Source of the DNA: a bacterium
GTDB taxonomy: Bacteria; Hinthialibacterota; Hinthialibacteria; Hinthialibacterales; Hinthialibacteraceae
Reading direction: 5' to 3'
Length of the DNA: 64,000 nt
NCBI GenBank assembly: GCA_963662285.2
Contig: CAXXMV010000002.1
Coordinates: 544,001-608,000 of the forward strand
Shown: piece after piece, positions 1 through 64,000 of the stretch
Position numbering within the stretch: the first letter of the stretch is position 1
Layout of the letters: every line of letters begins with the position of its first letter
Made by a program: the position numbers and the translations under genes
Notes under the pieces: generated by a model
What the model was told of the DNA's origin: nothing
Database searches by the model: none
What the model saw: the letters and a program-made list of their open reading frames with translations, nothing else

Positions 1-7
1 ATAAATG

Positions 8-28
8 GCCCGAGGTTAATCCACGGGC
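8..28. repeat. Short imperfect palindrome, REP-like
   Basis: gcccgagg-ttaat-ccacgggc imperfect hairpin upstream of rfbB; only one copy seen in the window. Confidence 0.3.
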
Positions 29-127
29 TTCTTTCACGAAGAGAGGCTTTTTTTTAATTCATCTATATTCAAGTGATAATAAAAAAGTGGACGTATTTTA
101 TCTGGTTTGAGGAAGGAATCCCATCTA

Positions 128-1153
128 ATGCAGCGTTTATTGATTACAGGCGGAGCGGGTTTTATCGGCGCTAATTTCATTCAATACATGCTTAAGAAAT
201 ACGAAGAGATTGAAATCGTCAATCTGGATAAACTGACATATGCAGGAAATCTTGAAAACCTGTGTGGAGTTGAACGGGACGCTAGATATAGTTTCTTTCA
301 GGGAGATATCGCCGACCGTCATCTGGTCAACGAAATCCTATCCTGCAAGGAATTTGATACTATAGTCAATTTCGCAGCCGAAACCCATGTTGACCGCTCG
401 ATCAGCCGACCAGACGATTTTCTGAAGACGGATATCTTCGGAACCTTCGCCCTGCTCGAAGCGACTCGCCAATGCAAAGTAAAACGGTATTTACAGATAA
501 GCACCGATGAGGTTTACGGCTCGATATCCAAAGGTGAATTCACTGAAAGCAGTCCTTTGACGCCATCATCTCCCTATTCAGCCAGTAAAGGCGGCGGTGA
601 CCTGCTCTGCATGGCTTATCATAAAACATACGGTCTTCCCGCTATCGTAACCCGCGCGGCCAATAATTATGGAGCGTTTCAACACCCCGAAAAATTCATT
701 CCCCTATTTGTAACCAATGCTATCGAAGACCAACCGCTTCCATTGTACGGCGATGGCAGCCAGGTTCGCGAATGGCTTTTTGTCGAAGACCACTGCCGCG
801 CTATTGAAACAGTGCTGCGTGAAGGCAAACCGGGCGAGATATATAATGTCGGCGGCCATTGTGAAGAACAAAACCGGGTCATCGCTGAATCTATCGTCGA
901 TCAACTGAAAAAATCTCGCGACCTGATTACCTATGTCGATGACCGACCCGGACACGATATCCGCTACGCCCTGGATGATTCAAAACTCAGAAACCTGGGC
1001 TGGAAACCGCAAGTCGCCTTGGACGAAGGTCTGGCCCGAACGGTTAACTGGTATAAAAAGAACAAGGACTGGTGGAAAAAAACCAAAGAAGCCGACTACA
1101 AAACCTACTACAAAAACCAATACGAAAAACGTTTCGCCAACGCCAAGGCGTAG
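128..1153 (+). CDS. rfbB: dTDP-glucose 4,6-dehydratase
   Basis: LITGGAGFIG, DKLTYAGN, FAAETHVDRSI, ISTDEVYG, YSASK and DRPGHDIRY motifs; ATG at 128 preceded by GAGGAAGG. Confidence 0.95.
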   Translation: MQRLLITGGAGFIGANFIQYMLKKYEEIEIVNLDKLTYAGNLENLCGVERDARYSFFQGDIADRHLVNEILSCKEFDTIVNFAAETHVDRSISRPDDFLKTDIFGTFALLEATRQCKVKRYLQISTDEVYGSISKGEFTESSPLTPSSPYSASKGGGDLLCMAYHKTYGLPAIVTRAANNYGAFQHPEKFIPLFVTNAIEDQPLPLYGDGSQVREWLFVEDHCRAIETVLREGKPGEIYNVGGHCEEQNRVIAESIVDQLKKSRDLITYVDDRPGHDIRYALDDSKLRNLGWKPQVALDEGLARTVNWYKKNKDWWKKTKEADYKTYYKNQYEKRFANAKA

Positions 1154-1253
1154 TAGATATTTGGCTTTTAATACAATCCGGGGTGTAGGATTAGAAACAT
1201 CCCTCTCCCAAGACTGGGATAGGGATATTGAGGGTTGATAATGACCACATGTG

Positions 1254-2530
1254 CTACTGATAAATTTCCCAATTATTAACCTGGCTGTCATAAATAATGG
1301 TTGTGTTTTCGTCCTGGAATATGGCTAGGCCGTCTTCGCCGGATTCTATGTCTTTTAATGGATCACCTACACCGCCCTTGCCGCCTATAGCTTTGACGTT
1401 GGATAGGGTAATGCTTGAGTTGGTGATGTAAATTCCGCAACCGCCATCAGCGGAATCAACAGGCAATTTGGGATTCTCATCAATATTAAGCCCTAGTTGT
1501 CCACTGACGCCATTGCCTCCGATGCACTCGCCGCCCAGAATGGTTATGGCGTGGGAATTCATGATTTCGATTCCCGGTCCGGCTGGTATCATCTTTCTGG
1601 CATTCTTATCAATGTTATATACCTCACCGCCCCAGTTGTTGCGCTTCCGTGCATATCAAATACAACATTAGAGCAGTCTACAATGAATACGCCCGCTAAT
1701 CCCTTATTCCTATCAGGCGCTATCCAATATGATTCTGATGGGATATTATAACTATTATGAGTTCCTGAATTTATGTAAGAGCGTTCAATGTGAATATTTG
1801 CATTACGTATCTTCTCAAATGTAATGGCTCTGGCGCCAATGTCGGTATTACACCTGATTTCCGAATCGGTGATTCGAATATAGGAGGAATCGGTCTGATA
1901 TATATAGATCGCGGGAGTTGCAATTTTAGATGAATTGACATGATAATCAGATGAACCAATGTTGCTTTTACCAATTATTATGGAATTGATAACTTCTACA
2001 TCGCTTTGTATTTTGAAGATACCAGTGATATCTACGTTATCCAAAGTAAGTTTCCCCGATATTACTTGAATGGGATTTGGATAATGCGTATATCCACTAA
2101 CTATAAATGGACTATTTAGCATTAGGTTTTTAATTACAACATTAGAGTTTTGCACTATTAAGGCATTGTCTTTGCTGGTAGGTTCGATGTTGGAATACGA
2201 ACTAGTAAGAAAAATGAAATAATTGCTGTGAATAATCTTCACTCTTTCATTTGGAATAGTACCGATAATAGTAAGGTTTTTATCCTTGATTAGAATCCCG
2301 TTTCTTTGACTTGCCATTGTTGTATCTGGATTTTCTTTTAAAAAATAAACATCATGTTGATTAATCTGAATAACATCGCCGCTAGAGGCTGCTTCAACTG
2401 CTTCCTGGATGGAAGCATAATCTTCTGGTAGGTTAATGATTCTGGCGTGGGCTGAATGAAAGTGAGTGGTGATAATGCATAATGCTATCGAATAAGCAAT
2501 GCGATGGATGAGTGATTTTAGGATAAACAT
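1254..2530 (-). pseudogene. Secreted right-handed beta-helix (pectin-lyase-like) protein split by a 1-nt frameshift
   Basis: Signal peptide followed by INLPEDYASIQEAVEAASSGDVI; adding one base at the C4 run (1630-1633) joins ORFs 1589..2539 and 1254..1592 as ...TTGGGEVYNIDKNARKMIPAGPG... Confidence 0.65.
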
Positions 2531-2555
2531 TATTTCCACCTTATGTTAAAAATCA

Positions 2556-2579
2556 GGAGGGTATGCTTCCATACCCTCC
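2556..2579 (-). terminator. Intrinsic terminator downstream of the WD40 gene
   Basis: ggagggtatg-cttc-cataccctcc stem, followed on the minus strand by tgattttt. Confidence 0.6.
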
Positions 2580-2609
2580 CTTGTTTGAATCTATCATGAT
2601 TTATCTGAA

Positions 2610-3506
2610 TTAACCATTAAAATCCCAAATGTTCACTTGGGCGCCATTTACGGTTAAGTACCGTTTACCATCAGGAAAGAACTTGATCATTTCATCGTTA
2701 TAATTCTGGTTAAAGTTACGAATAGCATTATTAAAGAAACGAATAGAATCTTTACTAACCAACGTAGAATTTTTTTCATCGTCACTATGCAGGATTTTTG
2801 ATATTTCCGATTCAACCCCGTATAGTTCGCGATCATATAACCGATTTTCTTTGTGATCGTAGTTGGCTACTTTGCCAAGAATTATCTTTTCTCCAGATGG
2901 ATCGACAGCCACGCATTTCATGGTTTGATACATGTCAGTTTCGTATTGTTTGGTCTCCTGTAATTCAAGTCCTTCTACTAAAAACATACGAACCAAGTTA
3001 CCTTGATTGCTTACTAACATTTCACCATCCCTGGCAAAACTGACGCTCTTAGACCAGATATGTTCAGACTGTTTTCCGGTTTTCAGGTCAAGAAGATAAA
3101 AATTAGATGCCTTTTGTACTATAAGAGTGATTTGATTGGGCATCAGTTGAATTGATCGGATATCTCCCAGGTTTTCGAAACGTTTCAACTCCTTTAATGT
3201 TTGCAAATCCCATATCTGAACAACGCCAAGGTTATTGGCAGTAATGGCGCGTTCGCCCGATTCCATGAAGCAGACGCCGTTAACAAAAGGATGATCAACG
3301 TATGCCCGTTCCATATTTCCTGAAGTCTCTAGAGACGCCAGTTCAATGTTGGTATTAATATCCCACAATTTGGCTGTAAGACCATGAGCGCCTGATAGAA
3401 CCTTTTGTCCATCGGGTGAAACAGCGATGCTTTTTATCCAGTTTTTTTCACCATGAATTTTATTCAGGGCGATTCTTTCACCTGTTTGGGTATCCCAAAC
3501 AATCAA
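2610..3506 (-). CDS. WD40 beta-propeller protein, probably 5'-truncated
   Basis: SIAVSPDGQKVLSGAHGLTAKLWD, VQIWD and VNIWD repeats; ORF starts mid-repeat (in-frame TGARNLIVWD directly after a TAA). Confidence 0.7.
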   Translation of the reverse strand: MIVWDTQTGERIALNKIHGEKNWIKSIAVSPDGQKVLSGAHGLTAKLWDINTNIELASLETSGNMERAYVDHPFVNGVCFMESGERAITANNLGVVQIWDLQTLKELKRFENLGDIRSIQLMPNQITLIVQKASNFYLLDLKTGKQSEHIWSKSVSFARDGEMLVSNQGNLVRMFLVEGLELQETKQYETDMYQTMKCVAVDPSGEKIILGKVANYDHKENRLYDRELYGVESEISKILHSDDEKNSTLVSKDSIRFFNNAIRNFNQNYNDEMIKFFPDGKRYLTVNGAQVNIWDFNG

Positions 3507-3689
3507 ATTTCTGGCGCCAGTTTATAATACGCTTTATTTAGAGAAACGCTCGAAAACCAAAAGTCAATTAACACAGCCTAGGAGTATAGAAAAAAGCAGC
3601 ACGCTAAGCAATAAACATGCCAATAAAACAGCATTCCGAATTTCCCCTAAAAAAAATTCCTTTTTGCTCTATCTTTTTATTGGATCATT

Positions 3690-3698
3690 TGGTATAAT
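3690..3698 (+). promoter_or_regulatory. Extended -10 sigma70-type promoter for the KamA-family gene
   Basis: TGGTATAAT matches TGnTATAAT, ~170 nt upstream of the start codon. Confidence 0.45.
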
Positions 3699-3865
3699 GT
3701 CAGTATGATTAATAATTATATGATTTGTAAATTGATGTATTCATGTTCTATGCAGAGAACCTGGATGGTTTGGGAAGCCTCCCGCAAACCATTCTCTCAT
3801 GCACATTCCTTATGAGCGTTCCTTACGCTCACCCCATCATCTCTGCTCTCTTATAATGCAATGAA

Positions 3866-4993
3866 ATGAAAGGAGTAATTTTTGTGTTTACAAAAACTAA
3901 ACGAGTTCGTTATATTCGCGATCTACAACTAATTCCACAACTATCATCCGAGGAAAGGGAGAAGTTAAAAGCAGTCTCGAAGAAATATGCTTTTCGCGCT
4001 AATGATTACTACCTTGGCCTGATTGACTGGTCCGATAAGAATGATCCGATTCGTCATTTGATTATCCCTCATGAAACTGAAATGACTGACTGGGGTCATC
4101 TTGACGCCAGCAACGAGGCGGCATATACCAAAGCGCGCGGCGTTCAGCATAAATATAAAGATACTGTAATTTTGCTTTGCAACGAAGTTTGTGGATCATA
4201 TTGTAGATATTGTTTCCGTAAAAGACTTTTTATGAATGAAAATCATGAAGTTACAATCAATATTAATGAAGGCTTGAAATATATAACTGAAAATCCTGGA
4301 GTTACGAATGTTCTTTTAACTGGGGGCGATCCTCTGCTGCTATCCACTAACCGCCTCACTATGATATTGGATGAGTTGCGTAGAATCCCTCATGTTCAGA
4401 TTATCCGTATAGGAACCAAAATGCCCGCCTTTGATCCCTGGCGCATTCTGGATGATGAAGAATTATTGGATACCTTCGAGCGGGTTAGCCGTTCAGATAA
4501 ACGGTTATATTTGATGATGCACTTTGATCATCCCCGTGAACTGACCGAGCCGGCTATCGCCGGGATCGACCGCCTCATCAAAAAAGGCGTTATATGCTGC
4601 AACCAATGCCCCATCATAAAAGGAGTAAATGACAACTCCGACACGCTGACTGAACTGTTCCGCTTGCTTTCTTACGCCGGTTGCCCGCCATATTACATAT
4701 TCCAGGGACGACCAACCAAAGGCAATGAACCCTATGAAGTACCCATTGCCCGTGGATACCAGTTGATTCAAAACGCAATCAAACGATCTTCCGGCCTGGC
4801 CGCTCGGGGACGCTTCGTCATGTCTCATGCATCCGGGAAAATTGAAATATCCGGACTCGATGAAAAATACATCTATTTGAAATATCTTCGCGCTCATCAC
4901 CCGGTGAATATCGGCAAAACCATGCGCTTCCATCGCGATGACTCAGCCTATTGGCTGGATCAACTAAAACCCGCCGACGTGAATGATGGCTGA
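3866..4993 (+). CDS. KamA-family radical SAM protein (lysine 2,3-aminomutase-like)
   Basis: HKYKD, CGSYCRYCFRKR, LLTGGDPL, IRIGT, HFDHPREL, KGVND and PYY motifs. Confidence 0.9.
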   Translation: MKGVIFVFTKTKRVRYIRDLQLIPQLSSEEREKLKAVSKKYAFRANDYYLGLIDWSDKNDPIRHLIIPHETEMTDWGHLDASNEAAYTKARGVQHKYKDTVILLCNEVCGSYCRYCFRKRLFMNENHEVTININEGLKYITENPGVTNVLLTGGDPLLLSTNRLTMILDELRRIPHVQIIRIGTKMPAFDPWRILDDEELLDTFERVSRSDKRLYLMMHFDHPRELTEPAIAGIDRLIKKGVICCNQCPIIKGVNDNSDTLTELFRLLSYAGCPPYYIFQGRPTKGNEPYEVPIARGYQLIQNAIKRSSGLAARGRFVMSHASGKIEISGLDEKYIYLKYLRAHHPVNIGKTMRFHRDDSAYWLDQLKPADVNDG

Positions 4994-5031
4994 TAAATTA
5001 ATATTAAACTGACGTTTTAGAAGATTTTTTG

Positions 5032-5069
5032 AAAAAGCCGCGTTGTTTGAAAAAACAACGCGGCTTTTT
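5032..5069. terminator. Bidirectional intrinsic terminator
   Basis: aaaaagccgcgttgttt / aaacaacgcggcttttt perfect inverted repeat between convergent genes. Confidence 0.85.
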
Positions 5070-5190
5070 GATATTTAGCGCCTTATCTCTATATATCAGA
5101 CATACAATCCACAGTATTTTGTATCTCGAATACGATATCGAATCCAATATGTCAAACTACCCAGGATAGCCCTACCACCTAATCGAAACA

Positions 5191-5233
5191 AATCCTGAGT
5201 ATCCTTAAATCCTGCATATCCAGATTCAGACAA
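5191..5233. repeat. Short 9-nt-period ATCC repeat element
   Basis: aatcctgag-tatccttaa-atcctgcat-atccagatt-cagacaa; resembles dispersed short intergenic repeats seen in other bacteria. Confidence 0.45.
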
Positions 5234-5365
5234 AAACACTATGACACATTAAATATCAAATTTCTGAATGAAATTTAGAGTGGTTATTAAGGTAATGTGC
5301 ATTAAAGCGATGGTTTATAATCGCGCATATATGGATATTTAAATAAAATATTAGTGAAGTAATCT

Positions 5366-5773
5366 CTATAACAGGAGAAAAGAAGCTGTTTCGAGGATAT
5401 CGTTTTTACGGAAAGGTTTAGATAGATAATAACGAATCCCGGCTTCAAGACTTTTCTTCCGGGATTCTTCATTGGGGTAAGCGGTGATCAGAATGATTTT
5501 GGAGGTTGGTTTTTGCGTTCTGATTCGTATGGCGAATTCTACGCCATCCAGTTTGGGCATATTCTTATCGACGATCATCAAATCAAAATCCTGCGAGAGA
5601 GCGCAGCCCATAGCGGTGATTGGATCGCATATACGCGTAACTTTGCATCCCTGTAAAGAAAAAACTTCATCCAAGGCTTCTGCGTAATCATCATCATCAT
5701 CGACTATCAAAATTTTTTTACCAGTCAGAAGTTCACGCATTATCCGATTATTGTTTTCCTGAGGTTTAGACAT
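5366..5773 (-). CDS. Single-domain response regulator (receiver)
   Basis: ILIVDDD, DLMIVDKNMPKLDG, IILITA and YLSKPF motifs. Confidence 0.92.
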   Translation of the reverse strand: MSKPQENNNRIMRELLTGKKILIVDDDDDYAEALDEVFSLQGCKVTRICDPITAMGCALSQDFDLMIVDKNMPKLDGVEFAIRIRTQKPTSKIILITAYPNEESRKKSLEAGIRYYLSKPFRKNDILETASFLLL

Positions 5774-5798
5774 TATTTAATAACCGTTGTTTCTTATA

Positions 5799-5815
5799 AG
5801 CATCTTATGTGCCAA
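5799..5815 (-). promoter_or_regulatory. Sigma54 (-24/-12) promoter for the receiver gene
   Basis: Minus strand TTGGCACATAAGATGCT gives GG-N10-GC, ~26 nt before the ATG at 5773. Confidence 0.65.
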
Positions 5816-5855
5816 AATCTAGTTAATACTGTTTCTTTTTGAAATAAGTCAATTT

Positions 5856-7253
5856 CTACTCTTCACGTTGGTTTAATTTTGGCAGCCTTCGGTACAGGGA
5901 ACTTCTCGAAAGACCTAAAATTCTCGCGGTTTCTTCCTTATTGCCTCCTGTGGATTTTAAGGTCTTGCGGATAATCTCAAGTTCCGCGTCTTCCAGAGTG
6001 GAGCCTAATGGAATCAATATGTTATTCGATAGATAGGATGTGTTTTCGGAGTCTTGAGTAATGCTTTCCGCTGGTTTATCCAAGATTTCTTCAGGGAGGT
6101 CTTTGATCTCAACCCGCGAATTGGTAGCAAAAATAGCAGCGTGTTCCACTGAATGTTGTAATTCGCGTACATTACCCGGCCAGGAATGCAATAAAAATTG
6201 TCTAATTACCGCTGGATCAAAATCTTTAAGCTCTTTGCCAGTCTCTTCACTGTATCGTTTTAGGAATGCCTGCGCCAAAATTGGGATATCATCTTTTCTT
6301 TCATATAGCGGAGGTATATGGATTTGGATTACTCTTAACCGGTAATAAAGGTCTTCGCGAAATTTCTTTTCAGCAATGCTGGCTTGCAGGTTCTTATTTG
6401 TAGCGGCAATCACGCGAACATCTACGTGAATAGTGGTGCTGCTTCCAACTTTTTCCAATTCAGAATCCTGCAGGATGCGAAGCAGGCGCTGTTGAGCGCT
6501 GGCGGACATTTCGCCAATCTCATTGAGAAAGATTGTTCCGCCGTCAGCCAGTTCGAAGCGACCCTTGCGGTCTTTGATGGCGCCAGTGAACGAACCCTTT
6601 ACATGCCCGAATAACTCAGATTCGAGCAGAGATTCTGGAAGGGAAGCGCAATCCACCTTGATCATCGGTTTGTTATTACGGCGGCTTTGTTCGTGAATCT
6701 CTTGAGCTACCTGATCTTTGCCGGTGCCGGTCTCGCCAGTTATTAAGACTGTGCTTCTGGTTGGCGCAACTTGCTCAATAATATGTAATATCCGCTTCAT
6801 GCCCTGGGATTTACCAAGCAATCGACCTGAATGGCGGGCTGCTTGCCTGCGCCATTCGTCTCTTTCTTCTATCAGTTGTTTCTGTTCTATGGCCCGTTCG
6901 ACGACTAATCGTAGTTCTTTGAATAATGAGCGCGAGCCTTTAATCAGATAATCCATGGCGCCCAGGCGCATGGCTTCAACAGCAGTATCCACATCTCCGA
7001 CGCCAGTTACCATCACAACCTGGATTTCCTGTTTCATCTCTTTTATATGGCGCAGTACATCAAGACCGTCAGCGCCGGGCAGCATGATGTCACAGATAAC
7101 CACATCAATGTCGTGCATGTGGATCAGTTCGATGGCTTTCTCGCCAGTTACGGCTTCGAGAAAGCACCTTTCATTTCCTTCGAGCGTTTCGCGGAGGCTC
7201 TCGCGGAAATCGGCGTCATCTTCTATTATTAATATGGTTCGTTGTATGGCCAC
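5856..7253 (-). CDS. NtrC-family sigma54-dependent response regulator (REC-AAA+-HTH)
   Basis: Receiver domain; Walker A GETGTGKD; [15 protein letters not shown]; FREDLYYRL; WPGNVREL; C-terminal Fis-type HTH ([16 protein letters not shown]). Confidence 0.95.
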
Positions 7254-8443
7254 TAGTCTAAATTATCCTCTATTGGTATTAAGATATGGATGGAGGTTCC
7301 TTTACCTGATTCAGATTCAATCGATATAGTACCCTTATGATTCTCAACAATCTCACATGCAAGATAAAGACCCAGTCCTGTACCAATACTTTTAGTGGTG
7401 GTGAATGGATCAAAAACGGTCTCTTTAATTTCGTCTGGCATGCCTGGGCCATTGTCAATAATGCAAAATTCAATGTAGTCATCCATGCGTTGAGCGGTTA
7501 ATTCAATTTCGCCATATTCTATTGGAGAGAACTGGATTGCTTCGTAGGAGTTTTTTACCAGATTGGCGAATACTCGATGAAATTGTTGTGGATCAAAATA
7601 TGCAGAGCCAATATCGTCATTAATGGATGCTTTGACCGAGAATCTATCAGAATGATACTGTTCTTTGAGTTCCAAGACCAAATCATCCAAAAATTGTTTA
7701 ATATCTATATCCTGTTGCTCCATCGTTCTACTTTTTGATAAATGGAGATAATTGTTGGCGATTTCTTCTAATCTCGATATCTGGCGTTGAATATCGGATG
7801 AACATTTATCAAGTGATTGGCGATGACGGTCAGGGTCGCCTTTACCCCATTCTTCAAATGTCATGTCCAGGCGTTCAAGCAGCAGGTCTGATTTCAAAAA
7901 AAGCACTCCCAGAGGAGTACGAATCTCATGCGCCACCTTGGCTGCAACTCGAGCCATGGCGTTATTTCGTTCTAATTTTTCAACTTTTTTGATTAATTGT
8001 TTGTGTTCGCTTTTAAGTTGTTTTCTCTCTTTTTGCAGTTTTTGATTTTCTGATATATCTTTAAAGATAACCAGGAAGGCCACTGTTTCACCCGATGAGT
8101 TTTTTAAGGGTATCCTGGTAAGTTGTACATTTACGTGTTGTCCATCACGATTAAGGCGAACGGTGTCTATATGTACTACTCCCACATCGCCCTTAACCTG
8201 GTTTCGCATAGCTTGACGGACTTCGTTTCTCAATTCGGGAGGAATGACTATATCTACTGATTTGCCGATAATTTCCTCACGTCTATATCCAAGCAGACGT
8301 TCGGCTCCCTTGGTCCATGAAATGACTTGCCCGTCGACATCCATCTGAATTATGCCATCGGTTGATCCTTCCACAATAGCCGAAAGAATAGCATCTTCGG
8401 AAATGCAGGCTTTAACCTCATTGTTACTCATTTGTTCATCCAT
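7253..8443 (-). CDS. Cytoplasmic PAS-domain histidine kinase
   Basis: PAS (SWTKGAERLLGY..EIIG), H-box AHEIRTPL, N-box NLVKNS, DNGPGM, FDPFTTTK, GTGLGL; stop overlaps the next gene's start. Confidence 0.93.
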   Translation of the reverse strand: MDEQMSNNEVKACISEDAILSAIVEGSTDGIIQMDVDGQVISWTKGAERLLGYRREEIIGKSVDIVIPPELRNEVRQAMRNQVKGDVGVVHIDTVRLNRDGQHVNVQLTRIPLKNSSGETVAFLVIFKDISENQKLQKERKQLKSEHKQLIKKVEKLERNNAMARVAAKVAHEIRTPLGVLFLKSDLLLERLDMTFEEWGKGDPDRHRQSLDKCSSDIQRQISRLEEIANNYLHLSKSRTMEQQDIDIKQFLDDLVLELKEQYHSDRFSVKASINDDIGSAYFDPQQFHRVFANLVKNSYEAIQFSPIEYGEIELTAQRMDDYIEFCIIDNGPGMPDEIKETVFDPFTTTKSIGTGLGLYLACEIVENHKGTISIESESGKGTSIHILIPIEDNLD

Positions 8444-8811
8444 AATTTATACAACGTTGACTCTTTATTAACGTAATTATTTATAAAATTATACGCTTCT
8501 CTATGCAAAGTATATTAAACTAATAACTATTACTAAATGACTAATAGAGCAATTGTCAATCCAAAGTATTTAAGCGGTTGTTAAAGTTGCCAATTCAAGG
8601 AACTTAAAATAAGTTTTATATTTTATTAAAAAATATATTTTCAGTGACTATACGAAGATAACTTAATATTTTATTGCTTTATATATTAAAATATTAACTA
8701 ACGCCCAATAATACTTATTTGATTTAACTCCTTTTTTTATGTATATGTCATTAACTTATTATTGTCATAACAAAAAATGAACATTTGTTATGTATCAATA
8801 TTAACACTAAT

Positions 8812-8848
8812 TCCCAAAATCGGGACGGCTCTAGTGTCATTAATGAGA
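8812..8848 (+). promoter_or_regulatory. Putative tandem enhancer (UAS) sites for a sigma54 activator
   Basis: Two related 14-bp imperfect palindromes, tcccaaaatcggga (8812-8825) and tgtcattaatgaga (8835-8848), 23 bp apart in an AT-rich intergenic region. Confidence 0.45.
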
Positions 8849-9001
8849 ATATAGGTGTTGTAATATTATTTTTCATCCAAAATCAAAAAATAGAATATTC
8901 TTATTGAAGATAATTATCTTGTTTACTTAAATCACATATAATCAGATACTAACAAGATTACGCGGAAACATGTGAGTATTTTATTGAGTTTTGTCTATGG
9001 A

Positions 9002-9018
9002 TTGGCATGATTACTGCG
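9002..9018 (+). promoter_or_regulatory. Sigma54 (-24/-12) promoter
   Basis: TTGGCATGATTACTGCG gives GG-N10-GC; predicted +1 near 9029. Confidence 0.6.
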
Positions 9019-9028
9019 ATATTAAATA

Positions 9029-9101
9029 AGTATAATAAACATCCCATTCTCCCCATTTCGCTGCCTGCCATCCTCCCCAAATTATGGCAGGCACTTTTTT
9101 T
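9029..9101 (+). ncRNA. Putative sigma54-dependent small regulatory RNA (~73 nt)
   Basis: Lies between a sigma54 motif and a terminator whose U-tract is on the + strand; no + strand ORF; C-rich single-stranded motifs (UCUCCCC, CCUCCCC). Confidence 0.5.
9062..9101 (+). terminator. Intrinsic terminator (+ strand)
   Basis: tgcctgccat-cctccccaaatt-atggcaggca followed by cttttttt. Confidence 0.8.
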
Positions 9102-9103
9102 GC

Positions 9104-11974
9104 CTATTCATATAGTGAGATGACATCTAACCATTCTAATTTTCTTGATTCCCAACCAGGTATTTTATAACCAGCGTCTGTTTGAATAATAGATGTCGTT
9201 TTGGTTAAAGATTTATTATTATCAAAATGTAGATCAAAGACTTTAACATAGGCTAATGGGTTTTTTGTATTTTCGACGATGCCTACACACACTTCCTGTG
9301 CGGGATCAAGGTCGAAATTACCACAGAACAGCCGTATGGAATGAAGGGGGGGCTTTTGGGGATTATGTTCACTTAAACTAATACTGCATAGAAGCGATGG
9401 TTCAGTCATAACCGGGGAATCATTATTGAATTTCCATATATATATAATGTCAGGGATAGCATCTGTATTATCAGCAGGATTCATGGCAGCAGTCAGTAGT
9501 TCGGGGATTCCATCTCCATCAATATCGCCGGTAGTTTGAATTACTCCACTCACATGGTTTATCTCAGATTTACTAAAGGCAGGAAACATAAGAGGCGAAT
9601 TTTGAATATCATGTAATCCATTTTCGGCGATTTCATTAAAAGCAACGATTTGCATGGTTATATTATTGGCGCTATTGGTTGGACCCAGTACTAATTCGTC
9701 TATTCCATCACCATTGAAATCCCCGGAACTCAAAGTTACTCCGCCGCCCTTGTTATCTTTTCTCTTGGCTTCATCGAAAGCGATAAATTGACTAACAACC
9801 CTAAATCCATGCGGCGGTTCTTTCCCGGTATATTCGAATAGCCGAATTATCTGGTTCCCTCCTCTACCCTGGGCGCAGGCTATCTGGCTGGAATCACGAC
9901 CGGGAATAAAGCGGCCTACAGCTGTAAAAACTTCACCTGAGGTATTCCGGATAGGCCGTTTGTCGTAGCGGGGGAAAGGCGAAAAGGGATGCCCGACCAT
10001 AGATTTCATGGAATTATTCCATGCTATTACTAATCCCGGATGACTAGGTTTTAAGGAATCCGTCGGACCTAATGTGAAAACCAGATCATCTTGGTCATCT
10101 CCATCGACGTCGCCCTTGGATAGATGCAGCCCACGACGTGGATCAATGCTTCCATCCTTTTGCAACCCTTCCGGAACGGCGATATGAATATCTCCCGGAT
10201 AATCTAACGCCTTTTTGAGTTGAATCCTTTCTATAAAGCCATCACCGCCGCTCCCTTGGGCAATAACAATATCTTCGATTGGTTTTGACGCCGGGATTAA
10301 TTTGCCTTGGTCATAGGATAGTAGAAGAACCGGCCATGGGATTGGTGATATTTCTATCCTGGCTTTGCGTAACGGAAAATCCGTTGGATCATTAAGTAAC
10401 TGTATGCCTGGATGCGCTGTTGGAAAGGGAAATCTGAACAATCCTCCCTCAACGCTATGCTCTATTATGTTGCCATCCCAAATAGTTTTGGTTCGGCTGT
10501 ACTCTAATGGTGGATTCACGTCTAAATGCAGAATCGGCGTCATCAAGCGAAAGCGTTTTCCCTGGGCTATTTTTTTGTTATTGAAATATCTTTCAAAACC
10601 TGTGTTGATAATATATTTTCCCTCATATAGGTTTGGAATTGAGATTATGCAGAAACTCTCATCCAAGGGACGTTCCTGATCGAGTTTTTCGATCTGTTCA
10701 ATGATCGATCTCGATTCGGCGCCTGCTATACGCCATTGTGAAACGTATTTCCAATTCAGTGGGATCGCGGCGGCCAACCATACCGCCAATATTCCCCATA
10801 TTGCGTAGGATATAAATTTATGAATCCTTGCAGCACGATAAAGAACATCCGCCATAATCAGCGCAACGCCTATTGATGGAATATAGATATACCGCTCAGA
10901 TAGGGTGGTGTACATTTCGGTTAGTTGAGTTAAAACAGGAACGGCGCTTATAAACCAGATGCTTAATCCCAAACTCCACAAAAGCCGACCTTTATATATG
11001 GAAAATAGCAATCCCACAGATGCCAACGCAATAAATGACCAGCCGTACATACCCGGAGAGAGAATAAATCGTTCTGCCAGACGATGAAATATGGATTCGA
11101 ATGGTAAAACCAGAACAGTGGAAAGTTTGCAAATCGATAAAAGATATATTTTGGTTGTTGTAAACGGAGTTATATACGATGATTTCCCAAATATATATCC
11201 ACTTAACGCCCATGTCCGTAAAATTCCGAAAATGATAATAAATAGCGCCCAATGGAATCCGGCGGCTTTGAGGTAAGAATAGATGCGGGGCCTTTTGGAA
11301 CTGGTTAAACGCTCGCGGCGATACCGGGTGATTTCGTAAATTATTAATATTACCGGTAGAGAGATTGCCATCTCTTTTGATAAAAGAGCCAGCGCGAATG
11401 AAACCAAAGATCCGATTAACGCTAAACGGTTTCCATTCCGTCTCCAGGCTACATAGGTTGCCAGCGAGCCTAAATAGAAGAGTGCGCAAAGGCTGTCAGT
11501 GCGACCATTGATCATACAGACCGATTCTGTGTGCCGTGGATGCATGGCGAATATGAATCCAGCAGCCCATATAAGACAAAAACTCTTTTTTATTCCTGAT
11601 TCGGATAACAATAATCCTGTAAGTACTACGATAAGGAGAGAATTAACGATATGAATGATCAGTAAATCAAGATGATAACCCCATGCGTTGTCTCCCCATA
11701 AAACATATTGTTCGATATAAGTCATCAGGATTTGCATGGGGCGGTAAAAACGAGCGCCGATAAATGCCGGATCACGCCAGAACCAATCGCTGGTGAATGA
11801 TTCTGTAACTTTTGAGAATGTGTCGCTGGCGTCGAGGAAGTAATAATCATCCCCTATAAAACCTACGCACAACGAGCCAGTGAATAGGAAGAAAACCATG
11901 CCGGTCAGCATGATTGAAGCGAGAAAATGAAATCCCCAAATTTTTATAAAGGAGTCGCCAGTATTATTATTCAT
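9104..11974 (-). CDS. GT-C (TMTC/ArnT-like) multi-pass membrane glycosyltransferase fused to C-terminal FG-GAP repeats
   Basis: GDDY, FYRP, HPRHTESV, LSKEMA and ERYIYIPS motifs with many TM segments; C-terminal GDVDGDDQDDL, GDFNGDGIDEL and GDIDGDGIPEL. Confidence 0.75.
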   Translation of the reverse strand: MNNNTGDSFIKIWGFHFLASIMLTGMVFFLFTGSLCVGFIGDDYYFLDASDTFSKVTESFTSDWFWRDPAFIGARFYRPMQILMTYIEQYVLWGDNAWGYHLDLLIIHIVNSLLIVVLTGLLLSESGIKKSFCLIWAAGFIFAMHPRHTESVCMINGRTDSLCALFYLGSLATYVAWRRNGNRLALIGSLVSFALALLSKEMAISLPVILIIYEITRYRRERLTSSKRPRIYSYLKAAGFHWALFIIIFGILRTWALSGYIFGKSSYITPFTTTKIYLLSICKLSTVLVLPFESIFHRLAERFILSPGMYGWSFIALASVGLLFSIYKGRLLWSLGLSIWFISAVPVLTQLTEMYTTLSERYIYIPSIGVALIMADVLYRAARIHKFISYAIWGILAVWLAAAIPLNWKYVSQWRIAGAESRSIIEQIEKLDQERPLDESFCIISIPNLYEGKYIINTGFERYFNNKKIAQGKRFRLMTPILHLDVNPPLEYSRTKTIWDGNIIEHSVEGGLFRFPFPTAHPGIQLLNDPTDFPLRKARIEISPIPWPVLLLSYDQGKLIPASKPIEDIVIAQGSGGDGFIERIQLKKALDYPGDIHIAVPEGLQKDGSIDPRRGLHLSKGDVDGDDQDDLVFTLGPTDSLKPSHPGLVIAWNNSMKSMVGHPFSPFPRYDKRPIRNTSGEVFTAVGRFIPGRDSSQIACAQGRGGNQIIRLFEYTGKEPPHGFRVVSQFIAFDEAKRKDNKGGGVTLSSGDFNGDGIDELVLGPTNSANNITMQIVAFNEIAENGLHDIQNSPLMFPAFSKSEINHVSGVIQTTGDIDGDGIPELLTAAMNPADNTDAIPDIIYIWKFNNDSPVMTEPSLLCSISLSEHNPQKPPLHSIRLFCGNFDLDPAQEVCVGIVENTKNPLAYVKVFDLHFDNNKSLTKTTSIIQTDAGYKIPGWESRKLEWLDVISLYE

Positions 11975-12128
11975 GGATTATTATGGCTGCTGATAATCTT
12001 TTCAGATTATTTACGTCAGAATTATTGCAAATCTGATAATATATTCAGGATAATCTACAATCCGTTTTGGGTTAAGCCTGTCGTAACTGTTTAGCCAAAG
12101 ACAAGTATCCTGGATGGTGGGCAATCTC

Positions 12129-12156
12129 TTGACGGTAGGGAAAAAAGAGATATAAA
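12129..12156 (+). promoter_or_regulatory. Sigma70-type promoter of tRNA-Gln
   Basis: TTGACG-N16-TATAAA just upstream of the tRNA. Confidence 0.6.
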
Positions 12157-12173
12157 TACACGTGCTGCATTAA

Positions 12174-12249
12174 TGGGGCGTGGTCGAATTGGCAAGACGT
12201 CTGACTCTGGATCAGAAGGCTGGAGGTTCGAACCCTCCCGCCCCAGCCA
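12174..12249 (+). tRNA. tRNA-Gln(CTG)
   Basis: Acceptor stem tggggcg/cgcccca; anticodon arm tctga-ctCTGga-tcaga; T-loop GGTTCGAA; encoded CCA. Confidence 0.95.
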
Positions 12250-12539
12250 CTTAAAACACAAGACTTACGGAATCCTCTATCTTTATCCTTCAACATCTGC
12301 ATCAATACCGTAAATCGAAAAACATTGTTTTAGCGCTTTATATGTATGACTGTTCGGTCATAGCAAAGGTAATTGTTCGTATTTACGGGGCAGTTGGTTA
12401 ACTATAGAGAATTTAATCGAGGTGAATAAATTATATTATTATCTTAAAACGGCGGTTATATTATTGTTTTGATTGGTTTCGGGGATTGCCGCATCCCGTC
12501 TTGAAGATAGGTCAAAGGGTACTTGGTTCGCTTTGTATG

Positions 12540-14075
12540 TTACTGCTTCTTGCCAAACAGGAACAAGACTCCGGTTAACACGGCTATAGCGGCAGCCGTT
12601 AGTAATAGGACATGCATTCCCTGATAGGGGATCAGGAACAAACAAACCAAAGAAACTACGCCGACCAGTATTGCATAAGGCAGTTGGGTGTTGACGTGCG
12701 CGGTGACTTCGCAGCCGCTGGCGCCCGATGAAAGAATTGTGGTATCCGATAATGGCGAACAATGGTCGCCGAAGATCGATCCGCCTAAGACGCTTCCAAC
12801 TACTCCACTAATAATTTCCGGGCTATCCAATCCGATTGTCAACGCAATCGGCAATGCAATCGGCATAAGGATAGACATTGTGCCATAACTGGTTCCAGTC
12901 GAGAAACTGATCAAGGCGGCGAAAATGAATGTCAGCAATGGAAGATAGGCTGGATTAAAATCTTGTCCCAACAATGAAGCCACATACGCTCCAGTATCCA
13001 ATTTCGAGCATACGCCGCCTATGCTCCACGCCAGGGTTAAAATCACGCAGACGATGAACATCCCCTTACAGCCTTCAAACCAATTTTTATTGACTTCGCT
13101 GAAACTCTCGCACAAAGGTCCTAAGTGAATCACCCATGATGAAACATTAGCGATCAAAGTCGCCCACAGCAGGCATCGAAATGGATCGGCATTTGAAAAC
13201 AACGATATTAATGTTTGCAGAGGTTGCTTAACATCGACGACTGCTCCATTGGAGTATCCATGAGATATTAGTAATACGATGGCTGAACTTAGAAAAATCA
13301 ACAACGGAAGCAAAACGAGATAAGACCAACCATCCACCAAAGGCATCTCTTCAGAATCAAGATTGTGATCTACATCACTTCCAACCATATTTTGCTCCGC
13401 CTTCCGCATCGGACCAAAATCACGTCCCGTCCAGGCGACCAGGAAGCAAAAGACCAAGGCCAAAACAGGATAAAAGCGGTAGGGGATCGAAGCGATGAAC
13501 AATCCATAACCAGTGTATTCCGTAACCCCTTGGGCAGCCAGAGAATCGTTGATAAGCGATATCTCGATGCCGATCCAGGTTGAAACCAATGCCAGTGAGG
13601 CGATCGGCGCGGATGTCGTATCGACGATATAGGCTAATTTCTCCCGGGATATTTTTAAGCGGTCGCAAATCCCACGATACGCATTGCCGATTATTAAACA
13701 GTTGGCGTAATCGTCTATAAAAATCAGGATACCGGAAAACCATATAGTGAGCATTGTTTTGCTGCGGCTATGCAGCCGGGCGGCGAGATGAGCTATAAGC
13801 GATTTTGCGGTTATGCTCCCGCTTAATATTCCCGTTACTCCGCCGGTTAAGACCGTAAAGATCAGTACTATCGCATTATCGGTCTTGGTAAAATTGTCCA
13901 GAATAATTTCATCAAACGCCCGGAAGAACGCATTCGTAATCGAAAAATCGTAAATCAGAAATGCGCCGACAATGACGCCTAATAAAAGAGATACGATTGC
14001 CTCGCGTAAAATAATACACAATACAATGGCCACCAGCGGCGGAATAATAGAGAGAAACGTGCCTTCAACAATCAT
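12540..14075 (-). CDS. Na+/H+ antiporter NhaC-family transporter
   Basis: FIDDYAN, SREKLAYIVDTTSAP, FSTGTSYGTM and FGDHCSPLSDTTILSS motifs; multi-TM. Confidence 0.88.
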   Translation of the reverse strand: MIVEGTFLSIIPPLVAIVLCIILREAIVSLLLGVIVGAFLIYDFSITNAFFRAFDEIILDNFTKTDNAIVLIFTVLTGGVTGILSGSITAKSLIAHLAARLHSRSKTMLTIWFSGILIFIDDYANCLIIGNAYRGICDRLKISREKLAYIVDTTSAPIASLALVSTWIGIEISLINDSLAAQGVTEYTGYGLFIASIPYRFYPVLALVFCFLVAWTGRDFGPMRKAEQNMVGSDVDHNLDSEEMPLVDGWSYLVLLPLLIFLSSAIVLLISHGYSNGAVVDVKQPLQTLISLFSNADPFRCLLWATLIANVSSWVIHLGPLCESFSEVNKNWFEGCKGMFIVCVILTLAWSIGGVCSKLDTGAYVASLLGQDFNPAYLPLLTFIFAALISFSTGTSYGTMSILMPIALPIALTIGLDSPEIISGVVGSVLGGSIFGDHCSPLSDTTILSSGASGCEVTAHVNTQLPYAILVGVVSLVCLFLIPYQGMHVLLLTAAAIAVLTGVLFLFGKKQ

Positions 14076-14088
14076 GATATTTTTTAGT

Positions 14089-14126
14089 TTTATCAGAATT
14101 TAATTGATTTATCAGAATCTAATTGA
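14089..14126. repeat. 19-bp tandem direct repeat in the intergenic spacer
   Basis: tttatcagaatttaattga / tttatcagaatctaattga (1 mismatch). Confidence 0.75.
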
Positions 14127-14129
14127 TAA

Positions 14130-15869
14130 TTATTTTTTTACAAACTCAATGATTCCCCAATATGCTGCTTCGAATTTCCATTCATCTGCGGCGTTTTCCA
14201 ATTGAAGCGTGATCTCCTGACCTGCATAAGCGGAAAGATCATAACGCAGGTCATACCATTTTATCTTCCCGTTTTCCACTCCAATAGTCTCTTCTTTCAG
14301 AAGATCGCCATTGACGCGCACCCGTAGTATCCAATCCGCTTCGGGGTCTTGAATGGAATGAGACGCCACAATATGAAGCACCGGTTTTTCTGCTTCAAGG
14401 ATGCCTTTAAAGGTAAGGACGCAAGGCGTTTCCTGATCTTTGGGATGGGTAACGAAAACATCATAGTGGCCTGCATAAGTCTTGCGCAGACCTGGGCTCA
14501 TCTCATCCCCGCAATTCTCCATTACCCAACCTGTTTTCCAGGTAGAAAAGGATTCTTTTACCTGATTACGGAAGCGCGCCTTTCTTTCCGTTTCCATAAC
14601 TGACCAATTATCCTGATATTGGAGGCGCATTTCATCAGTGAATTGTTCAAGTTTTTTGGGAGTTTCTGGCGTCTGAACCGGAATCTGGAAATATTCACGT
14701 TCTCCAAGACGCTTAATATTTCCACCATATTGTTTAATGAGATTGGTTGTTAAAGTTCTACAGGTTTGAATCAAGGTAGTGAAATTATATTGAGTATGCA
14801 GAAAACGGCGATTGCTTATCAATGGTATGCCAACCTTATATTGGTGGGGGATCCTACTGTATCCATTAAGCACGCCGAGAATTCCGGCGGCGGTGGAAAC
14901 ATTGCAATCATTATCCTGACCGCATCGGGTGGTAATTTCCATTGTCTTGGCAAAATCGCCCTCACCATACAATAATCCCAGAACAACATACCCGCCATTC
15001 AATTTGGCGTCGATATTGAAAGGCTTGCCATAACCATCAGGGCAAAGATCCGTCTCTCCCCATTTATCTTGCAACATCTTCCAACATCCCTGCCAATCAG
15101 TGGGATTAGCGCCGAAATAATTCAATACATCTCTTATCACCTGAGCATATTGGCTTTGTTTCGGGATGCATTTTAATCCTTGTTCGATCACTCCAACTCG
15201 GGTGTTCTCAAAATAGGCTGTGGAATACATTGCTGCGACGAAAAGACCGCCATAAAGACCATCGCCATAGTTCATCATCCGTCCAAATGGTTCCGCCATT
15301 TTTACTGCGCTGCGCGGCATTCCGGGACATAATATGCCAAATACATCCGCTTCAATCTGAAAATCAATGTCATTGGCATGGGGATTATAACGCGGGTGTC
15401 CCGAATCGGGGGGAAAAATCCCAGCGCGGATATTTTGACGACCTATGTCATTGGCATGCCATAGCGGATATTCGGTTTTGGCAAAATAATCCGCTGCTTC
15501 ACGGCCTGAAATCTGAAAACCTTTCTCATCAATTACCTGCAGGAAGGTCATTTGCACATATAAATCATCCTGCTCAAGCGAATTCATTACAAACTCTGGA
15601 GACCATTCCCGGATCAGTCCTTCGTCCATCATCTGGCCCAGGTATTTGAACTCATAGGGGGCGCTGTAACTAACGCCTATCATTTTGCCCGCCCAAGCGC
15701 CCATCAGTTTGTCTTCATACTCAAAAAAAGAAAGGCGACTTGTTTCCAGACTTTTGGGAGTATCATCTCCGATCCAGCCCGCGATCTTGTCTTTGACCTG
15801 TTTTACTCCACAAGATGAAAGTAATAAAAAAATCATTAAAACAAACGGAATGACCGCTTTAATTCGCAT
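14130..15869 (-). CDS. ADP-ribosylglycohydrolase-family lipoprotein with a C-terminal beta-sandwich domain
   Basis: Lipobox LLSSC; GAWAGKMIG, QDDLY, DIDFQIEAD and GQDNDCN motifs; RBS AAGGAG before ATG at 15869. Confidence 0.8.
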   Translation of the reverse strand: MRIKAVIPFVLMIFLLLSSCGVKQVKDKIAGWIGDDTPKSLETSRLSFFEYEDKLMGAWAGKMIGVSYSAPYEFKYLGQMMDEGLIREWSPEFVMNSLEQDDLYVQMTFLQVIDEKGFQISGREAADYFAKTEYPLWHANDIGRQNIRAGIFPPDSGHPRYNPHANDIDFQIEADVFGILCPGMPRSAVKMAEPFGRMMNYGDGLYGGLFVAAMYSTAYFENTRVGVIEQGLKCIPKQSQYAQVIRDVLNYFGANPTDWQGCWKMLQDKWGETDLCPDGYGKPFNIDAKLNGGYVVLGLLYGEGDFAKTMEITTRCGQDNDCNVSTAAGILGVLNGYSRIPHQYKVGIPLISNRRFLHTQYNFTTLIQTCRTLTTNLIKQYGGNIKRLGEREYFQIPVQTPETPKKLEQFTDEMRLQYQDNWSVMETERKARFRNQVKESFSTWKTGWVMENCGDEMSPGLRKTYAGHYDVFVTHPKDQETPCVLTFKGILEAEKPVLHIVASHSIQDPEADWILRVRVNGDLLKEETIGVENGKIKWYDLRYDLSAYAGQEITLQLENAADEWKFEAAYWGIIEFVKK

Positions 15870-16318
15870 AATTAGACTCCTTAATCCGAACTCTCTGATG
15901 TACAGGGCTATATGGAACAACCCGGTAAATTTAATTTTATCTTACACTTATACCACATTATTTAATGCAAATTAACCTACAAAAATCAATCCTGTCAACT
16001 CATAAGTCATATCAACTTCATAGACAAGAGTATCGAGATTATGCTGGATGCGATAGGGTTGATAAAGGTCTGGAGTGGTTGACGGGAATTTATTCGCATT
16101 AAACGTATCTAAAGTGATTCGCTCAACTCTACGTGCGCCTTAAAGGTCGTAAAGTCCTCCAAAGATGGGATTTTATATAGATTCAGCGTTTTCAATATGC
16201 ATAAAATTTTGTTAACCGTGATATCCGCCTTCTCAGAAGGCGCCTCTTGCCCTTACAATATGGCACTTGAAATATCTGGCTTTGGGATAACTTTGATCGG
16301 ATGTGGAGGAAACTATCG

Positions 16319-18163
16319 ATGATTCTGAAGAAATTAGTACTGTTTTGTTTAATTGGAGCAACCATTGGACTGCCGGCCTTCGGCCAGGCAACAGATACAG
16401 CAAAAGATACTGTGGTAAATGCGACGAGCTCTTTTGACGCCCCCTTGGTAAAATACGGGGACATGGAATTAAATCTGGGGTATTTTTTCGCCTATTGCCG
16501 CGTGTCAAATGATAAACTGAGAATGCTTCCCAAACTTGAAGCGGAAGACAAGGCGAAAACCCTCGACCAAGCCCTGAATGAAGTACTTTTTGAGCACCTG
16601 GTCATGAAAGAAGCCGAAAAAGGCGGTTTCATGGACGAAGTCGAATATTTCACCCATCATCGCGATATGAATAACGATTGGCTCACAAAGTTATATGATT
16701 ATCATAACTTTTATAAAGATTACACGCCCAATGAAGAAATACTGAAAAAAATCTATGAATCAAAGAAGGAAGATTACTTTCAGAAGCAGCAATACTCTTT
16801 CCGTCATATCTTTTGCCAAACCATTGATAAATCAGATTCTGAACAGAAAGAGGCCAAAGAACAAATCGAAAAAGCAATGGCTTTGATTAAATCTGGCTCG
16901 GATTTCGTGAAAGTCGCCGAGATTTATTCTCAGTCCGCCAAAAAGGGAACTCTGGTCGGGCCAATTACTCCTGCAAAATATAATCCCGAAAAACCGCTTA
17001 ATCCGATTCTGGAAAACAAAATGCTTTCCATGAAGCAAGGCGACATCAGTGATATTATCAAAACCAAGTACGGTTATGAAATCATCAAAATGGAATCGAT
17101 GACTCCCGAAGGATATAAAACGCTTGATGCAGTCAAAAAAACCTTGGTCACCGAAGCTCGCAACATTGAATACGAACAGATGCAAAAGGACCTTATCGCC
17201 CAATATTGGGATCAAGCAATAACCAATTACAACCAGGAAGCCATTTTCAAGGCTGACGCCGATCCTAAAGACGTGATCTTCGAAGCCTTCGGCGAAAAAT
17301 TCACCATAGAAAATTACCAGTGGCTCAAAGGGCGCAACGCCGAAAAAACTCCTGAAGAGACTGAAGAAGCTTTTCGCGAGCGTCGCATCGATTTTCTGAA
17401 ATACAACCTGATTTATCGATATATTGTCGGTAAAATCGCCCGCGATGCGCGATATGACGAGATTCCCTATTTCAAAGTATGGACCAAGGCCTTACGCACT
17501 AATCGTATGTTCCAGGCATGGTATTTCCGCTTATACACAGAATACATGGATAACCACCCTGCAAACGATGAAGAAAAACTGGCTTTCTACGAGGCCAATA
17601 AAACAAGGTTCAAGGATAGTCCATCAGCTCACGTTGGCGAGATGATGTTCAAAATGCCGCCGCATGACAAGAATGTTCTTTACGAAGTCAATGTAGCCCA
17701 GAAAGCCGCTGAAGCAAAAGCTCAAAAAGCCTTGGATAGACTCAATAATGGCGAAGATTTCGCTACGGTAGCCAAGGAACTTTCAGAAAGCGACAGCGCT
17801 GCCAATGGCGGCGACATTGGATTCATTTCCGCAGAGACCGATAAACTGCCCCGGACGGTAGCTACCCAGGCCATTCGATTGGCTGATGGGAAAATAAGCC
17901 AAAAGCCTATTACCAGCGAAGATAAGTACTATATCGTAATCTGTTATGAGAAAGCAGAAGACAAATATCTTCCCTACGATAATCCAAAAGTTACTGCGAG
18001 CGTCGAAAAAGGTTTATTAGGGAAAAAGAAACAAGATTTCAAAACGGAAATCATGGCCAAACTGTTAGATCAAGACAAAATTGAAATGCTCTATCCGGAT
18101 TTCCACACTTTCAATCCTATGCTAATACAAAGACCCAGTCTTGATATTCCTGAGAAGAAATAA
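16319..18163 (+). CDS. Exported parvulin-type peptidylprolyl isomerase (SurA/PrsA/PpiD-like, two PPIase domains)
   Basis: Signal peptide; FRHIF..DFVKVAEIYS..IKTKYGYEII and GEDFATVAKELSESDSAANGGDIG; RBS GGAGGA. Confidence 0.85.
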   Translation: MILKKLVLFCLIGATIGLPAFGQATDTAKDTVVNATSSFDAPLVKYGDMELNLGYFFAYCRVSNDKLRMLPKLEAEDKAKTLDQALNEVLFEHLVMKEAEKGGFMDEVEYFTHHRDMNNDWLTKLYDYHNFYKDYTPNEEILKKIYESKKEDYFQKQQYSFRHIFCQTIDKSDSEQKEAKEQIEKAMALIKSGSDFVKVAEIYSQSAKKGTLVGPITPAKYNPEKPLNPILENKMLSMKQGDISDIIKTKYGYEIIKMESMTPEGYKTLDAVKKTLVTEARNIEYEQMQKDLIAQYWDQAITNYNQEAIFKADADPKDVIFEAFGEKFTIENYQWLKGRNAEKTPEETEEAFRERRIDFLKYNLIYRYIVGKIARDARYDEIPYFKVWTKALRTNRMFQAWYFRLYTEYMDNHPANDEEKLAFYEANKTRFKDSPSAHVGEMMFKMPPHDKNVLYEVNVAQKAAEAKAQKALDRLNNGEDFATVAKELSESDSAANGGDIGFISAETDKLPRTVATQAIRLADGKISQKPITSEDKYYIVICYEKAEDKYLPYDNPKVTASVEKGLLGKKKQDFKTEIMAKLLDQDKIEMLYPDFHTFNPMLIQRPSLDIPEKK

Positions 18164-18188
18164 CCAGTAAAACGATTCTTAAACAACT

Positions 18189-18216
18189 ATCAGGCGCGCC
18201 GAATGGCGCGCCTGAT
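18189..18216. terminator. Hairpin between convergent genes
   Basis: atcaggcgcgcc-gaat-ggcgcgcctgat perfect stem. Confidence 0.75.
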
Positions 18217-18217
18217 C

Positions 18218-19030
18218 TTATTTTAAACCAATAACTTTATTCTTTATCGTATTGAATCCACCGATTATTTCCAAACTGGAAGCGCGTTTGTCGCCAAAGG
18301 ATTGCACCAGCGACTTGACCTGACTAATACGATCAACAGTGTCGGGATGAGATGCAAATAAACTCATGCCAATTGATCCGCCGCCACCCTCGCGGCGCTC
18401 GATTTCCAGCAGTTTCTCAAAGAATGTAACCATGGCGTTAGGATCATATCCGGAACGGTTGAGCAGATAGACGGCAATGGAATCGGCTTCGTTTTCAGCG
18501 CTCCGGCTATAAGCGGAGATGCCGCCATTGGCTAGAAGATTAGCGGCGGCGCTTTGCATCTGTCCCGGTTCTTTGCCCAGAACCATATCAGAAATCATTT
18601 GCATGCCCATAGCGCGTGACATGCTTTTGGTAGGGTGCCGGCTTTCGGCATGTCCCAACTCATGGGCCATGACAGCCGCCAGTTCCGCTTCACTATCAGC
18701 TGCGGCTATCAGCCCGGTATGGACATACAAATGTCCTCCGGGAATGGCAAAAGCGTTAACGCTCTTATCATCAACCACGTTGAACGTATATTCATCACCA
18801 GGCTTCATCGACGCCGCAACCAGTTTATTTCCAATCGCCTGGATATAATTATTTATCTCGCCGTCCTGAAGCACATGGCTTTCTTTTGATATCTGATCGG
18901 ACAGTTGAACTCCCAGTTGTTGTTCCTCGGTCGGCGAAATCAGGTTGAAATCGCCCAGCATATCCATTGTTCTACAACCGGAAACCATACCTATCAACAA
19001 GATGGGGAAAATCAGATTACATTTGCGCAT
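18218..19030 (-). CDS. M48-family zinc metalloprotease lipoprotein (BepA/YfgC-like)
   Basis: Lipobox VSGC; VNAFAIPGG, AHELGH, YSRSAENEAD and SHP motifs. Confidence 0.92.
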   Translation of the reverse strand: MRKCNLIFPILLIGMVSGCRTMDMLGDFNLISPTEEQQLGVQLSDQISKESHVLQDGEINNYIQAIGNKLVAASMKPGDEYTFNVVDDKSVNAFAIPGGHLYVHTGLIAAADSEAELAAVMAHELGHAESRHPTKSMSRAMGMQMISDMVLGKEPGQMQSAAANLLANGGISAYSRSAENEADSIAVYLLNRSGYDPNAMVTFFEKLLEIERREGGGGSIGMSLFASHPDTVDRISQVKSLVQSFGDKRASSLEIIGGFNTIKNKVIGLK

Positions 19031-19119
19031 AGTCGCTACCCTCCTATTTGAGCAATTCTCAATATTATAGTCAGATAACTTTAATCCTCCCCATCTTTTT
19101 CATCCAGTGAAGACGAAAA

Positions 19120-19743
19120 TTACTCTTCATCCGGAGTTAATTTGATAGGCAGTATTATGGCCAGGACGATATAAGCTACCGCGCCCAGTAAATAGAAAAA
19201 TGACGATAGAACAAATAGCACCCGCACAATACTGCTGTCAATATGGAAATACTCAGCGATGCCTCCACAAACGCCGGTAAGCATTTTATCGTATTCCACC
19301 CGGTATAGTTTCTTCTCTAAATAAGGCTGGGATTGCGTTGCATCCTGCTTTTTTTCATATGTTTTTTGATCGCCCGTGGTTTTTTGATCATCGCTGGCTT
19401 TCTCTTCATCCACCGGCTTACTCTTGGGAGTCTCTTCTTCAGAGGCGCCATAGGTGTTCAGGTATCTTTGCACCGAACGGGCAACGCTTTCATCCAGTTT
19501 ATTCCTGGATGTTTGTTTAATAGCATTGATCAACTCACCCGGCATATTGGTTCGCTGAGCCAACAAATTGGCGGCGTTATTCGCCACTTGGAAGCGATCC
19601 CAGTTTTTCTTCAAATCATCCGCCAAAAGATCAACTGCCGGGTCATACACCGGCGGCTCTGGTGCAGGTGAATCAGATGCAGGTGGATCAAAAGGCGGTG
19701 GAGTGGGCGGCTGTCCGTTGAACTGCATATTTTCGGTATTCAT
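19120..19743 (-). CDS. PspC-domain protein
   Basis: C-terminal KKLYRVEYDKMLTGVCGGIAEYFHID..VRVLFV..AYIVLAIILP. Confidence 0.88.
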   Translation of the reverse strand: MNTENMQFNGQPPTPPPFDPPASDSPAPEPPVYDPAVDLLADDLKKNWDRFQVANNAANLLAQRTNMPGELINAIKQTSRNKLDESVARSVQRYLNTYGASEEETPKSKPVDEEKASDDQKTTGDQKTYEKKQDATQSQPYLEKKLYRVEYDKMLTGVCGGIAEYFHIDSSIVRVLFVLSSFFYLLGAVAYIVLAIILPIKLTPDEE

Positions 19744-19780
19744 GATAAACCTCCAGAGGTAAAAAATATTTTTGCGATTA

Positions 19781-20758
19781 TTAGTTTTTCTTACGATCAG
19801 TTAAATCTAGAAGCACGAATAAAGCGCCAACGCCAAACAAGATAAACATCCAAAGTTCTTCAATAAGTTCGATAACGTCAAAACCAGTCCACTTATCCAA
19901 CATAAAGGCGCACCCAACAGCGGTGAAGATGCTGCCCAACACAAACTGTCCCCGGTCGCGATCCCTTTGATATTCACGCAGCAGACGAAGCCCGAAGGCT
20001 AGTGGTATCAGCGGCCACAGGTGATCCCAAGTATCGAATGACCAGATATTTATGCCTGCATATTCATCCAGAATAACCATCCCGCCGATAGCCATAAAGA
20101 TAACGCCCAGGAAGAACTTGCCCGATACTCCACGGGAGCGTCTTTTTTTAGGTTCTTGAGCGACAGTATTTTCTGTTGCAGTATTCTGTTGAGTATTAGT
20201 CTGTTGAGTATTCATTGTTTCCTCCGGTGAAGACTTAAAAGTACCAGATGCGGCTGATGCGCTTGCGGTTCTACTCATTTTTTGCTGAGCCTCCGTTCTT
20301 AAATGCTCCTGTTCATTTTCAGCATTTACGGCATCCCCTGGAGGGGGCGACGGGGGCGGCGAAGCAGGAGATGGCGCATGGGCGAAACCAAGATTAATGC
20401 GCCGGGCGTTTTGCATAGCGTCTGCTATTGAAAATACGACTAAAAAAGGAAGCATGACTATGAACCAAAGTAATGGATATACCCGAGATATACCATTATG
20501 AAAAAAGGGGTTAAAACGAAAAGAACCAACCATTTCAAGATCAAATCCCAAAAAGTTACCAATTGAAGAACCATTATGAACCGGAACAAAAGCAAAAGGT
20601 GACAGACGCAACACAAAAAATAGAAATGTTCCGACAAAAAGAATAAACAGCAAAAGACCTTTGCCCGTCTGTTCGTTATATATCTGCCCTAATCCGGGTA
20701 CTATAGATAAAATTCCCGCTACCAGGGGACTTTTTTTAGAGGTATAAACTCTACTCAT
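19781..20758 (-). CDS. Envelope-stress membrane protein (TM2-like N-terminus, LiaF/LiaI-like TM region)
   Basis: KSPLVAGILSIVPGLGQIYN; Pro-rich linker; FFLGVIFMAIG..LWPLIPL; RBS GGAG before 20758. Confidence 0.7.
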   Translation of the reverse strand: MSRVYTSKKSPLVAGILSIVPGLGQIYNEQTGKGLLLFILFVGTFLFFVLRLSPFAFVPVHNGSSIGNFLGFDLEMVGSFRFNPFFHNGISRVYPLLWFIVMLPFLVVFSIADAMQNARRINLGFAHAPSPASPPPSPPPGDAVNAENEQEHLRTEAQQKMSRTASASAASGTFKSSPEETMNTQQTNTQQNTATENTVAQEPKKRRSRGVSGKFFLGVIFMAIGGMVILDEYAGINIWSFDTWDHLWPLIPLAFGLRLLREYQRDRDRGQFVLGSIFTAVGCAFMLDKWTGFDVIELIEELWMFILFGVGALFVLLDLTDRKKN

Positions 20759-20823
20759 TTTGATTCTCCACAAACTTACTTTATCGCGCTTAAACGCATG
20801 TTTATTTGACAACCACGCAAATC

Positions 20824-21486
20824 TTAATTGCTGTTTTTGATCTCTTCTTTATTATCGATCTTGGCATCATTACTATACGAAGACTGATTGCCGTTTATGT
20901 CATTAATAGCTGGTGAACCGGAAATTTCAGCTGATTTGGCGTCTTTCATTTGTAGAGCTGTCGTAACGCGATTGATCAAACCGCTGGCTTTGCTATCAAC
21001 ATAGGTATAGATGCGGTCACTCTCTTCGACCATCCAACCGGCGTAAGTGGAAACCTGTTCTACTATTATAAAATCTTTGATATCTTTACCAGCCTCGACC
21101 TGTGGGCTGATGAATATTCCAAATAGCACTATACAAAACGTTACGAACGCAGGCACGCCCTCCCGTTTCAGGATTATGGGGATGCCAACATCAGGAACAA
21201 TATCCAAACAGGCGTTCCATATATCCAGCCAAATCGATTGGCGTGGTTTGACCATCTGCGCCTGTGCGTTGTCTCGCTCTTTGATATAGCCCATAACAAT
21301 ATCGGCCAAATCGTCGGGCGGTTCGGGAATACTCAGCGAATCAAGCGCGTAAACCACGCTTTCCAGAGCATTCTTGTACGCAAGGCATTCAGGGGTATTT
21401 TCGATATACTGCTCCACATCAGCAGGAATATCTTCCCCATCCAGCATGCGCTCGATCCATTCATTTGCTTTTTCTTGATCAATCAT
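20824..21486 (-). CDS. Putative membrane-anchored anti-sigma factor
   Basis: Directly downstream of the ECF sigma; N-terminal LDGE..YIENTPEC..PEPPDDL pattern; one TM helix. Confidence 0.7.
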   Translation of the reverse strand: MIDQEKANEWIERMLDGEDIPADVEQYIENTPECLAYKNALESVVYALDSLSIPEPPDDLADIVMGYIKERDNAQAQMVKPRQSIWLDIWNACLDIVPDVGIPIILKREGVPAFVTFCIVLFGIFISPQVEAGKDIKDFIIVEQVSTYAGWMVEESDRIYTYVDSKASGLINRVTTALQMKDAKSAEISGSPAINDINGNQSSYSNDAKIDNKEEIKNSN

Positions 21487-21557
21487 AATGAGTCTCCTGC
21501 GTTATAGCGGTTAACAAAAATATATGCGCATTTCCGCACGTTATTTTGAGAATCGCG

Positions 21558-22130
21558 CTAAGAGAGCAATTCGCTCTGCATTGGCCGCAGAATCTCCGAT
21601 AGTTTTACCCTGGCCCGGTGAATATGCGTCATAACGGTTCCCAAGGGAAGCGACAGGGTTTGGGCGATTTCTTCATAACTCAATTCTTCAATATGCCGCA
21701 ATAAAATAACCATTTGATATTTATCGGGCAACTGATGAATCGCTTTAAGCACAAGTTCTTCTCGGTTAAAACTCTCCTGTTCATCATGCGGATTATAAGT
21801 TTCATCCGGTATGTTCAGGACATGATCGTCTTCCATTGTCAAGGAACATGCCTTGACGCGCTTTTTTTTGCGCTGATCCAAAATATAATTAACCGTTATC
21901 CGGTTGATCCAGGCTTTGAACGGTCGTTCCGGATTATAGGTATTTAAAGCTTTATAAGCCCTGAAAAACACTTCTTGCACAACATCTTGCGCTCCATCAG
22001 CTCTTCCAACCATACTGTACGCAATGTGATAGACAATGCCGCTGTAGGATTCAACCAGCATGCGAAACGCATCCCGGTTCCCCGACAGAACCTCTTCAAC
22101 AATCGCGGCGTCATCCATCAGTTGATCCAT
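21558..22130 (-). CDS. ECF sigma factor (SigW/RpoE-like)
   Basis: AFRMLVESY, AQDVVQEVF, FKAWINRITVN and LSYEEIAQTLSLPLGTVMTHIHRAR motifs. Confidence 0.93.
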   Translation of the reverse strand: MDQLMDDAAIVEEVLSGNRDAFRMLVESYSGIVYHIAYSMVGRADGAQDVVQEVFFRAYKALNTYNPERPFKAWINRITVNYILDQRKKKRVKACSLTMEDDHVLNIPDETYNPHDEQESFNREELVLKAIHQLPDKYQMVILLRHIEELSYEEIAQTLSLPLGTVMTHIHRARVKLSEILRPMQSELLS

Positions 22131-22174
22131 GCTCTGTCCAAATCCGAAATAAATGTTTATCCTGCATATATTAT

Positions 22175-22200
22175 TACGAAAAGATTATTCTTATATTTCA
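22175..22200 (-). promoter_or_regulatory. Autoregulatory ECF (SigW-type) promoter
   Basis: Minus strand TGAAAT-N16-CGTA matches the SigW consensus TGAAAC-N16-CGTA with exact spacing. Confidence 0.7.
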
Positions 22201-22394
22201 CTAACATGAAATTAATGGCATTTATAACGGTTTATCAAAGTTTATGTTATAGTATACTCAACCCAACAATCCATCACTCCGGTAATCTGCATTTATTTTG
22301 TATAATAAAATCTTTATAATCTACAAGATTTGAATAAATAATATGATATAACGCTCTAATAATCCTTAAACTTAATTTTCATCGAGATTAAACC

Positions 22395-24014
22395 ATGATA
22401 TCAAAGCAGTTTCCATTAAAAAAACTATTCATTATTATAGGCATTGTTTTATTGGTTGGCGCGTCTTTTTCAGTTCATGATGCTAATGCGCTTGCTCAAG
22501 CAGACAATATTAATTCTGCCACTACTCAAGCAGCCACCGCAGCTATTGCGCCTGCCACGATAACTTCATCAACCGAAGATGAGATAATTCTCAAAGTTGT
22601 AGACAAACTCACCGAAGCGATGAAAGGCATCGCCGCAACCCAATCTGCCACCGCCGCCGCACAGATTGCTCCCGCCACAATTGATAAAGTTACCAAGGAA
22701 CCGGCTATTCTTAGTGGTATCGATAAAAGCGTTGATACCATGATGGATGGCATCTCAACCTCAATAACCAGGACGCGGCATTGGATTTCCCGCGCTTTAG
22801 GCGGCGAAGATTCAAATATTGCCTATTTGGTCGATGTGATGCTATCTTTTATTTCTTATGATTTGATGGGCTGGGAAATATGGGAATATCTGCTCTCTTT
22901 CTTCATCATATTTTTCTCGTTATGCCTGAGACAATGGATCGCCCTACGGCTTTTTAATACATTTAAACGTTTCTCTTCAACTACCAAGACGCGTATTGAT
23001 GACGAATTGGCGGTGCTTTTTGAACAACTATTACCTCCCTTCAGGATGGCGATAGTATTATTCGGCGTTTATCTTAGTGTAATGGTTTTTTTTCATGGCA
23101 AACCGCCTTCAGGGTCTACTATTCTTACGCAGTTTTTTCATCTCTTCAGGGCCGTCAGTTTTCTATCGTTATTAAGCATCATCGCCTGGGCTTTATGTCG
23201 CGTGGCAGATGTAACAATCCAGTGGATGTCCCGCATGACGCGCGACCAGGAAACATTGCTGGATCACACCTTCATTCCCATAGCCCGGAGAACCGCCAAG
23301 ATTTTCATCATCATTGTCACCGTTCTCCAGGGACTCGACTATTTTAATCTCGATGCCATCGTTAATAGTTTACTGGCGGCTGCTGGCGTATCCGGTTTGG
23401 CTATCGGTCTGGCCGCGCAGGATACTATCAAGAACTTTTTCGGCTCAATCGTACTGCTGGTCGATCGGCCATTTTCAATCGGCGACTGGATTGTCGCCGG
23501 AGATACCGAAGGAATCGTCGAATCAGTTGGTTTCCGCAGCACCAAAATCCGCACCTTCGGCAAAACGCTGATCACCATCCCCAATTCATCTATCGTTGAC
23601 CGCGATATCGATAATATCACCAGACGAAAAGTGCGCCGCATTAAATTCAACCTCGGCGTATCCTACGAGACCAAACCGGAACAGATGGAAGAACTGCTTG
23701 GCCGCATCCGTACTTTGCTGCGCACCGATGATGCTGTCTGGCCTCATCTTATCTTGGTGCGTTTTACCGAGTTTGGTGAAAGTTCCCTCAACATTTTCAT
23801 TTACTATTTCTCCAAAACAATTGACTGGGATGAACATCTCGCCGTTCGCGAACGTATGAACCTGGAAATCATGAAAATCATCAATGAGATGGGTCTGGAA
23901 ATCGCATTTCCCACTCGAACGCTCTACTTGCGGCAGGATGATCCATCCGGCATTGAATCGTCCAATGACTCAACCGAGGTTGATTCACCTCCCGATGAAC
24001 CTTATATGGCTTGA
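22395..24014 (+). CDS. MscS-family mechanosensitive channel with a long N-terminal extension
   Basis: GVSGLAIGLAAQDTIKNFFG, RPFSIGDWI, VGFRSTKIRT, IPNS and IAFPT motifs. Confidence 0.93.
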   Translation: MISKQFPLKKLFIIIGIVLLVGASFSVHDANALAQADNINSATTQAATAAIAPATITSSTEDEIILKVVDKLTEAMKGIAATQSATAAAQIAPATIDKVTKEPAILSGIDKSVDTMMDGISTSITRTRHWISRALGGEDSNIAYLVDVMLSFISYDLMGWEIWEYLLSFFIIFFSLCLRQWIALRLFNTFKRFSSTTKTRIDDELAVLFEQLLPPFRMAIVLFGVYLSVMVFFHGKPPSGSTILTQFFHLFRAVSFLSLLSIIAWALCRVADVTIQWMSRMTRDQETLLDHTFIPIARRTAKIFIIIVTVLQGLDYFNLDAIVNSLLAAAGVSGLAIGLAAQDTIKNFFGSIVLLVDRPFSIGDWIVAGDTEGIVESVGFRSTKIRTFGKTLITIPNSSIVDRDIDNITRRKVRRIKFNLGVSYETKPEQMEELLGRIRTLLRTDDAVWPHLILVRFTEFGESSLNIFIYYFSKTIDWDEHLAVRERMNLEIMKIINEMGLEIAFPTRTLYLRQDDPSGIESSNDSTEVDSPPDEPYMA

Positions 24015-24132
24015 TTGATAGATCAAAAACCAATTGCTCTTTACTGCTTAAATCCTATCTACGACTGGAAGCCTTTGCTTCCATCTGTTAGACTGTTTTC
24101 CGAATCTCAGATTTTAATAATGGGAGAGTAAT

Positions 24133-25527
24133 ATGTCCGACGAGAGAATACAGTCTATTATTGATGATGATATATATGTGAAAAAGCCGTTTTACTGCTG
24201 GCTGGCATTAATTGCCGGATTATTGGCCTGGACTTTTGACGGCGTAGAGCAAGGCGTTTACGCTATCATGTCCCGCGCCGCCTTAAAAGAACTCGTCCCC
24301 GGCATCCCAGAAATGATGCAGAAAGCCGTTGATTTAAGCGCCAATGGCATGGCGGCTCAAGCGACGGATCTCATATCCCAGGTTGATAAGTCAGTCGGTT
24401 TTTATTTCAGTTTGGCAGTGGCCATGTGGTTATGGGGCGCCGCAGCTGGAGGCGTACTTTTTGGCCGCTGGGGCGACAAATACGGACGGGTCAGGACGTT
24501 GATTTTCGCCGTTATCACTTATTCCGCATTTACCGGTCTAACCGCGCTTTCAACCCATTGGTCTCACTTCGCCATTTGCCGGTTCATAGGCGCAATGGGT
24601 CTGGGTGGCGCCTGGCCTCTGAGTCTTGCGCTAATCGTTGAAACCTGGCCGGAAAAATATCGTGCAGTTTTGGCTGGATTGATGGGCGCCGGGGCCAATG
24701 TCGGCTTTTTAATTGCTTCCCTCTACTCGCGTCAAATGCTCGCTCTCGGCTATAACTGGCGCTGGGTAATTGGAATGGGCTGCGCTATCGGTTTCAGTAG
24801 TCTATTCATAATTGTCTTTGTGCCCGAACCGACTAAATGGGTCATCTCTAAAGCCAAAAAACATAAATCAAAATTGCGCGACCTCTTCGTCCCCCGCTAT
24901 CGCAGGTCTGCTATCGTTGGAAGTCTGTTGTCCACCGTGGCTTTACTTGGGACTTGGGGATCATTCCTCTGGATGTCGACTTACGTCGACCAGATCGCCG
25001 AGGGAACCGAGTACCAAGGCACGGCTAAAGCCACCATCGCGTTATGGCAATCCTACGGACAGATCATCGGCGGTTTCATGGGCGGCGTTTTAGCGGGAAT
25101 TATGGGCGGCAACAAACGCTCCTGGTGTTTCCTGTGCATCGCCGCTTGGGCGTCAGTCTTCGCTATGCTTTATTGCAATACCGTATTCGGAATGCAGATG
25201 CTATGGATGGGCGCTTTCGCCGGGCTTTTCGTCACCGCCTATTTCGGATGGCTGCCCAAGTATCTGTCCGAACTGTTCCCCACCCGCATCCGGGGATTGG
25301 GACAGGGCTTTTCATTCAATGTTGGCCGTATATTAACCGGATTCGGCGTACTTGGAGCGGGAACATTAACCGACAAGGTATTCGACGGTGATTACCGCAA
25401 AACCATGATGGTTATGTGTTCCATATATTTGACTGGTTTGATTGTTATTATCTTTGCCCCCAACACTGGCGGGCAGATGGTTTCTGACGAAGAAGATGAA
25501 GCCGCCATGCAAGAACATAACGGATAA
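24133..25527 (+). CDS. MFS transporter
   Basis: FDG, GRWGDKYGR, ETWP..R and SELFPTRIRG motifs; 12-TM pattern. Confidence 0.92.
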   Translation: MSDERIQSIIDDDIYVKKPFYCWLALIAGLLAWTFDGVEQGVYAIMSRAALKELVPGIPEMMQKAVDLSANGMAAQATDLISQVDKSVGFYFSLAVAMWLWGAAAGGVLFGRWGDKYGRVRTLIFAVITYSAFTGLTALSTHWSHFAICRFIGAMGLGGAWPLSLALIVETWPEKYRAVLAGLMGAGANVGFLIASLYSRQMLALGYNWRWVIGMGCAIGFSSLFIIVFVPEPTKWVISKAKKHKSKLRDLFVPRYRRSAIVGSLLSTVALLGTWGSFLWMSTYVDQIAEGTEYQGTAKATIALWQSYGQIIGGFMGGVLAGIMGGNKRSWCFLCIAAWASVFAMLYCNTVFGMQMLWMGAFAGLFVTAYFGWLPKYLSELFPTRIRGLGQGFSFNVGRILTGFGVLGAGTLTDKVFDGDYRKTMMVMCSIYLTGLIVIIFAPNTGGQMVSDEEDEAAMQEHNG

Positions 25528-25547
25528 ATTTATCTCATGAAACACTT

Positions 25548-25586
25548 AAAAACGGCCTGACTGGCGACAGTCAGGCCGTTTTTTTT
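25548..25586 (+). terminator. Intrinsic terminator after the MFS gene
   Basis: aaaaacggcctgactg-gcga-cagtcaggccgtttttttt. Confidence 0.88.
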
Positions 25587-25695
25587 ACAATAAACTTTGA
25601 ACACCCTGGAGATTCAATTACCGATTATTTTAAATTATCTCATGAAAAACGGATATTATATTATATATTAAACAATTATATCCTTTGGTTTGATC

Positions 25696-27138
25696 ATGAA
25701 AAAACATAGATTATCGCTTAATATAATGTTGTTTTCAGCAATCTTGATTTTGTTATTTGCCCAGAAAACCTATTCAGTCGATTTTTCCTCTGACGAGCAA
25801 AAGTGGATCGATCAGGAACATCGATTGCGTTTTAGCGAAGTCGAGTGGCAACCGCTTTCCTATACGGCTGAATTTCCTGTTTACAAAGGGATTATTGCTG
25901 AGTACTTAGAAATTATTGCTACCCGCGCTGGTATTAAAATGGACTATGTTAAAAGTAGGACATGGCAGGAAGTGCTGGATAAATTTTGCAACAATGAGAT
26001 TGACCTGATACCAGCATTGTCAAAAGAGGATGATATCGGTACAGAGGTCTTATTTACTGATTCTTATATATCCTTTCCTTTAGTTATCGCTACCAGAAAT
26101 GACATCGATTTTATTAGTTATACTCATGAATTAAAAGGTAAAAAAGTTGGTGTAGGCAAAGGCTATACCAGTTACTACTTTCTTAAAAAAAATCATCCTG
26201 AAATTGAACTTATAACTACAGATGATGTCTTGCAAGGATTAAAATTGTTAGACAAAGGCGAGATTGATGCCTTTGTCGGTCATTTGGCTGTTATTATTTA
26301 TACGATTACTAACTCTAACCTTGATGTTAAGATCGCAGGTAAAACTGAGTTTATTTTTGAACATAGAATGGGGTTATCTCCCAAACATGCACCAGCTGTA
26401 TCAATTTTCAATAAAATATTTGCTGAAATGACCAAGGACGAACATAATCATATTTATAACAAGTGGGTTAAAATTGGTGTAAATAGAAACGACTATTCAT
26501 TAGTTTGGAAAATTTTAATTGGAACAGGATTAGTAATTTTTGGATTCTTCTATTGGAATCGAAAATTATCAATAGAAAAAAAACGGGCTAAGCAAGCGCT
26601 TAATGATTTAAACATTCTCAAAGATCAATTGGAAGAAAAAAACGATGCATTGAATCATTTAGCAGTCACTGATCAACTGACGGGTCTTTATAACCGCCTT
26701 AAACTGGATAGTACTCTTAAAAACGAATTAGACCGCTCTGAAAGGTTCAATCATATTTTCGGGATAATACTCTTGGATATAGATAACTTTAAGGAGGTTA
26801 ATGATACTCATGGCCACCAGACTGGTGATAAAATTCTAATCAGTATTGCAGAGTTACTGAATAACCATACACGTAAAACTGATGTCGTAGGTCGATGGGG
26901 TGGAGAGGAATTTTTAATTATTTGCCCTGAAACCTGCGAAAAAGGGATTATGAAACTGGCTGAAAATTTACGGAGAATTATTGAAAATTATAAATTTCCT
27001 GTTATTTTCTCAAAGACTGCCAGTTTCGGCGTGACATTATATCGACGCGATGACAGCATTCAAACAATAATCAAAAGATCTGATAAGGCGCTTTACAATG
27101 CAAAAGAAAGCGGTAAAAACTGCATAGCATTTAATTGA
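25696..27138 (+). CDS. Diguanylate cyclase with a periplasmic solute-binding (PBPb) sensor domain
   Basis: Signal peptide, PBPb domain, TM helix, TDQLTGLYNR, DIDNFKEVND..GH..GD, RKTD I-site, RWGGEEF. Confidence 0.93.
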   Translation: MKKHRLSLNIMLFSAILILLFAQKTYSVDFSSDEQKWIDQEHRLRFSEVEWQPLSYTAEFPVYKGIIAEYLEIIATRAGIKMDYVKSRTWQEVLDKFCNNEIDLIPALSKEDDIGTEVLFTDSYISFPLVIATRNDIDFISYTHELKGKKVGVGKGYTSYYFLKKNHPEIELITTDDVLQGLKLLDKGEIDAFVGHLAVIIYTITNSNLDVKIAGKTEFIFEHRMGLSPKHAPAVSIFNKIFAEMTKDEHNHIYNKWVKIGVNRNDYSLVWKILIGTGLVIFGFFYWNRKLSIEKKRAKQALNDLNILKDQLEEKNDALNHLAVTDQLTGLYNRLKLDSTLKNELDRSERFNHIFGIILLDIDNFKEVNDTHGHQTGDKILISIAELLNNHTRKTDVVGRWGGEEFLIICPETCEKGIMKLAENLRRIIENYKFPVIFSKTASFGVTLYRRDDSIQTIIKRSDKALYNAKESGKNCIAFN

Positions 27139-27302
27139 TAATCTCTTGATAATGTATATATTAAATCAAACTCCTTCTCAAACAATAAAAAAATCCACAA
27201 AATTTATCGAATTTTACATATTTGCTGGTAATCAGGACGCCAAGGGTATAACGGAAAAAGATACCCTCATTTTGAGAAGCGCTCTAAATGGCTTGGTTGG
27301 CG

Positions 27303-27319
27303 CAGTCAGGCCGTTTTTT
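27303..27319. repeat. 17-bp direct repeat of the 3' arm of the 25548 terminator
   Basis: cagtcaggccgtttttt is identical to 25568-25584 and is preceded by a degenerate 5' arm. Confidence 0.75.
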
Positions 27320-27614
27320 ATTCCCGTCTGCAAGCGCAATTTTTTTCAGGCAGCAATATTGCGCCTATAACTGCTCCAATTGCGGCAATGGCGCCGATGC
27401 CTTGCAGCTGGTTAAGTAAGGTGTAGGGCATATTTTCGCTGAAGCTAATGAAGCAATACAACAGAATAACTGTTGCAATCAGCATGCAAAGGGCATAGAA
27501 GACTCCTCCAATAATAATAATCCACTGCAGAGGATAACGCATGGAAATTTGAGCCGAAGGCGGCGCAACTTTTCGCTTAACTCCGTTTTGTTTGGCCATA
27601 TTGTTTTTTTTCAT
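27318..27614 (-). CDS. Small 2-TM hypothetical membrane protein
   Basis: Two hydrophobic segments; starts 5 nt after the upstream gene's stop. Confidence 0.55.
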   Translation of the reverse strand: MKKNNMAKQNGVKRKVAPPSAQISMRYPLQWIIIIGGVFYALCMLIATVILLYCFISFSENMPYTLLNQLQGIGAIAAIGAVIGAILLPEKNCACRRE

Positions 27615-27619
27615 AATGA

Positions 27620-29491
27620 TCAGAACGATGATTTCAGTTCAATCTGATCCGAATACTTTTTATTCACTTTTATTGATTCTATTCTCTTTTTGAATTCACT
27701 GGAGTCGTTGCCGGTCGCATCATATAACTGAACCAACTCCTCTAATACCATAGTGTTGTCCGGCGCATATTTCAGAGCGTACTGTAAACAAGCGTTAGCT
27801 TCTTTATAAAAACGGCCTAACCGGAAAAGGATCGCTTTATTCACTATAGTATCGATATGCCGGGGATTAATTTTTAAGGTTTGATTTATAACTTCCAATG
27901 CCTTGGCGATTTTATTGGTTCGCATTAATCCAAGTTGATAGGTATGAAGAAAAAGAACATTGCCCGGAAATTTTTCTACATTTTTTTCCGCCAAGAGCGT
28001 AGCATACTCTATTTCAATATGATTATGCAGCATGATCCGAATCAGGAAATCAAGACTGTTCCCATCAATAAACTCATTTTGATTCTTTATCTGCTCCCAA
28101 TTCAATTTAGATAGGATGATTTTAATTTTTCCCTCTTGGCTATCTTCGGCTAATCGATATAAATAATTATGAAGAGTCTCTAAATTGTTCGGCGCCAGAA
28201 CATGCTCTTTATGCCAAAATTTGACGGGAGATTGATATTCAAAATTACGCCGTAAGGTAAGAGTTGAGAATAATACCAGGATCAATAAAGATAAAGCTAT
28301 GGTGATCTTCTTTAATTTCAAATCTTTAGATTTTACTAAAGCAAAAATGATCGATTCTACAATTATGGCCAGACCGATAGACGGCAGATAAATCCTTCTC
28401 TCCGCAATCAGGTCCCAAATGGGGATAATGGATGACGTCGGCGCCAGAGTAATAAAAAACCATAATATGCCAAAAGAAATTTCCGGTTTTCTGCGAAATT
28501 TGAGTATGGCGACGACCACGGCAGTTATTATGGCGGCAAAAGAAAAAATGAATCTTGGATTAAAAATGGATTCTGCCAGAGTAAAGGTCGGTCGAAATAA
28601 CAGGTTCAATGGCGCTGCAATCCTGGGGATGTAATAAAACACTATTATGCAGGCCTGCGTATATAGATTGGTCAGTGGAGTTCTGGCTTCCATATCAGGA
28701 ATACTTAAAAAGGCGCCCAGCGTATACTTGCGATAAGCGAAATATGCGCCGAATACCAGCAGCACTGGTAAACAGGCCAGCGATATCTTAAGACAAAGTC
28801 GGCGCGTCTTCTCTTCACGCATCGAGTAAACCAATAGCAATGCAAAGACGAGTGGAAGCGTAATGATTATCTCTTTAGAACTTAAACCCAAAGCAAGACA
28901 ACCACCCATCGCCGGGATTATCGATATAATCAGCAACAACCATTTAGATATAGATTTTGGCTTGGGTGAGAAGAGGTATATTATCTTTAATGAGAGCAGC
29001 ATTCCTAATACAAAAAAGATCGTCGCAAATATATTGGCGCGTGAAATGATATAGGTTACCGGTTGAGTGTTGATTGGATGCAACGCAAAAAAACAGGCCG
29101 CAATCAAACCGTAATACGGCCAATACTTTTGCTGTTCGATTTGTGGATATAAAAATTTCCAGATCGCCCGGACGCTGAAATATACCAATATAGTCGCCAA
29201 TAAATGATACAGAATATTGAAGAAATGCATGGCTCTAATCGCATCGGAAAAACAACGCCATTCCAAAGCGAATGATAATTGAACAAGGCCGCGGTTAAAG
29301 AAAAAATGGTCGAATATTTGAGGCAGATTCGCTATGTTGGTTACCCTTGGGTTATTAATTATGGCCGAGTAATCATCTAAATATGCAGGAACGCTTAAAG
29401 CAGGGATATATACGATAAAGACCAATCCAAGCAGCAAAAACAATAAAATCCGGGGGGATGCAATAATTCCGATCAAACCTTTAGTTTTCAT
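27620..29491 (-). CDS. TMTC-like GT-C membrane glycosyltransferase with C-terminal TPRs
   Basis: LDDYSAIINNP, FALHPINTQPVTYI, SKE and AERRIYLPSIG motifs followed by TPR-like helices; start codon uncertain. Confidence 0.8.
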   Translation of the reverse strand: MKTKGLIGIIASPRILLFLLLGLVFIVYIPALSVPAYLDDYSAIINNPRVTNIANLPQIFDHFFFNRGLVQLSFALEWRCFSDAIRAMHFFNILYHLLATILVYFSVRAIWKFLYPQIEQQKYWPYYGLIAACFFALHPINTQPVTYIISRANIFATIFFVLGMLLSLKIIYLFSPKPKSISKWLLLIISIIPAMGGCLALGLSSKEIIITLPLVFALLLVYSMREEKTRRLCLKISLACLPVLLVFGAYFAYRKYTLGAFLSIPDMEARTPLTNLYTQACIIVFYYIPRIAAPLNLLFRPTFTLAESIFNPRFIFSFAAIITAVVVAILKFRRKPEISFGILWFFITLAPTSSIIPIWDLIAERRIYLPSIGLAIIVESIIFALVKSKDLKLKKITIALSLLILVLFSTLTLRRNFEYQSPVKFWHKEHVLAPNNLETLHNYLYRLAEDSQEGKIKIILSKLNWEQIKNQNEFIDGNSLDFLIRIMLHNHIEIEYATLLAEKNVEKFPGNVLFLHTYQLGLMRTNKIAKALEVINQTLKINPRHIDTIVNKAILFRLGRFYKEANACLQYALKYAPDNTMVLEELVQLYDATGNDSSEFKKRIESIKVNKKYSDQIELKSSF

Positions 29492-29540
29492 ATTCTCTGT
29501 TTTTACTTCAATATTTCTGTTGCTCAATTTGTAGTCCTTC

Positions 29541-31523
29541 TTATTCAGGCAACGCAGTTTCCCCATCAATATCTAAATAAAATAATAGAGCATTATCTTT
29601 ATTATCAACGCTACTCAATAATTGTCCATTCTCTCGTCGAGATAAGTATTGGTATTCATCATCTCCCGCCATATCTACAAAAAAACCGAATGTTGGCCAT
29701 AACCCACGCAATGTTTGATTTAACTCGTTCTGCGCTGCGCCTGCGCCAAGGCCATTATCCACTTTATAGTTATCATTTCCAGTCTGATCAACAAATAGAG
29801 CGAAAGAATTCGAGAAACTGCATCCCAGCGAGGCATTTAATGCATGATACTGATCATTTCCAGCTAAATCGGCGAAAAACCCCAATGAGAAATCTGTCCC
29901 GCTGCCGCCCATCATATAATGCGAGGTCTTATATATATCATCACCCGATTTATCAATCAAGAAGCCGCAGCCCTGATGCGCCGCTGATCCCATGGCATAC
30001 CAGAGAGCCGAGTAGATATCGTCTCCTTCCAGATCAGCTAGAATCCCTATGCCAAAACCTATACCGGCGCCTTGCGCGAAAACGCTTGCTTTATAGAGAT
30101 CATCACCCTTCTGATCAAGCAGAATACCGACGCCCCCGGAAAGAGAATGTCCATCTGCGTTAGGACCGAATCGCCCTGTACCAAAGCCCTGAGAGGCGGA
30201 TGAATTGCGATCCTTTAATTGTGCAGAAGGATTGATGACCGGCGTACAGCTCACGATATACTGGTCGTTTCCGCTGGCGTCATGAATCAGACCTGCGCCG
30301 CCTATTCCTCCATAGGCCTGTGAATTAAAAACCGAATGATAGGTATCATTTCCATCAAAGTCCAATAACACCGATATCCCCATTTCTGATGCGCCCAGGC
30401 TTAAGGATTCCGTATTGTATTGCGAGTCGCCTGCTGCGTCGTATAATATTGAAACGCCGCAAAACGAGTATCCAAAACACCGCCTTATTCCACTAAAGCA
30501 ATCCGCTTCTGAACCAAGGTCGAAGAGACCGGCGAAGCCCAGCAATCCGCAAACCGGGCCAAAATCCACGGCATCGCTTTTATATGCGTCTGATCCTCCC
30601 AGGTCGAAAACTACCGAATAGGGCAGCGCCGCATCGCTCCTGGCGTAAGCCCCGCTATAAACGTCATTGCCGCCGCAATCCATCAACAATAATGGCGCAT
30701 TAGCATAATTATGAGCGTCATCCGCCATGCTGGATACGATTATTTCTCCCAAGGGAGTTTGCAACACCAATGTTTGATTAAGATCATTCTCTTTATTCCA
30801 TTCATAATTATTCATGAAATAATTGAACATGGAGCACATTTGAGCGCTGGCGCGAAAGATCGATTTCCGGTCGCTCTCTGTAATCAATCGTTCAAAATAA
30901 ACGATTTCTGAAGGTTCAAAGTCATTCTTCTGCGCTAGATTCTTAAGCAGATTCAAATCGCAGATTTCTGCAAGAGAATTACGTCCCAACTGCATCCACG
31001 GATATGATTGCTGCAATTGCCAGACAAAATGATATATAAACAGCGCGACATCCTGAGGAAGAGATTGAAAGAATAATCTGGCCGCCTCACTCTTGTCTGA
31101 TGAAAATGATTGGCCTGTATAATTATAAAGAACCTCCAGAACATCAAGAAAATCATCCGGTTTAGGTTCAGTGGTTCTATATTCAAATGCCGGTATCAAG
31201 CCAATTCGTTGGTTAATTAAAATAGATGCATTATTGACGTAATACTCAAAATGATGAGTAGAAGCCGATAGATTGGTCGCCAATCGATAAATCAAATCTC
31301 CTGATTGGAGAGGGGATTTAACCAGGATTTCATGCAAAGGCAGTAAAGCGGTGCTGGACGATAAGCGCATTTTGGATGAATCTATAGAAATATCTTCAAC
31401 AGACAGGCCGGTCTCGCTAACTATGATCTCTTTCACCCTATCGGGTAAAACAAGAGTTTCATCGCTATAGCAACCAAAAGCAGATATAAAGAACAAAAAG
31501 CATAAGATTATTAAGTGTAACAT
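29541..31523 (-). CDS. Exported hypothetical protein with many DxxGxDxY repeats
   Basis: Signal/lipoprotein-like N-terminus; more than 10 repeats such as LLDFDGNDTY, LLDQKGDDLY and LIDKSGDDIY. Confidence 0.75.
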   Translation of the reverse strand: MLHLIILCFLFFISAFGCYSDETLVLPDRVKEIIVSETGLSVEDISIDSSKMRLSSSTALLPLHEILVKSPLQSGDLIYRLATNLSASTHHFEYYVNNASILINQRIGLIPAFEYRTTEPKPDDFLDVLEVLYNYTGQSFSSDKSEAARLFFQSLPQDVALFIYHFVWQLQQSYPWMQLGRNSLAEICDLNLLKNLAQKNDFEPSEIVYFERLITESDRKSIFRASAQMCSMFNYFMNNYEWNKENDLNQTLVLQTPLGEIIVSSMADDAHNYANAPLLLMDCGGNDVYSGAYARSDAALPYSVVFDLGGSDAYKSDAVDFGPVCGLLGFAGLFDLGSEADCFSGIRRCFGYSFCGVSILYDAAGDSQYNTESLSLGASEMGISVLLDFDGNDTYHSVFNSQAYGGIGGAGLIHDASGNDQYIVSCTPVINPSAQLKDRNSSASQGFGTGRFGPNADGHSLSGGVGILLDQKGDDLYKASVFAQGAGIGFGIGILADLEGDDIYSALWYAMGSAAHQGCGFLIDKSGDDIYKTSHYMMGGSGTDFSLGFFADLAGNDQYHALNASLGCSFSNSFALFVDQTGNDNYKVDNGLGAGAAQNELNQTLRGLWPTFGFFVDMAGDDEYQYLSRRENGQLLSSVDNKDNALLFYLDIDGETALPE

Positions 31524-31732
31524 ACACTTCCCCGATATATGAACCACAAATAGCTTGCATGCAGCAAATCTAAGTGATAAATTTAACTCGCAATATTTCA
31601 TGATTTTACATCATATTTATTAATCAATCTGTAAGTAAGGACTGTTTATATCCGGATACTCCAATATTATGTAGTCTCTTCTTCGAGGTTTTTTTTCTTA
31701 ATAGGCTTTTTTTTCTAGCAAGGAGATCATTT

Positions 31733-32437
31733 ATGCGTGCTGTGATTCTAGCCGGTGGATTCGGGAAACGCTTATTTCCATATACATTAGTTCTGCCTAA
31801 ACCTTTGATCCCCATTGGCGATAAACCGATTATCGAAGTAGTAATCCGGCAACTAGTCTCACGCGGCTTCGACCATATCACAATCGCTGTGGGATATCAT
31901 GCTGAACTGATCATGGCCATCGTTGGAGATGGATCAAAATACGGCGTTGCCATCGATTTCTCAATGGAAGATAAACCATTAAACACCATTGGACCATTGA
32001 GTCTGATAGATAAATTAGACCAGACCTTCCTGGTTATGAATGGAGATTTATTAACCGATCTGAATTATAAAGAACTCTACGAATCACATAAAACCAACGG
32101 ATCGATTTTAACAATAGCTGTCTGCAAACGGCATGTCAGTATATCGCTTGGCGTTCTATCATTCGATGATGACCAAAGAGTGACCTCGTTTCAGGAAAAA
32201 CCGCAATTCGATTATGATGTAAGCATGGGCGTCTATATTTTTGAACCGGGCATATTTAAATATATTCCCAAGGGCGAGTCATTCGGCTTTGACCATTTGA
32301 TTCATAAATTACTTGATAAAAAAGAACCGGTCAATGTTTTTCAATTTGATGGCAATTGGCTGGATATGGGAACTCAAGACGATCTGGATAACGCCATAGA
32401 AGAATTTGAAAACCATAGAAGCCGCTATCTACCATAA
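31733..32437 (+). CDS. Sugar-phosphate nucleotidyltransferase
   Basis: AVILAGGFGKRL.P.T..LPKPL, NGD and WLDMG motifs. Confidence 0.92.
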   Translation: MRAVILAGGFGKRLFPYTLVLPKPLIPIGDKPIIEVVIRQLVSRGFDHITIAVGYHAELIMAIVGDGSKYGVAIDFSMEDKPLNTIGPLSLIDKLDQTFLVMNGDLLTDLNYKELYESHKTNGSILTIAVCKRHVSISLGVLSFDDDQRVTSFQEKPQFDYDVSMGVYIFEPGIFKYIPKGESFGFDHLIHKLLDKKEPVNVFQFDGNWLDMGTQDDLDNAIEEFENHRSRYLP

Positions 32438-32473
32438 GATAGAATGCACCACCCTTTTTTATGGGATAATAAT

Positions 32474-33097
32474 ATGACTACTCAAAACGATAAAAACTAT
32501 TTCGTACATGAATCGGCTTATGTAGACCAGCCCTGCACTATCGGTGATGGGACGAAAATATGGCATTTCAGCCATGTGATGAAGAATGCCCGTATCGGAC
32601 GGAACTGCATTCTTGGTCAGAATGTCCACATCGCCAATGATGTAGTACTTGGTGATAATGTAAAAATCCAGAATAACGTCTCAGTCTATACCGGCTGCGT
32701 TATAGAAGATGACGTCTTCCTGGGGCCATCATGCGTGCTTACCAACGTAACCAATCCACGCAGCCAGATAATACGTCATGATCTTTATGAAAAGACGCTG
32801 ATTCGACGGGGCGCATCTATCGGCGCCAACGCTACGCTTGTGTGCGGCAATACCATCGGGAAATATGCATTTATCGCAGCTGGCGCCGTGGTTACACGGG
32901 ATGTCCCGGATTATGCTTTGATGATCGGGACGCCCGCCAGACGCGCCGGATGGATGAGTCGGCATGGTTTCACGCTGCCCGCCCCGAACCAGGAGGGAAT
33001 CATGTTCTGCCCTGAAAGCGGATGGCGTTACAAAGAGATCGATAAAGACGTGCTGCGGTGCATGGATTGGCCGGAAGACAAATCATTAGAGAAATAG
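32474..33097 (+). CDS. WbpD/WlbB-like hexapeptide-repeat N-acetyltransferase
   Basis: IGDGTKIWHFSHV, KIQNNVSVY, VFLGPSCVLTN..NPRS and ASIGANAT motifs. Confidence 0.9.
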   Translation: MTTQNDKNYFVHESAYVDQPCTIGDGTKIWHFSHVMKNARIGRNCILGQNVHIANDVVLGDNVKIQNNVSVYTGCVIEDDVFLGPSCVLTNVTNPRSQIIRHDLYEKTLIRRGASIGANATLVCGNTIGKYAFIAAGAVVTRDVPDYALMIGTPARRAGWMSRHGFTLPAPNQEGIMFCPESGWRYKEIDKDVLRCMDWPEDKSLEK

Positions 33098-33110
33098 AAA
33101 GAGAAAATTG

Positions 33111-34241
33111 ATGCCCTTATCTAACCAACCAACCTCTGTTCCCTTGCTGGACCTGAAATCACAATACTATAAGATCAAGGATGAAATCCACGCGGCTATT
33201 GATGGCGTTCTTGAAACGCAACATTTCATCATGGGGCCCGAAGTCAGTTCATTAGAAGAAGAGATCGCCGTCTATTCCAACTGCAAGTACGGCGTTGGAG
33301 TCACCTCCGGCACCGATGCGCTGCTAATCGCCTTGATGGCGCTCGATATAAAATCCGGCGATGAGATCATCACCACGCCTTACACCTTCTTCGCCACTGC
33401 TGGAGTGATCCATAGAGTCGGCGCCAAAGCGGTCTTCGTCGATATCGATGAAGACACGTACAACATCGATCCACGGCAGATTGAACAAGCCATAACAGAT
33501 AAAACCAAAGCCATTATTCCGGTTCATCTCTATGGTCAATGCGCTGCAATGGATCCGATTCTGGAGATAGCCCAAAGACGTAATCTGGCGGTAATCGAAG
33601 ACGCAGCGCAGGCCATCGGCGCCGAATATAAAGAAAAACGCGCCGGATCAATGGGATTAATGGGCTGTTTCTCTTTCTTCCCTTCAAAAAACCTGGGAGG
33701 ATTCGGCGACGGCGGCATGGTGGTAACCAACGATGAAGAACTGAACCATAAATTGAAAATGCTGCGCATGCATGGTTCCGAGCCAAAATATTACCATTCC
33801 ATAGTTGGCGGCAATTTCCGGCTCGACGCCATACAGGCTGCCATTGTAAGAGTAAAACTAAAGTATCTTGATAGTTGGACGAAGGCCAGACAAGAGAATG
33901 CAGCCAGATACAACGATCTCTTCAAAAAGGCAGGATTAGACCATAATATAAAACTTCCTGTTATTCAGCAAAACCGGCATATCTTCAATCAATTCATCAT
34001 CAGCGTCTCTAAGCGCGACGAGTTGAAAGAATGCCTGACAAAGCACAACATTGGAACCGAGATTTACTATCCCGTCCCTATGCATTTACAGAAATGCTTT
34101 GAATATCTGGATTACAAAAAGGGCGATTTCCCCATTAGCGAAAAGGCCGCTGATTCTACATTGGCTCTACCCATCTATGCTGAACTTACCGCAGAACAAC
34201 AGGAATACGTAGTAAACTGCATCGCTTCGTTTATGGATTAA
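33111..34241 (+). CDS. DegT/DnrJ/EryC1/StrS aminotransferase (WbpE-like)
   Basis: SGTDAL, PVHLYGQ, IEDAAQAIG, SFFPSKNLGGFGDGG and NFRLDAIQA motifs. Confidence 0.94.
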   Translation: MPLSNQPTSVPLLDLKSQYYKIKDEIHAAIDGVLETQHFIMGPEVSSLEEEIAVYSNCKYGVGVTSGTDALLIALMALDIKSGDEIITTPYTFFATAGVIHRVGAKAVFVDIDEDTYNIDPRQIEQAITDKTKAIIPVHLYGQCAAMDPILEIAQRRNLAVIEDAAQAIGAEYKEKRAGSMGLMGCFSFFPSKNLGGFGDGGMVVTNDEELNHKLKMLRMHGSEPKYYHSIVGGNFRLDAIQAAIVRVKLKYLDSWTKARQENAARYNDLFKKAGLDHNIKLPVIQQNRHIFNQFIISVSKRDELKECLTKHNIGTEIYYPVPMHLQKCFEYLDYKKGDFPISEKAADSTLALPIYAELTAEQQEYVVNCIASFMD

Positions 34242-34370
34242 GGTTTTACAACTGTAGTGGCGTCTTTCATGGGCGCCCGATATGCAGCATGGTGGGTCGC
34301 GCTTTTTCGACTCACCGACAAGAATTGATGAATCACATGAACCTATTAAAAATAAATCGCAAGAAATCAA

Positions 34371-35126
34371 TCACGCCTGTTTTTCATAAGGCATTTCTCT
34401 TTTGCGGATAAAAGCGATGAAAATGGCGATAAAAACCTTAACCACATACCATATCGGTCTACAGCCGCGATGTAAAGAATGCAGTTTGGCGTTGTGATAC
34501 ATATAGACTGGTATCTCTTTTAGCCGGAATCCATTTTTGAGAAAGGTCATTATCATATCTGCATCGGGATAATCGAATGGGAAACTTTTGCCGCATAGAA
34601 ACTTGAGGACGCTACGGTTAAAACCGATATAACCGCTGGTAGGATCAGTAATTCTCCTCAGACATAGGCAAAGAAGAACCAACCGGAATAGATTGATGCC
34701 CACCCAGCGAAAGAAAGTGCCATAATATAAGGGATTGCTAGGCTCGAATAGAATGTTATCTTTATGCAGAAAACGCGACCCGATTACAATATCCGATTGA
34801 CCGCTTTGTAGTTCTTTCAGGATAGACAGAAGACAACGGGGATCATGTTGACCATCGCCATCCAATTGTATTAAATACTTATACCCTTTGCGGTAGCAAT
34901 ATTTATAACCAGTTTGGATTGTAATTCCGTAACCCATTTGAGTTGAATGGGTTAAAGTTAAAATACCATGTTCAGCCAAAATCTTCGCTGAATCATCACT
35001 CGAAGCGTCATTAATAGCAACAATATCCGCATTCAGAGTACGGCATTCCCTTTTTAATAGCGGTAAGAGAGTCGGAAGATTAGCCGCTTCATTATGAACC
35101 GGGATAATAACTAAAAGATCAGTCAT
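34371..35126 (-). CDS. GT2 glycosyltransferase (DPM1-like)
   Basis: IIPVHNE, INDASSDDS, LDGDGQHDP, VIGSRF and TDPTSG motifs. Confidence 0.9.
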   Translation of the reverse strand: MTDLLVIIPVHNEAANLPTLLPLLKRECRTLNADIVAINDASSDDSAKILAEHGILTLTHSTQMGYGITIQTGYKYCYRKGYKYLIQLDGDGQHDPRCLLSILKELQSGQSDIVIGSRFLHKDNILFEPSNPLYYGTFFRWVGINLFRLVLLCLCLRRITDPTSGYIGFNRSVLKFLCGKSFPFDYPDADMIMTFLKNGFRLKEIPVYMYHNAKLHSLHRGCRPIWYVVKVFIAIFIAFIRKREMPYEKQA

Positions 35127-35353
35127 AAAGTTAACCGTAAAGATGTTATGGAAAAAAATAAATGCATTATCGAATCAATCAAAAATGTTGTGGTAAGATT
35201 TAACTTTACTCTATATCATCAAGAAAAGCCATCCTAAGATTTACTATTCTATTGATTGAGTATCAATCCACCCTGGATTCCATCTATCAACCACATTATC
35301 AGGAGAGATTCACGCTTAGGCAAGAGTATTTAGGGCGATTCTCACAATTATAA

Positions 35354-36589
35354 TTATTCAGGTAAGCCTTTCTGATAATAATCACACGTTTGTTTCGCCA
35401 CTTCTTCCCACGAAGGCAGTTTAAGATCAATTCTGCCGTGATTTATGATATCTTTTTTGCGAACGCGGCAATTTAGCATCTCATTCTGTAATGATCCGAC
35501 GTCATTAGGTTGAATTATTTTTAGCATGACTTCTTCGGTGGAAAGATGTTCTAAACACCCGTAGGATTCTGTCGCAATAACCGGCGTCCCACACATCAAC
35601 GATTCTACCGGAACCAGACCAAATGACTCATAGGGAGAAGGGCACAGCGTACAATCAGCATGTTTAAACAGGTTCGGTATAGACTGCCGGGATGCTTCGG
35701 GTATCACATATACTCCCGGCAGGGCAAGTACAATTTCACAAGCAATTGATATTCGATGCCGGTTGCATAAATCCTGGATATCCTTTACCGCCCCTTCATC
35801 GGGACCACAGCAAATCATTCGTGCTCGATATCCCTGTTTTAATAAACCGCAAAATGCTTTTAATGCGGTAATCACCCCTTTGGCCTGGTTTAATCTTCCC
35901 AGGTAAAGAAAAGTGGGGAATTCATCATTCGCAGAAATATTTACATTAAGTTTTGCGTGAGGAGATTTGAAAGTCGGACAACCATGAGGCAGAATATTTA
36001 TAATCTGGTCTGGAACACTACAACTATTAAGCTGTTTTTTCTCATTTTCACATAAAGCAAAATGACCGGTGATTTTGCTAAACCATCCTCTGCGAAGATA
36101 TGGATCGGCGACAGTATGCACTATGCGGCGCATTCCGCGATGCACGGGTGGATTGAGCGAACCATGGCAAGACAAAAAGGCCTTCGCTCCCCTTTTGATA
36201 AATTCATGAAAAACCTTGCGGTAACCGGGGATATGAACCTCATGCAGGTGAAGAATATCGGCGCCTTTGGACATTCGCACGTCAATATCCTTATTCCAAA
36301 AAGGAGCAGAAAAGATTTTTCTCTTATTGGCAAGTTGAGGATAACGGTTGGGAATATAAAAAATATGCACGCCGCCAATACGTCCGATAGCCCGCAATGT
36401 ATCTGAATGAAGCCATTCAAGAGACAAGCCTTCTCTTTGAATATCTTGATCAAGCCCGGCGTCAGTGGTCAGGACAAACACTTCATGGCCTTGTCGGGCT
36501 TGAGCTGTTACCAGCGAAAATACCGCTTCAGGTACGCCTCCAAAGCGCCTCGCCGGAGGAAAATAGGGAATAACATGAAAAATCCGCAT
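35354..36589 (-). CDS. GT4 glycosyltransferase
   Basis: FGG, YLGRL..KG and PSPYESFGLVPVESLMCGTPVI motifs. Confidence 0.9.
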   Translation of the reverse strand: MRIFHVIPYFPPARRFGGVPEAVFSLVTAQARQGHEVFVLTTDAGLDQDIQREGLSLEWLHSDTLRAIGRIGGVHIFYIPNRYPQLANKRKIFSAPFWNKDIDVRMSKGADILHLHEVHIPGYRKVFHEFIKRGAKAFLSCHGSLNPPVHRGMRRIVHTVADPYLRRGWFSKITGHFALCENEKKQLNSCSVPDQIINILPHGCPTFKSPHAKLNVNISANDEFPTFLYLGRLNQAKGVITALKAFCGLLKQGYRARMICCGPDEGAVKDIQDLCNRHRISIACEIVLALPGVYVIPEASRQSIPNLFKHADCTLCPSPYESFGLVPVESLMCGTPVIATESYGCLEHLSTEEVMLKIIQPNDVGSLQNEMLNCRVRKKDIINHGRIDLKLPSWEEVAKQTCDYYQKGLPE

Positions 36590-36599
36590 TGATTATTCG

Positions 36600-37613
36600 T
36601 TAACCAGAATCTGTAGTTGGGGCTATCCACTTATAAATCCAACCGCACGCATAGGCGGACAAAAATATAACGCTCCGCAAAAAGAAAACCGGAGAAGAAA
36701 ATAATAAAACATAATCCTTGAAATAGCAATATAAAAATAAAGAATAGCTAACCGGCGCCAAAATGGTGAGTCCAATCATGCAAAAAGAGGCTATAGGAGA
36801 GAACCAATATAACAAACATGCCATTGGCAATAATGCCGATGATAAAACCAGAGCGCCAACCACCCGGTCGAAGGGATATAATACCTGGCTATCAACAAAG
36901 GGACGCCGGAATCCATAAGACCATATTCGAACAAGGCAATCGGTTAGTTGAGTTTTGAAATGATGCCACGCAACCGCCTTGGGATTGCAGCGCAATAAAT
37001 AACCGGCGTCGCGCAGCCGCTGGTTATAATCAGAATCGAAGCCCGCCGGGCCTAGTTCGAGTCTACATGGTCCGATTTCATCGAAAACCGCTTTCCGGTA
37101 AAGCGCATTGGCGCTGGTGATATGACGGGCTATGGCAGTATTCGAGTGAATTTTGTAAGCGATTTCATAACCGAACATCTTCGCTACAGCCGAATCATCA
37201 TCAGAAGGGTAGAGGCATCCCCCGGCGCCAGCAGTCCGGTCTTGCTCAATTTCCGGCAGTAAATGATTCAACCAATCCGGCGCCAGTTTTACATCACTCT
37301 CCACCCAGGCCACGACGGGATGAGAAACCTGCTCCAAACCGGCATTCATGGCGGCGGCTTCTCCTCCATGCGGTATAATCAAACAGGTAACAGCAATGCG
37401 CTCATTTTGGGTATCAAGAGTAGCTATCCACTGCTGTACGACCTTGGCTGAATCATCAGTTGATTGATCGTCAACCATAATTATCTCTATAGGAACTGAG
37501 ACATCCTGGTTCACGATGCTATCTAGGCTCTCGACCACAGTATGCGCCGCATTAAAAACCGGGACAATAAACGATACGGGTTGCTCCACAGCCTTAAAAT
37601 CACTCATAAGCAT
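36600..37613 (-). CDS. GT2 glycosyltransferase with C-terminal TM helices
   Basis: SFIVPVFN, VDDQSTD and AMNAG motifs; DxD position reads ESD. Confidence 0.85.
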   Translation of the reverse strand: MLMSDFKAVEQPVSFIVPVFNAAHTVVESLDSIVNQDVSVPIEIIMVDDQSTDDSAKVVQQWIATLDTQNERIAVTCLIIPHGGEAAAMNAGLEQVSHPVVAWVESDVKLAPDWLNHLLPEIEQDRTAGAGGCLYPSDDDSAVAKMFGYEIAYKIHSNTAIARHITSANALYRKAVFDEIGPCRLELGPAGFDSDYNQRLRDAGYLLRCNPKAVAWHHFKTQLTDCLVRIWSYGFRRPFVDSQVLYPFDRVVGALVLSSALLPMACLLYWFSPIASFCMIGLTILAPVSYSLFLYCYFKDYVLLFSSPVFFLRSVIFLSAYACGWIYKWIAPTTDSG

Positions 37614-38257
37614 TAATACCCATTAGAAAATAATGAATTCACGATTGCAAAACATCCTGGGAAATCATACATCAGCCTGAATCCAGTAATAATCAGAAAT
37701 ACGGCAAGAGCGCAGGCGAATAATTTGGTTTTCTGTTGCGCTTGAAGAAACGCGACGCCGCCAGCGCAGAACAGCATCATCCCCTCAATCAGCATCAAAT
37801 TTCCTTTGAACACATACAAAACCGCTTCTGAAAAATGCCATCCGGCGAAGCGCAGATTCCCTGAGGCGTCGCGTATAAACATAAATCCTTGCGCGGCTTC
37901 CTCTAAACCTTTGATGCTCGCTTCGACTACATTGGGCGCCGGAGGCCAATCATAAGGAATTACTGGATAAAACCAGGGAATAAAACCGATATCGCCGATT
38001 AAATGTAAAAAATGCCCTACGCACCAGGATGCTCCCCATGCTTTACCTTTCCACCAAGCAACCAGCAATGAACATATTGCCACCGAAAGTAATGTATGAA
38101 ACCAGCAACGCCCATAGGGAGCGATGTAGATTACATCAGAAAAAAATTTGTCTGCAATATCCACAAAGAAAGTAGCCGCAATAGCCGGAGTATAAGGTAA
38201 TTTCAATAGCCGAGCGCCTACAATGCTCATCGCTGCATGACCGGGAATGGGATACAC
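37613..38257 (-). CDS. YdjM-like membrane metal-dependent hydrolase
   Basis: N-terminal GH, D..DK, R..FHTL and H..HLIGD motifs. Confidence 0.7.
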   Translation of the reverse strand: MYPIPGHAAMSIVGARLLKLPYTPAIAATFFVDIADKFFSDVIYIAPYGRCWFHTLLSVAICSLLVAWWKGKAWGASWCVGHFLHLIGDIGFIPWFYPVIPYDWPPAPNVVEASIKGLEEAAQGFMFIRDASGNLRFAGWHFSEAVLYVFKGNLMLIEGMMLFCAGGVAFLQAQQKTKLFACALAVFLIITGFRLMYDFPGCFAIVNSLFSNGY

Positions 38258-38327
38258 TTTAAATCCTTAAATAATCCTGGATTGGTACGACGATTGATGT
38301 TCTATTGAACATTTTTCACTTAAAAAC

Positions 38328-38367
38328 AAAAAGGGCGGCGAAAAGAAACGTTCTCTTTCCGCCGCCC
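38328..38367 (-). terminator. Intrinsic terminator of paralog A
   Basis: gggcggcg..cgccgccc stem with a minus-strand U tract; near-identical copy at 41804-41843. Confidence 0.8.
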
Positions 38368-38392
38368 ATAATAGGTGTTATTAACTATTCAA

Positions 38393-41300
38393 TTAGAAGA
38401 GTTCCCACCCGGCAACATCGGTGAAGATATCCAACGTTTGCAATGTAAAGTAATCATATTCTGCTACATTAACATTCTCGCCGCCCCAGTTTTTGGCGAA
38501 GATTCCAACGCGGGTTGCCTGGCGATTCTCCTGAATTGGAGCGCCAACCAACTGCCACGATGAATCCGGCAACTGCGCGCTGAAGATCAATTCTCCATCG
38601 CGTCTGGTTACCGCAATCTTGGCCGTGATCTTATCCTGTAACATGAGTTCATCAATCCAATCATAATCATTCACGAATTCATGATAATCGAGGATGCCAA
38701 TCACGCTTTGACCTGTCAGTTCAACGCGTAAATCAGCTGCATAGAATCCAAAGAGATACTCGTCTCCACTCACGTCCGCATCATCGCCCTGGTTGTAGGT
38801 GACAGCCAGACCTACATGATATTGATCCCAGGTGATGGTATCTTTCAGCGTAACGTTGGTCTCAATGCGCCAGTCACCTTCTGGTATATCAGTTCGCAGA
38901 ATCATGGGAGCGCGGCGCCCGTCAGTCCATTCATTGAATTTTTCGGGAGTGGAAATTGTATCAACTTCAAACGATAATAATCCGTCAGCCGTAGAAATTA
39001 TGACGCCGTCTTCATAATCCGCGCTTAAGGCCGGATCGCTGCCATATTCCACAAACCACGGATCAGCCAGATCGCTATCGAAATCGTCTTTCTTCTCATC
39101 TGTCGGGGCGCCAAACAACCAGACTTCATTGGTCACGCTGACGTCTCCGTTAATCGGACGGGCGAGAGGAAGACCAATATCACAAAGCCCGTCAAAGATC
39201 AGGAATCTTGTCCCTTCGGATGAAGCGAGCGTGTAAGAAATTGTCTGTGATCCGGTAATCGGCGCCAAATCCCAAATGATTTTACTTCCTATTTGCTGAC
39301 CGCCATCGCTGATATCCTGAACTTGCGCTCCGGGAGGGATAGATTCTTCAATAAAGGCTTCATACGAGCCATAGACCGATTCGGAATTAAGAGAAACCAT
39401 TAATGGTTGGCTGGCATCAAAGAATCCATCTTGCGTGAGTTGGCGAGTCACCTTCCCTACCCCTTTGACCCGGACGATTTCCAACCGTTGAAAACCAGTG
39501 GGATCATGGTGATCGGCGGGCAACGTGGGGAACGCCGCTACAATGGAATGCACTCCTCCACTGACCGGGAAGGGGCCGACGCTGAACATCTTAAATACAT
39601 CAAAACCTTGAGTATCCGGGACTCTGATTTCGCCTTTGAATTTATTATCAACATAAACATCTATCAGGGCGTCGCCGGTGTGTCCCCATCCGTTATTGAT
39701 GGATAAATTCAAATACAACACTTGATCTCCCTCGCCTAGATCGAAAGTGTATCGCCACCAATCTCCCCCGGTGATGCCTTGTCCGATACTGTAAAGGTCG
39801 CCGCGTTTTTCAAGGCCGACTTCATCGTCATCCCGGAAACCATCCAGATCATAACTGTCGCCTCGCGTTCCGGTTGGATTGGATTGGTGAAAATCAGCGC
39901 CGGTAGGAAATTCAAAGGTTAGATCTATTTGAGGAGTTGAGCCATCGCCGGATGGACGTTCATACGCTACAGCGCTGGCAATTCCATCCATTCCCTCTGT
40001 GTATCGCTCATCCAATTCATAGCCGGTGGGATAATTTTTACCATCAACCGGGCTTCCGCTGAAATCGTAATCAACGGCTTCTCTATACAGATAGGGCAAC
40101 AAAATAGAGATAGCAGTCTCACCCGTTATACGTTCTTCTCCATCTCCCTGGTCAAAACTCCCCGAAAAACCTGCTATCCGGTTTAGCAGAAGCCGTGGAG
40201 GAGTAATGGTGTATGACAGAGTTGTCGATTCACTCAGATTCTTGAGCGACCAATAGATATTGCCTCCAGATACGACGCCGTTATTGGATATGTTGGAAAC
40301 TGTCCAATTATTGGGCAAACCTTCAATAATTTCCAGAGAAGGTATGCTGCCATTTATTTTGACGGGAAGACTAATGGTCAGCGGAGTGTCCGCTTCGAAA
40401 TGCATGGCGCTCATCTCGCGGCTTATGGTCGCCCTATTCGCCGCAACTCCACGTACTTCCAAATTGTCTATGTATATCAAACCAGCGGGAGCAGAATCCA
40501 GGTTGTAACCCAATTGGATGTACCGGGGGCCATCGCCAAACGGTGGAAAATCACGATCATCAATCAGTATCCAGCCGCCTTCGCCCTGATCCTTGTACAT
40601 CAAAAGTACATGGTCGCCGCTGACTTCCGCCCGGAGGCGGTGTGGATTAGCGCCTAGAGGAAGGGTTATGTCACACTCTCCTTCACTGGGGAGTGAATTG
40701 GAACCATCAAAATAGTGCGTGGTCTGACGCAAGAAATAATTGTGACGGTCAAATATCCCATTCCCTCCCGCGACATCCGGACCAACCAAAGGCCAGAAAG
40801 AGAATCGTCCTACTATTTCATTATGGTAAAAGAAATCGAATTCGACTGAATACTCTTGCGGCAGTTCTTTGTCGAGGCGCAGCCAGTGATTTGAGCCGCC
40901 CGTCCATTCTATTCGCCCATTGACGGCTTCTACCGGCCCATCGGTCGACATATCTACCAACTCAGGCCAGGCCGTAGTGGGATCAGGTGCGCTTGGATCA
41001 TTAAAATTGTTGCTATAATTGAAGAGATTCTCATCCTTGTAACTGACGACAAAATTATCGATATAAATCAGCCCGGCGGGAGCGGAATCCAGATTGTAAC
41101 CTAATTGGATATACCGGGGTCCATCGCCAAATGGTGGGAAATCACGCTCATCGATTAGAATCCAACCGCCTTCGCCTCGATCCTTATACATTAAAAGGAC
41201 ATGGTCGCCGCGTACTTCCGCCCGCAGGCGGTGTGGATTGGCTTCCAGAGGAAGGGTTAAGTCACACTCTCCTTCGCTGGGTACAGTATTGGTTCCATTA

Positions 41301-41692
41301 AAATAGTGAGTGGTTTGACGTAAGAAATAATTGTGACGGTTATGGATGCCTCCCCCTCCCGATATATCCGGGCCGACCAAAGGCCAGAAAGAGAATCGCC
41401 CTACTATTGCATCATGATAAAAGAAATCAAATTCGACCGTGTATTCCTGCGGCAGTTGCTTATCGAGACGCAACCAGTGATTTCCAGTACCGGTCCATTC
41501 TATTCTGCCGTTGACGGCTTCAACCGGGCCTTCAGTAGACATATCGATCCATTCCGGCCATGCTTCGGCTGGATTAGAACTGGAAGGATTCTCAAAATCG
41601 TTTTGATATTGCACGCCTGAATAGGCATGCGATGCAATTAACAAAATAGCGGATATTGCAATAATCGATTGTACCATCTTCATTCTTTTCAT
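38393..41692 (-). CDS. Large secreted multidomain lectin/CBM-like protein (paralog A, ~1100 aa)
   Basis: Signal peptide; two tandem ~200-aa jelly-roll-like repeats; Ig-like segments; CBM-like GDWWRYTFD..GGVHSIV; ends TDVAGWELF; RBS GGAGG. Confidence 0.75.
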   Translation of the reverse strand: MKRMKMVQSIIAISAILLIASHAYSGVQYQNDFENPSSSNPAEAWPEWIDMSTEGPVEAVNGRIEWTGTGNHWLRLDKQLPQEYTVEFDFFYHDAIVGRFSFWPLVGPDISGGGGIHNRHNYFLRQTTHYFNGTNTVPSEGECDLTLPLEANPHRLRAEVRGDHVLLMYKDRGEGGWILIDERDFPPFGDGPRYIQLGYNLDSAPAGLIYIDNFVVSYKDENLFNYSNNFNDPSAPDPTTAWPELVDMSTDGPVEAVNGRIEWTGGSNHWLRLDKELPQEYSVEFDFFYHNEIVGRFSFWPLVGPDVAGGNGIFDRHNYFLRQTTHYFDGSNSLPSEGECDITLPLGANPHRLRAEVSGDHVLLMYKDQGEGGWILIDDRDFPPFGDGPRYIQLGYNLDSAPAGLIYIDNLEVRGVAANRATISREMSAMHFEADTPLTISLPVKINGSIPSLEIIEGLPNNWTVSNISNNGVVSGGNIYWSLKNLSESTTLSYTITPPRLLLNRIAGFSGSFDQGDGEERITGETAISILLPYLYREAVDYDFSGSPVDGKNYPTGYELDERYTEGMDGIASAVAYERPSGDGSTPQIDLTFEFPTGADFHQSNPTGTRGDSYDLDGFRDDDEVGLEKRGDLYSIGQGITGGDWWRYTFDLGEGDQVLYLNLSINNGWGHTGDALIDVYVDNKFKGEIRVPDTQGFDVFKMFSVGPFPVSGGVHSIVAAFPTLPADHHDPTGFQRLEIVRVKGVGKVTRQLTQDGFFDASQPLMVSLNSESVYGSYEAFIEESIPPGAQVQDISDGGQQIGSKIIWDLAPITGSQTISYTLASSEGTRFLIFDGLCDIGLPLARPINGDVSVTNEVWLFGAPTDEKKDDFDSDLADPWFVEYGSDPALSADYEDGVIISTADGLLSFEVDTISTPEKFNEWTDGRRAPMILRTDIPEGDWRIETNVTLKDTITWDQYHVGLAVTYNQGDDADVSGDEYLFGFYAADLRVELTGQSVIGILDYHEFVNDYDWIDELMLQDKITAKIAVTRRDGELIFSAQLPDSSWQLVGAPIQENRQATRVGIFAKNWGGENVNVAEYDYFTLQTLDIFTDVAGWELF

Positions 41693-41803
41693 TGCTATTA
41701 CCTCCATTTTTGAAGAAAAATCAGAACATTATTACGCCTACTACTCTATGCATTCATAACACAAAAATAATTCAATTGATAGACTGCTCCCTAATTAATC
41801 AAC

Positions 41804-41843
41804 AAAAAGGGCGGCGAAAAGAAATATACTCTTTCCGCCGCCC
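41804..41843 (-). terminator. Intrinsic terminator of paralog B
   Basis: Near-identical to the 38328-38367 hairpin. Confidence 0.8.
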
Positions 41844-43685
41844 ATAATAGTTGTTATTAACTATTCAAATTAGAAGAGTTCCCACCCGGCAACATCGGTG
41901 AAGATATCCAATGTTTGAATGGTAAAGTAATCATATTCTGCAATATTGAAATTCTCAGCGCCCCAGTTTTTGGCGAAGATTCCAATGCGGGTTGCCTGAC
42001 GATTCTCCACAATTGGAGCGCCAACCAACTGCCACGATGAACCTGGCAACTGAGCGCTGAAGATCAACTCTCCATCGCGTCTGGTTACAGCAATCTTGGC
42101 CGTGATTACACCCTGTAACAAGAGTTCATCGATCCAATCAAACTCATTAGTAAATTCATGATAATCAAGGACGCCCAACGCGCCCTTATTGGTTAACTCA
42201 ACGCGTAAATCTGACGCATAGAATCCGAGGAGATACTCATCTCCAGTTACATTGGCATCATCACCTTGATTGTACGATACGACCAAACCAACGTGATATT
42301 CAATCCAGGAAAGAGCATCCATCAAAGTCAATTCAGTCTCTATACGCCAATCACCCTCAGGAATATCCGTACGCAGGATCATGGGGGCGCGGCGTCCATT
42401 GCTCCATTCATTGAACTTTTCAGGAGTGGAAACCGTATCAATCTCAACAGACAATTTTCCATCAGCTGTCGAAATCATAACGCCGTCTTCATAATCTGCG
42501 CTTAAGGCCGGATCGCTGCCATATTCAACAAACCAGGGATCAGCCAGATCGCTATCGAAATCGTCTTTCTTCTCATCTGTCGGGGCGCCAAACAACCAGA
42601 CTTCATTGGTCACGCTGCCATCGCCATGCACTGTATCCGCCAAAGGCAATCCAGTATCGCATAAACCGTTGAACATTAGGTATTTCAGTCCTTCAGGCGT
42701 ACCTAAGGTATACTGAACTGTTTGGGAATTGGTTGTTGGATCAACTTTGAATAACAGGTGGTTGCCAACTAACTCTCCGCCGCCCAGATCAGTAACTTCA
42801 ACGCCAGCAGGAATAACTTCATCAATAAAGGCGGTATAAGAACCATAAAGGGCTTCTGCGGATAACGAAACGGTTAAATCATCACCAGCGTTAAAGAATC
42901 CATCCGCTGTTAATGAACGCTCGACGCGGCCAATTCCTTTTACCCGAACCACTTCCATGCGACCAATATCTTCAACTACATTCGCCCCTGGCATGGCCAG
43001 AACTATCGAATGCACGCCGCCGCTCACTTCAAATGGTCCAACAGTATAGAAATAATACGCATTAAAGTCCGTACCAGCCGCTTCGAAGACGCCCTTGAAT
43101 TTATTGTCGACATATAGATCGACTTCACAATCGCCATTACCCCAAGTATTGATGCTCAAATTCAGGAGAAGAACCTGATCGCCTTCACCCAAATCAAAAG
43201 TATATCGTAACCAGTCACCTGGAGTGACTTTATCACCGCCGATTCCAGCGCCAGTGTCACTGGCCCCTTTCTCGAAGGTCATTTCATCCATATCGCGGTA
43301 ATCACCTAAACTATAGTTCTCATCATCTTTTGGAACTCCAGGATTCGCAAAGTGGAAATCCGCACCAGCTGGAAAGACGAATTCTGCATCAAAAGCAGGA
43401 GCTTCACCGCCTCCGGGACGTTCATAAACTGTGTCTGAAGGGATTCCATCCATGCCTTGGGTATATCGCTCTCCTAAAGCAAACTCTGTCGGATAATTCT
43501 TGCCATCCACCGGGCTGCCGCTGAAGTCATAATCGATGCATTCACGATATAGATATGGCAACAAAATAGCTATCGCTGTATCGCCGGCAATACGCTCTTC
43601 GCCGCCGCCGGAGTCAACGCTGCCTGAAAAACCTGCAACGCGCTTAAGAATCAAGCGGGGTGGTATCGCGTCATAGGTCAACGTT

Positions 43686-46014
43686 CAGACCTCCTGAGCT
43701 CACCCGTGGTTTGCGGTTCTCGCGGGATTTTGTTAGGATACTGGAGGGAAGGCCAATCCTGCAGAGTATGAGGGAGTTAAAAAAATGCCGCAGACCTTAT
43801 TACCTCTATTCGCATCAGGCGAAGGATTCATATCCGAGTTGATTTCCTATCAAAAAAAAGATGGATCGGTGTACTACTTTCATGCCGGATTACCGGTTTT
43901 CAGTCATGGGGAAACCGACCTTAAAAGTTTTCGCATGTTCACCAGCCAGTTGGCGGTCAGTGGAGTCTGCCGCCAAGTTGACATCGTTAGAGCCTTTGGC
44001 ATCAGCGCCATCAGTATGAAGCGATGGGTCAAGAAATACCGCGAGGAAGGCCCGGAAGCATTCTTCAAAACTCCGCGCCGACGCAGCGAACATGTCCTGA
44101 CGCCGGAGGTGTTGCAAAAAACCCAAGACCTCTTATCGCAGGGCGTGAGCCGTTCCGAAGCAGCGAAGCAAATGAATCTAAAATCGAATACCTTGTCGAA
44201 GGCGATCTGCGCAGGCCGCTTGACCGAACCGGTAAAAAAAAAGACCTGAACGGCAGCAACAAAAGCCAGCGCAGCGCGGCGGATCATGCCGCTCCCATGG
44301 GGATGGGATGTACGCGGGTCGTGGAGCGGGTCTGCGCGGCGACGGGGCAACTCAGCGAAGCGCCCACCCGTTTCGAGACCTCGCTGGACGTCTGCAATGG
44401 CGGCGTGCTTTGGGCGCTGCCGGCGTTATCGGCCAATGGATTGTTGACCAAAACAGAAGCCTTGTTCTCCCTGCCCAAAGGTTATTATTCCTGCATTCAT
44501 ATTTTCCTGCTGTTAGCTTTCATGGCCTTGATCCGGATCAAGACCAACGAACAGTTGCGCTATTTTCCGGCGGGAGAAGGGGGCAAATGGCTGGGATTGG
44601 ATCGAATCCCCGAAGTGCGGACCTTGCGGGAAAAGATCAAAATCCTGGCGGCGCCCGAATCGGTCGCGCAATGGAGCCGCATCTTGTCACGGCATTGGAT
44701 GGATAACAATCCAGAGGCGGCGGGAGTTCTGTATATCGATGGACACGTACGCGTCTATCACGGCTCGCAAACTCCGCTCCCCAAACGGTACGTGGCGCGC
44801 GACCGCTTGTGCATGCGGGGCACGACCGACTATTGGGTAAACGATCAGCAGGGCGATCCGTTCTTCGTGGTGAGCACGCCGTTCACCGCGGGATTGCTGG
44901 ATATGTTGAAACGCGAGATCGCGCCGCAACTGCTGCAGGATGTTCCCAACCAGCCCAGCCCGCAACAACTCGAAGCGAATCCTTATTGCCATCGGTTTGT
45001 CATGATCTTTGACCGTGAGGGATACAGCCCAACCTTCTTCGCGGAGATGCGGACGCTCCGCATCGCCTGCCAAACCTACAACAAGTATCCCAAAGAAGAT
45101 TGGCCGGAAGCGGAATTCACCGAGGTCAATGTGGAGATGCCCGGCGGCCATTCATCACGCATGAAATTGGCTGAACGAGGGGTGTTCCTGGGCCGGGTTT
45201 TGTGGGTGAGGGAAATCCGGAAACTCACAGAAAGCGGTCACCAAACCTCGGTGATCAGTACGGATTACACCTCTGATTTCACCCGTATTGCGGCGCATAT
45301 GTTCTCGCGATGGTCACAGGAAAACTTTTTCCGTTATATGATGCAACACTATGGAATTGATCGGCTTATCGACTACGATCTCGTCAAGCCGGATGATACC
45401 GTGAAAGTGGTCAATCCCGCCTATCGTTCTTTGGAAGGCCGGATAAAAAAACAAGCGGGACGATTGGGAAGAAAGAAGGCGGAGTTTGGAACTTTGGCGC
45501 TGACGGAATCCCAGGTGGAGGAGAAAGATATCTTATCCTTTGAACAAAAAAAGGGGGAAATCAAAGAAGATATCGAGCAGTTGGAGCATGAACTGGCCGG
45601 GATGAAGGAGGAACGTAAAACGGTTGACAAGCACTTGCCGCTTAATCAACTGCCGGAGCCGGAACGGTTTTTGCAACTCGCTCCGACGCGCAAACAATTT
45701 CTCGATGCGATTAAAATGATCGCCTATCGGGCGGAGACGGCCATGGCGATGATTGTGCGAACAAAATTGGCCCGAAGCGACGATGCCCGCTCATTGATCC
45801 GGGAAATATTTGCGACGGAAGCGGATCTCATTCCGGATGAGGAAAACAAAACCTTAACGGTGCAGTTGCACCATTTGACCAACCACCTATCGGATCAAGC
45901 CGCCCGCAACTTAGCAGCGAATCTCAACGCCACAGAAACCATCTACCCCGGCACGGAATTGCGACTAATCTACAAACTGGTATCGGATGAAATTCCACCA
46001 GATCAGGAGGTCTG
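43686..46014 (+). mobile_element. Insertion sequence, ~2.33 kb, DDE-type
   Basis: Terminal inverted repeats CAGACCTCCTGA / TCAGGAGGTCTG; flanking direct repeat ACGTT (or a 13-bp TIR with a CGT duplication); visibly higher GC than the flanks. Confidence 0.92.
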
Positions 46015-46015
46015 A
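43785..46015 (+). CDS. Transposase expressed as an orfA (HTH, 43785-44249)/orfB fusion via -1 frameshift (~743 aa)
   Basis: In-frame A AAA AAG in an A9 run at 44234-44242; orfB is in the -1 frame; candidate catalytic motifs YIDGH, FDREG and RWSQENFF. Confidence 0.8.
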
Positions 46016-47609
46016 CGTTACGGTTTCAGATTGATTGGTAAACGACCAGATAACATTGCCATTACTCACAACGCCGCCATTAGAAATATTGGCTACGCTC
46101 CAACCTTCGGGGATGCCTTCTATGATTGTCAGAGAAGGAATATTGCCTGTTACCGTCATCTGAAGAGTGATTGGAACAGCGGTATCAGGTTCAAAGATTG
46201 CAGCGCCAATAGCGCGTTCAACAATTGCTCTGTTATCAGAAAGACCCGTCACCTCAAAATTATCAATATAATGAGCTGATGAAGCGCCGCTATCGAGATT
46301 GTTGCCTAGTTGAACATACCTGGGGCCATCACCGAAGGGAACATCAATATCACGTTCGTCGACTTTGATCCATCCGCCTTCTCCTCGATCCTTATAAAGG
46401 AAGACCACATGGTCGCCAGTCACTTCAAAACGCAATCTGTGTGGTGGAGATCCGATAGGCAGATTGGCATTAAATGGACCTTCGCTGGGAATGGTATCCG
46501 AGAGATTGTAATAATGTGAGTTTTCACGAAGGAAATAGTTACGGCGTTCGATGCTTTCTCCAGGTTTAACTAAAGGCCAGACGGAAAACCGGCTGTTGAC
46601 ATTTTCAGGATGGAAGAAATCGAACTCCATGACAAAGTTCATGGGAAGTTCTTTATCCAACCGAATCCACTGGTTGCCGCCATTAACCCATTCGATGTGA
46701 CCATTAACCGCCTGAGCAGTAACTCCACCAAATTCAACCCATTCCGGCCATGCTTCCCAGGGTACAGTGCTGCTGGGATTATCGAAATTATTGCTGTAAT
46801 GAAAGAGGTTTTCTTCCAGATAACTCACAACGATATTATCTACATAGTGTGTTCCGATATTGCCTCCATCATCGTTGTAACCCAACTGGATATAACGGTT
46901 TTCTCCGTCAAACGCAGGAAAATCACGCTCATCGATCAGAATCCAGCCGCCTTCACCTTGATCCTTGTACAGGAAAACCACATGGTCGCCAGTCACTTCA
47001 AAACGCAAACGATGTGGATTTGATCCTATAGGAAGAGTAAGGTCTCTCGGTCCCTCACTTGGTATCGTATCCGCCAAATTATAGTAATGAGTATTGGCGC
47101 GCATAAAATAATTATGCCGATCAGCGATGCTTTCATTTTCATCGCATAATGGCCAAAATGAAAAACGCCCATTTACATCCTCTTGATAGAAGAAATCCAA
47201 CTCGACGGTATATTCTTGAGGCAGGGGCATATCCAACCGGATCCAGTCGTTGTTATCCCCACTGCCATACCATTCCAACCGGCCATTGATCGCATGGCAA
47301 TCAGTATCTGCAGCGAATTTTATCCATTCAGGATAAGCTTCCTGAACATCTTCGCTGCTCGGATTCTCGAAGTCATTGCTGTATTGAACCGCGGCTTCAG
47401 TTGAAACAACCGAAAAGGCCCAAATAGCAAGACATGCTAACAAATACACCGAAATTCTTTTACTACGCATAATCTACCTCCCATTTAATTAAATAAATCA
47501 ATCAATATGTAATACACCCTAATACAGCTTGGTATCATATAAAATTAAATAACTCCGTGTCAACTATCAACTCATAAATAACCTTAACAAATCACCCAAA
47601 ACTATTTAC

Positions 47610-47626
47610 AATCATCAAAAATGATT
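47610..47626. promoter_or_regulatory. Possible DeoR-family operator
   Basis: aatcat-caaaa-atgatt inverted repeat in the divergent promoter region. Confidence 0.3.
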
Positions 47627-47672
47627 GATAATGAAAATAGCAAAGATTTTTGTAAAAGAAAAGGATAATATA

Positions 47673-48458
47673 GTGCTACAGGAAGAACGATACGAGAAAA
47701 TATTAAACCTATTGTCCGACAGGAATCATTTAACGGTTGATAATGTCAAAGAATCTCTAGGGATAAGCCCATCTACGGTACGGCGTGATTTCCGTACTCT
47801 GGTTGAGCGAAATCTGGTGAAACGTTCGCGGGGTGGAATAAGCCAATTAACAAGCGGAAAAGAAGATGGCAATATGCCATTCGAACTGCGTCAGATCACC
47901 CATGCAGATGAAAAACAGTTATTAGCAAAACAAGCTGTATCATTATTACAGCCAAACGATACTTTGTTCATTGATGGAGGAACCACTACGCTGCAAATGA
48001 TCCGGTACCTGCCTCATTTTCCTCTGACAGTAGTATCGAATTCGCTTCCCCATGTTTCAGCAATGATCGAGAATCGCTCCAAGAATCCGCAACTTGAAAT
48101 ATATACCGCCGGAGGATATGTCTACGTCCCCTGGCATGTCAACCTTGGGCCGCAAACCAGATATTGCCTATCGCAGTATCATGCCAAATACGCATTTTTA
48201 TCGGGCAGGGGCATTGATGAGATTGGCGCCTATAATCATAACGAACTGGTTGTTGAAACCGAGCGAACCATGATGGCCAATGCTGATAAAGTGGTTTTCA
48301 TCATGGATCACTCGAAAATCGGACAACGATCTATGAGTTTTCTATGCACGCTGAATGAGATCGATATTTTGATAACGAGTACTAATTGTATAAATCGAAG
48401 TCTATTAGATAAATTAAATGAAGCAAAAGTCAAAGTAATAATCGTCGATCTTGCTTAG
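47673..48458 (+). CDS. DeoR/GlpR-family transcriptional regulator
   Basis: R..KIL..L, ISPSTVRRD, R.RGG, FIDGGTTT and DHSKIG motifs; GTG start with an AAGGA RBS. Confidence 0.93.
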   Translation: MLQEERYEKILNLLSDRNHLTVDNVKESLGISPSTVRRDFRTLVERNLVKRSRGGISQLTSGKEDGNMPFELRQITHADEKQLLAKQAVSLLQPNDTLFIDGGTTTLQMIRYLPHFPLTVVSNSLPHVSAMIENRSKNPQLEIYTAGGYVYVPWHVNLGPQTRYCLSQYHAKYAFLSGRGIDEIGAYNHNELVVETERTMMANADKVVFIMDHSKIGQRSMSFLCTLNEIDILITSTNCINRSLLDKLNEAKVKVIIVDLA

Positions 48459-48494
48459 CGCGCCTTGCCTATCAGGATCGAAATTGAGCGCATA

Positions 48495-49955
48495 TTACTC
48501 GCTCCAGCTGAAGGCGAAGTCGAGAACATTGGCGCCCGCCATTGAGACTCGTTTGAATTCTTCCCAGCTATCGATGCGACGCACCCATTTCCAGACATAA
48601 CTAGGACGAAGGTAGAATTTCCGGTAAATGCGGCGGATATTATTGGATAATTCGTCGTTGGTTAAATCGGTAAAGAATTGATTAAAGAAAGCATCGGTAT
48701 GCAAACGGCTGATATCCATCTGGCTGCCATCGCCGATATCGGGATGGACTTTCGCCACTTCATTAAACAATGGAGTACCTGGATATGGCGTGGTTATTCC
48801 GAAAGTGATAATAGTCGGATCGATATCAAGGATGAACTTGATGGTTCGTTCAATGGTTTCCTTGGTCTCACCGGGACTGCCGATAATGCAATGAGCATGA
48901 GTATCCAGTTTATATTTATGGCAAAGTTCCATGGCTCGCCGCGTCTCTTCGACGGTAATATCCTTGCGAACGTTATCCAGAATTTCCTGGGCGCCCGATT
49001 CAACGCCAAAGCGTAATAAATGGCAGCCGGCGTCTTTCATGGCCAATAAAATTTCATCATCTACATTATTGACGCGGGAACTGCATATCCAGGTCAAATC
49101 GAGTTTGCGATCCTTGATGCCCTGACATATTTCCAGGACGCGCTTTTTCGAAGCAGTAAACAATTCATCGCGGAAGAATATTTCACGGTATCCGAGGTTC
49201 TGGCAATATTCCATCTCATCCACAACCTTTTCGGCGCTGCGGAAGCGTACTTTATCACCATAAAATACCGGGGAAGTGCAATACGTACATTTAGCCGTAC
49301 AGCCGCGGGTGGTAAACATGGTTGTAAACGGCATACGTTTTACAATAGGATTAAAGTAATCAACATCCTGAGGCAGCATGGTGCGATCAGCAAAAGGAAG
49401 ATCATCCAGGCTTTTTATCATAGGAGCAGGAGGGTTGATAACCACTTCGCCCTTTTCATCTTTGTAACCAATGCCCAGCACGTCTTTATAAGCGTCGCCG
49501 CCTTTTGCGAGGGCATTGACCAAATCGAGGACGATAGCTTCCTGTTCACGCATAACGATAAAATCGATGCCGTCGCGTGAAATAGTCGACCGGGGCATAA
49601 AAGTAGGCTGTGATCCAGTAACGATGGTTTTTAACCCGGGATGCGCATTTTTAAGATCAAGCAGAATTTCTGCATCTTCGACAACAGTCATAGTCGAAGT
49701 CAGCATTTGACAGACATCATATTTTTCTCTGGCCACTAATTGTTTGACATCTTCAATAGACATATCAAGCGCTGCGCCGTCAAGCAAATGGGCGTCGTGG
49801 CCAGCTTCTTTTAATACAGTACATACCAGCAATTGGGAAACAGATGGGAATTGGATTCCGGCAATTCGTTTTCCTTTACACCAGCATCCATATACCAAAT
49901 CCCTGGCAACATTCTTACTGTGTTTACTTGCTGGAATAAGCGTCAGGGTCTTCAT
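48495..49955 (-). CDS. B12-binding radical SAM protein (HpnJ-like)
   Basis: TRGCTAKCTYC, FFRDELF, FGVESG and TPYPGTPL motifs; N-terminal cobalamin-binding-like domain. Confidence 0.88.
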   Translation of the reverse strand: MKTLTLIPASKHSKNVARDLVYGCWCKGKRIAGIQFPSVSQLLVCTVLKEAGHDAHLLDGAALDMSIEDVKQLVAREKYDVCQMLTSTMTVVEDAEILLDLKNAHPGLKTIVTGSQPTFMPRSTISRDGIDFIVMREQEAIVLDLVNALAKGGDAYKDVLGIGYKDEKGEVVINPPAPMIKSLDDLPFADRTMLPQDVDYFNPIVKRMPFTTMFTTRGCTAKCTYCTSPVFYGDKVRFRSAEKVVDEMEYCQNLGYREIFFRDELFTASKKRVLEICQGIKDRKLDLTWICSSRVNNVDDEILLAMKDAGCHLLRFGVESGAQEILDNVRKDITVEETRRAMELCHKYKLDTHAHCIIGSPGETKETIERTIKFILDIDPTIITFGITTPYPGTPLFNEVAKVHPDIGDGSQMDISRLHTDAFFNQFFTDLTNDELSNNIRRIYRKFYLRPSYVWKWVRRIDSWEEFKRVSMAGANVLDFAFSWSE

Positions 49956-50161
49956 GTTTGAAATTCTCCTAAAAAACCGCCGTAAAAATCGGCGTTCCGT
50001 AAAAGATAGTAAAAGTTTAAGTTTTGTTTCAGTTTCGATTTAACCTAAATCAATTTTAAACAATTTTCTTATAAAACAAAGTAAATGGGCTGAATCTTTC
50101 ACTGCAATGGTCGAATCATTCCACTAAATAGCATTCGCAAATCATATAGAAGATACAATAG

Positions 50162-50449
50162 TTATGAATAAAATGTAATCCCTGGTAAAGTTAGAATCTG
50201 ATTAAGTGGAACAAACGTAACAGCATTTAAGAAAACGCAAAAAGGCGATTTCCTGATAGATCGCATCAATGCGGCCATAAAATCGGGCGAAAAATTCTTA
50301 AATACTGTTAAATCATGCGGTTGTTTAATAACTAAACTAGTGGCATATGGCAGTTCCCGAATGCGTTTCAAAAAAAGCCTGGTTAGATAGTCTTTTTTAA
50401 AGATAAAACTATTGCCAACAGGCATAATCATCAGAACTGCTTTATTCAT
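50162..50449 (-). CDS. Hypothetical protein
   Basis: ATG overlaps the end of the upstream GT2 gene; no recognisable motif. Confidence 0.35.
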   Translation of the reverse strand: MNKAVLMIMPVGNSFIFKKDYLTRLFLKRIRELPYATSLVIKQPHDLTVFKNFSPDFMAALMRSIRKSPFCVFLNAVTFVPLNQILTLPGITFYS

Positions 50450-51335
50450 TGCGGGAACGCCCCTGAGCAACAATAAGATCAGCCAGCAGCCCCATCATCC
50501 CGATAAGAATGCCGCCTAGGGTAAGTATTATGTCGCCTTCCTGTAATCCTCCAATAGATTTATAACTGTATATACTGCGCATTACGCCAGTGCCGCAAGC
50601 CAGGAATGAAAGAGGCAGAAATACTCGTAATGGGTTGAAATACATAACCATACGAATAACGGTAGCCAAGTACTTACTAGTATCTTTAATGGGATGGAAT
50701 TTAGATTCTCCAATTCGTTTATGGTATTTCGATGGAACCCATGTAACAGCGTAACCATTGCATAAAAAAGCCAGTGTCATGGTTGTGACGCAGGAAAAGC
50801 CTTCAGGCATAACCCACAGGTATTTCAACATTACGCTTCTTTTGAATGCCTTCAATCCGGTGTTCAAATCCGGGATTTTGACGCCGGAGAGATAAATGGC
50901 CAATTTACGAATAAACCATTTGGCGGGAACCCGTAACAATTTCATGGTTCCTTCTTCGGAAGTTCGGGCGCCATTAACCTGATCCCATTCGGGCAGCATA
51001 TCGAGCATTATGGGGATATCAGCCGCAGTATAAGTCCCGTCGGCGTCAAGCATGGCGATAAATTCGCCTTTGGCTTCACGAATGCCTGTTTTACGGGAGG
51101 CGCCTGATCCGCCATTTATTTTTCGCTGAACCACGCGAACTTTGAGGTCTTGGGCGATTTTCACAGTAGCGTCTGAGGAGCAATCATCAACCACTAAAAT
51201 CTCATAGGCATAAGAGGTTGCATTCATGGCAGCGCGAACATCGTTGATTACCGGGCCAATCGCCTCTTCTTCGTTATAACTGGGGATAACAATACTAACT
51301 TCGATTTGGGCGCCTGAGTCATACAATTCCGGCAT
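50442..51335 (-). CDS. GT2 glycosyltransferase (polyprenol-phosphate glycosyltransferase-like)
   Basis: SIVIPSYNEE, VDDCSSD, LDADGTY and DLNTGLKAF motifs; two C-terminal TM helices. Confidence 0.92.
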   Translation of the reverse strand: MPELYDSGAQIEVSIVIPSYNEEEAIGPVINDVRAAMNATSYAYEILVVDDCSSDATVKIAQDLKVRVVQRKINGGSGASRKTGIREAKGEFIAMLDADGTYTAADIPIMLDMLPEWDQVNGARTSEEGTMKLLRVPAKWFIRKLAIYLSGVKIPDLNTGLKAFKRSVMLKYLWVMPEGFSCVTTMTLAFLCNGYAVTWVPSKYHKRIGESKFHPIKDTSKYLATVIRMVMYFNPLRVFLPLSFLACGTGVMRSIYSYKSIGGLQEGDIILTLGGILIGMMGLLADLIVAQGRSRNE

Positions 51336-51461
51336 GAAACTATCCTTTCAAAAGAAAACAAAAGTTTTTCTGTATATGCAATGTGGAATACTACGTTTTG
51401 CATCTGAATATGTCACTAGAGTAGGACCAGTTTTTTTTGTCAGGTAGTTTTCTATAATTCA

Positions 51462-51496
51462 CCCTCACCCTAGCCTGCTCCCGGAGGGAGAGGGGA
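51462..51496. repeat. REP-like extragenic palindrome
   Basis: ccctcaccctagcctgctcccggagggagagggga resembles the widespread CCCTCACCC..CCCTCTCCC-n-GGGAGAGGG element. Confidence 0.6.
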
Positions 51497-51596
51497 CGAG
51501 GTCGCCCGACATAATAAGGTGGTCAGCGTACTAGAGTATTGTCATTTTTCCCCTTCTGTATGGCCGGTCAACCTCCAGAATTGATAATATCATATA

Positions 51597-52286
51597 TTAA
51601 GAGTCCTGCGGGGAAGAAAAAAAGCGTCGCGCCATATAAAATAGAACGATCAGCCAATTTCGCAAAGTAGTGCGGATAAATCCATATTTCCAATGGCGGG
51701 AAGATATAAGTACCGGGCAATCAATATATAGGAGCGGACCAATTTTGCGAAGTCGAAGAGAGAGTTCCACATCTTCCAGGGATTCCTGGTGAGGAAACTC
51801 AAAATGGTCATTAATGGCTATAGGTCGAAAGAATTGAGCCTGGTCTCCATAGGGGAGATGAAAAAACCGGGCGCGAAAGTTGTTGCCCCACTCAATCAGG
51901 CGATAACATAATCCCACTTCATCAATATGGTGTCCCAAAACTCCACCGGGAGAATTCGGGGATTGAGATAATTTTATTAATAGGGTTTGCCGGGTATTAG
52001 GCGCCACGACCATATCGGCGTGAAGAATCATTATGGCGTCAAAAATCTTCTCGGACGCCCGGAGGTCATTTATCCCAAATTCGACTGCGCGTCCACGAGA
52101 AGAAGATATGGTATGAATCACTCGAAAACCCATTTGACGGGCAATGAGAGCAGTATCATCCTTAGAGGCGGCGTCTATAACTAACACCTCATCGCCTTGA
52201 TCGAGAAAAGGTTGCAGGCTCTTCAGGCAAGCAGGCAATAGTTCTTCTTCATTATGAGCAGGGATTACAATGCCAATGAAAGACAT
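51597..52286 (-). CDS. GT2-family glycosyltransferase (TIGR04283-like)
   Basis: IVIPAHNEE, LHAD, PYGDQAQF, EDVELSLRL and SSRHW motifs. Confidence 0.85.
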   Translation of the reverse strand: MSFIGIVIPAHNEEELLPACLKSLQPFLDQGDEVLVIDAASKDDTALIARQMGFRVIHTISSSRGRAVEFGINDLRASEKIFDAIMILHADMVVAPNTRQTLLIKLSQSPNSPGGVLGHHIDEVGLCYRLIEWGNNFRARFFHLPYGDQAQFFRPIAINDHFEFPHQESLEDVELSLRLRKIGPLLYIDCPVLISSRHWKYGFIRTTLRNWLIVLFYMARRFFSSPQDS

Positions 52287-52744
52287 CGATAATCAACTTT
52301 CTTGAGATATTTAGTATGCTTAAAAAATTACGCGACATTTTGAAAAAACGAATATGCATGTTTATACAAGACTTTCTATAAGTCAATTATTATCAGAAAA
52401 GTCAACCGCTTTTAAAATGCCCTTTGTTTGGTAATCATATAAAAAATGCACAACTAAAACATCTGCTATTTTATCATTATAAAATAGGTTATAATATATA
52501 TTAGAGAAGCGACATTAAATAGTGATATTCATGTGTCTTATGGTGTTGTATTTTATAGAATTGGATAAACCGCAAACACAAACATAATCCACAGGAGGAT
52601 GGGATCATTCGTCAAAAGTCAGAAGAATCCGCGAAATCAGAGGTCGCTCTTATTCTAGAATTCATCGGTTATCGAAACCTAACAATTATAGGTTTCCTGG
52701 GCAGCGTCTATTTTGTTTCCGGTTTCAAAAATTATATTGATGGG

Positions 52745-53599
52745 ATGAAATTAGTCCGGGCATTCTCACCTTATTATGCGCTTCATTTTAACAATGGATC
52801 TCGCATGCTCAGTAATCTCGGTAGAAATATATCTACCTGGATGAAGAGTCAACAAAACAATTTGTCTAATCTAATAGATAGTTATGTAGTGCAAATCAGT
52901 TCATTTTTTAATACTAATGTCAAGCCTTTCTTTGATGCTCATCCCGTAATCGGAATAATGGTTATAGTAACTATAGGTTTCGCTCTTACTATTTTTCTGC
53001 TTGCATTGTCAATAATAATCATAAAGAAAGGAATCAAACTTTTAGCGCTGGGCAGCGCGGTTGCCATGCCTCGTGCGCGAAGTCAACATACAGCGGAAGA
53101 AGTCTGGTCATTCGATCCTCATAAGAGACCATCTCCGGATCAGTTAAAAATTACTCAAAAGAACCTGGAGAAGCTTGTGCAACGCGCGCCAGTTTTGGGG
53201 GGGCATGTGCCTAAAAATTCAGATCCATCTCTTAAAGAATTGGCCAGGCGCAACAAAGATTCTGATTATAATTACCGTAATGCGATTTATGTTATGGGGC
53301 CAATAAAAGGAACCAGTTTTGATAACCAATATGAAATCCCAATTGCTATTGATCAGATCAAACGAGTAAGCAATATGATGAAGCAGGCATCGGATTATGA
53401 AACGCTGCCCCTTGATCTGGTTATATTGCGGGCTAAAAAAGGCTCCAACAATTGGGAAATCGAACCGAGTATTGCTCCTGTCAGCTTGGGGAAATCTTTC
53501 CCCGTGAAATGTATTGAGAAAATCATGATACAATACCGAAATACATTTATTTGGGATCAACGAGCAACAAAATCCAAAACCGGTCATGGAACGCGGTAG
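52745..53599 (+). CDS. Hypothetical membrane-anchored protein
   Basis: One long hydrophobic segment; ends before a bidirectional terminator; start codon uncertain. Confidence 0.6.
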   Translation: MKLVRAFSPYYALHFNNGSRMLSNLGRNISTWMKSQQNNLSNLIDSYVVQISSFFNTNVKPFFDAHPVIGIMVIVTIGFALTIFLLALSIIIIKKGIKLLALGSAVAMPRARSQHTAEEVWSFDPHKRPSPDQLKITQKNLEKLVQRAPVLGGHVPKNSDPSLKELARRNKDSDYNYRNAIYVMGPIKGTSFDNQYEIPIAIDQIKRVSNMMKQASDYETLPLDLVILRAKKGSNNWEIEPSIAPVSLGKSFPVKCIEKIMIQYRNTFIWDQRATKSKTGHGTR

Positions 53600-53607
53600 G
53601 GTATATA

Positions 53608-53638
53608 AAAATTCCCCTCAAGACAAGAGGGGAATTTT
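53608..53638. terminator. Bidirectional terminator closing the virion-like operon
   Basis: aaaattcccctc-aagacaa-gaggggaatttt. Confidence 0.85.
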
Positions 53639-53684
53639 GAACAAATCCAGCGCTTTCAATACGCATATTGTTTTGTTAACCGTT

Positions 53685-53993
53685 CTAGATAATTTCTATA
53701 GGAATAATATCCAGATTGCCTGCTTTCATGGAAGCATCCGCCAATTGTATTTTGCCATGAAGAATTCCAGCAATATTGGTATCACTGGATTGAACAGTGT
53801 ACTCAGCTATTCCCATTGGAGCATCTCTTTTAACGCAGCCGGTGTGATCAGTATTTTGCAGATCGTTGTCATTATATAAAAGAAAATCCACTGAAAATCC
53901 CGATAAATCTATAGGCGTTCCCTCCTCGTCCCGACATAAGAAAGTTAGCTTCAGGCCATAATCATTTTGGTTTATTCTAATAGAAGAATTCAT
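53685..53993 (-). CDS. BppU-like (baseplate upper protein N-terminal) domain protein
   Basis: INQND...LTFL.RD..G.PIDLSG.SV.F....G.AEY......AG...G.I pattern. Confidence 0.6.
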   Translation of the reverse strand: MNSSIRINQNDYGLKLTFLCRDEEGTPIDLSGFSVDFLLYNDNDLQNTDHTGCVKRDAPMGIAEYTVQSSDTNIAGILHGKIQLADASMKAGNLDIIPIEII

Positions 53994-54202
53994 GAATGCA
54001 CCTCGTTTAATGGTTTCCGGGCGAAATGAACTTGAACCGAATGATGGAGAGGTATTGTGATATCGATATATATCCGATGTTGATTATCAGAATCAATACC
54101 TTTTGCGCTCTGCCACTCTTGCCCCAGAAAACGCCCTGATCTGCGTAAGATGGGATCGTCGGAATTAATTGCTGATGAATTATTATTAGTGATATCAGAC
54201 AT
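53990..54202 (-). CDS. Small hypothetical protein (70 aa)
   Basis: RBS GGAGGAG before ATG at 54202; ATGA overlap with the next gene. Confidence 0.55.
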   Translation of the reverse strand: MSDITNNNSSAINSDDPILRRSGRFLGQEWQSAKGIDSDNQHRIYIDITIPLHHSVQVHFARKPLNEVHS

Positions 54203-54233
54203 GTTGCATCTCCTCCCTTCAGCTGGTGTTAAG

Positions 54234-55025
54234 TTACCAGGATTGATTAGGCGATAGATAGAAAGTTCCATCGATGGGTGGAGTTGTAGAACGAATTTCT
54301 TTTGATGATTTAACCGCAGAGGAAGCATTTGAATAATATAAAACGCGGAAAAATGTTTCTATGGGAGTCGCGAACAGGATATCATCCGGCGCGGCGAGTT
54401 GAATTTCAATATGAGAGGGTAAATCAGCGGGAACTTTCCTCATGCTGCTATCAATCGCGCTTTGAGCATACCACAATCTGGCGCGGGAATATTCGCGGGA
54501 ACCAATGCGAACCTCATTATTCATATCATCAATAGTTGCAATGATGGCCTGGCTGGCTGATAAGACAGACGCAGTAACGCAAGCAACCATTTCGTTTTTG
54601 TATGGAAGATACGCCGCCTCGGTAAGAGGCGTCAGACCTCCGAGACCGCTTACTTCATTGGCGATTCCCGTAATCCCATGACCTGCGCTGTATAGCGAGT
54701 AGGTCTTATAGGCTTGCGCCGTCACTCCACCGATCAAACCGGAAATCAATATATCATACTGTCCGGGGCTATCTCCACTGGTGGAATAGGAACCTGTAGC
54801 AACGCCAAGTTGCGCAATCGACATTGATCCTGAAGAGAGCGCTGCGCCAAACTGCATGACCGAGTAAGATAAATTTACCGGATTGGTTGGAGAGCCAGTA
54901 ACCGGATCAGAAGCAATAACCAGAAAAGGGATGTTCTCTCCAACTTCAAACATCCCTAAATAATTTTGAGAGAATGCAGGTAAAGAAAAAATCAGTACGT
55001 ATAATGATAATAAAAAGCGTTTCAT
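54234..55025 (-). CDS. Secreted protein with an Ig-like N-terminal region, inside the virion-like operon
   Basis: MKRFLLSLYVLIFSLPAFSQ Sec signal; Ig-like G.ATGSYST..PGQYDI; RBS AGGAGG. Confidence 0.75.
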   Translation of the reverse strand: MKRFLLSLYVLIFSLPAFSQNYLGMFEVGENIPFLVIASDPVTGSPTNPVNLSYSVMQFGAALSSGSMSIAQLGVATGSYSTSGDSPGQYDILISGLIGGVTAQAYKTYSLYSAGHGITGIANEVSGLGGLTPLTEAAYLPYKNEMVACVTASVLSASQAIIATIDDMNNEVRIGSREYSRARLWYAQSAIDSSMRKVPADLPSHIEIQLAAPDDILFATPIETFFRVLYYSNASSAVKSSKEIRSTTPPIDGTFYLSPNQSW

Positions 55026-55046
55026 GATAAAAACCTCCTGTTTTCT

Positions 55047-55301
55047 TTATACTTTGTCAGAGAAAAAAACGCGCAATACCACGGCGATAAGACTTCCGAC
55101 TAAGGCGCTGACGCATGCCGCCGTCGCTTTAACGCCAGCAAGATCCACCCGGCTGTTATCCACTTTGTTATAGAGATCGATATTCGATTGATGGATATCT
55201 CGAACTGAACATTCGATAGATTCCAATCTTGTGCGAATATGCTCTAATGAAGTTTGTATCTCGACGTACTCTGTGGTGTACCTGGCATCTGATCCGTTCA
55301 T
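55047..55301 (-). CDS. Small coiled-coil protein with a C-terminal TM helix (XhlA/holin-like)
   Basis: Heptad LEHIRTRLESIE followed by hydrophobic ACVSALVGSLIAVVLRVFF; RBS GGAG. Confidence 0.6.
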   Translation of the reverse strand: MNGSDARYTTEYVEIQTSLEHIRTRLESIECSVRDIHQSNIDLYNKVDNSRVDLAGVKATAACVSALVGSLIAVVLRVFFSDKV

Positions 55302-55344
55302 GGCGTTCTCCATTTTTTCACTTTGTTATATAAATCACTCCAGA

Positions 55345-56196
55345 TTAATTACACTTTTGCCATCCCGACGAACAGCGGATATAAGCGCCATCCTGGTTAT
55401 CATCGCTGGTATGGTCGAAGTAGATTAAATCGCCCACTTCACCACCGGGTAGAGAGTTATAAACCGGGAGTTTCAATGGACCCGAAAGAGTCAAACGACC
55501 AGTATCGCCATTGAGCAGCATGGAATTTGACTGCGTATCGCTATGCCATGCGAAATTAGCATCAGAATAGAAATCCATAGTACTGGCGGAGATTGCCAAG
55601 CGGTATAATGTTCCGAACAGGCGCAGCTTATCACCGGTGGAATCTTGCGCGAATTTAAATAGCCCTGTAGAGATAACATCCCGCCCGGCTTGAATATCCC
55701 GTTTAATTTGCACATCCCCGTCATCACCCAGAATAACCATTAAATCGGGAACGGTATCACTGTGGAATTTGATGTTCTGATCCGAAGTGATATCCAAATC
55801 GAATGGAGATACGCCTATGCTGTAGGAATGGCTATAGAAGCGTATTTTATCTCCCAGAAAATCGGCGAATTCCATCATGGTTGCAGGTATGATTTTGCCC
55901 GATGACGTCCCTCCACTGGTGGGATCGAGCTGCATATCTGTATTTGACCGGATTACGAATTTTGATCCATCGCCAAAGATATGAAACAAACCCGCATTAT
56001 GGTTCAAAACAAAAGTCGCCGCCTCAATGGTTGATGTTGCGGCGCTGACATCGCCATACAAGGCGCCGCCGGATTTTAACAAAAAGGCGTCTTCGATCTG
56101 CTCTTTCCCTATTAGGGTTTGCGAGCATGAATTTATAGGATTTGAGTAGACAAGAACGATGAATCCAAAAATATAAAACAACTTTGATTTCTTCAT
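55345..56196 (-). CDS. Tail-fibre-like repeat protein with an N-terminal signal peptide or anchor
   Basis: MKKSKLFYIFGFIVLVYS; LLKSGGALYG fibre-like motif; two GDK(I/L)R..HSDT repeats. Confidence 0.6.
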   Translation of the reverse strand: MKKSKLFYIFGFIVLVYSNPINSCSQTLIGKEQIEDAFLLKSGGALYGDVSAATSTIEAATFVLNHNAGLFHIFGDGSKFVIRSNTDMQLDPTSGGTSSGKIIPATMMEFADFLGDKIRFYSHSYSIGVSPFDLDITSDQNIKFHSDTVPDLMVILGDDGDVQIKRDIQAGRDVISTGLFKFAQDSTGDKLRLFGTLYRLAISASTMDFYSDANFAWHSDTQSNSMLLNGDTGRLTLSGPLKLPVYNSLPGGEVGDLIYFDHTSDDNQDGAYIRCSSGWQKCN

Positions 56197-56231
56197 GTTG
56201 CACCTCATTGGATTGAAAAAAGATACTGTTT

Positions 56232-57029
56232 CTATTCGATTTCGTAATCGACTATATAGCGGTGTTGAATTCTGTAATGAGCCGAAGGAGATTGATTGAA
56301 GGTATAACTATTACGCGATTCATCCTCCTTGTAATCAATTCCTTGTTGTTGCAAGACGCCGTTAAGATAGATATTCAGGCTTCCGGTGCGGTAAATATGC
56401 CTGGTGAAGAACTGGGTTCGCTCTCCATCCGGCGCTTGATCCGGTGCGGCATCCGTTCCGTGCAGATGGGCTTCGCCAAGCATAAATCTGGGGCGGACAT
56501 CGATGATGTATGACTGGACGTTATCATCCACCGCTACGATAGATTCTGCGCCTACCCGCTGGTATATCTGCGCCAAAACCAATGAATCAGATGGCGTCTC
56601 TGGAGCAATGGGCGTCTCCGCCTCATCTCCCTGAACCACATCCAATTCGCCCGCATCGGTCAGGACAATCAAATCAATACGCGGATATGAAACAGGCGCG
56701 ATGAATACTCCGCCTGCAGGGAGGACTTGCTCCTCCAGCGATCCGGCGAATGATTTTTGTATCACCGCCAATCCAGGACTGACTTTGATCGTCATGTCTG
56801 GAGAATCGGCGGGAGTAATCTTGAGCGAATCATCTCCCATGTTTGTGATAACGGCGGAACTGTTCCTGGCAAAGAGAGACGCGCACGCCTGGTGCAGTAA
56901 TTCGAATGCAGCGGTGATGTTGCCATTCCAACGATTCACTTTCGAAGAAGTTAATGGCGCCTCCTGGAAGACGAAAAGCGCCGAAGTGTTTTCAGTATTT
57001 TCCGGGTTATAACGTCCATACTGAGCCAT
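56232..57029 (-). CDS. Phage minor tail/baseplate-like protein
   Basis: IKVSPGLA..PRIDLIV..G..P.AP.TP...LVLAQI..IIDVR pattern; C-terminal DG.RT.F..IYLNGVLQ..GIDY module; RBS GGAGG. Confidence 0.65.
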   Translation of the reverse strand: MAQYGRYNPENTENTSALFVFQEAPLTSSKVNRWNGNITAAFELLHQACASLFARNSSAVITNMGDDSLKITPADSPDMTIKVSPGLAVIQKSFAGSLEEQVLPAGGVFIAPVSYPRIDLIVLTDAGELDVVQGDEAETPIAPETPSDSLVLAQIYQRVGAESIVAVDDNVQSYIIDVRPRFMLGEAHLHGTDAAPDQAPDGERTQFFTRHIYRTGSLNIYLNGVLQQQGIDYKEDESRNSYTFNQSPSAHYRIQHRYIVDYEIE

Positions 57030-57030
57030 T

Positions 57031-58026
57031 TTAAGCCTCCCGGTTATGCAGTGTTTGAACTGACAAAGAGCCTTGATCCTGACGGGTGACAGCGGCGATT
57101 GATACGGCTTCAGCATTTTTATTGCTGCAATCACTGAGGATTTCTCCAAGGCAGGCGCCATCTTCTTGTAAGAGAGTATTAGCAGTTTGAAGCATGTCCT
57201 CATTGGTTGCACTACGAATCCACAACAGGTCAGCGCTTTTGGATAACGCGTCGGAAATATCATCCAGAGTATTTCTTTCTTGCAACAAGCCGCGTTTTTC
57301 CAGAAAGTCTAAAAGTGGATCGTCGCCATCACCAACTATCAACACAGGATTGTCATTTACAAAACCATCTTCAGAACGCTCGCCGGATAGATAGGTGTTA
57401 CGGTCAGCGCTCTTGTATACCAGAGAGCCTTCAAGCACTTCGGTGATATGATCGATCAAACGATAACAGCGCTGTTCGTTATACAACGCTCCCGCCCGGT
57501 GGCCGCATCTACCATTGGGAGAACGGCAAATCGAGCAACTCCATGCATCAAATTTCCAGGCCAGAGAGACTTCGCGATAAATGCCGCCGTCAATATTAAG
57601 CAGCAGGTCTTTGGCGCCGCTGGTATTGCGCAGCCAATAAAACCAAGCCCGTACAAAAAAGACCGGCTCGTTGCTATTCTGCAAATCGCTTTGCACAACT
57701 TCCGCCTTAAAAAAACGTGCGATTGGAAGTGAAGAACGATCATGACCAGTTAACACTGACAATCCGACTACTCGCTGTGCGATTTCATCCAAAGCATTAC
57801 GGGTAAACTGACAACCGTCTGATAAACATGGTTGTGAAGAGCAGAGATACATGCTTCTGATAAAAACCTGTTCCGAAGACAGATTACCCGGGGCGAGTTG
57901 ATTGATAATTTCCATGTCCGATTCGCTAGTCGGAACATCTTCGAACATCGGTTTACCACGGGTTAACATAGTCGGCATTTTGTTTTTAATCTTTGAAAAG
58001 GAGCGTCCACTTAATTGATTGGACAT
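57031..58026 (-). CDS. HK97-type prohead maturation protease with a Cys/His Zn-like insert and an extra C-terminal domain
   Basis: VLTGHD (His), GIYREVSL (Ser), CSIC..CGH..C insert, EGSLV..AD; RBS AGGAGG. Confidence 0.7.
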   Translation of the reverse strand: MSNQLSGRSFSKIKNKMPTMLTRGKPMFEDVPTSESDMEIINQLAPGNLSSEQVFIRSMYLCSSQPCLSDGCQFTRNALDEIAQRVVGLSVLTGHDRSSLPIARFFKAEVVQSDLQNSNEPVFFVRAWFYWLRNTSGAKDLLLNIDGGIYREVSLAWKFDAWSCSICRSPNGRCGHRAGALYNEQRCYRLIDHITEVLEGSLVYKSADRNTYLSGERSEDGFVNDNPVLIVGDGDDPLLDFLEKRGLLQERNTLDDISDALSKSADLLWIRSATNEDMLQTANTLLQEDGACLGEILSDCSNKNAEAVSIAAVTRQDQGSLSVQTLHNREA

Positions 58027-58072
58027 AGCGCGCCTCCTGTTTTTTATTTGTTTTCAGATAGATTCAACTTAA

Positions 58073-58726
58073 TTAAATCCAGAAATCCCGGTATTGGATG
58101 GTGCAGAAAAAATCCGCGTTCGATGGCTGCGCTTGCACCGTCACCTGATTGACGCCAACATCAAGTGAAGGAAAATCATCCATTGACCGGGCGAGACTCT
58201 TTTCGTCCTTAAACAATGATCTACTTTCAGAATCGACAATCAGAGATTGTCCTTCATCAAGGGTTTCATCCAATTCGCAGATTCGATTTCCGATGGATAT
58301 TTCCAGATGATGGATGGCTTGAATTGCCTTGATGGATATGTGCAGCGGCGCTATCCAGTTCCCGGCATTGAAAAGCGAAAGAGCTGCGCGTCCGAAGAAA
58401 CCTGATAATGAATGAGTATGAAGCGACAGGCTTCGTTCATAGCGATCACTGGTAAGTGCGGTGAATTCCACCCATGTCCGTGAGCCATGAAGGTTGGGTG
58501 CGGTGTGAAAAGAACGGCGCCGCCCAAGATAAAAACGCCCTGGATGAAGGCTTAGATGAGTCGCGCCCTGATCAAAAGATTCAACAGCATTTTCAAGTAT
58601 ATCCATCGACTTATCTATCATTGATTGAATCCGTATTTCCTTACGGACTTTACTTTTTGCTTCAATGGTATTGACCTGCATAATTGTCGAACGTTTAGGA
58701 AACTCGAAATCGCCAACCGATATCAT
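58073..58726 (-). CDS. Distal tail (Dit/Sipho_tail-like) protein
   Basis: NAGNWIAPLHISI, L..GQSLIVDSE.R, FPSLDVGVNQV and IQYRDFW; TAATG coupling with the upstream gene. Confidence 0.7.
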   Translation of the reverse strand: MISVGDFEFPKRSTIMQVNTIEAKSKVRKEIRIQSMIDKSMDILENAVESFDQGATHLSLHPGRFYLGRRRSFHTAPNLHGSRTWVEFTALTSDRYERSLSLHTHSLSGFFGRAALSLFNAGNWIAPLHISIKAIQAIHHLEISIGNRICELDETLDEGQSLIVDSESRSLFKDEKSLARSMDDFPSLDVGVNQVTVQAQPSNADFFCTIQYRDFWI

Positions 58727-59118
58727 TATTGATCTCCCTTCGTAACAACCACCGGCGTAGAAACGCTGACGCGAAGATAAGGACGCAACATGCACCAGGA
58801 TTCTTCCCACAAGACTTCTGATAATTTCATCAGATTATTCAAACGGCTTGATTCATTGACTTGCAAACCCGAAGTACGCCAGTCATTGGTCGAAACAGCA
58901 CAAGAAACCACTATTGAACGAAAGATATGAGAAACGGCTAAAAGCGATTCGGCGCTTATAATCTCATTCGTTATCCCGCTTTCATCAGTCAGCATCGTCC
59001 CGGCCAAGATGTCCTCATGCGCTTTTGAAAGATTGTCGAGTAAAAGTTCTGGTGTGATTTCATCGAAATTGCGCAGGTTTGCCGCCTTACGCACGTCACT
59101 TTCAGTTGCAAAACTCAT
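58726..59118 (-). CDS. Putative head-tail adaptor (helical, 130 aa)
   Basis: Immediately follows the capsid gene; MSFATESDVR start; helical pattern ending LRPY. Confidence 0.55.
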   Translation of the reverse strand: MSFATESDVRKAANLRNFDEITPELLLDNLSKAHEDILAGTMLTDESGITNEIISAESLLAVSHIFRSIVVSCAVSTNDWRTSGLQVNESSRLNNLMKLSEVLWEESWCMLRPYLRVSVSTPVVVTKGDQ

Positions 59119-59150
59119 AGTCCTACTCCATGTTTCTCTTGGAGAATTGC

Positions 59151-59184
59151 GGGGAGCAAGTCGCCCAACAACGACTCGCTCCCC
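59151..59184 (-). promoter_or_regulatory. Strong intergenic hairpin after the capsid gene (mRNA stabiliser or attenuator)
   Basis: ggggagcgagtcg-ttgttggg-cgacttgctcccc on the minus strand, no U tract. Confidence 0.6.
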
Positions 59185-59204
59185 TGTAATGACATCACAC
59201 GCGA

Positions 59205-60269
59205 TTAGGCCGATCCAATGTCTAGTATTTTGCACGAGTCAGTGATGACTTTTGCGAATCCAGCAGTTTCAGAAATAGCTGTTCCTTCGATCTGGCGCCG
59301 GATCAAACGCTCGCTTTCAGTCAACACTCCTGTTTCATAGACTTCTTGTAGCGCAAAGCGTCGATCAAGACCGATGATTTTATTATTCGATACGGATTCA
59401 TCAACAATTAATTCAGCGCCAAAGAGACGGACGTTTTCACCTTTGGTCTGGAAGCCGCCAGTGACGGCGGGTTCGCTGATCTCATCAACGCCCAGCAGCG
59501 TTCCTGCTGTGGTTTTATTGCAGATCATGATATTCATCTGGTAGGGAGCGAAAGAAAGAACGAACGAAACCAGGTCGCTATAGGTTAAAGTTCCAGCAGT
59601 CGCTGCATCAATTTCAACGGCGGGATTGCTATTGCCATCACCATTAATAAGTACATCAATGGCGTCAACAAACTTATCGCGTTGAATCTGAACGCCGATA
59701 CTGCGCAGGAAAACCGAAATAACATTGGCGCGTTTGCGGCGGATTGCTTCATAGGTCGCCTGGAGATAGCGCCCGTATTTCTTGATTTCAACTGAATGTT
59801 CAGCCGTCTTGAGTTCTATTGCAGGTAGCGAAGCGCCTTCGCCGACAATAGCCAGAGATTTATCTCCTGTATCAAATACCGATTCATCCATGTAGATGCT
59901 TTTGTATGAGTTGTCATCGATTTTGACGCGTGCGGCGAGGATGTTTCTCAGTTTATTGAAATCATCAAAACCGGTTTGCACCGAGCGGGAAACATATTCA
60001 GGAAACAGCACTGCACTCTCCTGGGAGGCGAAGAACCGGTCAATTATATCTGCGTCATTGCCGCTCACCCGAATACCAGCCAGAGCCAGCTGCCGTTCGA
60101 ATGCATCAAGTTCCGCATCCTGCGGTGATGGATCCAGGCTCTCCAGATATCCGGTTAGATCGAAGCCGCGTTGCGCGGATTCGGCGTACATGCCTTCATG
60201 CAGAGGAATTGTTGCAGCGCGATGCAAAGTTTCTGGTATGGAATTCAATTTATCTTCTGGAAAAAACAT
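59205..60269 (-). CDS. Major capsid protein, HK97 fold
   Basis: LFPEYVSRSV, VGEGASLP..ELK, KKYGRYLQATYEAIRR, INGDG and LFGAELIVD motifs; 354 aa; RBS AAGGAG. Confidence 0.85.
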   Translation of the reverse strand: MFFPEDKLNSIPETLHRAATIPLHEGMYAESAQRGFDLTGYLESLDPSPQDAELDAFERQLALAGIRVSGNDADIIDRFFASQESAVLFPEYVSRSVQTGFDDFNKLRNILAARVKIDDNSYKSIYMDESVFDTGDKSLAIVGEGASLPAIELKTAEHSVEIKKYGRYLQATYEAIRRKRANVISVFLRSIGVQIQRDKFVDAIDVLINGDGNSNPAVEIDAATAGTLTYSDLVSFVLSFAPYQMNIMICNKTTAGTLLGVDEISEPAVTGGFQTKGENVRLFGAELIVDESVSNNKIIGLDRRFALQEVYETGVLTESERLIRRQIEGTAISETAGFAKVITDSCKILDIGSA

Positions 60270-60345
60270 AATATAAACTCCTTATTTACTCTAAGAATTT
60301 AACTGGTTGTTCTTTTTTTCGTCTTTCAAACCGAGGCGATATCTT

Positions 60346-60753
60346 TTACAGAAGAAGATCGCAGGTACTGCTTCCATCTACCGCAAGAGTGGTTCCACGG
60401 GCGATATTGCCGCCAGCCGGGTCGCCGGATGATTCAGCAATCGCAGGCGCCTGGTACACTTCACCAGCCCCATCAACCACAACGCTGTTGCCGACGCCTG
60501 GGGCCGTCATGCCTGATTTCAACCGGAAACGCGCCACGCCGCGAATTTGCACTGTAGCCAAACCACCTGAAACATGCTCCAAGCGCCCCAACAATTGACC
60601 GCCATTGCTGCCATGATTAATTTGGTTGCTGCCGGAAAGCACGACGGCGTCACCGACATTGGTTTCTTCCAGGTCGTAATCATCACCCGTCTTGTGAATG
60701 TTGAATGTGGCGTATAACGCGCCGATTCCATTGTTATCAACTGTTCTACTCAT
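60346..60753 (-). CDS. Putative head decoration/cement protein
   Basis: Small Gly-rich beta protein directly upstream of the capsid gene (VGDAVVL..LLG...ATVQIRG..PGVGNSVVVDGAG). Confidence 0.6.
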   Translation of the reverse strand: MSRTVDNNGIGALYATFNIHKTGDDYDLEETNVGDAVVLSGSNQINHGSNGGQLLGRLEHVSGGLATVQIRGVARFRLKSGMTAPGVGNSVVVDGAGEVYQAPAIAESSGDPAGGNIARGTTLAVDGSSTCDLLL

Positions 60754-60812
60754 TGGTTTTCCTCCACTGGATTTTTTTTGGTTGAAACAAGATTTTTCAA
60801 TTACTCAATCTC

Positions 60813-61283
60813 TTAGTCCGCAGCCCCGATGCGGTAATCCGCCAAATCACCGATGCGGGCAGAAGACGCTGAAGCATCTTCTTGAAAACGCGATAATGGT
60901 TTGGTTGGATAGAGGCTTCTAAACTCGTTGGTAATCTGGCGATGCAACATTGCAATCTCACTCAATGGAAAAGAGTTATCCGCAAAAGAACGTTCCATCG
61001 TTTGCAAGCGTTCTCTATCGCCGCTGTAATGGACAATGGCGCGCAAACGAGTCAAAGACTCCTGCTTTTGTTTTTCAACTGCACATCGTCCAAGATCAGC
61101 GTATCGAGAGAGATTCTTTGACTCGTCTTCTAGTCGATTGATAGTTTCAGTTTGAATCTCGTTGCGCTGTTTCTCTGTTTCGACTTCTTTTTCGAGTTGT
61201 TCGCACTGCAAGGCTAATTTTCGTACATCCAGCATTGCCGTGATTTTTTCATTGCGATTATGGTGTTGATTATCAGTAGCCAT
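60813..61283 (-). CDS. Coiled-coil protein, putative capsid scaffold
   Basis: Long heptad region, YADLGR, short C-terminal DYRI tail; first gene of the operon. Confidence 0.55.
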   Translation of the reverse strand: MATDNQHHNRNEKITAMLDVRKLALQCEQLEKEVETEKQRNEIQTETINRLEDESKNLSRYADLGRCAVEKQKQESLTRLRAIVHYSGDRERLQTMERSFADNSFPLSEIAMLHRQITNEFRSLYPTKPLSRFQEDASASSARIGDLADYRIGAAD

Positions 61284-61516
61284 TGTTTTTTGACCTCTTT
61301 TTCAAGTCGGTTAAAAAAAACTCCTCTACTAATAGGGAGGATGTCTGCAAAAAAAAGGCGTTAATCTGCATGTCTTTTTTTCAAGACCGGCTTTAATTAT
61401 TAATTTGCAAGGATTTAGGTTCGGTAGTAAAATTTAAAAGAAAGGAATTTCAAACATCAAATATTAACTGAAAAATTAGAAAATCATAAAAAACCGGCCC
61501 TACGCAAGGATCAAAA

Positions 61517-62905
61517 ATGGAGATACGACCTCATATCATCATCATTGGCGGTGGATTCGGTGGTTTGTACGCCGCTAAAACTCTAAGACGCGCTGCTGTT
61601 GATATTACGCTTATCGATAAACGTAATTTTCATCTTTTTCAACCACTGTTATATCAAGTTGCCACAGGAGGTTTATCACCGGGTGATATCGCATCTCCAT
61701 TGCGGGCGGTGCTAAAAAATCAAAAAAATACCCGTGTTATAATGGGATCGGTAACGGATATTGATAGCAAAAACCGCAAAGTTTTCTTAAAAGATAAATC
61801 TCTCGACTATGATTACCTGATAGTCGCAACCGGAGTTAGACATGCCTATTTCGGCAACGACCAGTGGGAAGATATTGCGCCCGGCTTAAAAACCATCGAA
61901 GACGCCGTTGAAATGAGACGTCGTTTGTTCTACGCCTTTGAAGCAGCCGAACGCGAAACCAACACAGAAAAACAAAACCGCTGGTTGAATTTCGTACTCG
62001 TAGGAGGCGGCCCGACCGGAGTTGAACTGGCTGGGGCGCTGGCCGAATTAGCCAGGCATACCTTGAAGAATAATTTCCGCAACATAAATCCAGCCCATGC
62101 CCGCATTCACCTGATCGAAGGCATGGACCGCATATTATCCGTTTATCCCGAAAAACTATCTGCCAAAGCGCATAGCAGCCTAGAAAAACTAGGCGTTACA
62201 ATTCATACCAATACGTTTGTAACAGACATTGACCAGAACTCAGCAACCATGCGCCATGAAGAGAAAGATTTTATTATCCCGACTAAAACCGTTTTTTGGG
62301 CAGCTGGAGTTCAAGCCTCATCGTTAGGCAAGATTTTAGGAGAACAAACATCTGCGACGCTGGATCGTATTGGTCGAATCGAAGTCGAGCCTGATTTAAG
62401 CATCCCAGGTAATCCGGAAATATTCGTCGTCGGAGATTTAGCGAATTTCAAGCACCAGACCGCCAATCCACTGCCCGGCGTGGCTCCGGTCGCTATGCAA
62501 CAAGGTCTATACGCCGCCAAAATAATAATCCAAAAACTCAAAGGTAAGAAACATAAACCATTTCATTATCATAACCGGGGCAGCATGGCCGTTATCGGAA
62601 GAGCCGCTGCGGTAGCTGATTTGAAATTCTTTATGTTTTCCGGTTACCCGGCATGGTTTATTTGGTTATTTATTCATATCATGTACCTTGTAGGATATCA
62701 AAACAGGTTATTGGTTTTTATTCAGTGGGCTATCAATTACTTCACTCTCAACCGTGGCGCACGGCTAATAACCGAACAACATCTAAGCGTACTCAAAGCG
62801 CTTAAAAAGCAAGAAGAGAACAAAAATCGGGGGGAGGAGGTGATCGCGGACCGGTCTAACCGGTGCGAGGAAAGTCCGGACTCCAAAGAGCAGAACGCTG
62901 GGTAA
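61517..62905 (+). CDS. ndh: Type II NADH:quinone oxidoreductase
   Basis: IIGGGFGG, FQPLLYQVATG, VGGGPTGVELAG, WAAGV, VGD, A.QQG and RGARLIT motifs. Confidence 0.93.
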   Translation: MEIRPHIIIIGGGFGGLYAAKTLRRAAVDITLIDKRNFHLFQPLLYQVATGGLSPGDIASPLRAVLKNQKNTRVIMGSVTDIDSKNRKVFLKDKSLDYDYLIVATGVRHAYFGNDQWEDIAPGLKTIEDAVEMRRRLFYAFEAAERETNTEKQNRWLNFVLVGGGPTGVELAGALAELARHTLKNNFRNINPAHARIHLIEGMDRILSVYPEKLSAKAHSSLEKLGVTIHTNTFVTDIDQNSATMRHEEKDFIIPTKTVFWAAGVQASSLGKILGEQTSATLDRIGRIEVEPDLSIPGNPEIFVVGDLANFKHQTANPLPGVAPVAMQQGLYAAKIIIQKLKGKKHKPFHYHNRGSMAVIGRAAAVADLKFFMFSGYPAWFIWLFIHIMYLVGYQNRLLVFIQWAINYFTLNRGARLITEQHLSVLKALKKQEENKNRGEEVIADRSNRCEESPDSKEQNAG

Positions 62906-63188
62906 CTCCCAGGAGGGGTAACCCTATGGAAAGCGCAACAGAAAATATACCGCCTGCATTATTGTAGGTAAGGGTGAAATGGTGGGGTAAGAGCCTACCG
63001 CAGTTCCGGGCGACCGGACTGGCACGGCAAGCCCCGTTCGGAGCAATGCCAAATAGGAGAGGGAGGCGCTGCTCGCGCCGATCCGCCTTCGGGCGGCGAA
63101 CTCTCGGGTAGGCAGCTTGAGGCCGTTGGTAACAACAAGCCCAGATAAATGATCACCCTCGACAAAATCCGGCTTATACCTCCCCCCG
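62828..63188 (+). ncRNA. rnpB: RNase P RNA (bacterial type A)
   Basis: GAGGAAAGTCC, ACAGAAA, AGGGTGAAA..GGTAAGAGC, GCAAGCCCC and ACAAAATCCGGCTTA; P1 cggggggagg/cctccccccg. Confidence 0.96.
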
Positions 63189-63225
63189 AATAAAAAAAGA
63201 TGATAATCACCTCTTGATAATTAAT

Positions 63226-63272
63226 TAATCACCGTTATAATGCATCCTAAGGATGCATTATAACGGTGATTA
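63226..63272. promoter_or_regulatory. Perfect 23-bp inverted repeat, probable AbiEi autoregulatory operator
   Basis: taatcaccgttataatgcatcct-a-aggatgcattataacggtgatta, ending on the A of the ATG. Confidence 0.85.
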
Positions 63273-64000
63273 TGAAAACCATCGAAAAAGCGCTGTTACA
63301 ATATATAGATAATTACGAACTCGCACTTATTGCGGATTACCAAATAAGCGTTCTTTTTTTCACGCTCCCCGAAAACCAAAGAAGAGAATTAAATATTGAT
63401 TCCCCATTAAAAAAGAATACGATTACTGGAATTATCGAAAGATTTCTTTCCCTCGGATTATTACAATTAAACAAATCTTTCCCCAAAAACAATATTTATA
63501 ACATCATAGGGAAAAAACCTTCTATTGAAGAAATCTCTTGTATTATAAATCCCTTCTCCTATATATCTCATCTAAGCGCAATAGAGCATCATGGTCTTAC
63601 TAACCGAATCTCAAAAACCCTTTTTCTCTCATCTCCACCTGACAAAAAGTGGAATGAATTAGCTAAACAAAAAATGAGTAGTGATCTAGGTGAATTATTT
63701 CCTGATTATTTGAAAAGCGGATTACCAAGATTAAAAAGGATTCATGTAGAGAAAATCAATAAACATACTTTAAATATCCATAAAAGTAGTTATTTAGGAG
63801 CGTTTAAATCACATAATAATATCCGCGTTTCAAAAATTGGACGAACCTTTCTCGATATGATCCGCGAACCAAACCTCTGCGGTGGTATAGAGCATGTTTT
63901 GGATATCTATCAGGAGCATTCAGAAAAATATCTAAGATTGATAGTAGAGGAAATCAATAGAAACGGCAAAAAAATCGATAAAATTCGTGCAGGTTATATA
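63272..64000 (+). CDS. AbiEi-family type IV toxin-antitoxin antitoxin (runs off the window end)
   Basis: Own translation, 243 codons open: NPFSYISHLSAIEHHGLT, GRTFLDM and PNLCGG motifs; AT-rich; absent from the ORF track because no stop lies in the window. Confidence 0.8.
   Translation, partial: MKTIEKALLQYIDNYELALIADYQISVLFFTLPENQRRELNIDSPLKKNTITGIIERFLSLGLLQLNKSFPKNNIYNIIGKKPSIEEISCIINPFSYISHLSAIEHHGLTNRISKTLFLSSPPDKKWNELAKQKMSSDLGELFPDYLKSGLPRLKRIHVEKINKHTLNIHKSSYLGAFKSHNNIRVSKIGRTFLDMIREPNLCGGIEHVLDIYQEHSEKYLRLIVEEINRNGKKIDKIRAGYI

Follow-up and report, generated by a model that had tools for sequence, protein, structure and literature searches.

Organization of the locus

The window (the whole stretch of DNA analysed here, 64,000 nt) carries three signalling genes on its minus strand and, divergent from them, a predicted small RNA on its plus strand (Table 1). 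Pfam found no domain in the kinase beyond PAS, HisKA and HATPase, and the true start of the kinase is probably a few codons further in, giving a protein of 392 aa (P0001). The second gene encodes an enhancer-binding protein with a GAFTGA-type loop, a REC phospho-acceptor and a Fis-type HTH; as the likely activator of the RNA, it is called the activator below. The third gene, a single-domain response regulator, follows the activator in all 17 loci, i.e. the window and the 16 ortholog loci described below.

Table 1. Coordinates of the features at the small RNA locus (positions are those of the window)
Feature	Position	Strand	Basis
Single-domain (REC only) response regulator	5366-5773	-	Pfam
Second sigma54 promoter, before the response regulator	5800-5815	-	Present in 15/17 loci
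Activator, REC-AAA+-HTH enhancer-binding protein with GSFTGA loop	5856-7253	-	Pfam, alignment
Tandem copy of the activator site, inside the activator CDS	6251-6288 (6288-6271, 6268-6251)	-	Profile and recoding test
PAS-HisKA-HATPase sensor kinase, divergent from the RNA	7253-8443	-	Pfam, orthologs
Activator site 1, 18-bp imperfect palindrome around 8812-8825	8810-8827		Highest profile score anywhere in the 64 kb
Activator site 2, weaker, 23 bp past site 1, around 8835-8848	8833-8850		Position -170
AT-rich spacer, enhancer to promoter	8851-9001		Composition
sigma54 (-24/-12) promoter	9002-9017	+	TGGCA-N7-YGC upstream of the core in 14/14 copies
Predicted small RNA, ~73 nt (70-87 nt in relatives)	9029-9101	+	Fold and conservation
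Single-stranded seed, 20 nt, with two UCCC motifs	9041-9060	+	0 mismatches in 14/14 copies
Stem of the terminator, 10 bp; its C-rich loop at 9072-9083 contains the third UCCC	9062-9093	+	Covariation
U tract of the intrinsic terminator	9095-9101	+	U run after the stem in 14/14 copies

A preliminary description of the region had listed the parts of a sigma54-driven RNA, and all of them were found where it had placed them, to within 1 nt. The two palindromes lie at 8812-8825 (5 of 7 pairs) and 8835-8848 (6 of 7 pairs), with 23 bp between their starts. The spacer is AT-rich as claimed, with an intergenic GC content of 0.26 against 0.435 in the whole window. The sigma54 motif has its GG at 9004-9005 and its GC at 9016-9017, within 1 nt of the earlier reading. 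The roughly 33 nt said to precede the stem correspond to an unpaired arm of 33 nt (9029-9061). The stem does comprise 10 bp (9062-9071 with 9084-9093), its 12-nt loop opens with CCUCCCC, and the tail consists of seven U residues. The stop codon of the converging minus-strand gene is at 9104-9106, and the strand of that gene lacks a U tract past the hairpin, also as described. Only the remark that many ribosome-binding sites of the window are GGAGG was overstated. Among 47 heuristically picked start regions of the window, GGAGG was present in nine, GGAG in 19 and GGGGAG in none.

By themselves, the palindromes are unremarkable in such an AT-rich region, where many others occur; their support comes from conservation. 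The RNA, whose 5′ end was placed at 9029 from the usual spacing of sigma54 promoters, had a predicted fold with z = -4.7, and none of 200 shuffled sequences folded as well. The hairpin was missed by a terminator scan that is restricted to loops of 3-8 nt.

Several other features of the window were recorded. The three-gene cluster adjoins a KamA-family radical SAM gene (3866-4993, plus strand). A gene of this family lies by the cluster in five of the 17 loci, converging in the window and co-directional in L002, L003, L004 and L011. The kamA-like gene and the response-regulator gene converge on a perfect 17-bp inverted repeat (5032-5069), likely a bidirectional terminator. Farther away, Rfam identified a tRNA (12174-12246, plus strand) and a class A RNase P RNA (62828-63192, plus strand), the start of which is overlapped by the last ORF (61517-62905). 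By eye, two overlapping transposase-like ORFs (43785-46015, plus strand) interrupt repeated large surface-protein genes (38393-47470), and an ORF cluster at 54234-61283 (minus strand) resembles phage head genes (protease-like, capsid-like) and is possibly a prophage remnant.

Conservation of the small RNA in related genomes

The preliminary description had named conservation in related genomes as a test of the RNA, and the RNA passed this test. From an alignment of 39 kinases we fetched 80 genome loci, and 16 of these were orthologs at 51-66% identity. About 45 close relatives of the kinase were found (49-100% identity, the window's own protein included), and the named ones were labelled Ca. 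Hinthialibacter, 'Ca. Omnitrophota' or bacterium. Isolate SURF_12, the source of one related locus, is placed in OLB16, which is Ca. Hinthialibacterota, in the available text of PMC9324843. The ortholog loci belong to Ca. Hinthialibacterota/OLB16-type bacteria, and judging by these homologs the window probably comes from the same phylum. Next in score after the orthologs came a second kinase type with a protoglobin domain (P0053, P0054, P0058, P0060, P0081 and similar); two of its rows are named Ca. Hinthialibacter, and it may feed a paralogous activator.

Promoter, seed, loop, stem and U tail were syntenic in 13 of the 16 ortholog loci, and in the same 13 loci the stretch 9041-9060 recurred without a mismatch, divergent from the kinase. 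Together with the window these loci gave 14 copies for analysis, which all share the order promoter, seed, stem, U tail. The three loci without the RNA are L005, with only 291 nt of upstream sequence, and L007 and L011, with 8 kb each. A model of the RNA, run with filters off, found nothing above 12.4 bits in any of them; L007 and L011 keep all three signalling genes yet lack the RNA. The 64 non-orthologous kinase loci did not contain a copy either: their best scores were 14 and 13 bits, against 82-96 bits in true copies. No paralog emerged with the model here: the window has a single copy, and these 64 loci have none.

We used the fourfold-degenerate sites of the activator gene as a yardstick for this conservation. 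Across the 14 genomes they had a mean identity of 34%, and none of 77 columns was invariant. By comparison, all 20 seed positions were invariant in the 14 copies. The genomes are not independent (L003 and L004 are close to each other, as are L013-L015), with a maximum pairwise fourfold identity of 54%. The stem was conserved as a structure: 94.1% of 135 cells were paired, versus 22-50% in slid controls. Three of the ten pairs had changed on both sides, and five never vary and hence are uninformative; the number of co-varying pairs was not above that of shuffles (110 of 500 equally high). The mean unpaired probability of the seed was 0.98 in the window and ranged from 0.65 to 0.99 across copies. 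The number of UCCC motifs was three in every copy: the unpaired arm holds two of them, and the terminator loop holds the third. GGA did not occur in any copy.

Rfam assigned the RNA to no family, either at the gathering threshold over the window or at E values up to 10 over 8444-9200, where the weak alignments with ErsA (E = 2.1) and ilvH (E = 8.5) were taken as chance. Collections of phages and plasmids gave no match beyond one 21-nt alignment at E = 0.9. On the comparison of these sequences, the element at 9002-9101 is a genuine conserved gene unit. We are highly confident that the RNA is real and driven by sigma54.

Independence from neighbouring genes

Could the hairpin simply terminate the converging gene, or belong to the leader of a downstream gene or to a small ORF, with a sigma54 motif present by chance? 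The converging gene of the window does end 3 nt past the U tract, and a converging neighbour was found in nine of the 13 copies that have a neighbour. However, the U tract faces the wrong way for such a gene. The genes beyond the terminator in the 13 copies belong to eight unrelated families, and four of them are co-directional with the RNA. Therefore, the element is not the leader or terminator of one particular gene. A small ORF was also rejected, since no frame of conserved length exists on either strand: the antisense frame varied from 5 to more than 70 codons across copies, and the sense strand has no common start. In addition, the promoter spacing and the upstream enhancer are conserved. 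We regard the absence of an RNA gene as most improbable.

On the other side, a pal gene (peptidoglycan-associated lipoprotein) is directly upstream of the kinase in eight of the 16 loci (L003:6581-7210, L004:7134-7760, L007:7325-7924, L008:7161-7745, L009:6965-7552, L013:7130-7768, L014:1180-1809 and L015:7146-7784) and is absent at that place in the window. In the seven pal loci that have the RNA, the RNA is found beyond pal, with its promoter and enhancer still attached. The presence of pal beside the kinase hints at a link to the cell envelope. In L007, which lacks the RNA, a sigma54-like motif faces away from pal at a comparable position (minus strand, ~6940-6956) and is followed by a different U-rich stretch. 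These may be a remnant or a replacement RNA.

Promoter and upstream activator sites

The strict sigma54 pattern occurred twice in the 64 kb, where 0.19 occurrences are expected, and none of 100 shuffles reached two. The distance from the motif of the RNA promoter to the core was 21-26 nt in 11 copies and 34-36 nt in three. The other strict match of the window (3608-3623, minus strand) is ~100 bp before a WD40-repeat ORF with a frameshifted-looking 5′ region; it may be a promoter or a chance match in a broken coding stretch.

A de novo search of the 14 upstream regions, the window's included, recovered an 18-bp palindrome with a log-likelihood of 74.8, compared with 29-41 in eight shuffles. When each copy was held out, its best site fell between -203 and -160 in all 14 copies, whereas 2.2 are expected within -210 to -155; the leave-one-out procedure leaks mildly, as training sites were chosen with the full profile, and the interval -210 to -155 was picked afterwards. 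Site 1 of the window had a leave-one-out score of 17.1 at -193. Site 2 was outside the top three profile matches of the window's region and is supported by position, not by score: sites at -168 to -172 in L001, L002, L006, L010, L012 and L016 match it. The enhancer sites are often paired, 21-24 bp apart. Thus, the palindromes first noticed by eye turned out to be the cores of a position-conserved enhancer pair at 8810-8850. IHF-like sites were present in seven of the 14 copies, against a shuffled mean of 4.4, with 34 of 300 shuffles as high; they were not enriched. IHF may assist looping across the spacer.

The activator and its unusual ATPase residues

The recognition helix of the activator is invariant, and because of this the activator is the first candidate for the enhancer sites. 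Across the 17 loci there was little or no variation in the GAFTGA/GSFTGA loop, the first arginine finger, sensor II and the phospho-acceptor Asp. The ATPase site, at residues 180, 201 and 244, is non-canonical. In place of the canonical Walker B hhhhDE the window's activator reads FLNE, a position confirmed by alignment to a solved NtrC-family chain; its Walker A has GKD, and its switch Asn is replaced by Asp. Walker B had NE in 14 of the 17 loci, the window included, and DE in others such as L010 and L016. Among 49 ortholog rows, NE was found in 33 (DE in 14, two unparsed), GKD in 48 and the switch Asp in 47. None of 71 other enhancer-binding proteins had NE (DE in 67, four unparsed). On a quick tree of the activator, with the root not tested, NE needs two changes. 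The predicted structure of the activator had pLDDT values below 50 over most of the AAA+ domain and is therefore uninformative on the active site.

These residues raise the question of whether another enhancer-binding protein activates the RNA, the NE-type protein being a weak or dead ATPase that occupies the same sites as a repressor or acts only as a partner subunit, roles it may indeed have. The Walker B Asp matters in PspF, where its change to Ala lowered ATPase activity from 39.5 to 0.23 per min (PMC3419264), and the GKD and switch Asp add to the skewed distribution of NE. These genomes also encode further activators of this kind, e.g. P0177. In the literature surveyed, including the available parts of PMC3419264, PMC8335546 and PMC7175178, we found no data on Asn at this position. 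Against this explanation, the conserved loop, arginine finger, sensor II and phospho-acceptor are as expected if contact with sigma54 is retained, and RNA, promoter and enhancer are alike in the DE loci (L010, L016) and the NE loci. Because the sigma54-contact loop is intact and the DE loci have the same RNA and enhancer, we think that the NE-type protein still activates. It seems very likely that the RNA is driven by the adjacent activator, and activation by a different protein seems quite unlikely.

The profile of the enhancer also matched inside the activator gene. The tandem pair there lies ~470 bp upstream of the sigma54 promoter of the response regulator. Its two sites ranked first and second of 1266 positions by mean profile score. 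None of 2000 synonymous recodings scored as high as they did, and the first of them also had the largest excess over the synonymous expectation. The rarest Ala codon, GCA, is kept there in 15 of the 17 activator genes. The pair was noticed only post hoc, in taxa that are related to each other. Comparison of the two site pairs suggests that one protein drives both the RNA promoter and the response-regulator promoter. The response regulator is probably co-induced with the RNA.

Proposed mechanism and target search

Our best model, which we consider probable on balance, is a two-component-activated, sigma54-dependent, trans-acting RNA that blocks ribosome-binding sites. As the domain architecture implies, the soluble PAS kinase would phosphorylate the adjoining REC-AAA+-HTH activator. 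The activator would then bind the tandem 18-bp palindromes 160-200 bp upstream and open the promoter at 9002-9017. Through the second site pair in its own gene it would also open the sigma54 promoter of the response regulator, which is likely a phosphate sink or a second output. Transcription would yield an RNA of ~73 nt ending at the intrinsic terminator. By analogy with known RNAs, the unpaired arm and the terminator loop could offer their three UCCC motifs for pairing with the G-rich ribosome-binding sites of mRNAs from other parts of the genome, which would block translation.

The sequence of the seed arm is exactly complementary to that of a Shine-Dalgarno (SD) motif followed by 6 nt of spacer and AUG. 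The one substitution opposite the G of AUG, C to U in L006, would leave a G-U pair in place, although this is a single observation. In a search of 208 start regions (window and 16 loci), the real seed had no advantage over shuffled ones, 6 of 30 of which scored as low. This null result is weak evidence, because the search covered only 64 kb and 16 short loci. At the start regions of the kinase, activator, response regulator, kamA-like and pal genes, seed pairing was only sporadic (a few of the starts were mis-picked), and feedback of the RNA on these neighbours was rejected as no pairing was conserved. The start region of pal is GGAGAA in five of eight loci, where seed pairing is possible but weak.

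It is also possible that the mRNA regions with which the RNA pairs are G-rich leaders or coding sequences outside the ribosome-binding sites, and that the effect is translational activation or altered stability. The best SD partner, GGGGAG, is rare, being absent from the 47 start regions of the window and present in only five of all 208, and in the case of GlmZ, pairing ahead of the start activates glmS (PMC4152352). However, the CCUCC of the loop matches the common GGAGG, and the arm complements SD, spacer and AUG together. We consider pairing outside the ribosome-binding sites very unlikely.

Another explanation is that a real, sigma54-driven RNA serves as a decoy or sponge, with its repeated CCCAUU/UCCC units binding a protein or another small RNA. 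CrcZ is an RNA under sigma54 control beside two-component genes, and decoys of the CsrB/RsmZ and CrcZ types have repeated GGA loops or repeated A-rich motifs. Neither kind of repeat was found here: GGA is missing from all 14 copies, and an A-rich Hfq-type motif was present once, in one of the 14. There are precedents for a decoy in the available texts, GlmY being a sigma54 RNA beside two-component genes that titrates RapZ (PMC4152352) and CrcZ being a decoy of Hfq (PMC13501541). A generic anti-SD seed would not need to be perfectly conserved over 20 nt, as this one is, and no mRNA target signal appeared in our limited search of the window and 16 loci. On the other hand, the RNA is very short, and unpaired UCCC motifs are a documented signature of RNAs that pair with SD sequences (PMC4132741). 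Neither an Hfq nor a CsrA motif turned up in the sequence examined (window and loci), and the available portions of the supplements of PMC9324843 do not mention Hfq, CsrA or RpoN. We therefore regard a decoy as unlikely, and the preferred mode of action, pairing at ribosome-binding sites, as likely.

Significance

We searched the openly accessible literature on Hinthialibacter, on RNA in OLB16/Hinthialibacterota and on RNA motifs of candidate phyla, and found no such RNA there; it may have been predicted before in large automated catalogues of RNA motifs. If our interpretation is correct, it provides a regulatory RNA with its promoter, activator site and probable sensor for an uncultured phylum in which we found no described small RNA. 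It would also join sigma54/enhancer control, as in Qrr, GlmY and Pxr, with triple-UCCC seeds of the LhrC type, which are known from separate systems. Comparative target prediction could start from an ideal query, a 20-nt seed that does not vary among genomes saturated at synonymous sites, and such a prediction would show what the conserved two-component system of the phylum controls. With the natural Asn-for-Asp exchange in Walker B, it can be tested directly how much deviation sigma54 activators tolerate in their ATPase site.

A wider reading joins these observations, and we hold it only as a doubtful possibility. In it, the locus would be a lineage-wide lifestyle switch of Ca. Hinthialibacterota that reached the logic of LuxO/Qrr independently. 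One kinase and one activator would drive both the anti-SD RNA, through the intergenic enhancer, and a phosphate-sink regulator, through the intragenic enhancer. The activator would be a functional ATPase whose Walker B Asp and switch Asn have been swapped, a natural alternative active site for sigma54 activators.

Comparison with known systems

The preliminary description called the layout LuxO/Qrr-like. This held for the arrangement of a sigma54 small RNA divergent from the locus of its activator, and did not hold for the family. In Vibrio, the sigma54 RNA gene qrr1 likewise lies upstream of luxO, the gene of an enhancer-binding response regulator, in the opposite orientation (PMC8043402), and has tandem activator sites upstream (PMC10162802), according to the available texts. 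However, no Rfam covariance model of Qrr matched, whether over the window at the gathering threshold or over 8444-9200 at E values up to 10. The activator scored 384.7 bits with the LuxO model NF041946, the cut-off of which is 800; the AtoC and NtrC models scored higher, also below their cut-offs. The LuxO site TTGCAWWWTGCAA, as given in the available part of PMC10162802, was found in none of the 14 copies with at most one mismatch and in one with two mismatches. Moreover, a PAS kinase lies between RNA and activator here, whereas Vibrio uses a LuxU phosphorelay (PMC10162802, PMC13501541, as far as available). In the loci compared here, one copy of the RNA was seen per locus.

The glmY-glrKR locus of Enterobacteriaceae is similar in that a sigma54 RNA adjoins the genes of a kinase and an activator, at least in the accessible part of PMC4152352. 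According to the same text, GlrR binds TGTC-N10-GACA more than 100 bp upstream, and a gene for an outer-membrane protein is in the cluster. The enhancer consensus here has the same outer bases, and pal joins the cluster in half of the 16 loci. The exact TGTC-N10-GACA site, however, occurred in only one of the 14 copies, and a site with one mismatch in six. The RNA had no match to the Rfam models of GlmY and GlmZ, and the activator scored 302.3 bits with NF011695, against a GlrR cut-off of 763. GlmY is a decoy of RapZ without a pairing role of its own, whereas the RNA here consists of one hairpin and an exposed arm rich in C. In Myxococcus, Pxr is likewise driven by a sigma54 promoter of its own next to the gene of a sigma54 response regulator, with variable genes on the far side (PMC5568312, available text). 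It differs in being downstream of nla19 and in forming three stem-loops, and our RNA has no Rfam match. ErsA of Pseudomonas (Pseudomon-1, RF01719) shares a terminator hairpin with a CCUCCCC loop in a weak alignment; identity with ErsA was rejected, as the score of 16 bits (E = 2.1) compares with a gathering score of 50 and reflects chance or convergence.

In its seed, the RNA resembles the UCCC RNAs (LhrC, RsaE, RNAIII and FsrA; NfeR1/alpha-r14), in that it has conserved unpaired UCCC motifs, three in each of the 14 copies. The three UCCC motifs of Listeria LhrC bind the SD region (PMC4132741), and NfeR1 has three anti-SD loops (PMC10746234), in the parts of these papers available. There is no sequence homology to these RNAs by Rfam. 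LhrC is 111-114 nt long and multicopy, compared with ~73 nt here, and NfeR1 has a sigma70 promoter and three hairpins, compared with sigma54 and one hairpin.

Judged on sequence, the RNA is a member of none of the qrr1-luxO, glmY-glrKR, pxr-nla19 and LhrC families. It does have what marks the functional class of sigma54 small RNAs with an enhancer-binding protein, namely the promoter, the upstream sites, the terminator and the lack of a coding frame. Apparently, it represents a new, undescribed family of small RNAs with a defined promoter and enhancer, in which the regulatory logic is known and the parts are new.

Follow-up and report, generated by a model that had tools for sequence, protein, structure and literature searches.

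A conserved operon of phage structural genes as the likely main locus of a dispersed, GTA-like particle system in an uncultured phylum, probably Ca. Hinthialibacterota

What kind of system does a bacterium maintain when it keeps an intact operon of phage head and tail-tip genes with neither portal nor terminase beside it? The operon lies in the window (the whole 64-kb stretch of DNA analyzed here) and runs from 61283 to 53685 on the minus strand, as do all operon features given below. Its 12 ORFs (o1 to o12) point in one direction and none is broken, as the earlier note had described, although it counted 11 ORFs while listing 12. Coordinates and ortholog alignments showed tight gene junctions within the operon: the o4 stop shares 1 nt with the o5 start, 4 nt separate o6 from o7, and o11 runs 4 nt into o12. 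The flanks are a 284-aa ORF without an assigned family, which had been called hypothetical, and ndh (61517-62905) with rnpB (62828-63192). The earlier note had proposed to test synteny with ndh-rnpB; ndh is a neighbor of the operon in only 3/9 relatives of family f1 (the families of the phylum are labeled f1 to f6). A perfect 15-bp stem-loop at 59151..59184, between capsid gene o3 and o4, agreed with the hairpin reported 3' of the capsid gene; the segment 59110-59215 on the minus strand folded at -42 kcal/mol (z -3.85, 1/200 shuffles equally good). A consensus scan also detected, downstream of o12, a terminator-like site with stem-loop and T-run (53614..53630). Because the region contained 16 such sites against 8.5 ± 3.2 in shuffles, any single one is weak evidence. 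No direct repeat of 15 nt or more brackets the operon, consistent with the reported lack of att repeats. Integrase and repressor genes were absent from the ORFs between 44024 and 53599 and from ndh, the only flanking ORFs scanned within the window, and across this genome and its relatives the loci scanned, together with their neighbors, yielded no integrase, replication gene or repressor. The window indeed holds no portal or terminase; the sole portal-like and Terminase_6N matches of the genome lie outside it.

The head genes were identified to differing degrees. The product of o3 (354 aa, 59205..60269) is an HK97-type major capsid protein, as had been proposed, with matches to phrog_3922 (2.3e-80), PF25209 (3.6e-12) and TIGR01554 (36.3 bits, above cut-off) and a dN/dS of 0.05-0.07. 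A match to phrog_4588, "virion structural protein" (3.5e-6), supports a structural role for the decoration-like o2 (135 aa, 60346..60753); the decoration role itself remained without verification. It was present in 14/14 phylum loci examined, with orthologs 45-77% identical to the window protein and a dN/dS of 0.11-0.19. The coiled-coil protein o1 (156 aa, 60813..61283; dN/dS 0.29-0.30) gave only a weak DivIC-like coiled-coil match in family searches. Its placement ahead of the decoration-like and capsid genes was kept in 9/9 f1 and 2/2 f2 loci, and its scaffold function is inferred. The family matched by o6 (331 aa, 57031..58026), phrog_16951 (8.6e-28), is of unknown function, and its sequence had no match in the PDB. 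A homolog in phage MT835508 sits between portal and capsid, with a weak match to protease phrog_18299 (7e-5), and homologs occurred in 74/80 IMG/VR contigs. The protein has a Cys/His cluster, and residues H95, S154, C164, C167, C174, H176 and C187 were invariant. The prohead protease label therefore rests on position in phages and the invariant His and Ser, not on a family of known function; we consider o6 protease-like from sequence and position alone. Scaffold-like o1, o2, capsid o3 and o6 would make up the head.

For the tail tip, o5 (217 aa, 58073..58726) matched the C-terminal domain of SPP1_Dit (PF22768, 1.9e-7) and phrog_33 (1.3e-4), and its ortholog profile matched SPP1 gp19.1 (2x8k, 6.5e-6), which bears out the distal tail protein (Dit) label. 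The AF2 model of o7 (264 aa, 56232..57026; pLDDT 75) had 75 BFVD matches at E<=1e-3, annotated as receptor binding protein, minor tail protein or tail fiber (best 1.5e-11). Its PDB matches were weak (best 2.9e-4), and its sequence matched DUF4815 (2.3e-4). The modeled fold of o7 resembles those of receptor-binding or minor tail proteins of phages, in line with its earlier "minor-tail-like" description. The gene o4 (130 aa after trimming the start to fit orthologs, 58726..59118; dN/dS 0.13-0.19) had no match in family searches or the PDB. Its position was kept in 8/9 f1 loci and also in f2 and f5, and position is the sole basis on which we infer a neck or adaptor function. Together, o5 and o7 would form a short, tube-less tail tip, with o4 as the candidate neck.

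The remaining genes, o8 to o12, may encode secreted or membrane accessory proteins. In o8 (287 aa, 55345..56208; a 761-aa form in f2), a signal-peptide-like N-terminal segment with an A-Q-T junction was kept by eye in 9/9 orthologs; no match was found in family searches or the PDB, the fold is unknown, and dN/dS was 0.11-0.17. The secreted nature claimed for o10 (263 aa, 54234..55025) was confirmed, its signal peptide being kept by eye in 8/8 orthologs. It has no family match and no known function, and it occurred in 7/9 f1 loci and was missing from the f2, f5 and f6 loci. Sec-type signal peptides are odd for virion parts assembled in the cytoplasm; those of o8 and o10 are unexplained and count against a GTA-like reading. 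The product of o9 (88 aa, 55047..55313), with a hydrophobic C-terminal segment, had been called holin-like; XhlA-like matches do exist but are weak (PF10779 XhlA, E 0.085; phrog_1193, E 0.043). It was found in 8/9 f1 loci, with a dN/dS of 0.03-0.09. The small ORF o11 (~70 aa, 53990..54202), whose start was inferred from orthologs of 66-90 aa, had tblastn matches in 5/9 f1 loci (31-46% identity) and none in the family search. The function of o12 (102 aa, 53685..53993; 8/9 f1 and 2/2 f2 loci; dN/dS 0.06-0.17) is unknown, as is that of its sole match, phrog_1084 (1.5e-3). Four labels of the earlier note received no significant support: scaffold (o1), adaptor (o4), fibre (o8) and BppU-like (o12).

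The genome-wide search that the earlier note had proposed found a portal, a hub and a large terminase, each once and each as a single orphan gene among host genes. The portal lies ~500 kb from the operon (C2:104535-105899), a gp27/Mu gp44-like baseplate hub at C2:80801-81928, and the large terminase (TerL) at C8:864079-865665. The hub model (pLDDT 83.5) matched eCIS, diffocin and Mu gp44 hubs (E 7e-20 to 7e-17), and TerL matched Terminase_6N (4.7e-16) and phrog_2 (3e-38). Motifs assigned as Walker A, Walker B, the coupling motif and two acidic nuclease motifs were kept in 7/7 TerL orthologs. At dS similar to that of the operon genes, dN/dS was 0.14-0.17 for TerL, 0.05-0.11 for the portal and 0.14 for the hub. 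Genes flanking the portal are conserved between genera, as host synteny; those flanking TerL are not. TerL was found in 13/19 f1 genomes, in one of them in fragments, and a protein query and two family profiles failed to find it in the near-complete G012 (95%) and G014 (99%). Since repeats and an IS481 copy flank TerL in the genome carrying the window, its absence elsewhere may reflect assembly loss. The TerL of an f5 cluster (phrog_38) is essentially unrelated to that of f1/f2, so either the motor was replaced or f1 recruited its own TerL independently. The window's genome yielded no identifiable small terminase, tail tube, tape measure or endolysin, and no second capsid, portal or Terminase_6N. 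In f1 and f2, as much as 500 kb separates the parts, or they fall on different contigs.

A promoter/operator-like element of 70 nt (61312..61381, minus strand) lies ~30 nt ahead of o1 and consists of an ATGCA box, a T-run, TGCRG and then the core CTCCCTATTAGTAGAGG. A 70-nt nhmmer profile built from the sites at o1, portal and TerL recovered just these three in the 7.29 Mb genome (E 3e-18 to 9e-15; next-best match E 0.62). The hub in this genome has only the core of the element. In the loci of relatives (343,788 bases), each of the 6 matches at E<=1 is followed after 13-45 nt by an o1, hub or portal ortholog. Recovery at this threshold was low (o1 4/11 loci, hub 1/13, portal 1/2, TerL 0/3). Because operon, portal and TerL share one element, they are probably switched on together, a conclusion drawn from sequence without expression data.

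The gene content, dispersal, conservation, purifying selection and shared element of the system are all shown from sequence, and we read it as phage-derived and vertically inherited. The capsid gene was found in 29/35 phylum genomes (17/18 high-quality ones), nearly always in one copy, and in 2/26 genomes beyond the phylum at 31-37% identity. The portal was present in 18/19 f1, 4/4 f2, 7/7 f5 and 1/1 f6 genomes and absent from f3 (0/2) and f4 (0/1); the hub gave the same counts except in f1 (17/19) and was absent from other phyla (0/26). A capsid tree of 22 rows grouped f1 (96/99), f2 (100/100), f5 (94/90) and f1+f2 (86/74) and followed taxonomy with 5 label changes, the minimum. The order of o1-o3 and o5-o8 was identical in 9/9 f1 loci. 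In deeper-branching families the scattered parts lie in or beside the capsid cluster (portal in 6 relatives, hub in 5, terminase in 2), and in f5 and f6 the portal precedes the capsid by 1.3-2 kb. Two f5 genomes have a ~11.7 kb cluster that unites head, tail, lysis and terminase genes: portal, scaffold-like gene, o2, capsid, o4-o7, M15 peptidase, hub, 145-aa ORF and TerL, near which no integrase was found. For 10 operon genes, dN/dS was 0.03-0.30 in each of two congeneric pairs (unsaturated dS 0.24-0.77), and all genes tested, including portal, hub and TerL, are under purifying selection. The earlier note had proposed to test vertical inheritance, which the single-copy capsid and its tree bear out. 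The sequence-based outcomes it had named as refuting it did not occur: the locus is phylum-wide and not strain-specific, dN/dS is not neutral, and the closest relatives, within the phylum, are the same element and not complete prophages.

An intact, host-kept gene set, with portal, hub and motor genes elsewhere behind a shared element, makes a GTA-like particle the most likely product. We read the operon as the chief locus of a GTA-like particle system that was domesticated long ago and has since been dispersed, at a probability of about 0.58; particles, packaging and transfer have not been shown. That form of the host-maintained capsid system, with modules elsewhere, had been one of two suggested by the earlier note, and the orphan genes, shared element, purifying selection and co-location in deeper-branching families all support it. 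The same domesticated DNA-packaging particle could instead have another host role, for example killing in the manner of PBSX, lysis or eDNA release, or decoying phages, which is possible but doubtful. Every domestication argument holds equally for such a role, the secreted o8 and o10 hint at the cell envelope, and a particle with neither tube nor tape measure may not deliver DNA. The weak XhlA likeness of o9 also points this way, XhlA being a lysis-associated family of PBSX. The PBSX particles of Bacillus are likewise host-kept, with head and tail; they package host DNA and possess a lysis accessory protein of the XhlA type. PBSX is encoded in one uninterrupted prophage-like region and its tail is contractile, whereas the loci here are dispersed and the o9 matches marginal. 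No toxin-like gene was seen among the operon family matches, and the data do not separate killing or decoy from transfer; o7, Dit and hub suit any cell-adsorbing particle.

The other form suggested, a DNA-free, tailless shell, we consider improbable; it would be a nanocompartment or encapsulin-like particle built from reused parts of head and baseplate, and the orphan terminase would have no connection with it. The failure to find TerL in 6/19 f1 genomes, its variable flanks and its different type in f5 would fit. Against this stand a conserved portal, co-occurring with the capsid phylum-wide under strong purifying selection, a motif-intact terminase that shares the upstream element with operon and portal, and the TerL within the f5 cluster; no cargo-like gene was recognized. 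Encapsulins resemble the system in HK97-fold shell protein, host chromosomal location and vertical inheritance, but are not known to have a portal, protease, terminase or tail parts; the present system has each of these (the protease as protease-like o6). Very improbable is a still-mobile element, such as a small temperate phage or a cf-PICI-type capsid-forming satellite, or a decaying prophage remnant. The head module seen here (portal, o6-like gene, capsid) is common to a 46.7-kb faecal phage and numerous IMG/VR "viral" contigs of 10-15 kb (capsid identity 38-46%), the compact f5 cluster is flanked differently in two genera, and ndh adjacency is poorly kept. Yet homologs of o5, o7 and hub occurred in 0/80 viral contigs, the portal is embedded in host synteny, and single-copy inheritance, intact ORFs, dispersal and the lack of integrase, replication and repressor genes at the loci scanned all speak against it. 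Like this system, a cf-PICI is a small element that brings its own HK97 capsid, protease, portal and terminase but no complete tail. Unlike it, cf-PICIs are mobile, differ from strain to strain and encode integrase and replication functions; in the present system, which is phylum-wide, we found no such genes, and it adds a Dit, a hub and a receptor-binding-like protein of its own.

Similar known systems include the RcGTA-type GTAs of Alphaproteobacteria (Rhodogtaviriformidae), in which phage-derived structural genes are likewise host-kept across a large clade, without replication and integration genes. Dit and hub mark the tail tip of either system, and extra parts come from other loci with joint expression, which here is only inferred. 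The main cluster of RcGTA includes terminase and portal, and RcGTA possesses a tail tube and tape measure; in f1/f2 of the present system the portal, hub and terminase are dispersed, and no tube or tape measure was found. The operon here also has two secreted proteins, and its capsid belongs to phrog_3922 / PF25209. The nearest counterpart in architecture, as a GTA without a tube and spread over more than one locus, is FpGTA of Faecalibacterium, with a compact 10.5 kb head and packaging operon and, ~125 kb away, a 5.5 kb locus of baseplate, fibre, receptor-binding and lysis genes (PMC12946183). Its particles are inferred to resemble podoviruses, their 40-nm heads holding ~8.5 kb of host DNA, and FpGTA is genus-level, in Bacillota and experimentally shown (PMC12946183). 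The present system, by contrast, extends through a whole candidate phylum of diderms, is split over at least 4 loci and is known from sequence only.

If the GTA-like reading is correct, a host signal would lead to expression of the regulon, and proheads would form on the portal, with o6 driving maturation. The terminase would load DNA into the proheads, and o4, Dit, hub and o7 would seal and arm the vertex; that the Dit-hub tail is tube-less is inferred from the absence of tube genes. The particles would then leave the cell and carry DNA to related cells. Particle formation, packaging, release and transfer are all inferences, as is the assignment of the system as a GTA-like viriform, whose host lineage is probably the whole candidate phylum OLB16 / Ca. 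Hinthialibacterota.

The twelve ORFs of the operon, o1–o12, run in one orientation on the minus strand from 61283 to 53685 and none is interrupted; the earlier note had described them as co-oriented and intact, which they are, and had counted 11. The HK97 capsid recognized there was confirmed as o3 (354 aa; phrog_3922, 2.3e-80; PF25209, 3.6e-12; TIGR01554, above cut-off), and the Dit-like (distal tail) protein as o5, which matched PF22768 (1.9e-7) and whose ortholog profile matched SPP1 gp19.1 (2x8k) at 6.5e-6. The o7 model (pLDDT 75) gave 75 BFVD matches at E≤1e-3 (best 1.5e-11) to predicted phage receptor-binding, minor tail and fibre proteins, in line with the minor-tail-like protein proposed; PDB structure matches were weak, and viral clusters found in an Atlas search (0.91) serve as a lead only. 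For o2, called decoration-like, a match to a "virion structural protein" family (phrog_4588, 3.5e-6) supports the label in part, and the holin-like character of o9 comes down to a weak likeness to XhlA. PDB sequence-profile searches with o2, o4, o6, o7 and o8 produced no matches. No significant family was found for o1, o4, o8, o10, o11 or o12, and the names scaffold, adaptor, fibre and BppU-like are position-based or unsupported.

The o6 protein belongs to phrog_16951 (8.6e-28), a family of unknown function. Its homolog in the faecal phage MT835508 is encoded between portal and capsid and weakly matches a head-maturation-protease family (7e-5). Of 80 related IMG/VR contigs, 74 have a homolog, which precedes the capsid gene in the eight listed, and one His, one Ser and a Cys/His cluster are invariant across 16 aligned homologs. 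From these sequence features we read o6 as a putative prohead protease, without a fold model or a PDB sequence match; the earlier assignment thus survives as far as phage position and the invariant His and Ser carry it. Sec-type signal peptides, judged by eye without a predictor, were conserved in 9/9 o8 and 8/8 o10 orthologs, which bears out "secreted" for o10. They are at odds with virion assembly in the cytoplasm; we have no explanation for them and count them against our main reading. The o8 homolog in the two f2 loci (f1–f6 denote families within the phylum, f1 being the window's own) is 761 aa, ~2.7 times the length of o8 in the window (L022 and L025, about 13614-15910), and neither o10 nor o11 was found in these two loci.

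Several features described for the operon and its surroundings were also recovered: a perfect 15-bp hairpin after the capsid gene (z –3.85), a terminator-like site after o12, and the absence of any repeat bracketing the operon. Upstream, on the opposite strand, lie ndh and rnpB. In the synteny check proposed for this pair, ndh was adjacent in 3/9 f1 relatives. The called ndh ORF (61517-62905) shares its last 78 nt with the rnpB match (62828-63192), and its Pfam domains stop at residue 409 of 462. A Transposase_29 gene (663 aa, 44024-46015, plus strand, E 1e-201) some 8 kb away from the operon sits in a local G+C peak of 0.54-0.57 versus about 0.44.

The earlier note had suggested a GTA-like element with its other modules elsewhere, and orphan portal, hub and large terminase (TerL) genes were indeed found elsewhere in the genome. 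A search with phrog_30703, a portal family from a related phage, returned exactly one locus in each of five genomes tested. In the genome carrying the window it is a 455-aa ORF on contig C2 (104535-105899; phrog_3753, 8.1e-45), beyond the window and separated from the operon by ~500 kb, with rsfS, a zinc-ribbon gene and a large NHL/PMT_2 gene as neighbours. Portal orthologs occur in 18/19 f1, 4/4 f2, 7/7 f5 and 1/1 f6 genomes, and in none of three from f3 and f4. Their placement differs between families: in six genomes of f5 and f6 portal and capsid share a contig, with the portal 1.3-2 kb upstream, whereas in f1 and f2 it lies away from the capsid, in host synteny conserved across genera.

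The complete gene set is contiguous in an f5 genome (locus L024), where it spans ~11.7 kb between lptE and holA. The order there is portal, a 229-aa protein in scaffold position, o2, capsid, o4, o5, a short form of o6, o7, a 118-aa ORF, an M15 peptidase, a 104-aa ORF, a 365-aa protein, a 145-aa ORF and a 473-aa large terminase (phrog_38, 7e-72). A second f5 genus repeats this order, except that no M15 peptidase homolog was found. The 365-aa protein has a single homolog in the window's genome, an orphan at C2:80801-81928 whose neighbours encode a TPR lipoprotein on one side and a hydrolase on the other. Its phyletic pattern is that of the portal, with no homolog in 26 genomes outside the phylum. 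On the strength of its predicted structure (pLDDT 83.5), which matched eCIS, diffocin, MuSo2 and Mu gp44 hubs in Foldseek at E 7e-20 to 7e-17, the orphan is a gp27/Mu gp44-type baseplate hub. A PDB sequence-profile search had given a weak diffocin-hub match (E 0.09), with which the fold search later agreed, and an Atlas search pointed to viral clusters at 0.97-0.98, one GpP-like baseplate cluster among them (leads only). Complex prediction for Dit (o5) and the orphan hub scored 0.00, which speaks neither for nor against binding.

The one orphan terminase in this genome, at C8:864079-865665, matched Terminase_6N (4.7e-16) and phrog_2 (3e-38). Walker A, Walker B, a coupling motif and two acidic nuclease motifs, as we take these ATPase and nuclease motifs to be, were present in all seven sequences examined, and dN/dS was 0.14-0.17. 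TerL orthologs were found in 13/19 f1 genomes (in one as fragments only) and 4/4 f2 genomes. A protein query and two family profiles did not find TerL in the other six f1 genomes, two of which are 95-99% complete. The flanks of TerL vary between genomes; in the window's genome asnB lies on one side and short repeats and an IS481 copy on the other. This IS481-family transposase (C8:866000-867500) recurs in at least nine other places on C2 and C8 at 99-100% identity, one copy abuts the orphan TerL, and short repeats flank the gene as well; such copies and repeats may account for the absence of TerL from relatives' short-read assemblies. In a relative, G007, TerL is present in two copies (C12:163095-164444 and C14:221463-222815; L054 and L055) within a 1.7-kb duplication that is 97.8% identical. 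The TerL of the f5 cluster has no sequence relation to that of f1 and f2. No second capsid, portal or Terminase_6N was found in the window's genome. Weak phrog_2 matches elsewhere in these genomes had suggested a second terminase; the one examined, in the window's genome, was a RecD2-type helicase, and the lead was rejected. A phrog_38 terminase in another genome (G008) shares no more than 28% identity with the f5 cluster TerL across 207 residues and was not counted.

The regions before o1, the portal and TerL in the window's genome align over ~70 nt; what they have in common is an ATGCA box, a T-run, TGCRG and a core resembling CTCCCTATTAGTAGAGG. When the three sites were combined into a profile, it retrieved only the same three in the 7.29-Mb genome (E 3e-18 to 9e-15). 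The next-best match had an E of 0.62; it is intergenic (C1:901082-901144) and lies 54 nt before a 234-aa ORF (L158:1680-2384) that has a signal peptide, does not resemble o8 or o10, and may be a further regulon member. As an independent test, 343,788 bases from 29 loci of relatives were scanned at E≤1. All six matches lay 13-45 nt upstream of orthologs on the correct strand, four of them at o1 and one each at the hub and the portal. The match rate was low (o1, 4/11 loci; hub, 1/13; portal, 1/2; TerL, 0/3), which indicates that the element has diverged; weaker copies in relatives were seen by eye and in a smaller search, and the hub in the window's genome has only the element core, ~20 nt before its start. 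A short bipartite regex was not enriched (four sites versus two to six in shuffles) and carries no weight, so the evidence consists of the long profile and the site positions alone. The short core motif has 13 sites in the genome, and 8 of the 9 not at particle loci fall within long open frames. We read the element as a dedicated promoter/operator that keeps the loci co-regulated, without expression data or a known regulator. Another promoter-like repeat, in which TTGATRC and TAGAGT are spaced by 15 nt and follow GATGCTCCCC and a T-run, has at least four copies in the same genome (C2:116124, C4:103492, C6:1146978 and C8:821966), one of them before a prepilin-type gene; it has the TTGGTAGAG core in common with the particle element and differs in the rest.

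The capsid gene is single-copy in the window's genome and was found in 29/35 genomes of the phylum, 17/18 high-quality genomes and 22/27 genera. Its identity to the window copy falls with taxonomic distance, from 66-82% within the family to 64-65% within the order and 55-59% within the class; among 26 genomes sampled outside the phylum, only two matched, at 31-37% identity. A maximum-likelihood tree of 22 capsids (19 phylum copies, two from genomes outside the phylum and one from a phage; the other 10 of the phylum's 29 copies were omitted for want of a locus or because only fragments were available) recovered every family and the order with the minimum number of label changes, and congeneric pairs grouped together. 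Vertical inheritance, which the earlier note had asked to be checked, is thereby supported for these copies. Gene order was also kept: o1–o3 and o5–o8 are in identical order in 9/9 f1 loci, where o4, o9 and o12 are each present in eight and o10 in seven. The two f2 loci retain o1–o9 and o12, and the three f5/f6 loci retain o2, o3, o5, o6 and o7; o4 was picked up in one of the latter by the window query and in all three by an f5 query. Every operon gene compared had dN/dS of 0.03-0.30 in two independent congeneric pairs, for which dS was not saturated (0.24-0.77). Portal (0.05-0.11) and hub (0.14) were likewise constrained, with dS close to that of the operon genes. The locus, which the note would have given up had it been strain-specific and neutral, is neither. 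In one relative, G016 (82% complete), the hub (C16:11850-12901) is broken by several stop codons and the portal is intact, and no capsid or terminase was found. The system does therefore get lost, and it appears to be decaying in that lineage.

The lineage of the head module is common among gut "viral" contigs of 10-15 kb in IMG/VR, and the nearest gut relatives of the capsid family are labelled Flavonifractor. None of the 80 related contigs contained o5, o7 or the hub. Many of these contigs (L074-L153, for example L084, L089, L104 and L122) are only ~10-15 kb long and contain TerL, portal, an o6-like gene and a capsid that lies about 3.7-4.4 kb from an end of the contig; in L089 this capsid shares 85-98% identity with proteins listed under Flavonifractor. 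These short contigs could be GTA-like or satellite elements of gut Oscillospiraceae. A compact capsid cluster is also present in a genome of another phylum (L027, G053:C6:30700-50600, about 3431-12794), where its flanks carry PEP-CTERM/TPR genes and an HD-GYP response-regulator gene. The cluster contains portal-like, Terminase_6N-like and o2-like genes, a 507-aa o6-like fusion, a capsid with 36-37% identity and two further ORFs, one BNR-like (470 aa) and one of 269 aa, and may be a second, independent small capsid element.

The genes recovered amount to a head, a neck candidate, Dit, a hub, a receptor-binding-like protein and a packaging motor. This particle system is ancient, single-copy and constrained, and in f1 and f2 its genes are divided among at least four loci unable to travel together. 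Two traits of GTAs are fulfilled: structural and packaging genes of a tailed phage lie in the chromosome (capsid, Dit, portal, hub, TerL and the receptor-binding-like protein), and they evolve with the host, vertically over a clade and under purifying selection. Our verdict is a multi-locus GTA-like system, probably without a tail tube, that was domesticated independently and is conserved across a candidate phylum. We give the GTA-like reading a probability of roughly 0.58; particle formation, packaging, release and transfer are inferred, without expression or particle evidence. Under this reading a host signal would switch the regulon on, proheads would assemble around the portal and mature via o6, and the terminase would fill them with DNA. 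The vertex would then be closed by o4, Dit and hub without tube or tape measure, and particles would be released, bind cells via o7 and deliver DNA. Neither a tail tube nor a tape measure was recognized in the operon or the compact f5 cluster, and neither of these, nor a small terminase or an endolysin, was identified in the window's genome, in all cases without a genome-wide family search. The closest architectural analogue in the literature consulted is FpGTA of Faecalibacterium, to which no homology has been shown; its description reports a 10.5-kb head and packaging operon, a separate 5.5-kb operon for baseplate, fibre and lysis, and podovirus-like particles of about 40 nm, each with ~8.5 kb of host DNA (PMC12946183).

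The same particle could have another use, as a killer, a decoy or a lysis device, which we consider unlikely. A DNA-free shell would be consistent with the failure to find TerL in six f1 genomes, with its variable flanks, and with f5 and f1/f2 terminases that are unrelated. Portal, protease-like protein, TerL, Dit and hub are nevertheless present and co-distributed, contrary to what defines an encapsulin, and no encapsulin-type cargo was recognized, which leaves such a shell quite improbable. A mobile element or its remnant is scarcely tenable. Integrase, replication and repressor genes were absent beside the loci scanned (not every neighbouring ORF was covered), and a system that is phylum-wide, single-copy and congruent with taxonomy does not behave as a cf-PICI or other satellite. 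Decay of a prophage is contradicted by intact ORFs and dN/dS well below 1, the broken hub of G016 being the only exception.

The GTA-like reading can be pushed further, to a version that we regard, taken as a whole, as tentative and rather doubtful. It would be an independent GTA lineage, fixed before the radiation of most of a phylum without a cultured member, with a tail that has no tube and places Dit and a gp27-like hub immediately below the neck. Its at least four scattered loci would be coupled by a dedicated promoter/operator, and so by an unidentified dedicated regulator or sigma factor, and Sec-secreted o8 and o10 would have been recruited to act outside the cytoplasm, for example in particle release or in marking or priming recipients.

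The capsids of isolates SURF_12 and Ch114 are 73-77% identical to the window capsid. The OLB16/SURF_12 lineage was formerly misclassified as Omnitrophica (PMC10066038), and OLB16 received the name Ca. Hinthialibacterota in a phylum description whose main text does not mention phage, capsid, virus, encapsulin or gene transfer agent (PMC9324843). We infer from this that the phylum of the window is OLB16. No literature was found for an OLB16 gene transfer agent or a Hinthialibacter capsid, with ~1.7 million PMC articles outside the search. Virus-detection tools will label such loci prophages and miss the scattered orphan portal, hub and terminase.

To our knowledge, few independent GTA lineages have been described so far, most of them from one or two model organisms. 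The gene set described here is a minimal parts list for a tube-less particle, and the shared element is a concrete handle towards its regulator. The two states within one phylum, a compact cluster of ~11.7 kb in f5 and f6 and four scattered, element-sharing loci in f1 and f2, would record the dismantling and rewiring of a prophage-like cluster under host control. If true, an ancient, phylum-wide domestication in an uncultured diderm phylum would mean that the keeping of phage particles is a recurrent host strategy, one that extends well beyond Alphaproteobacteria and a few others.
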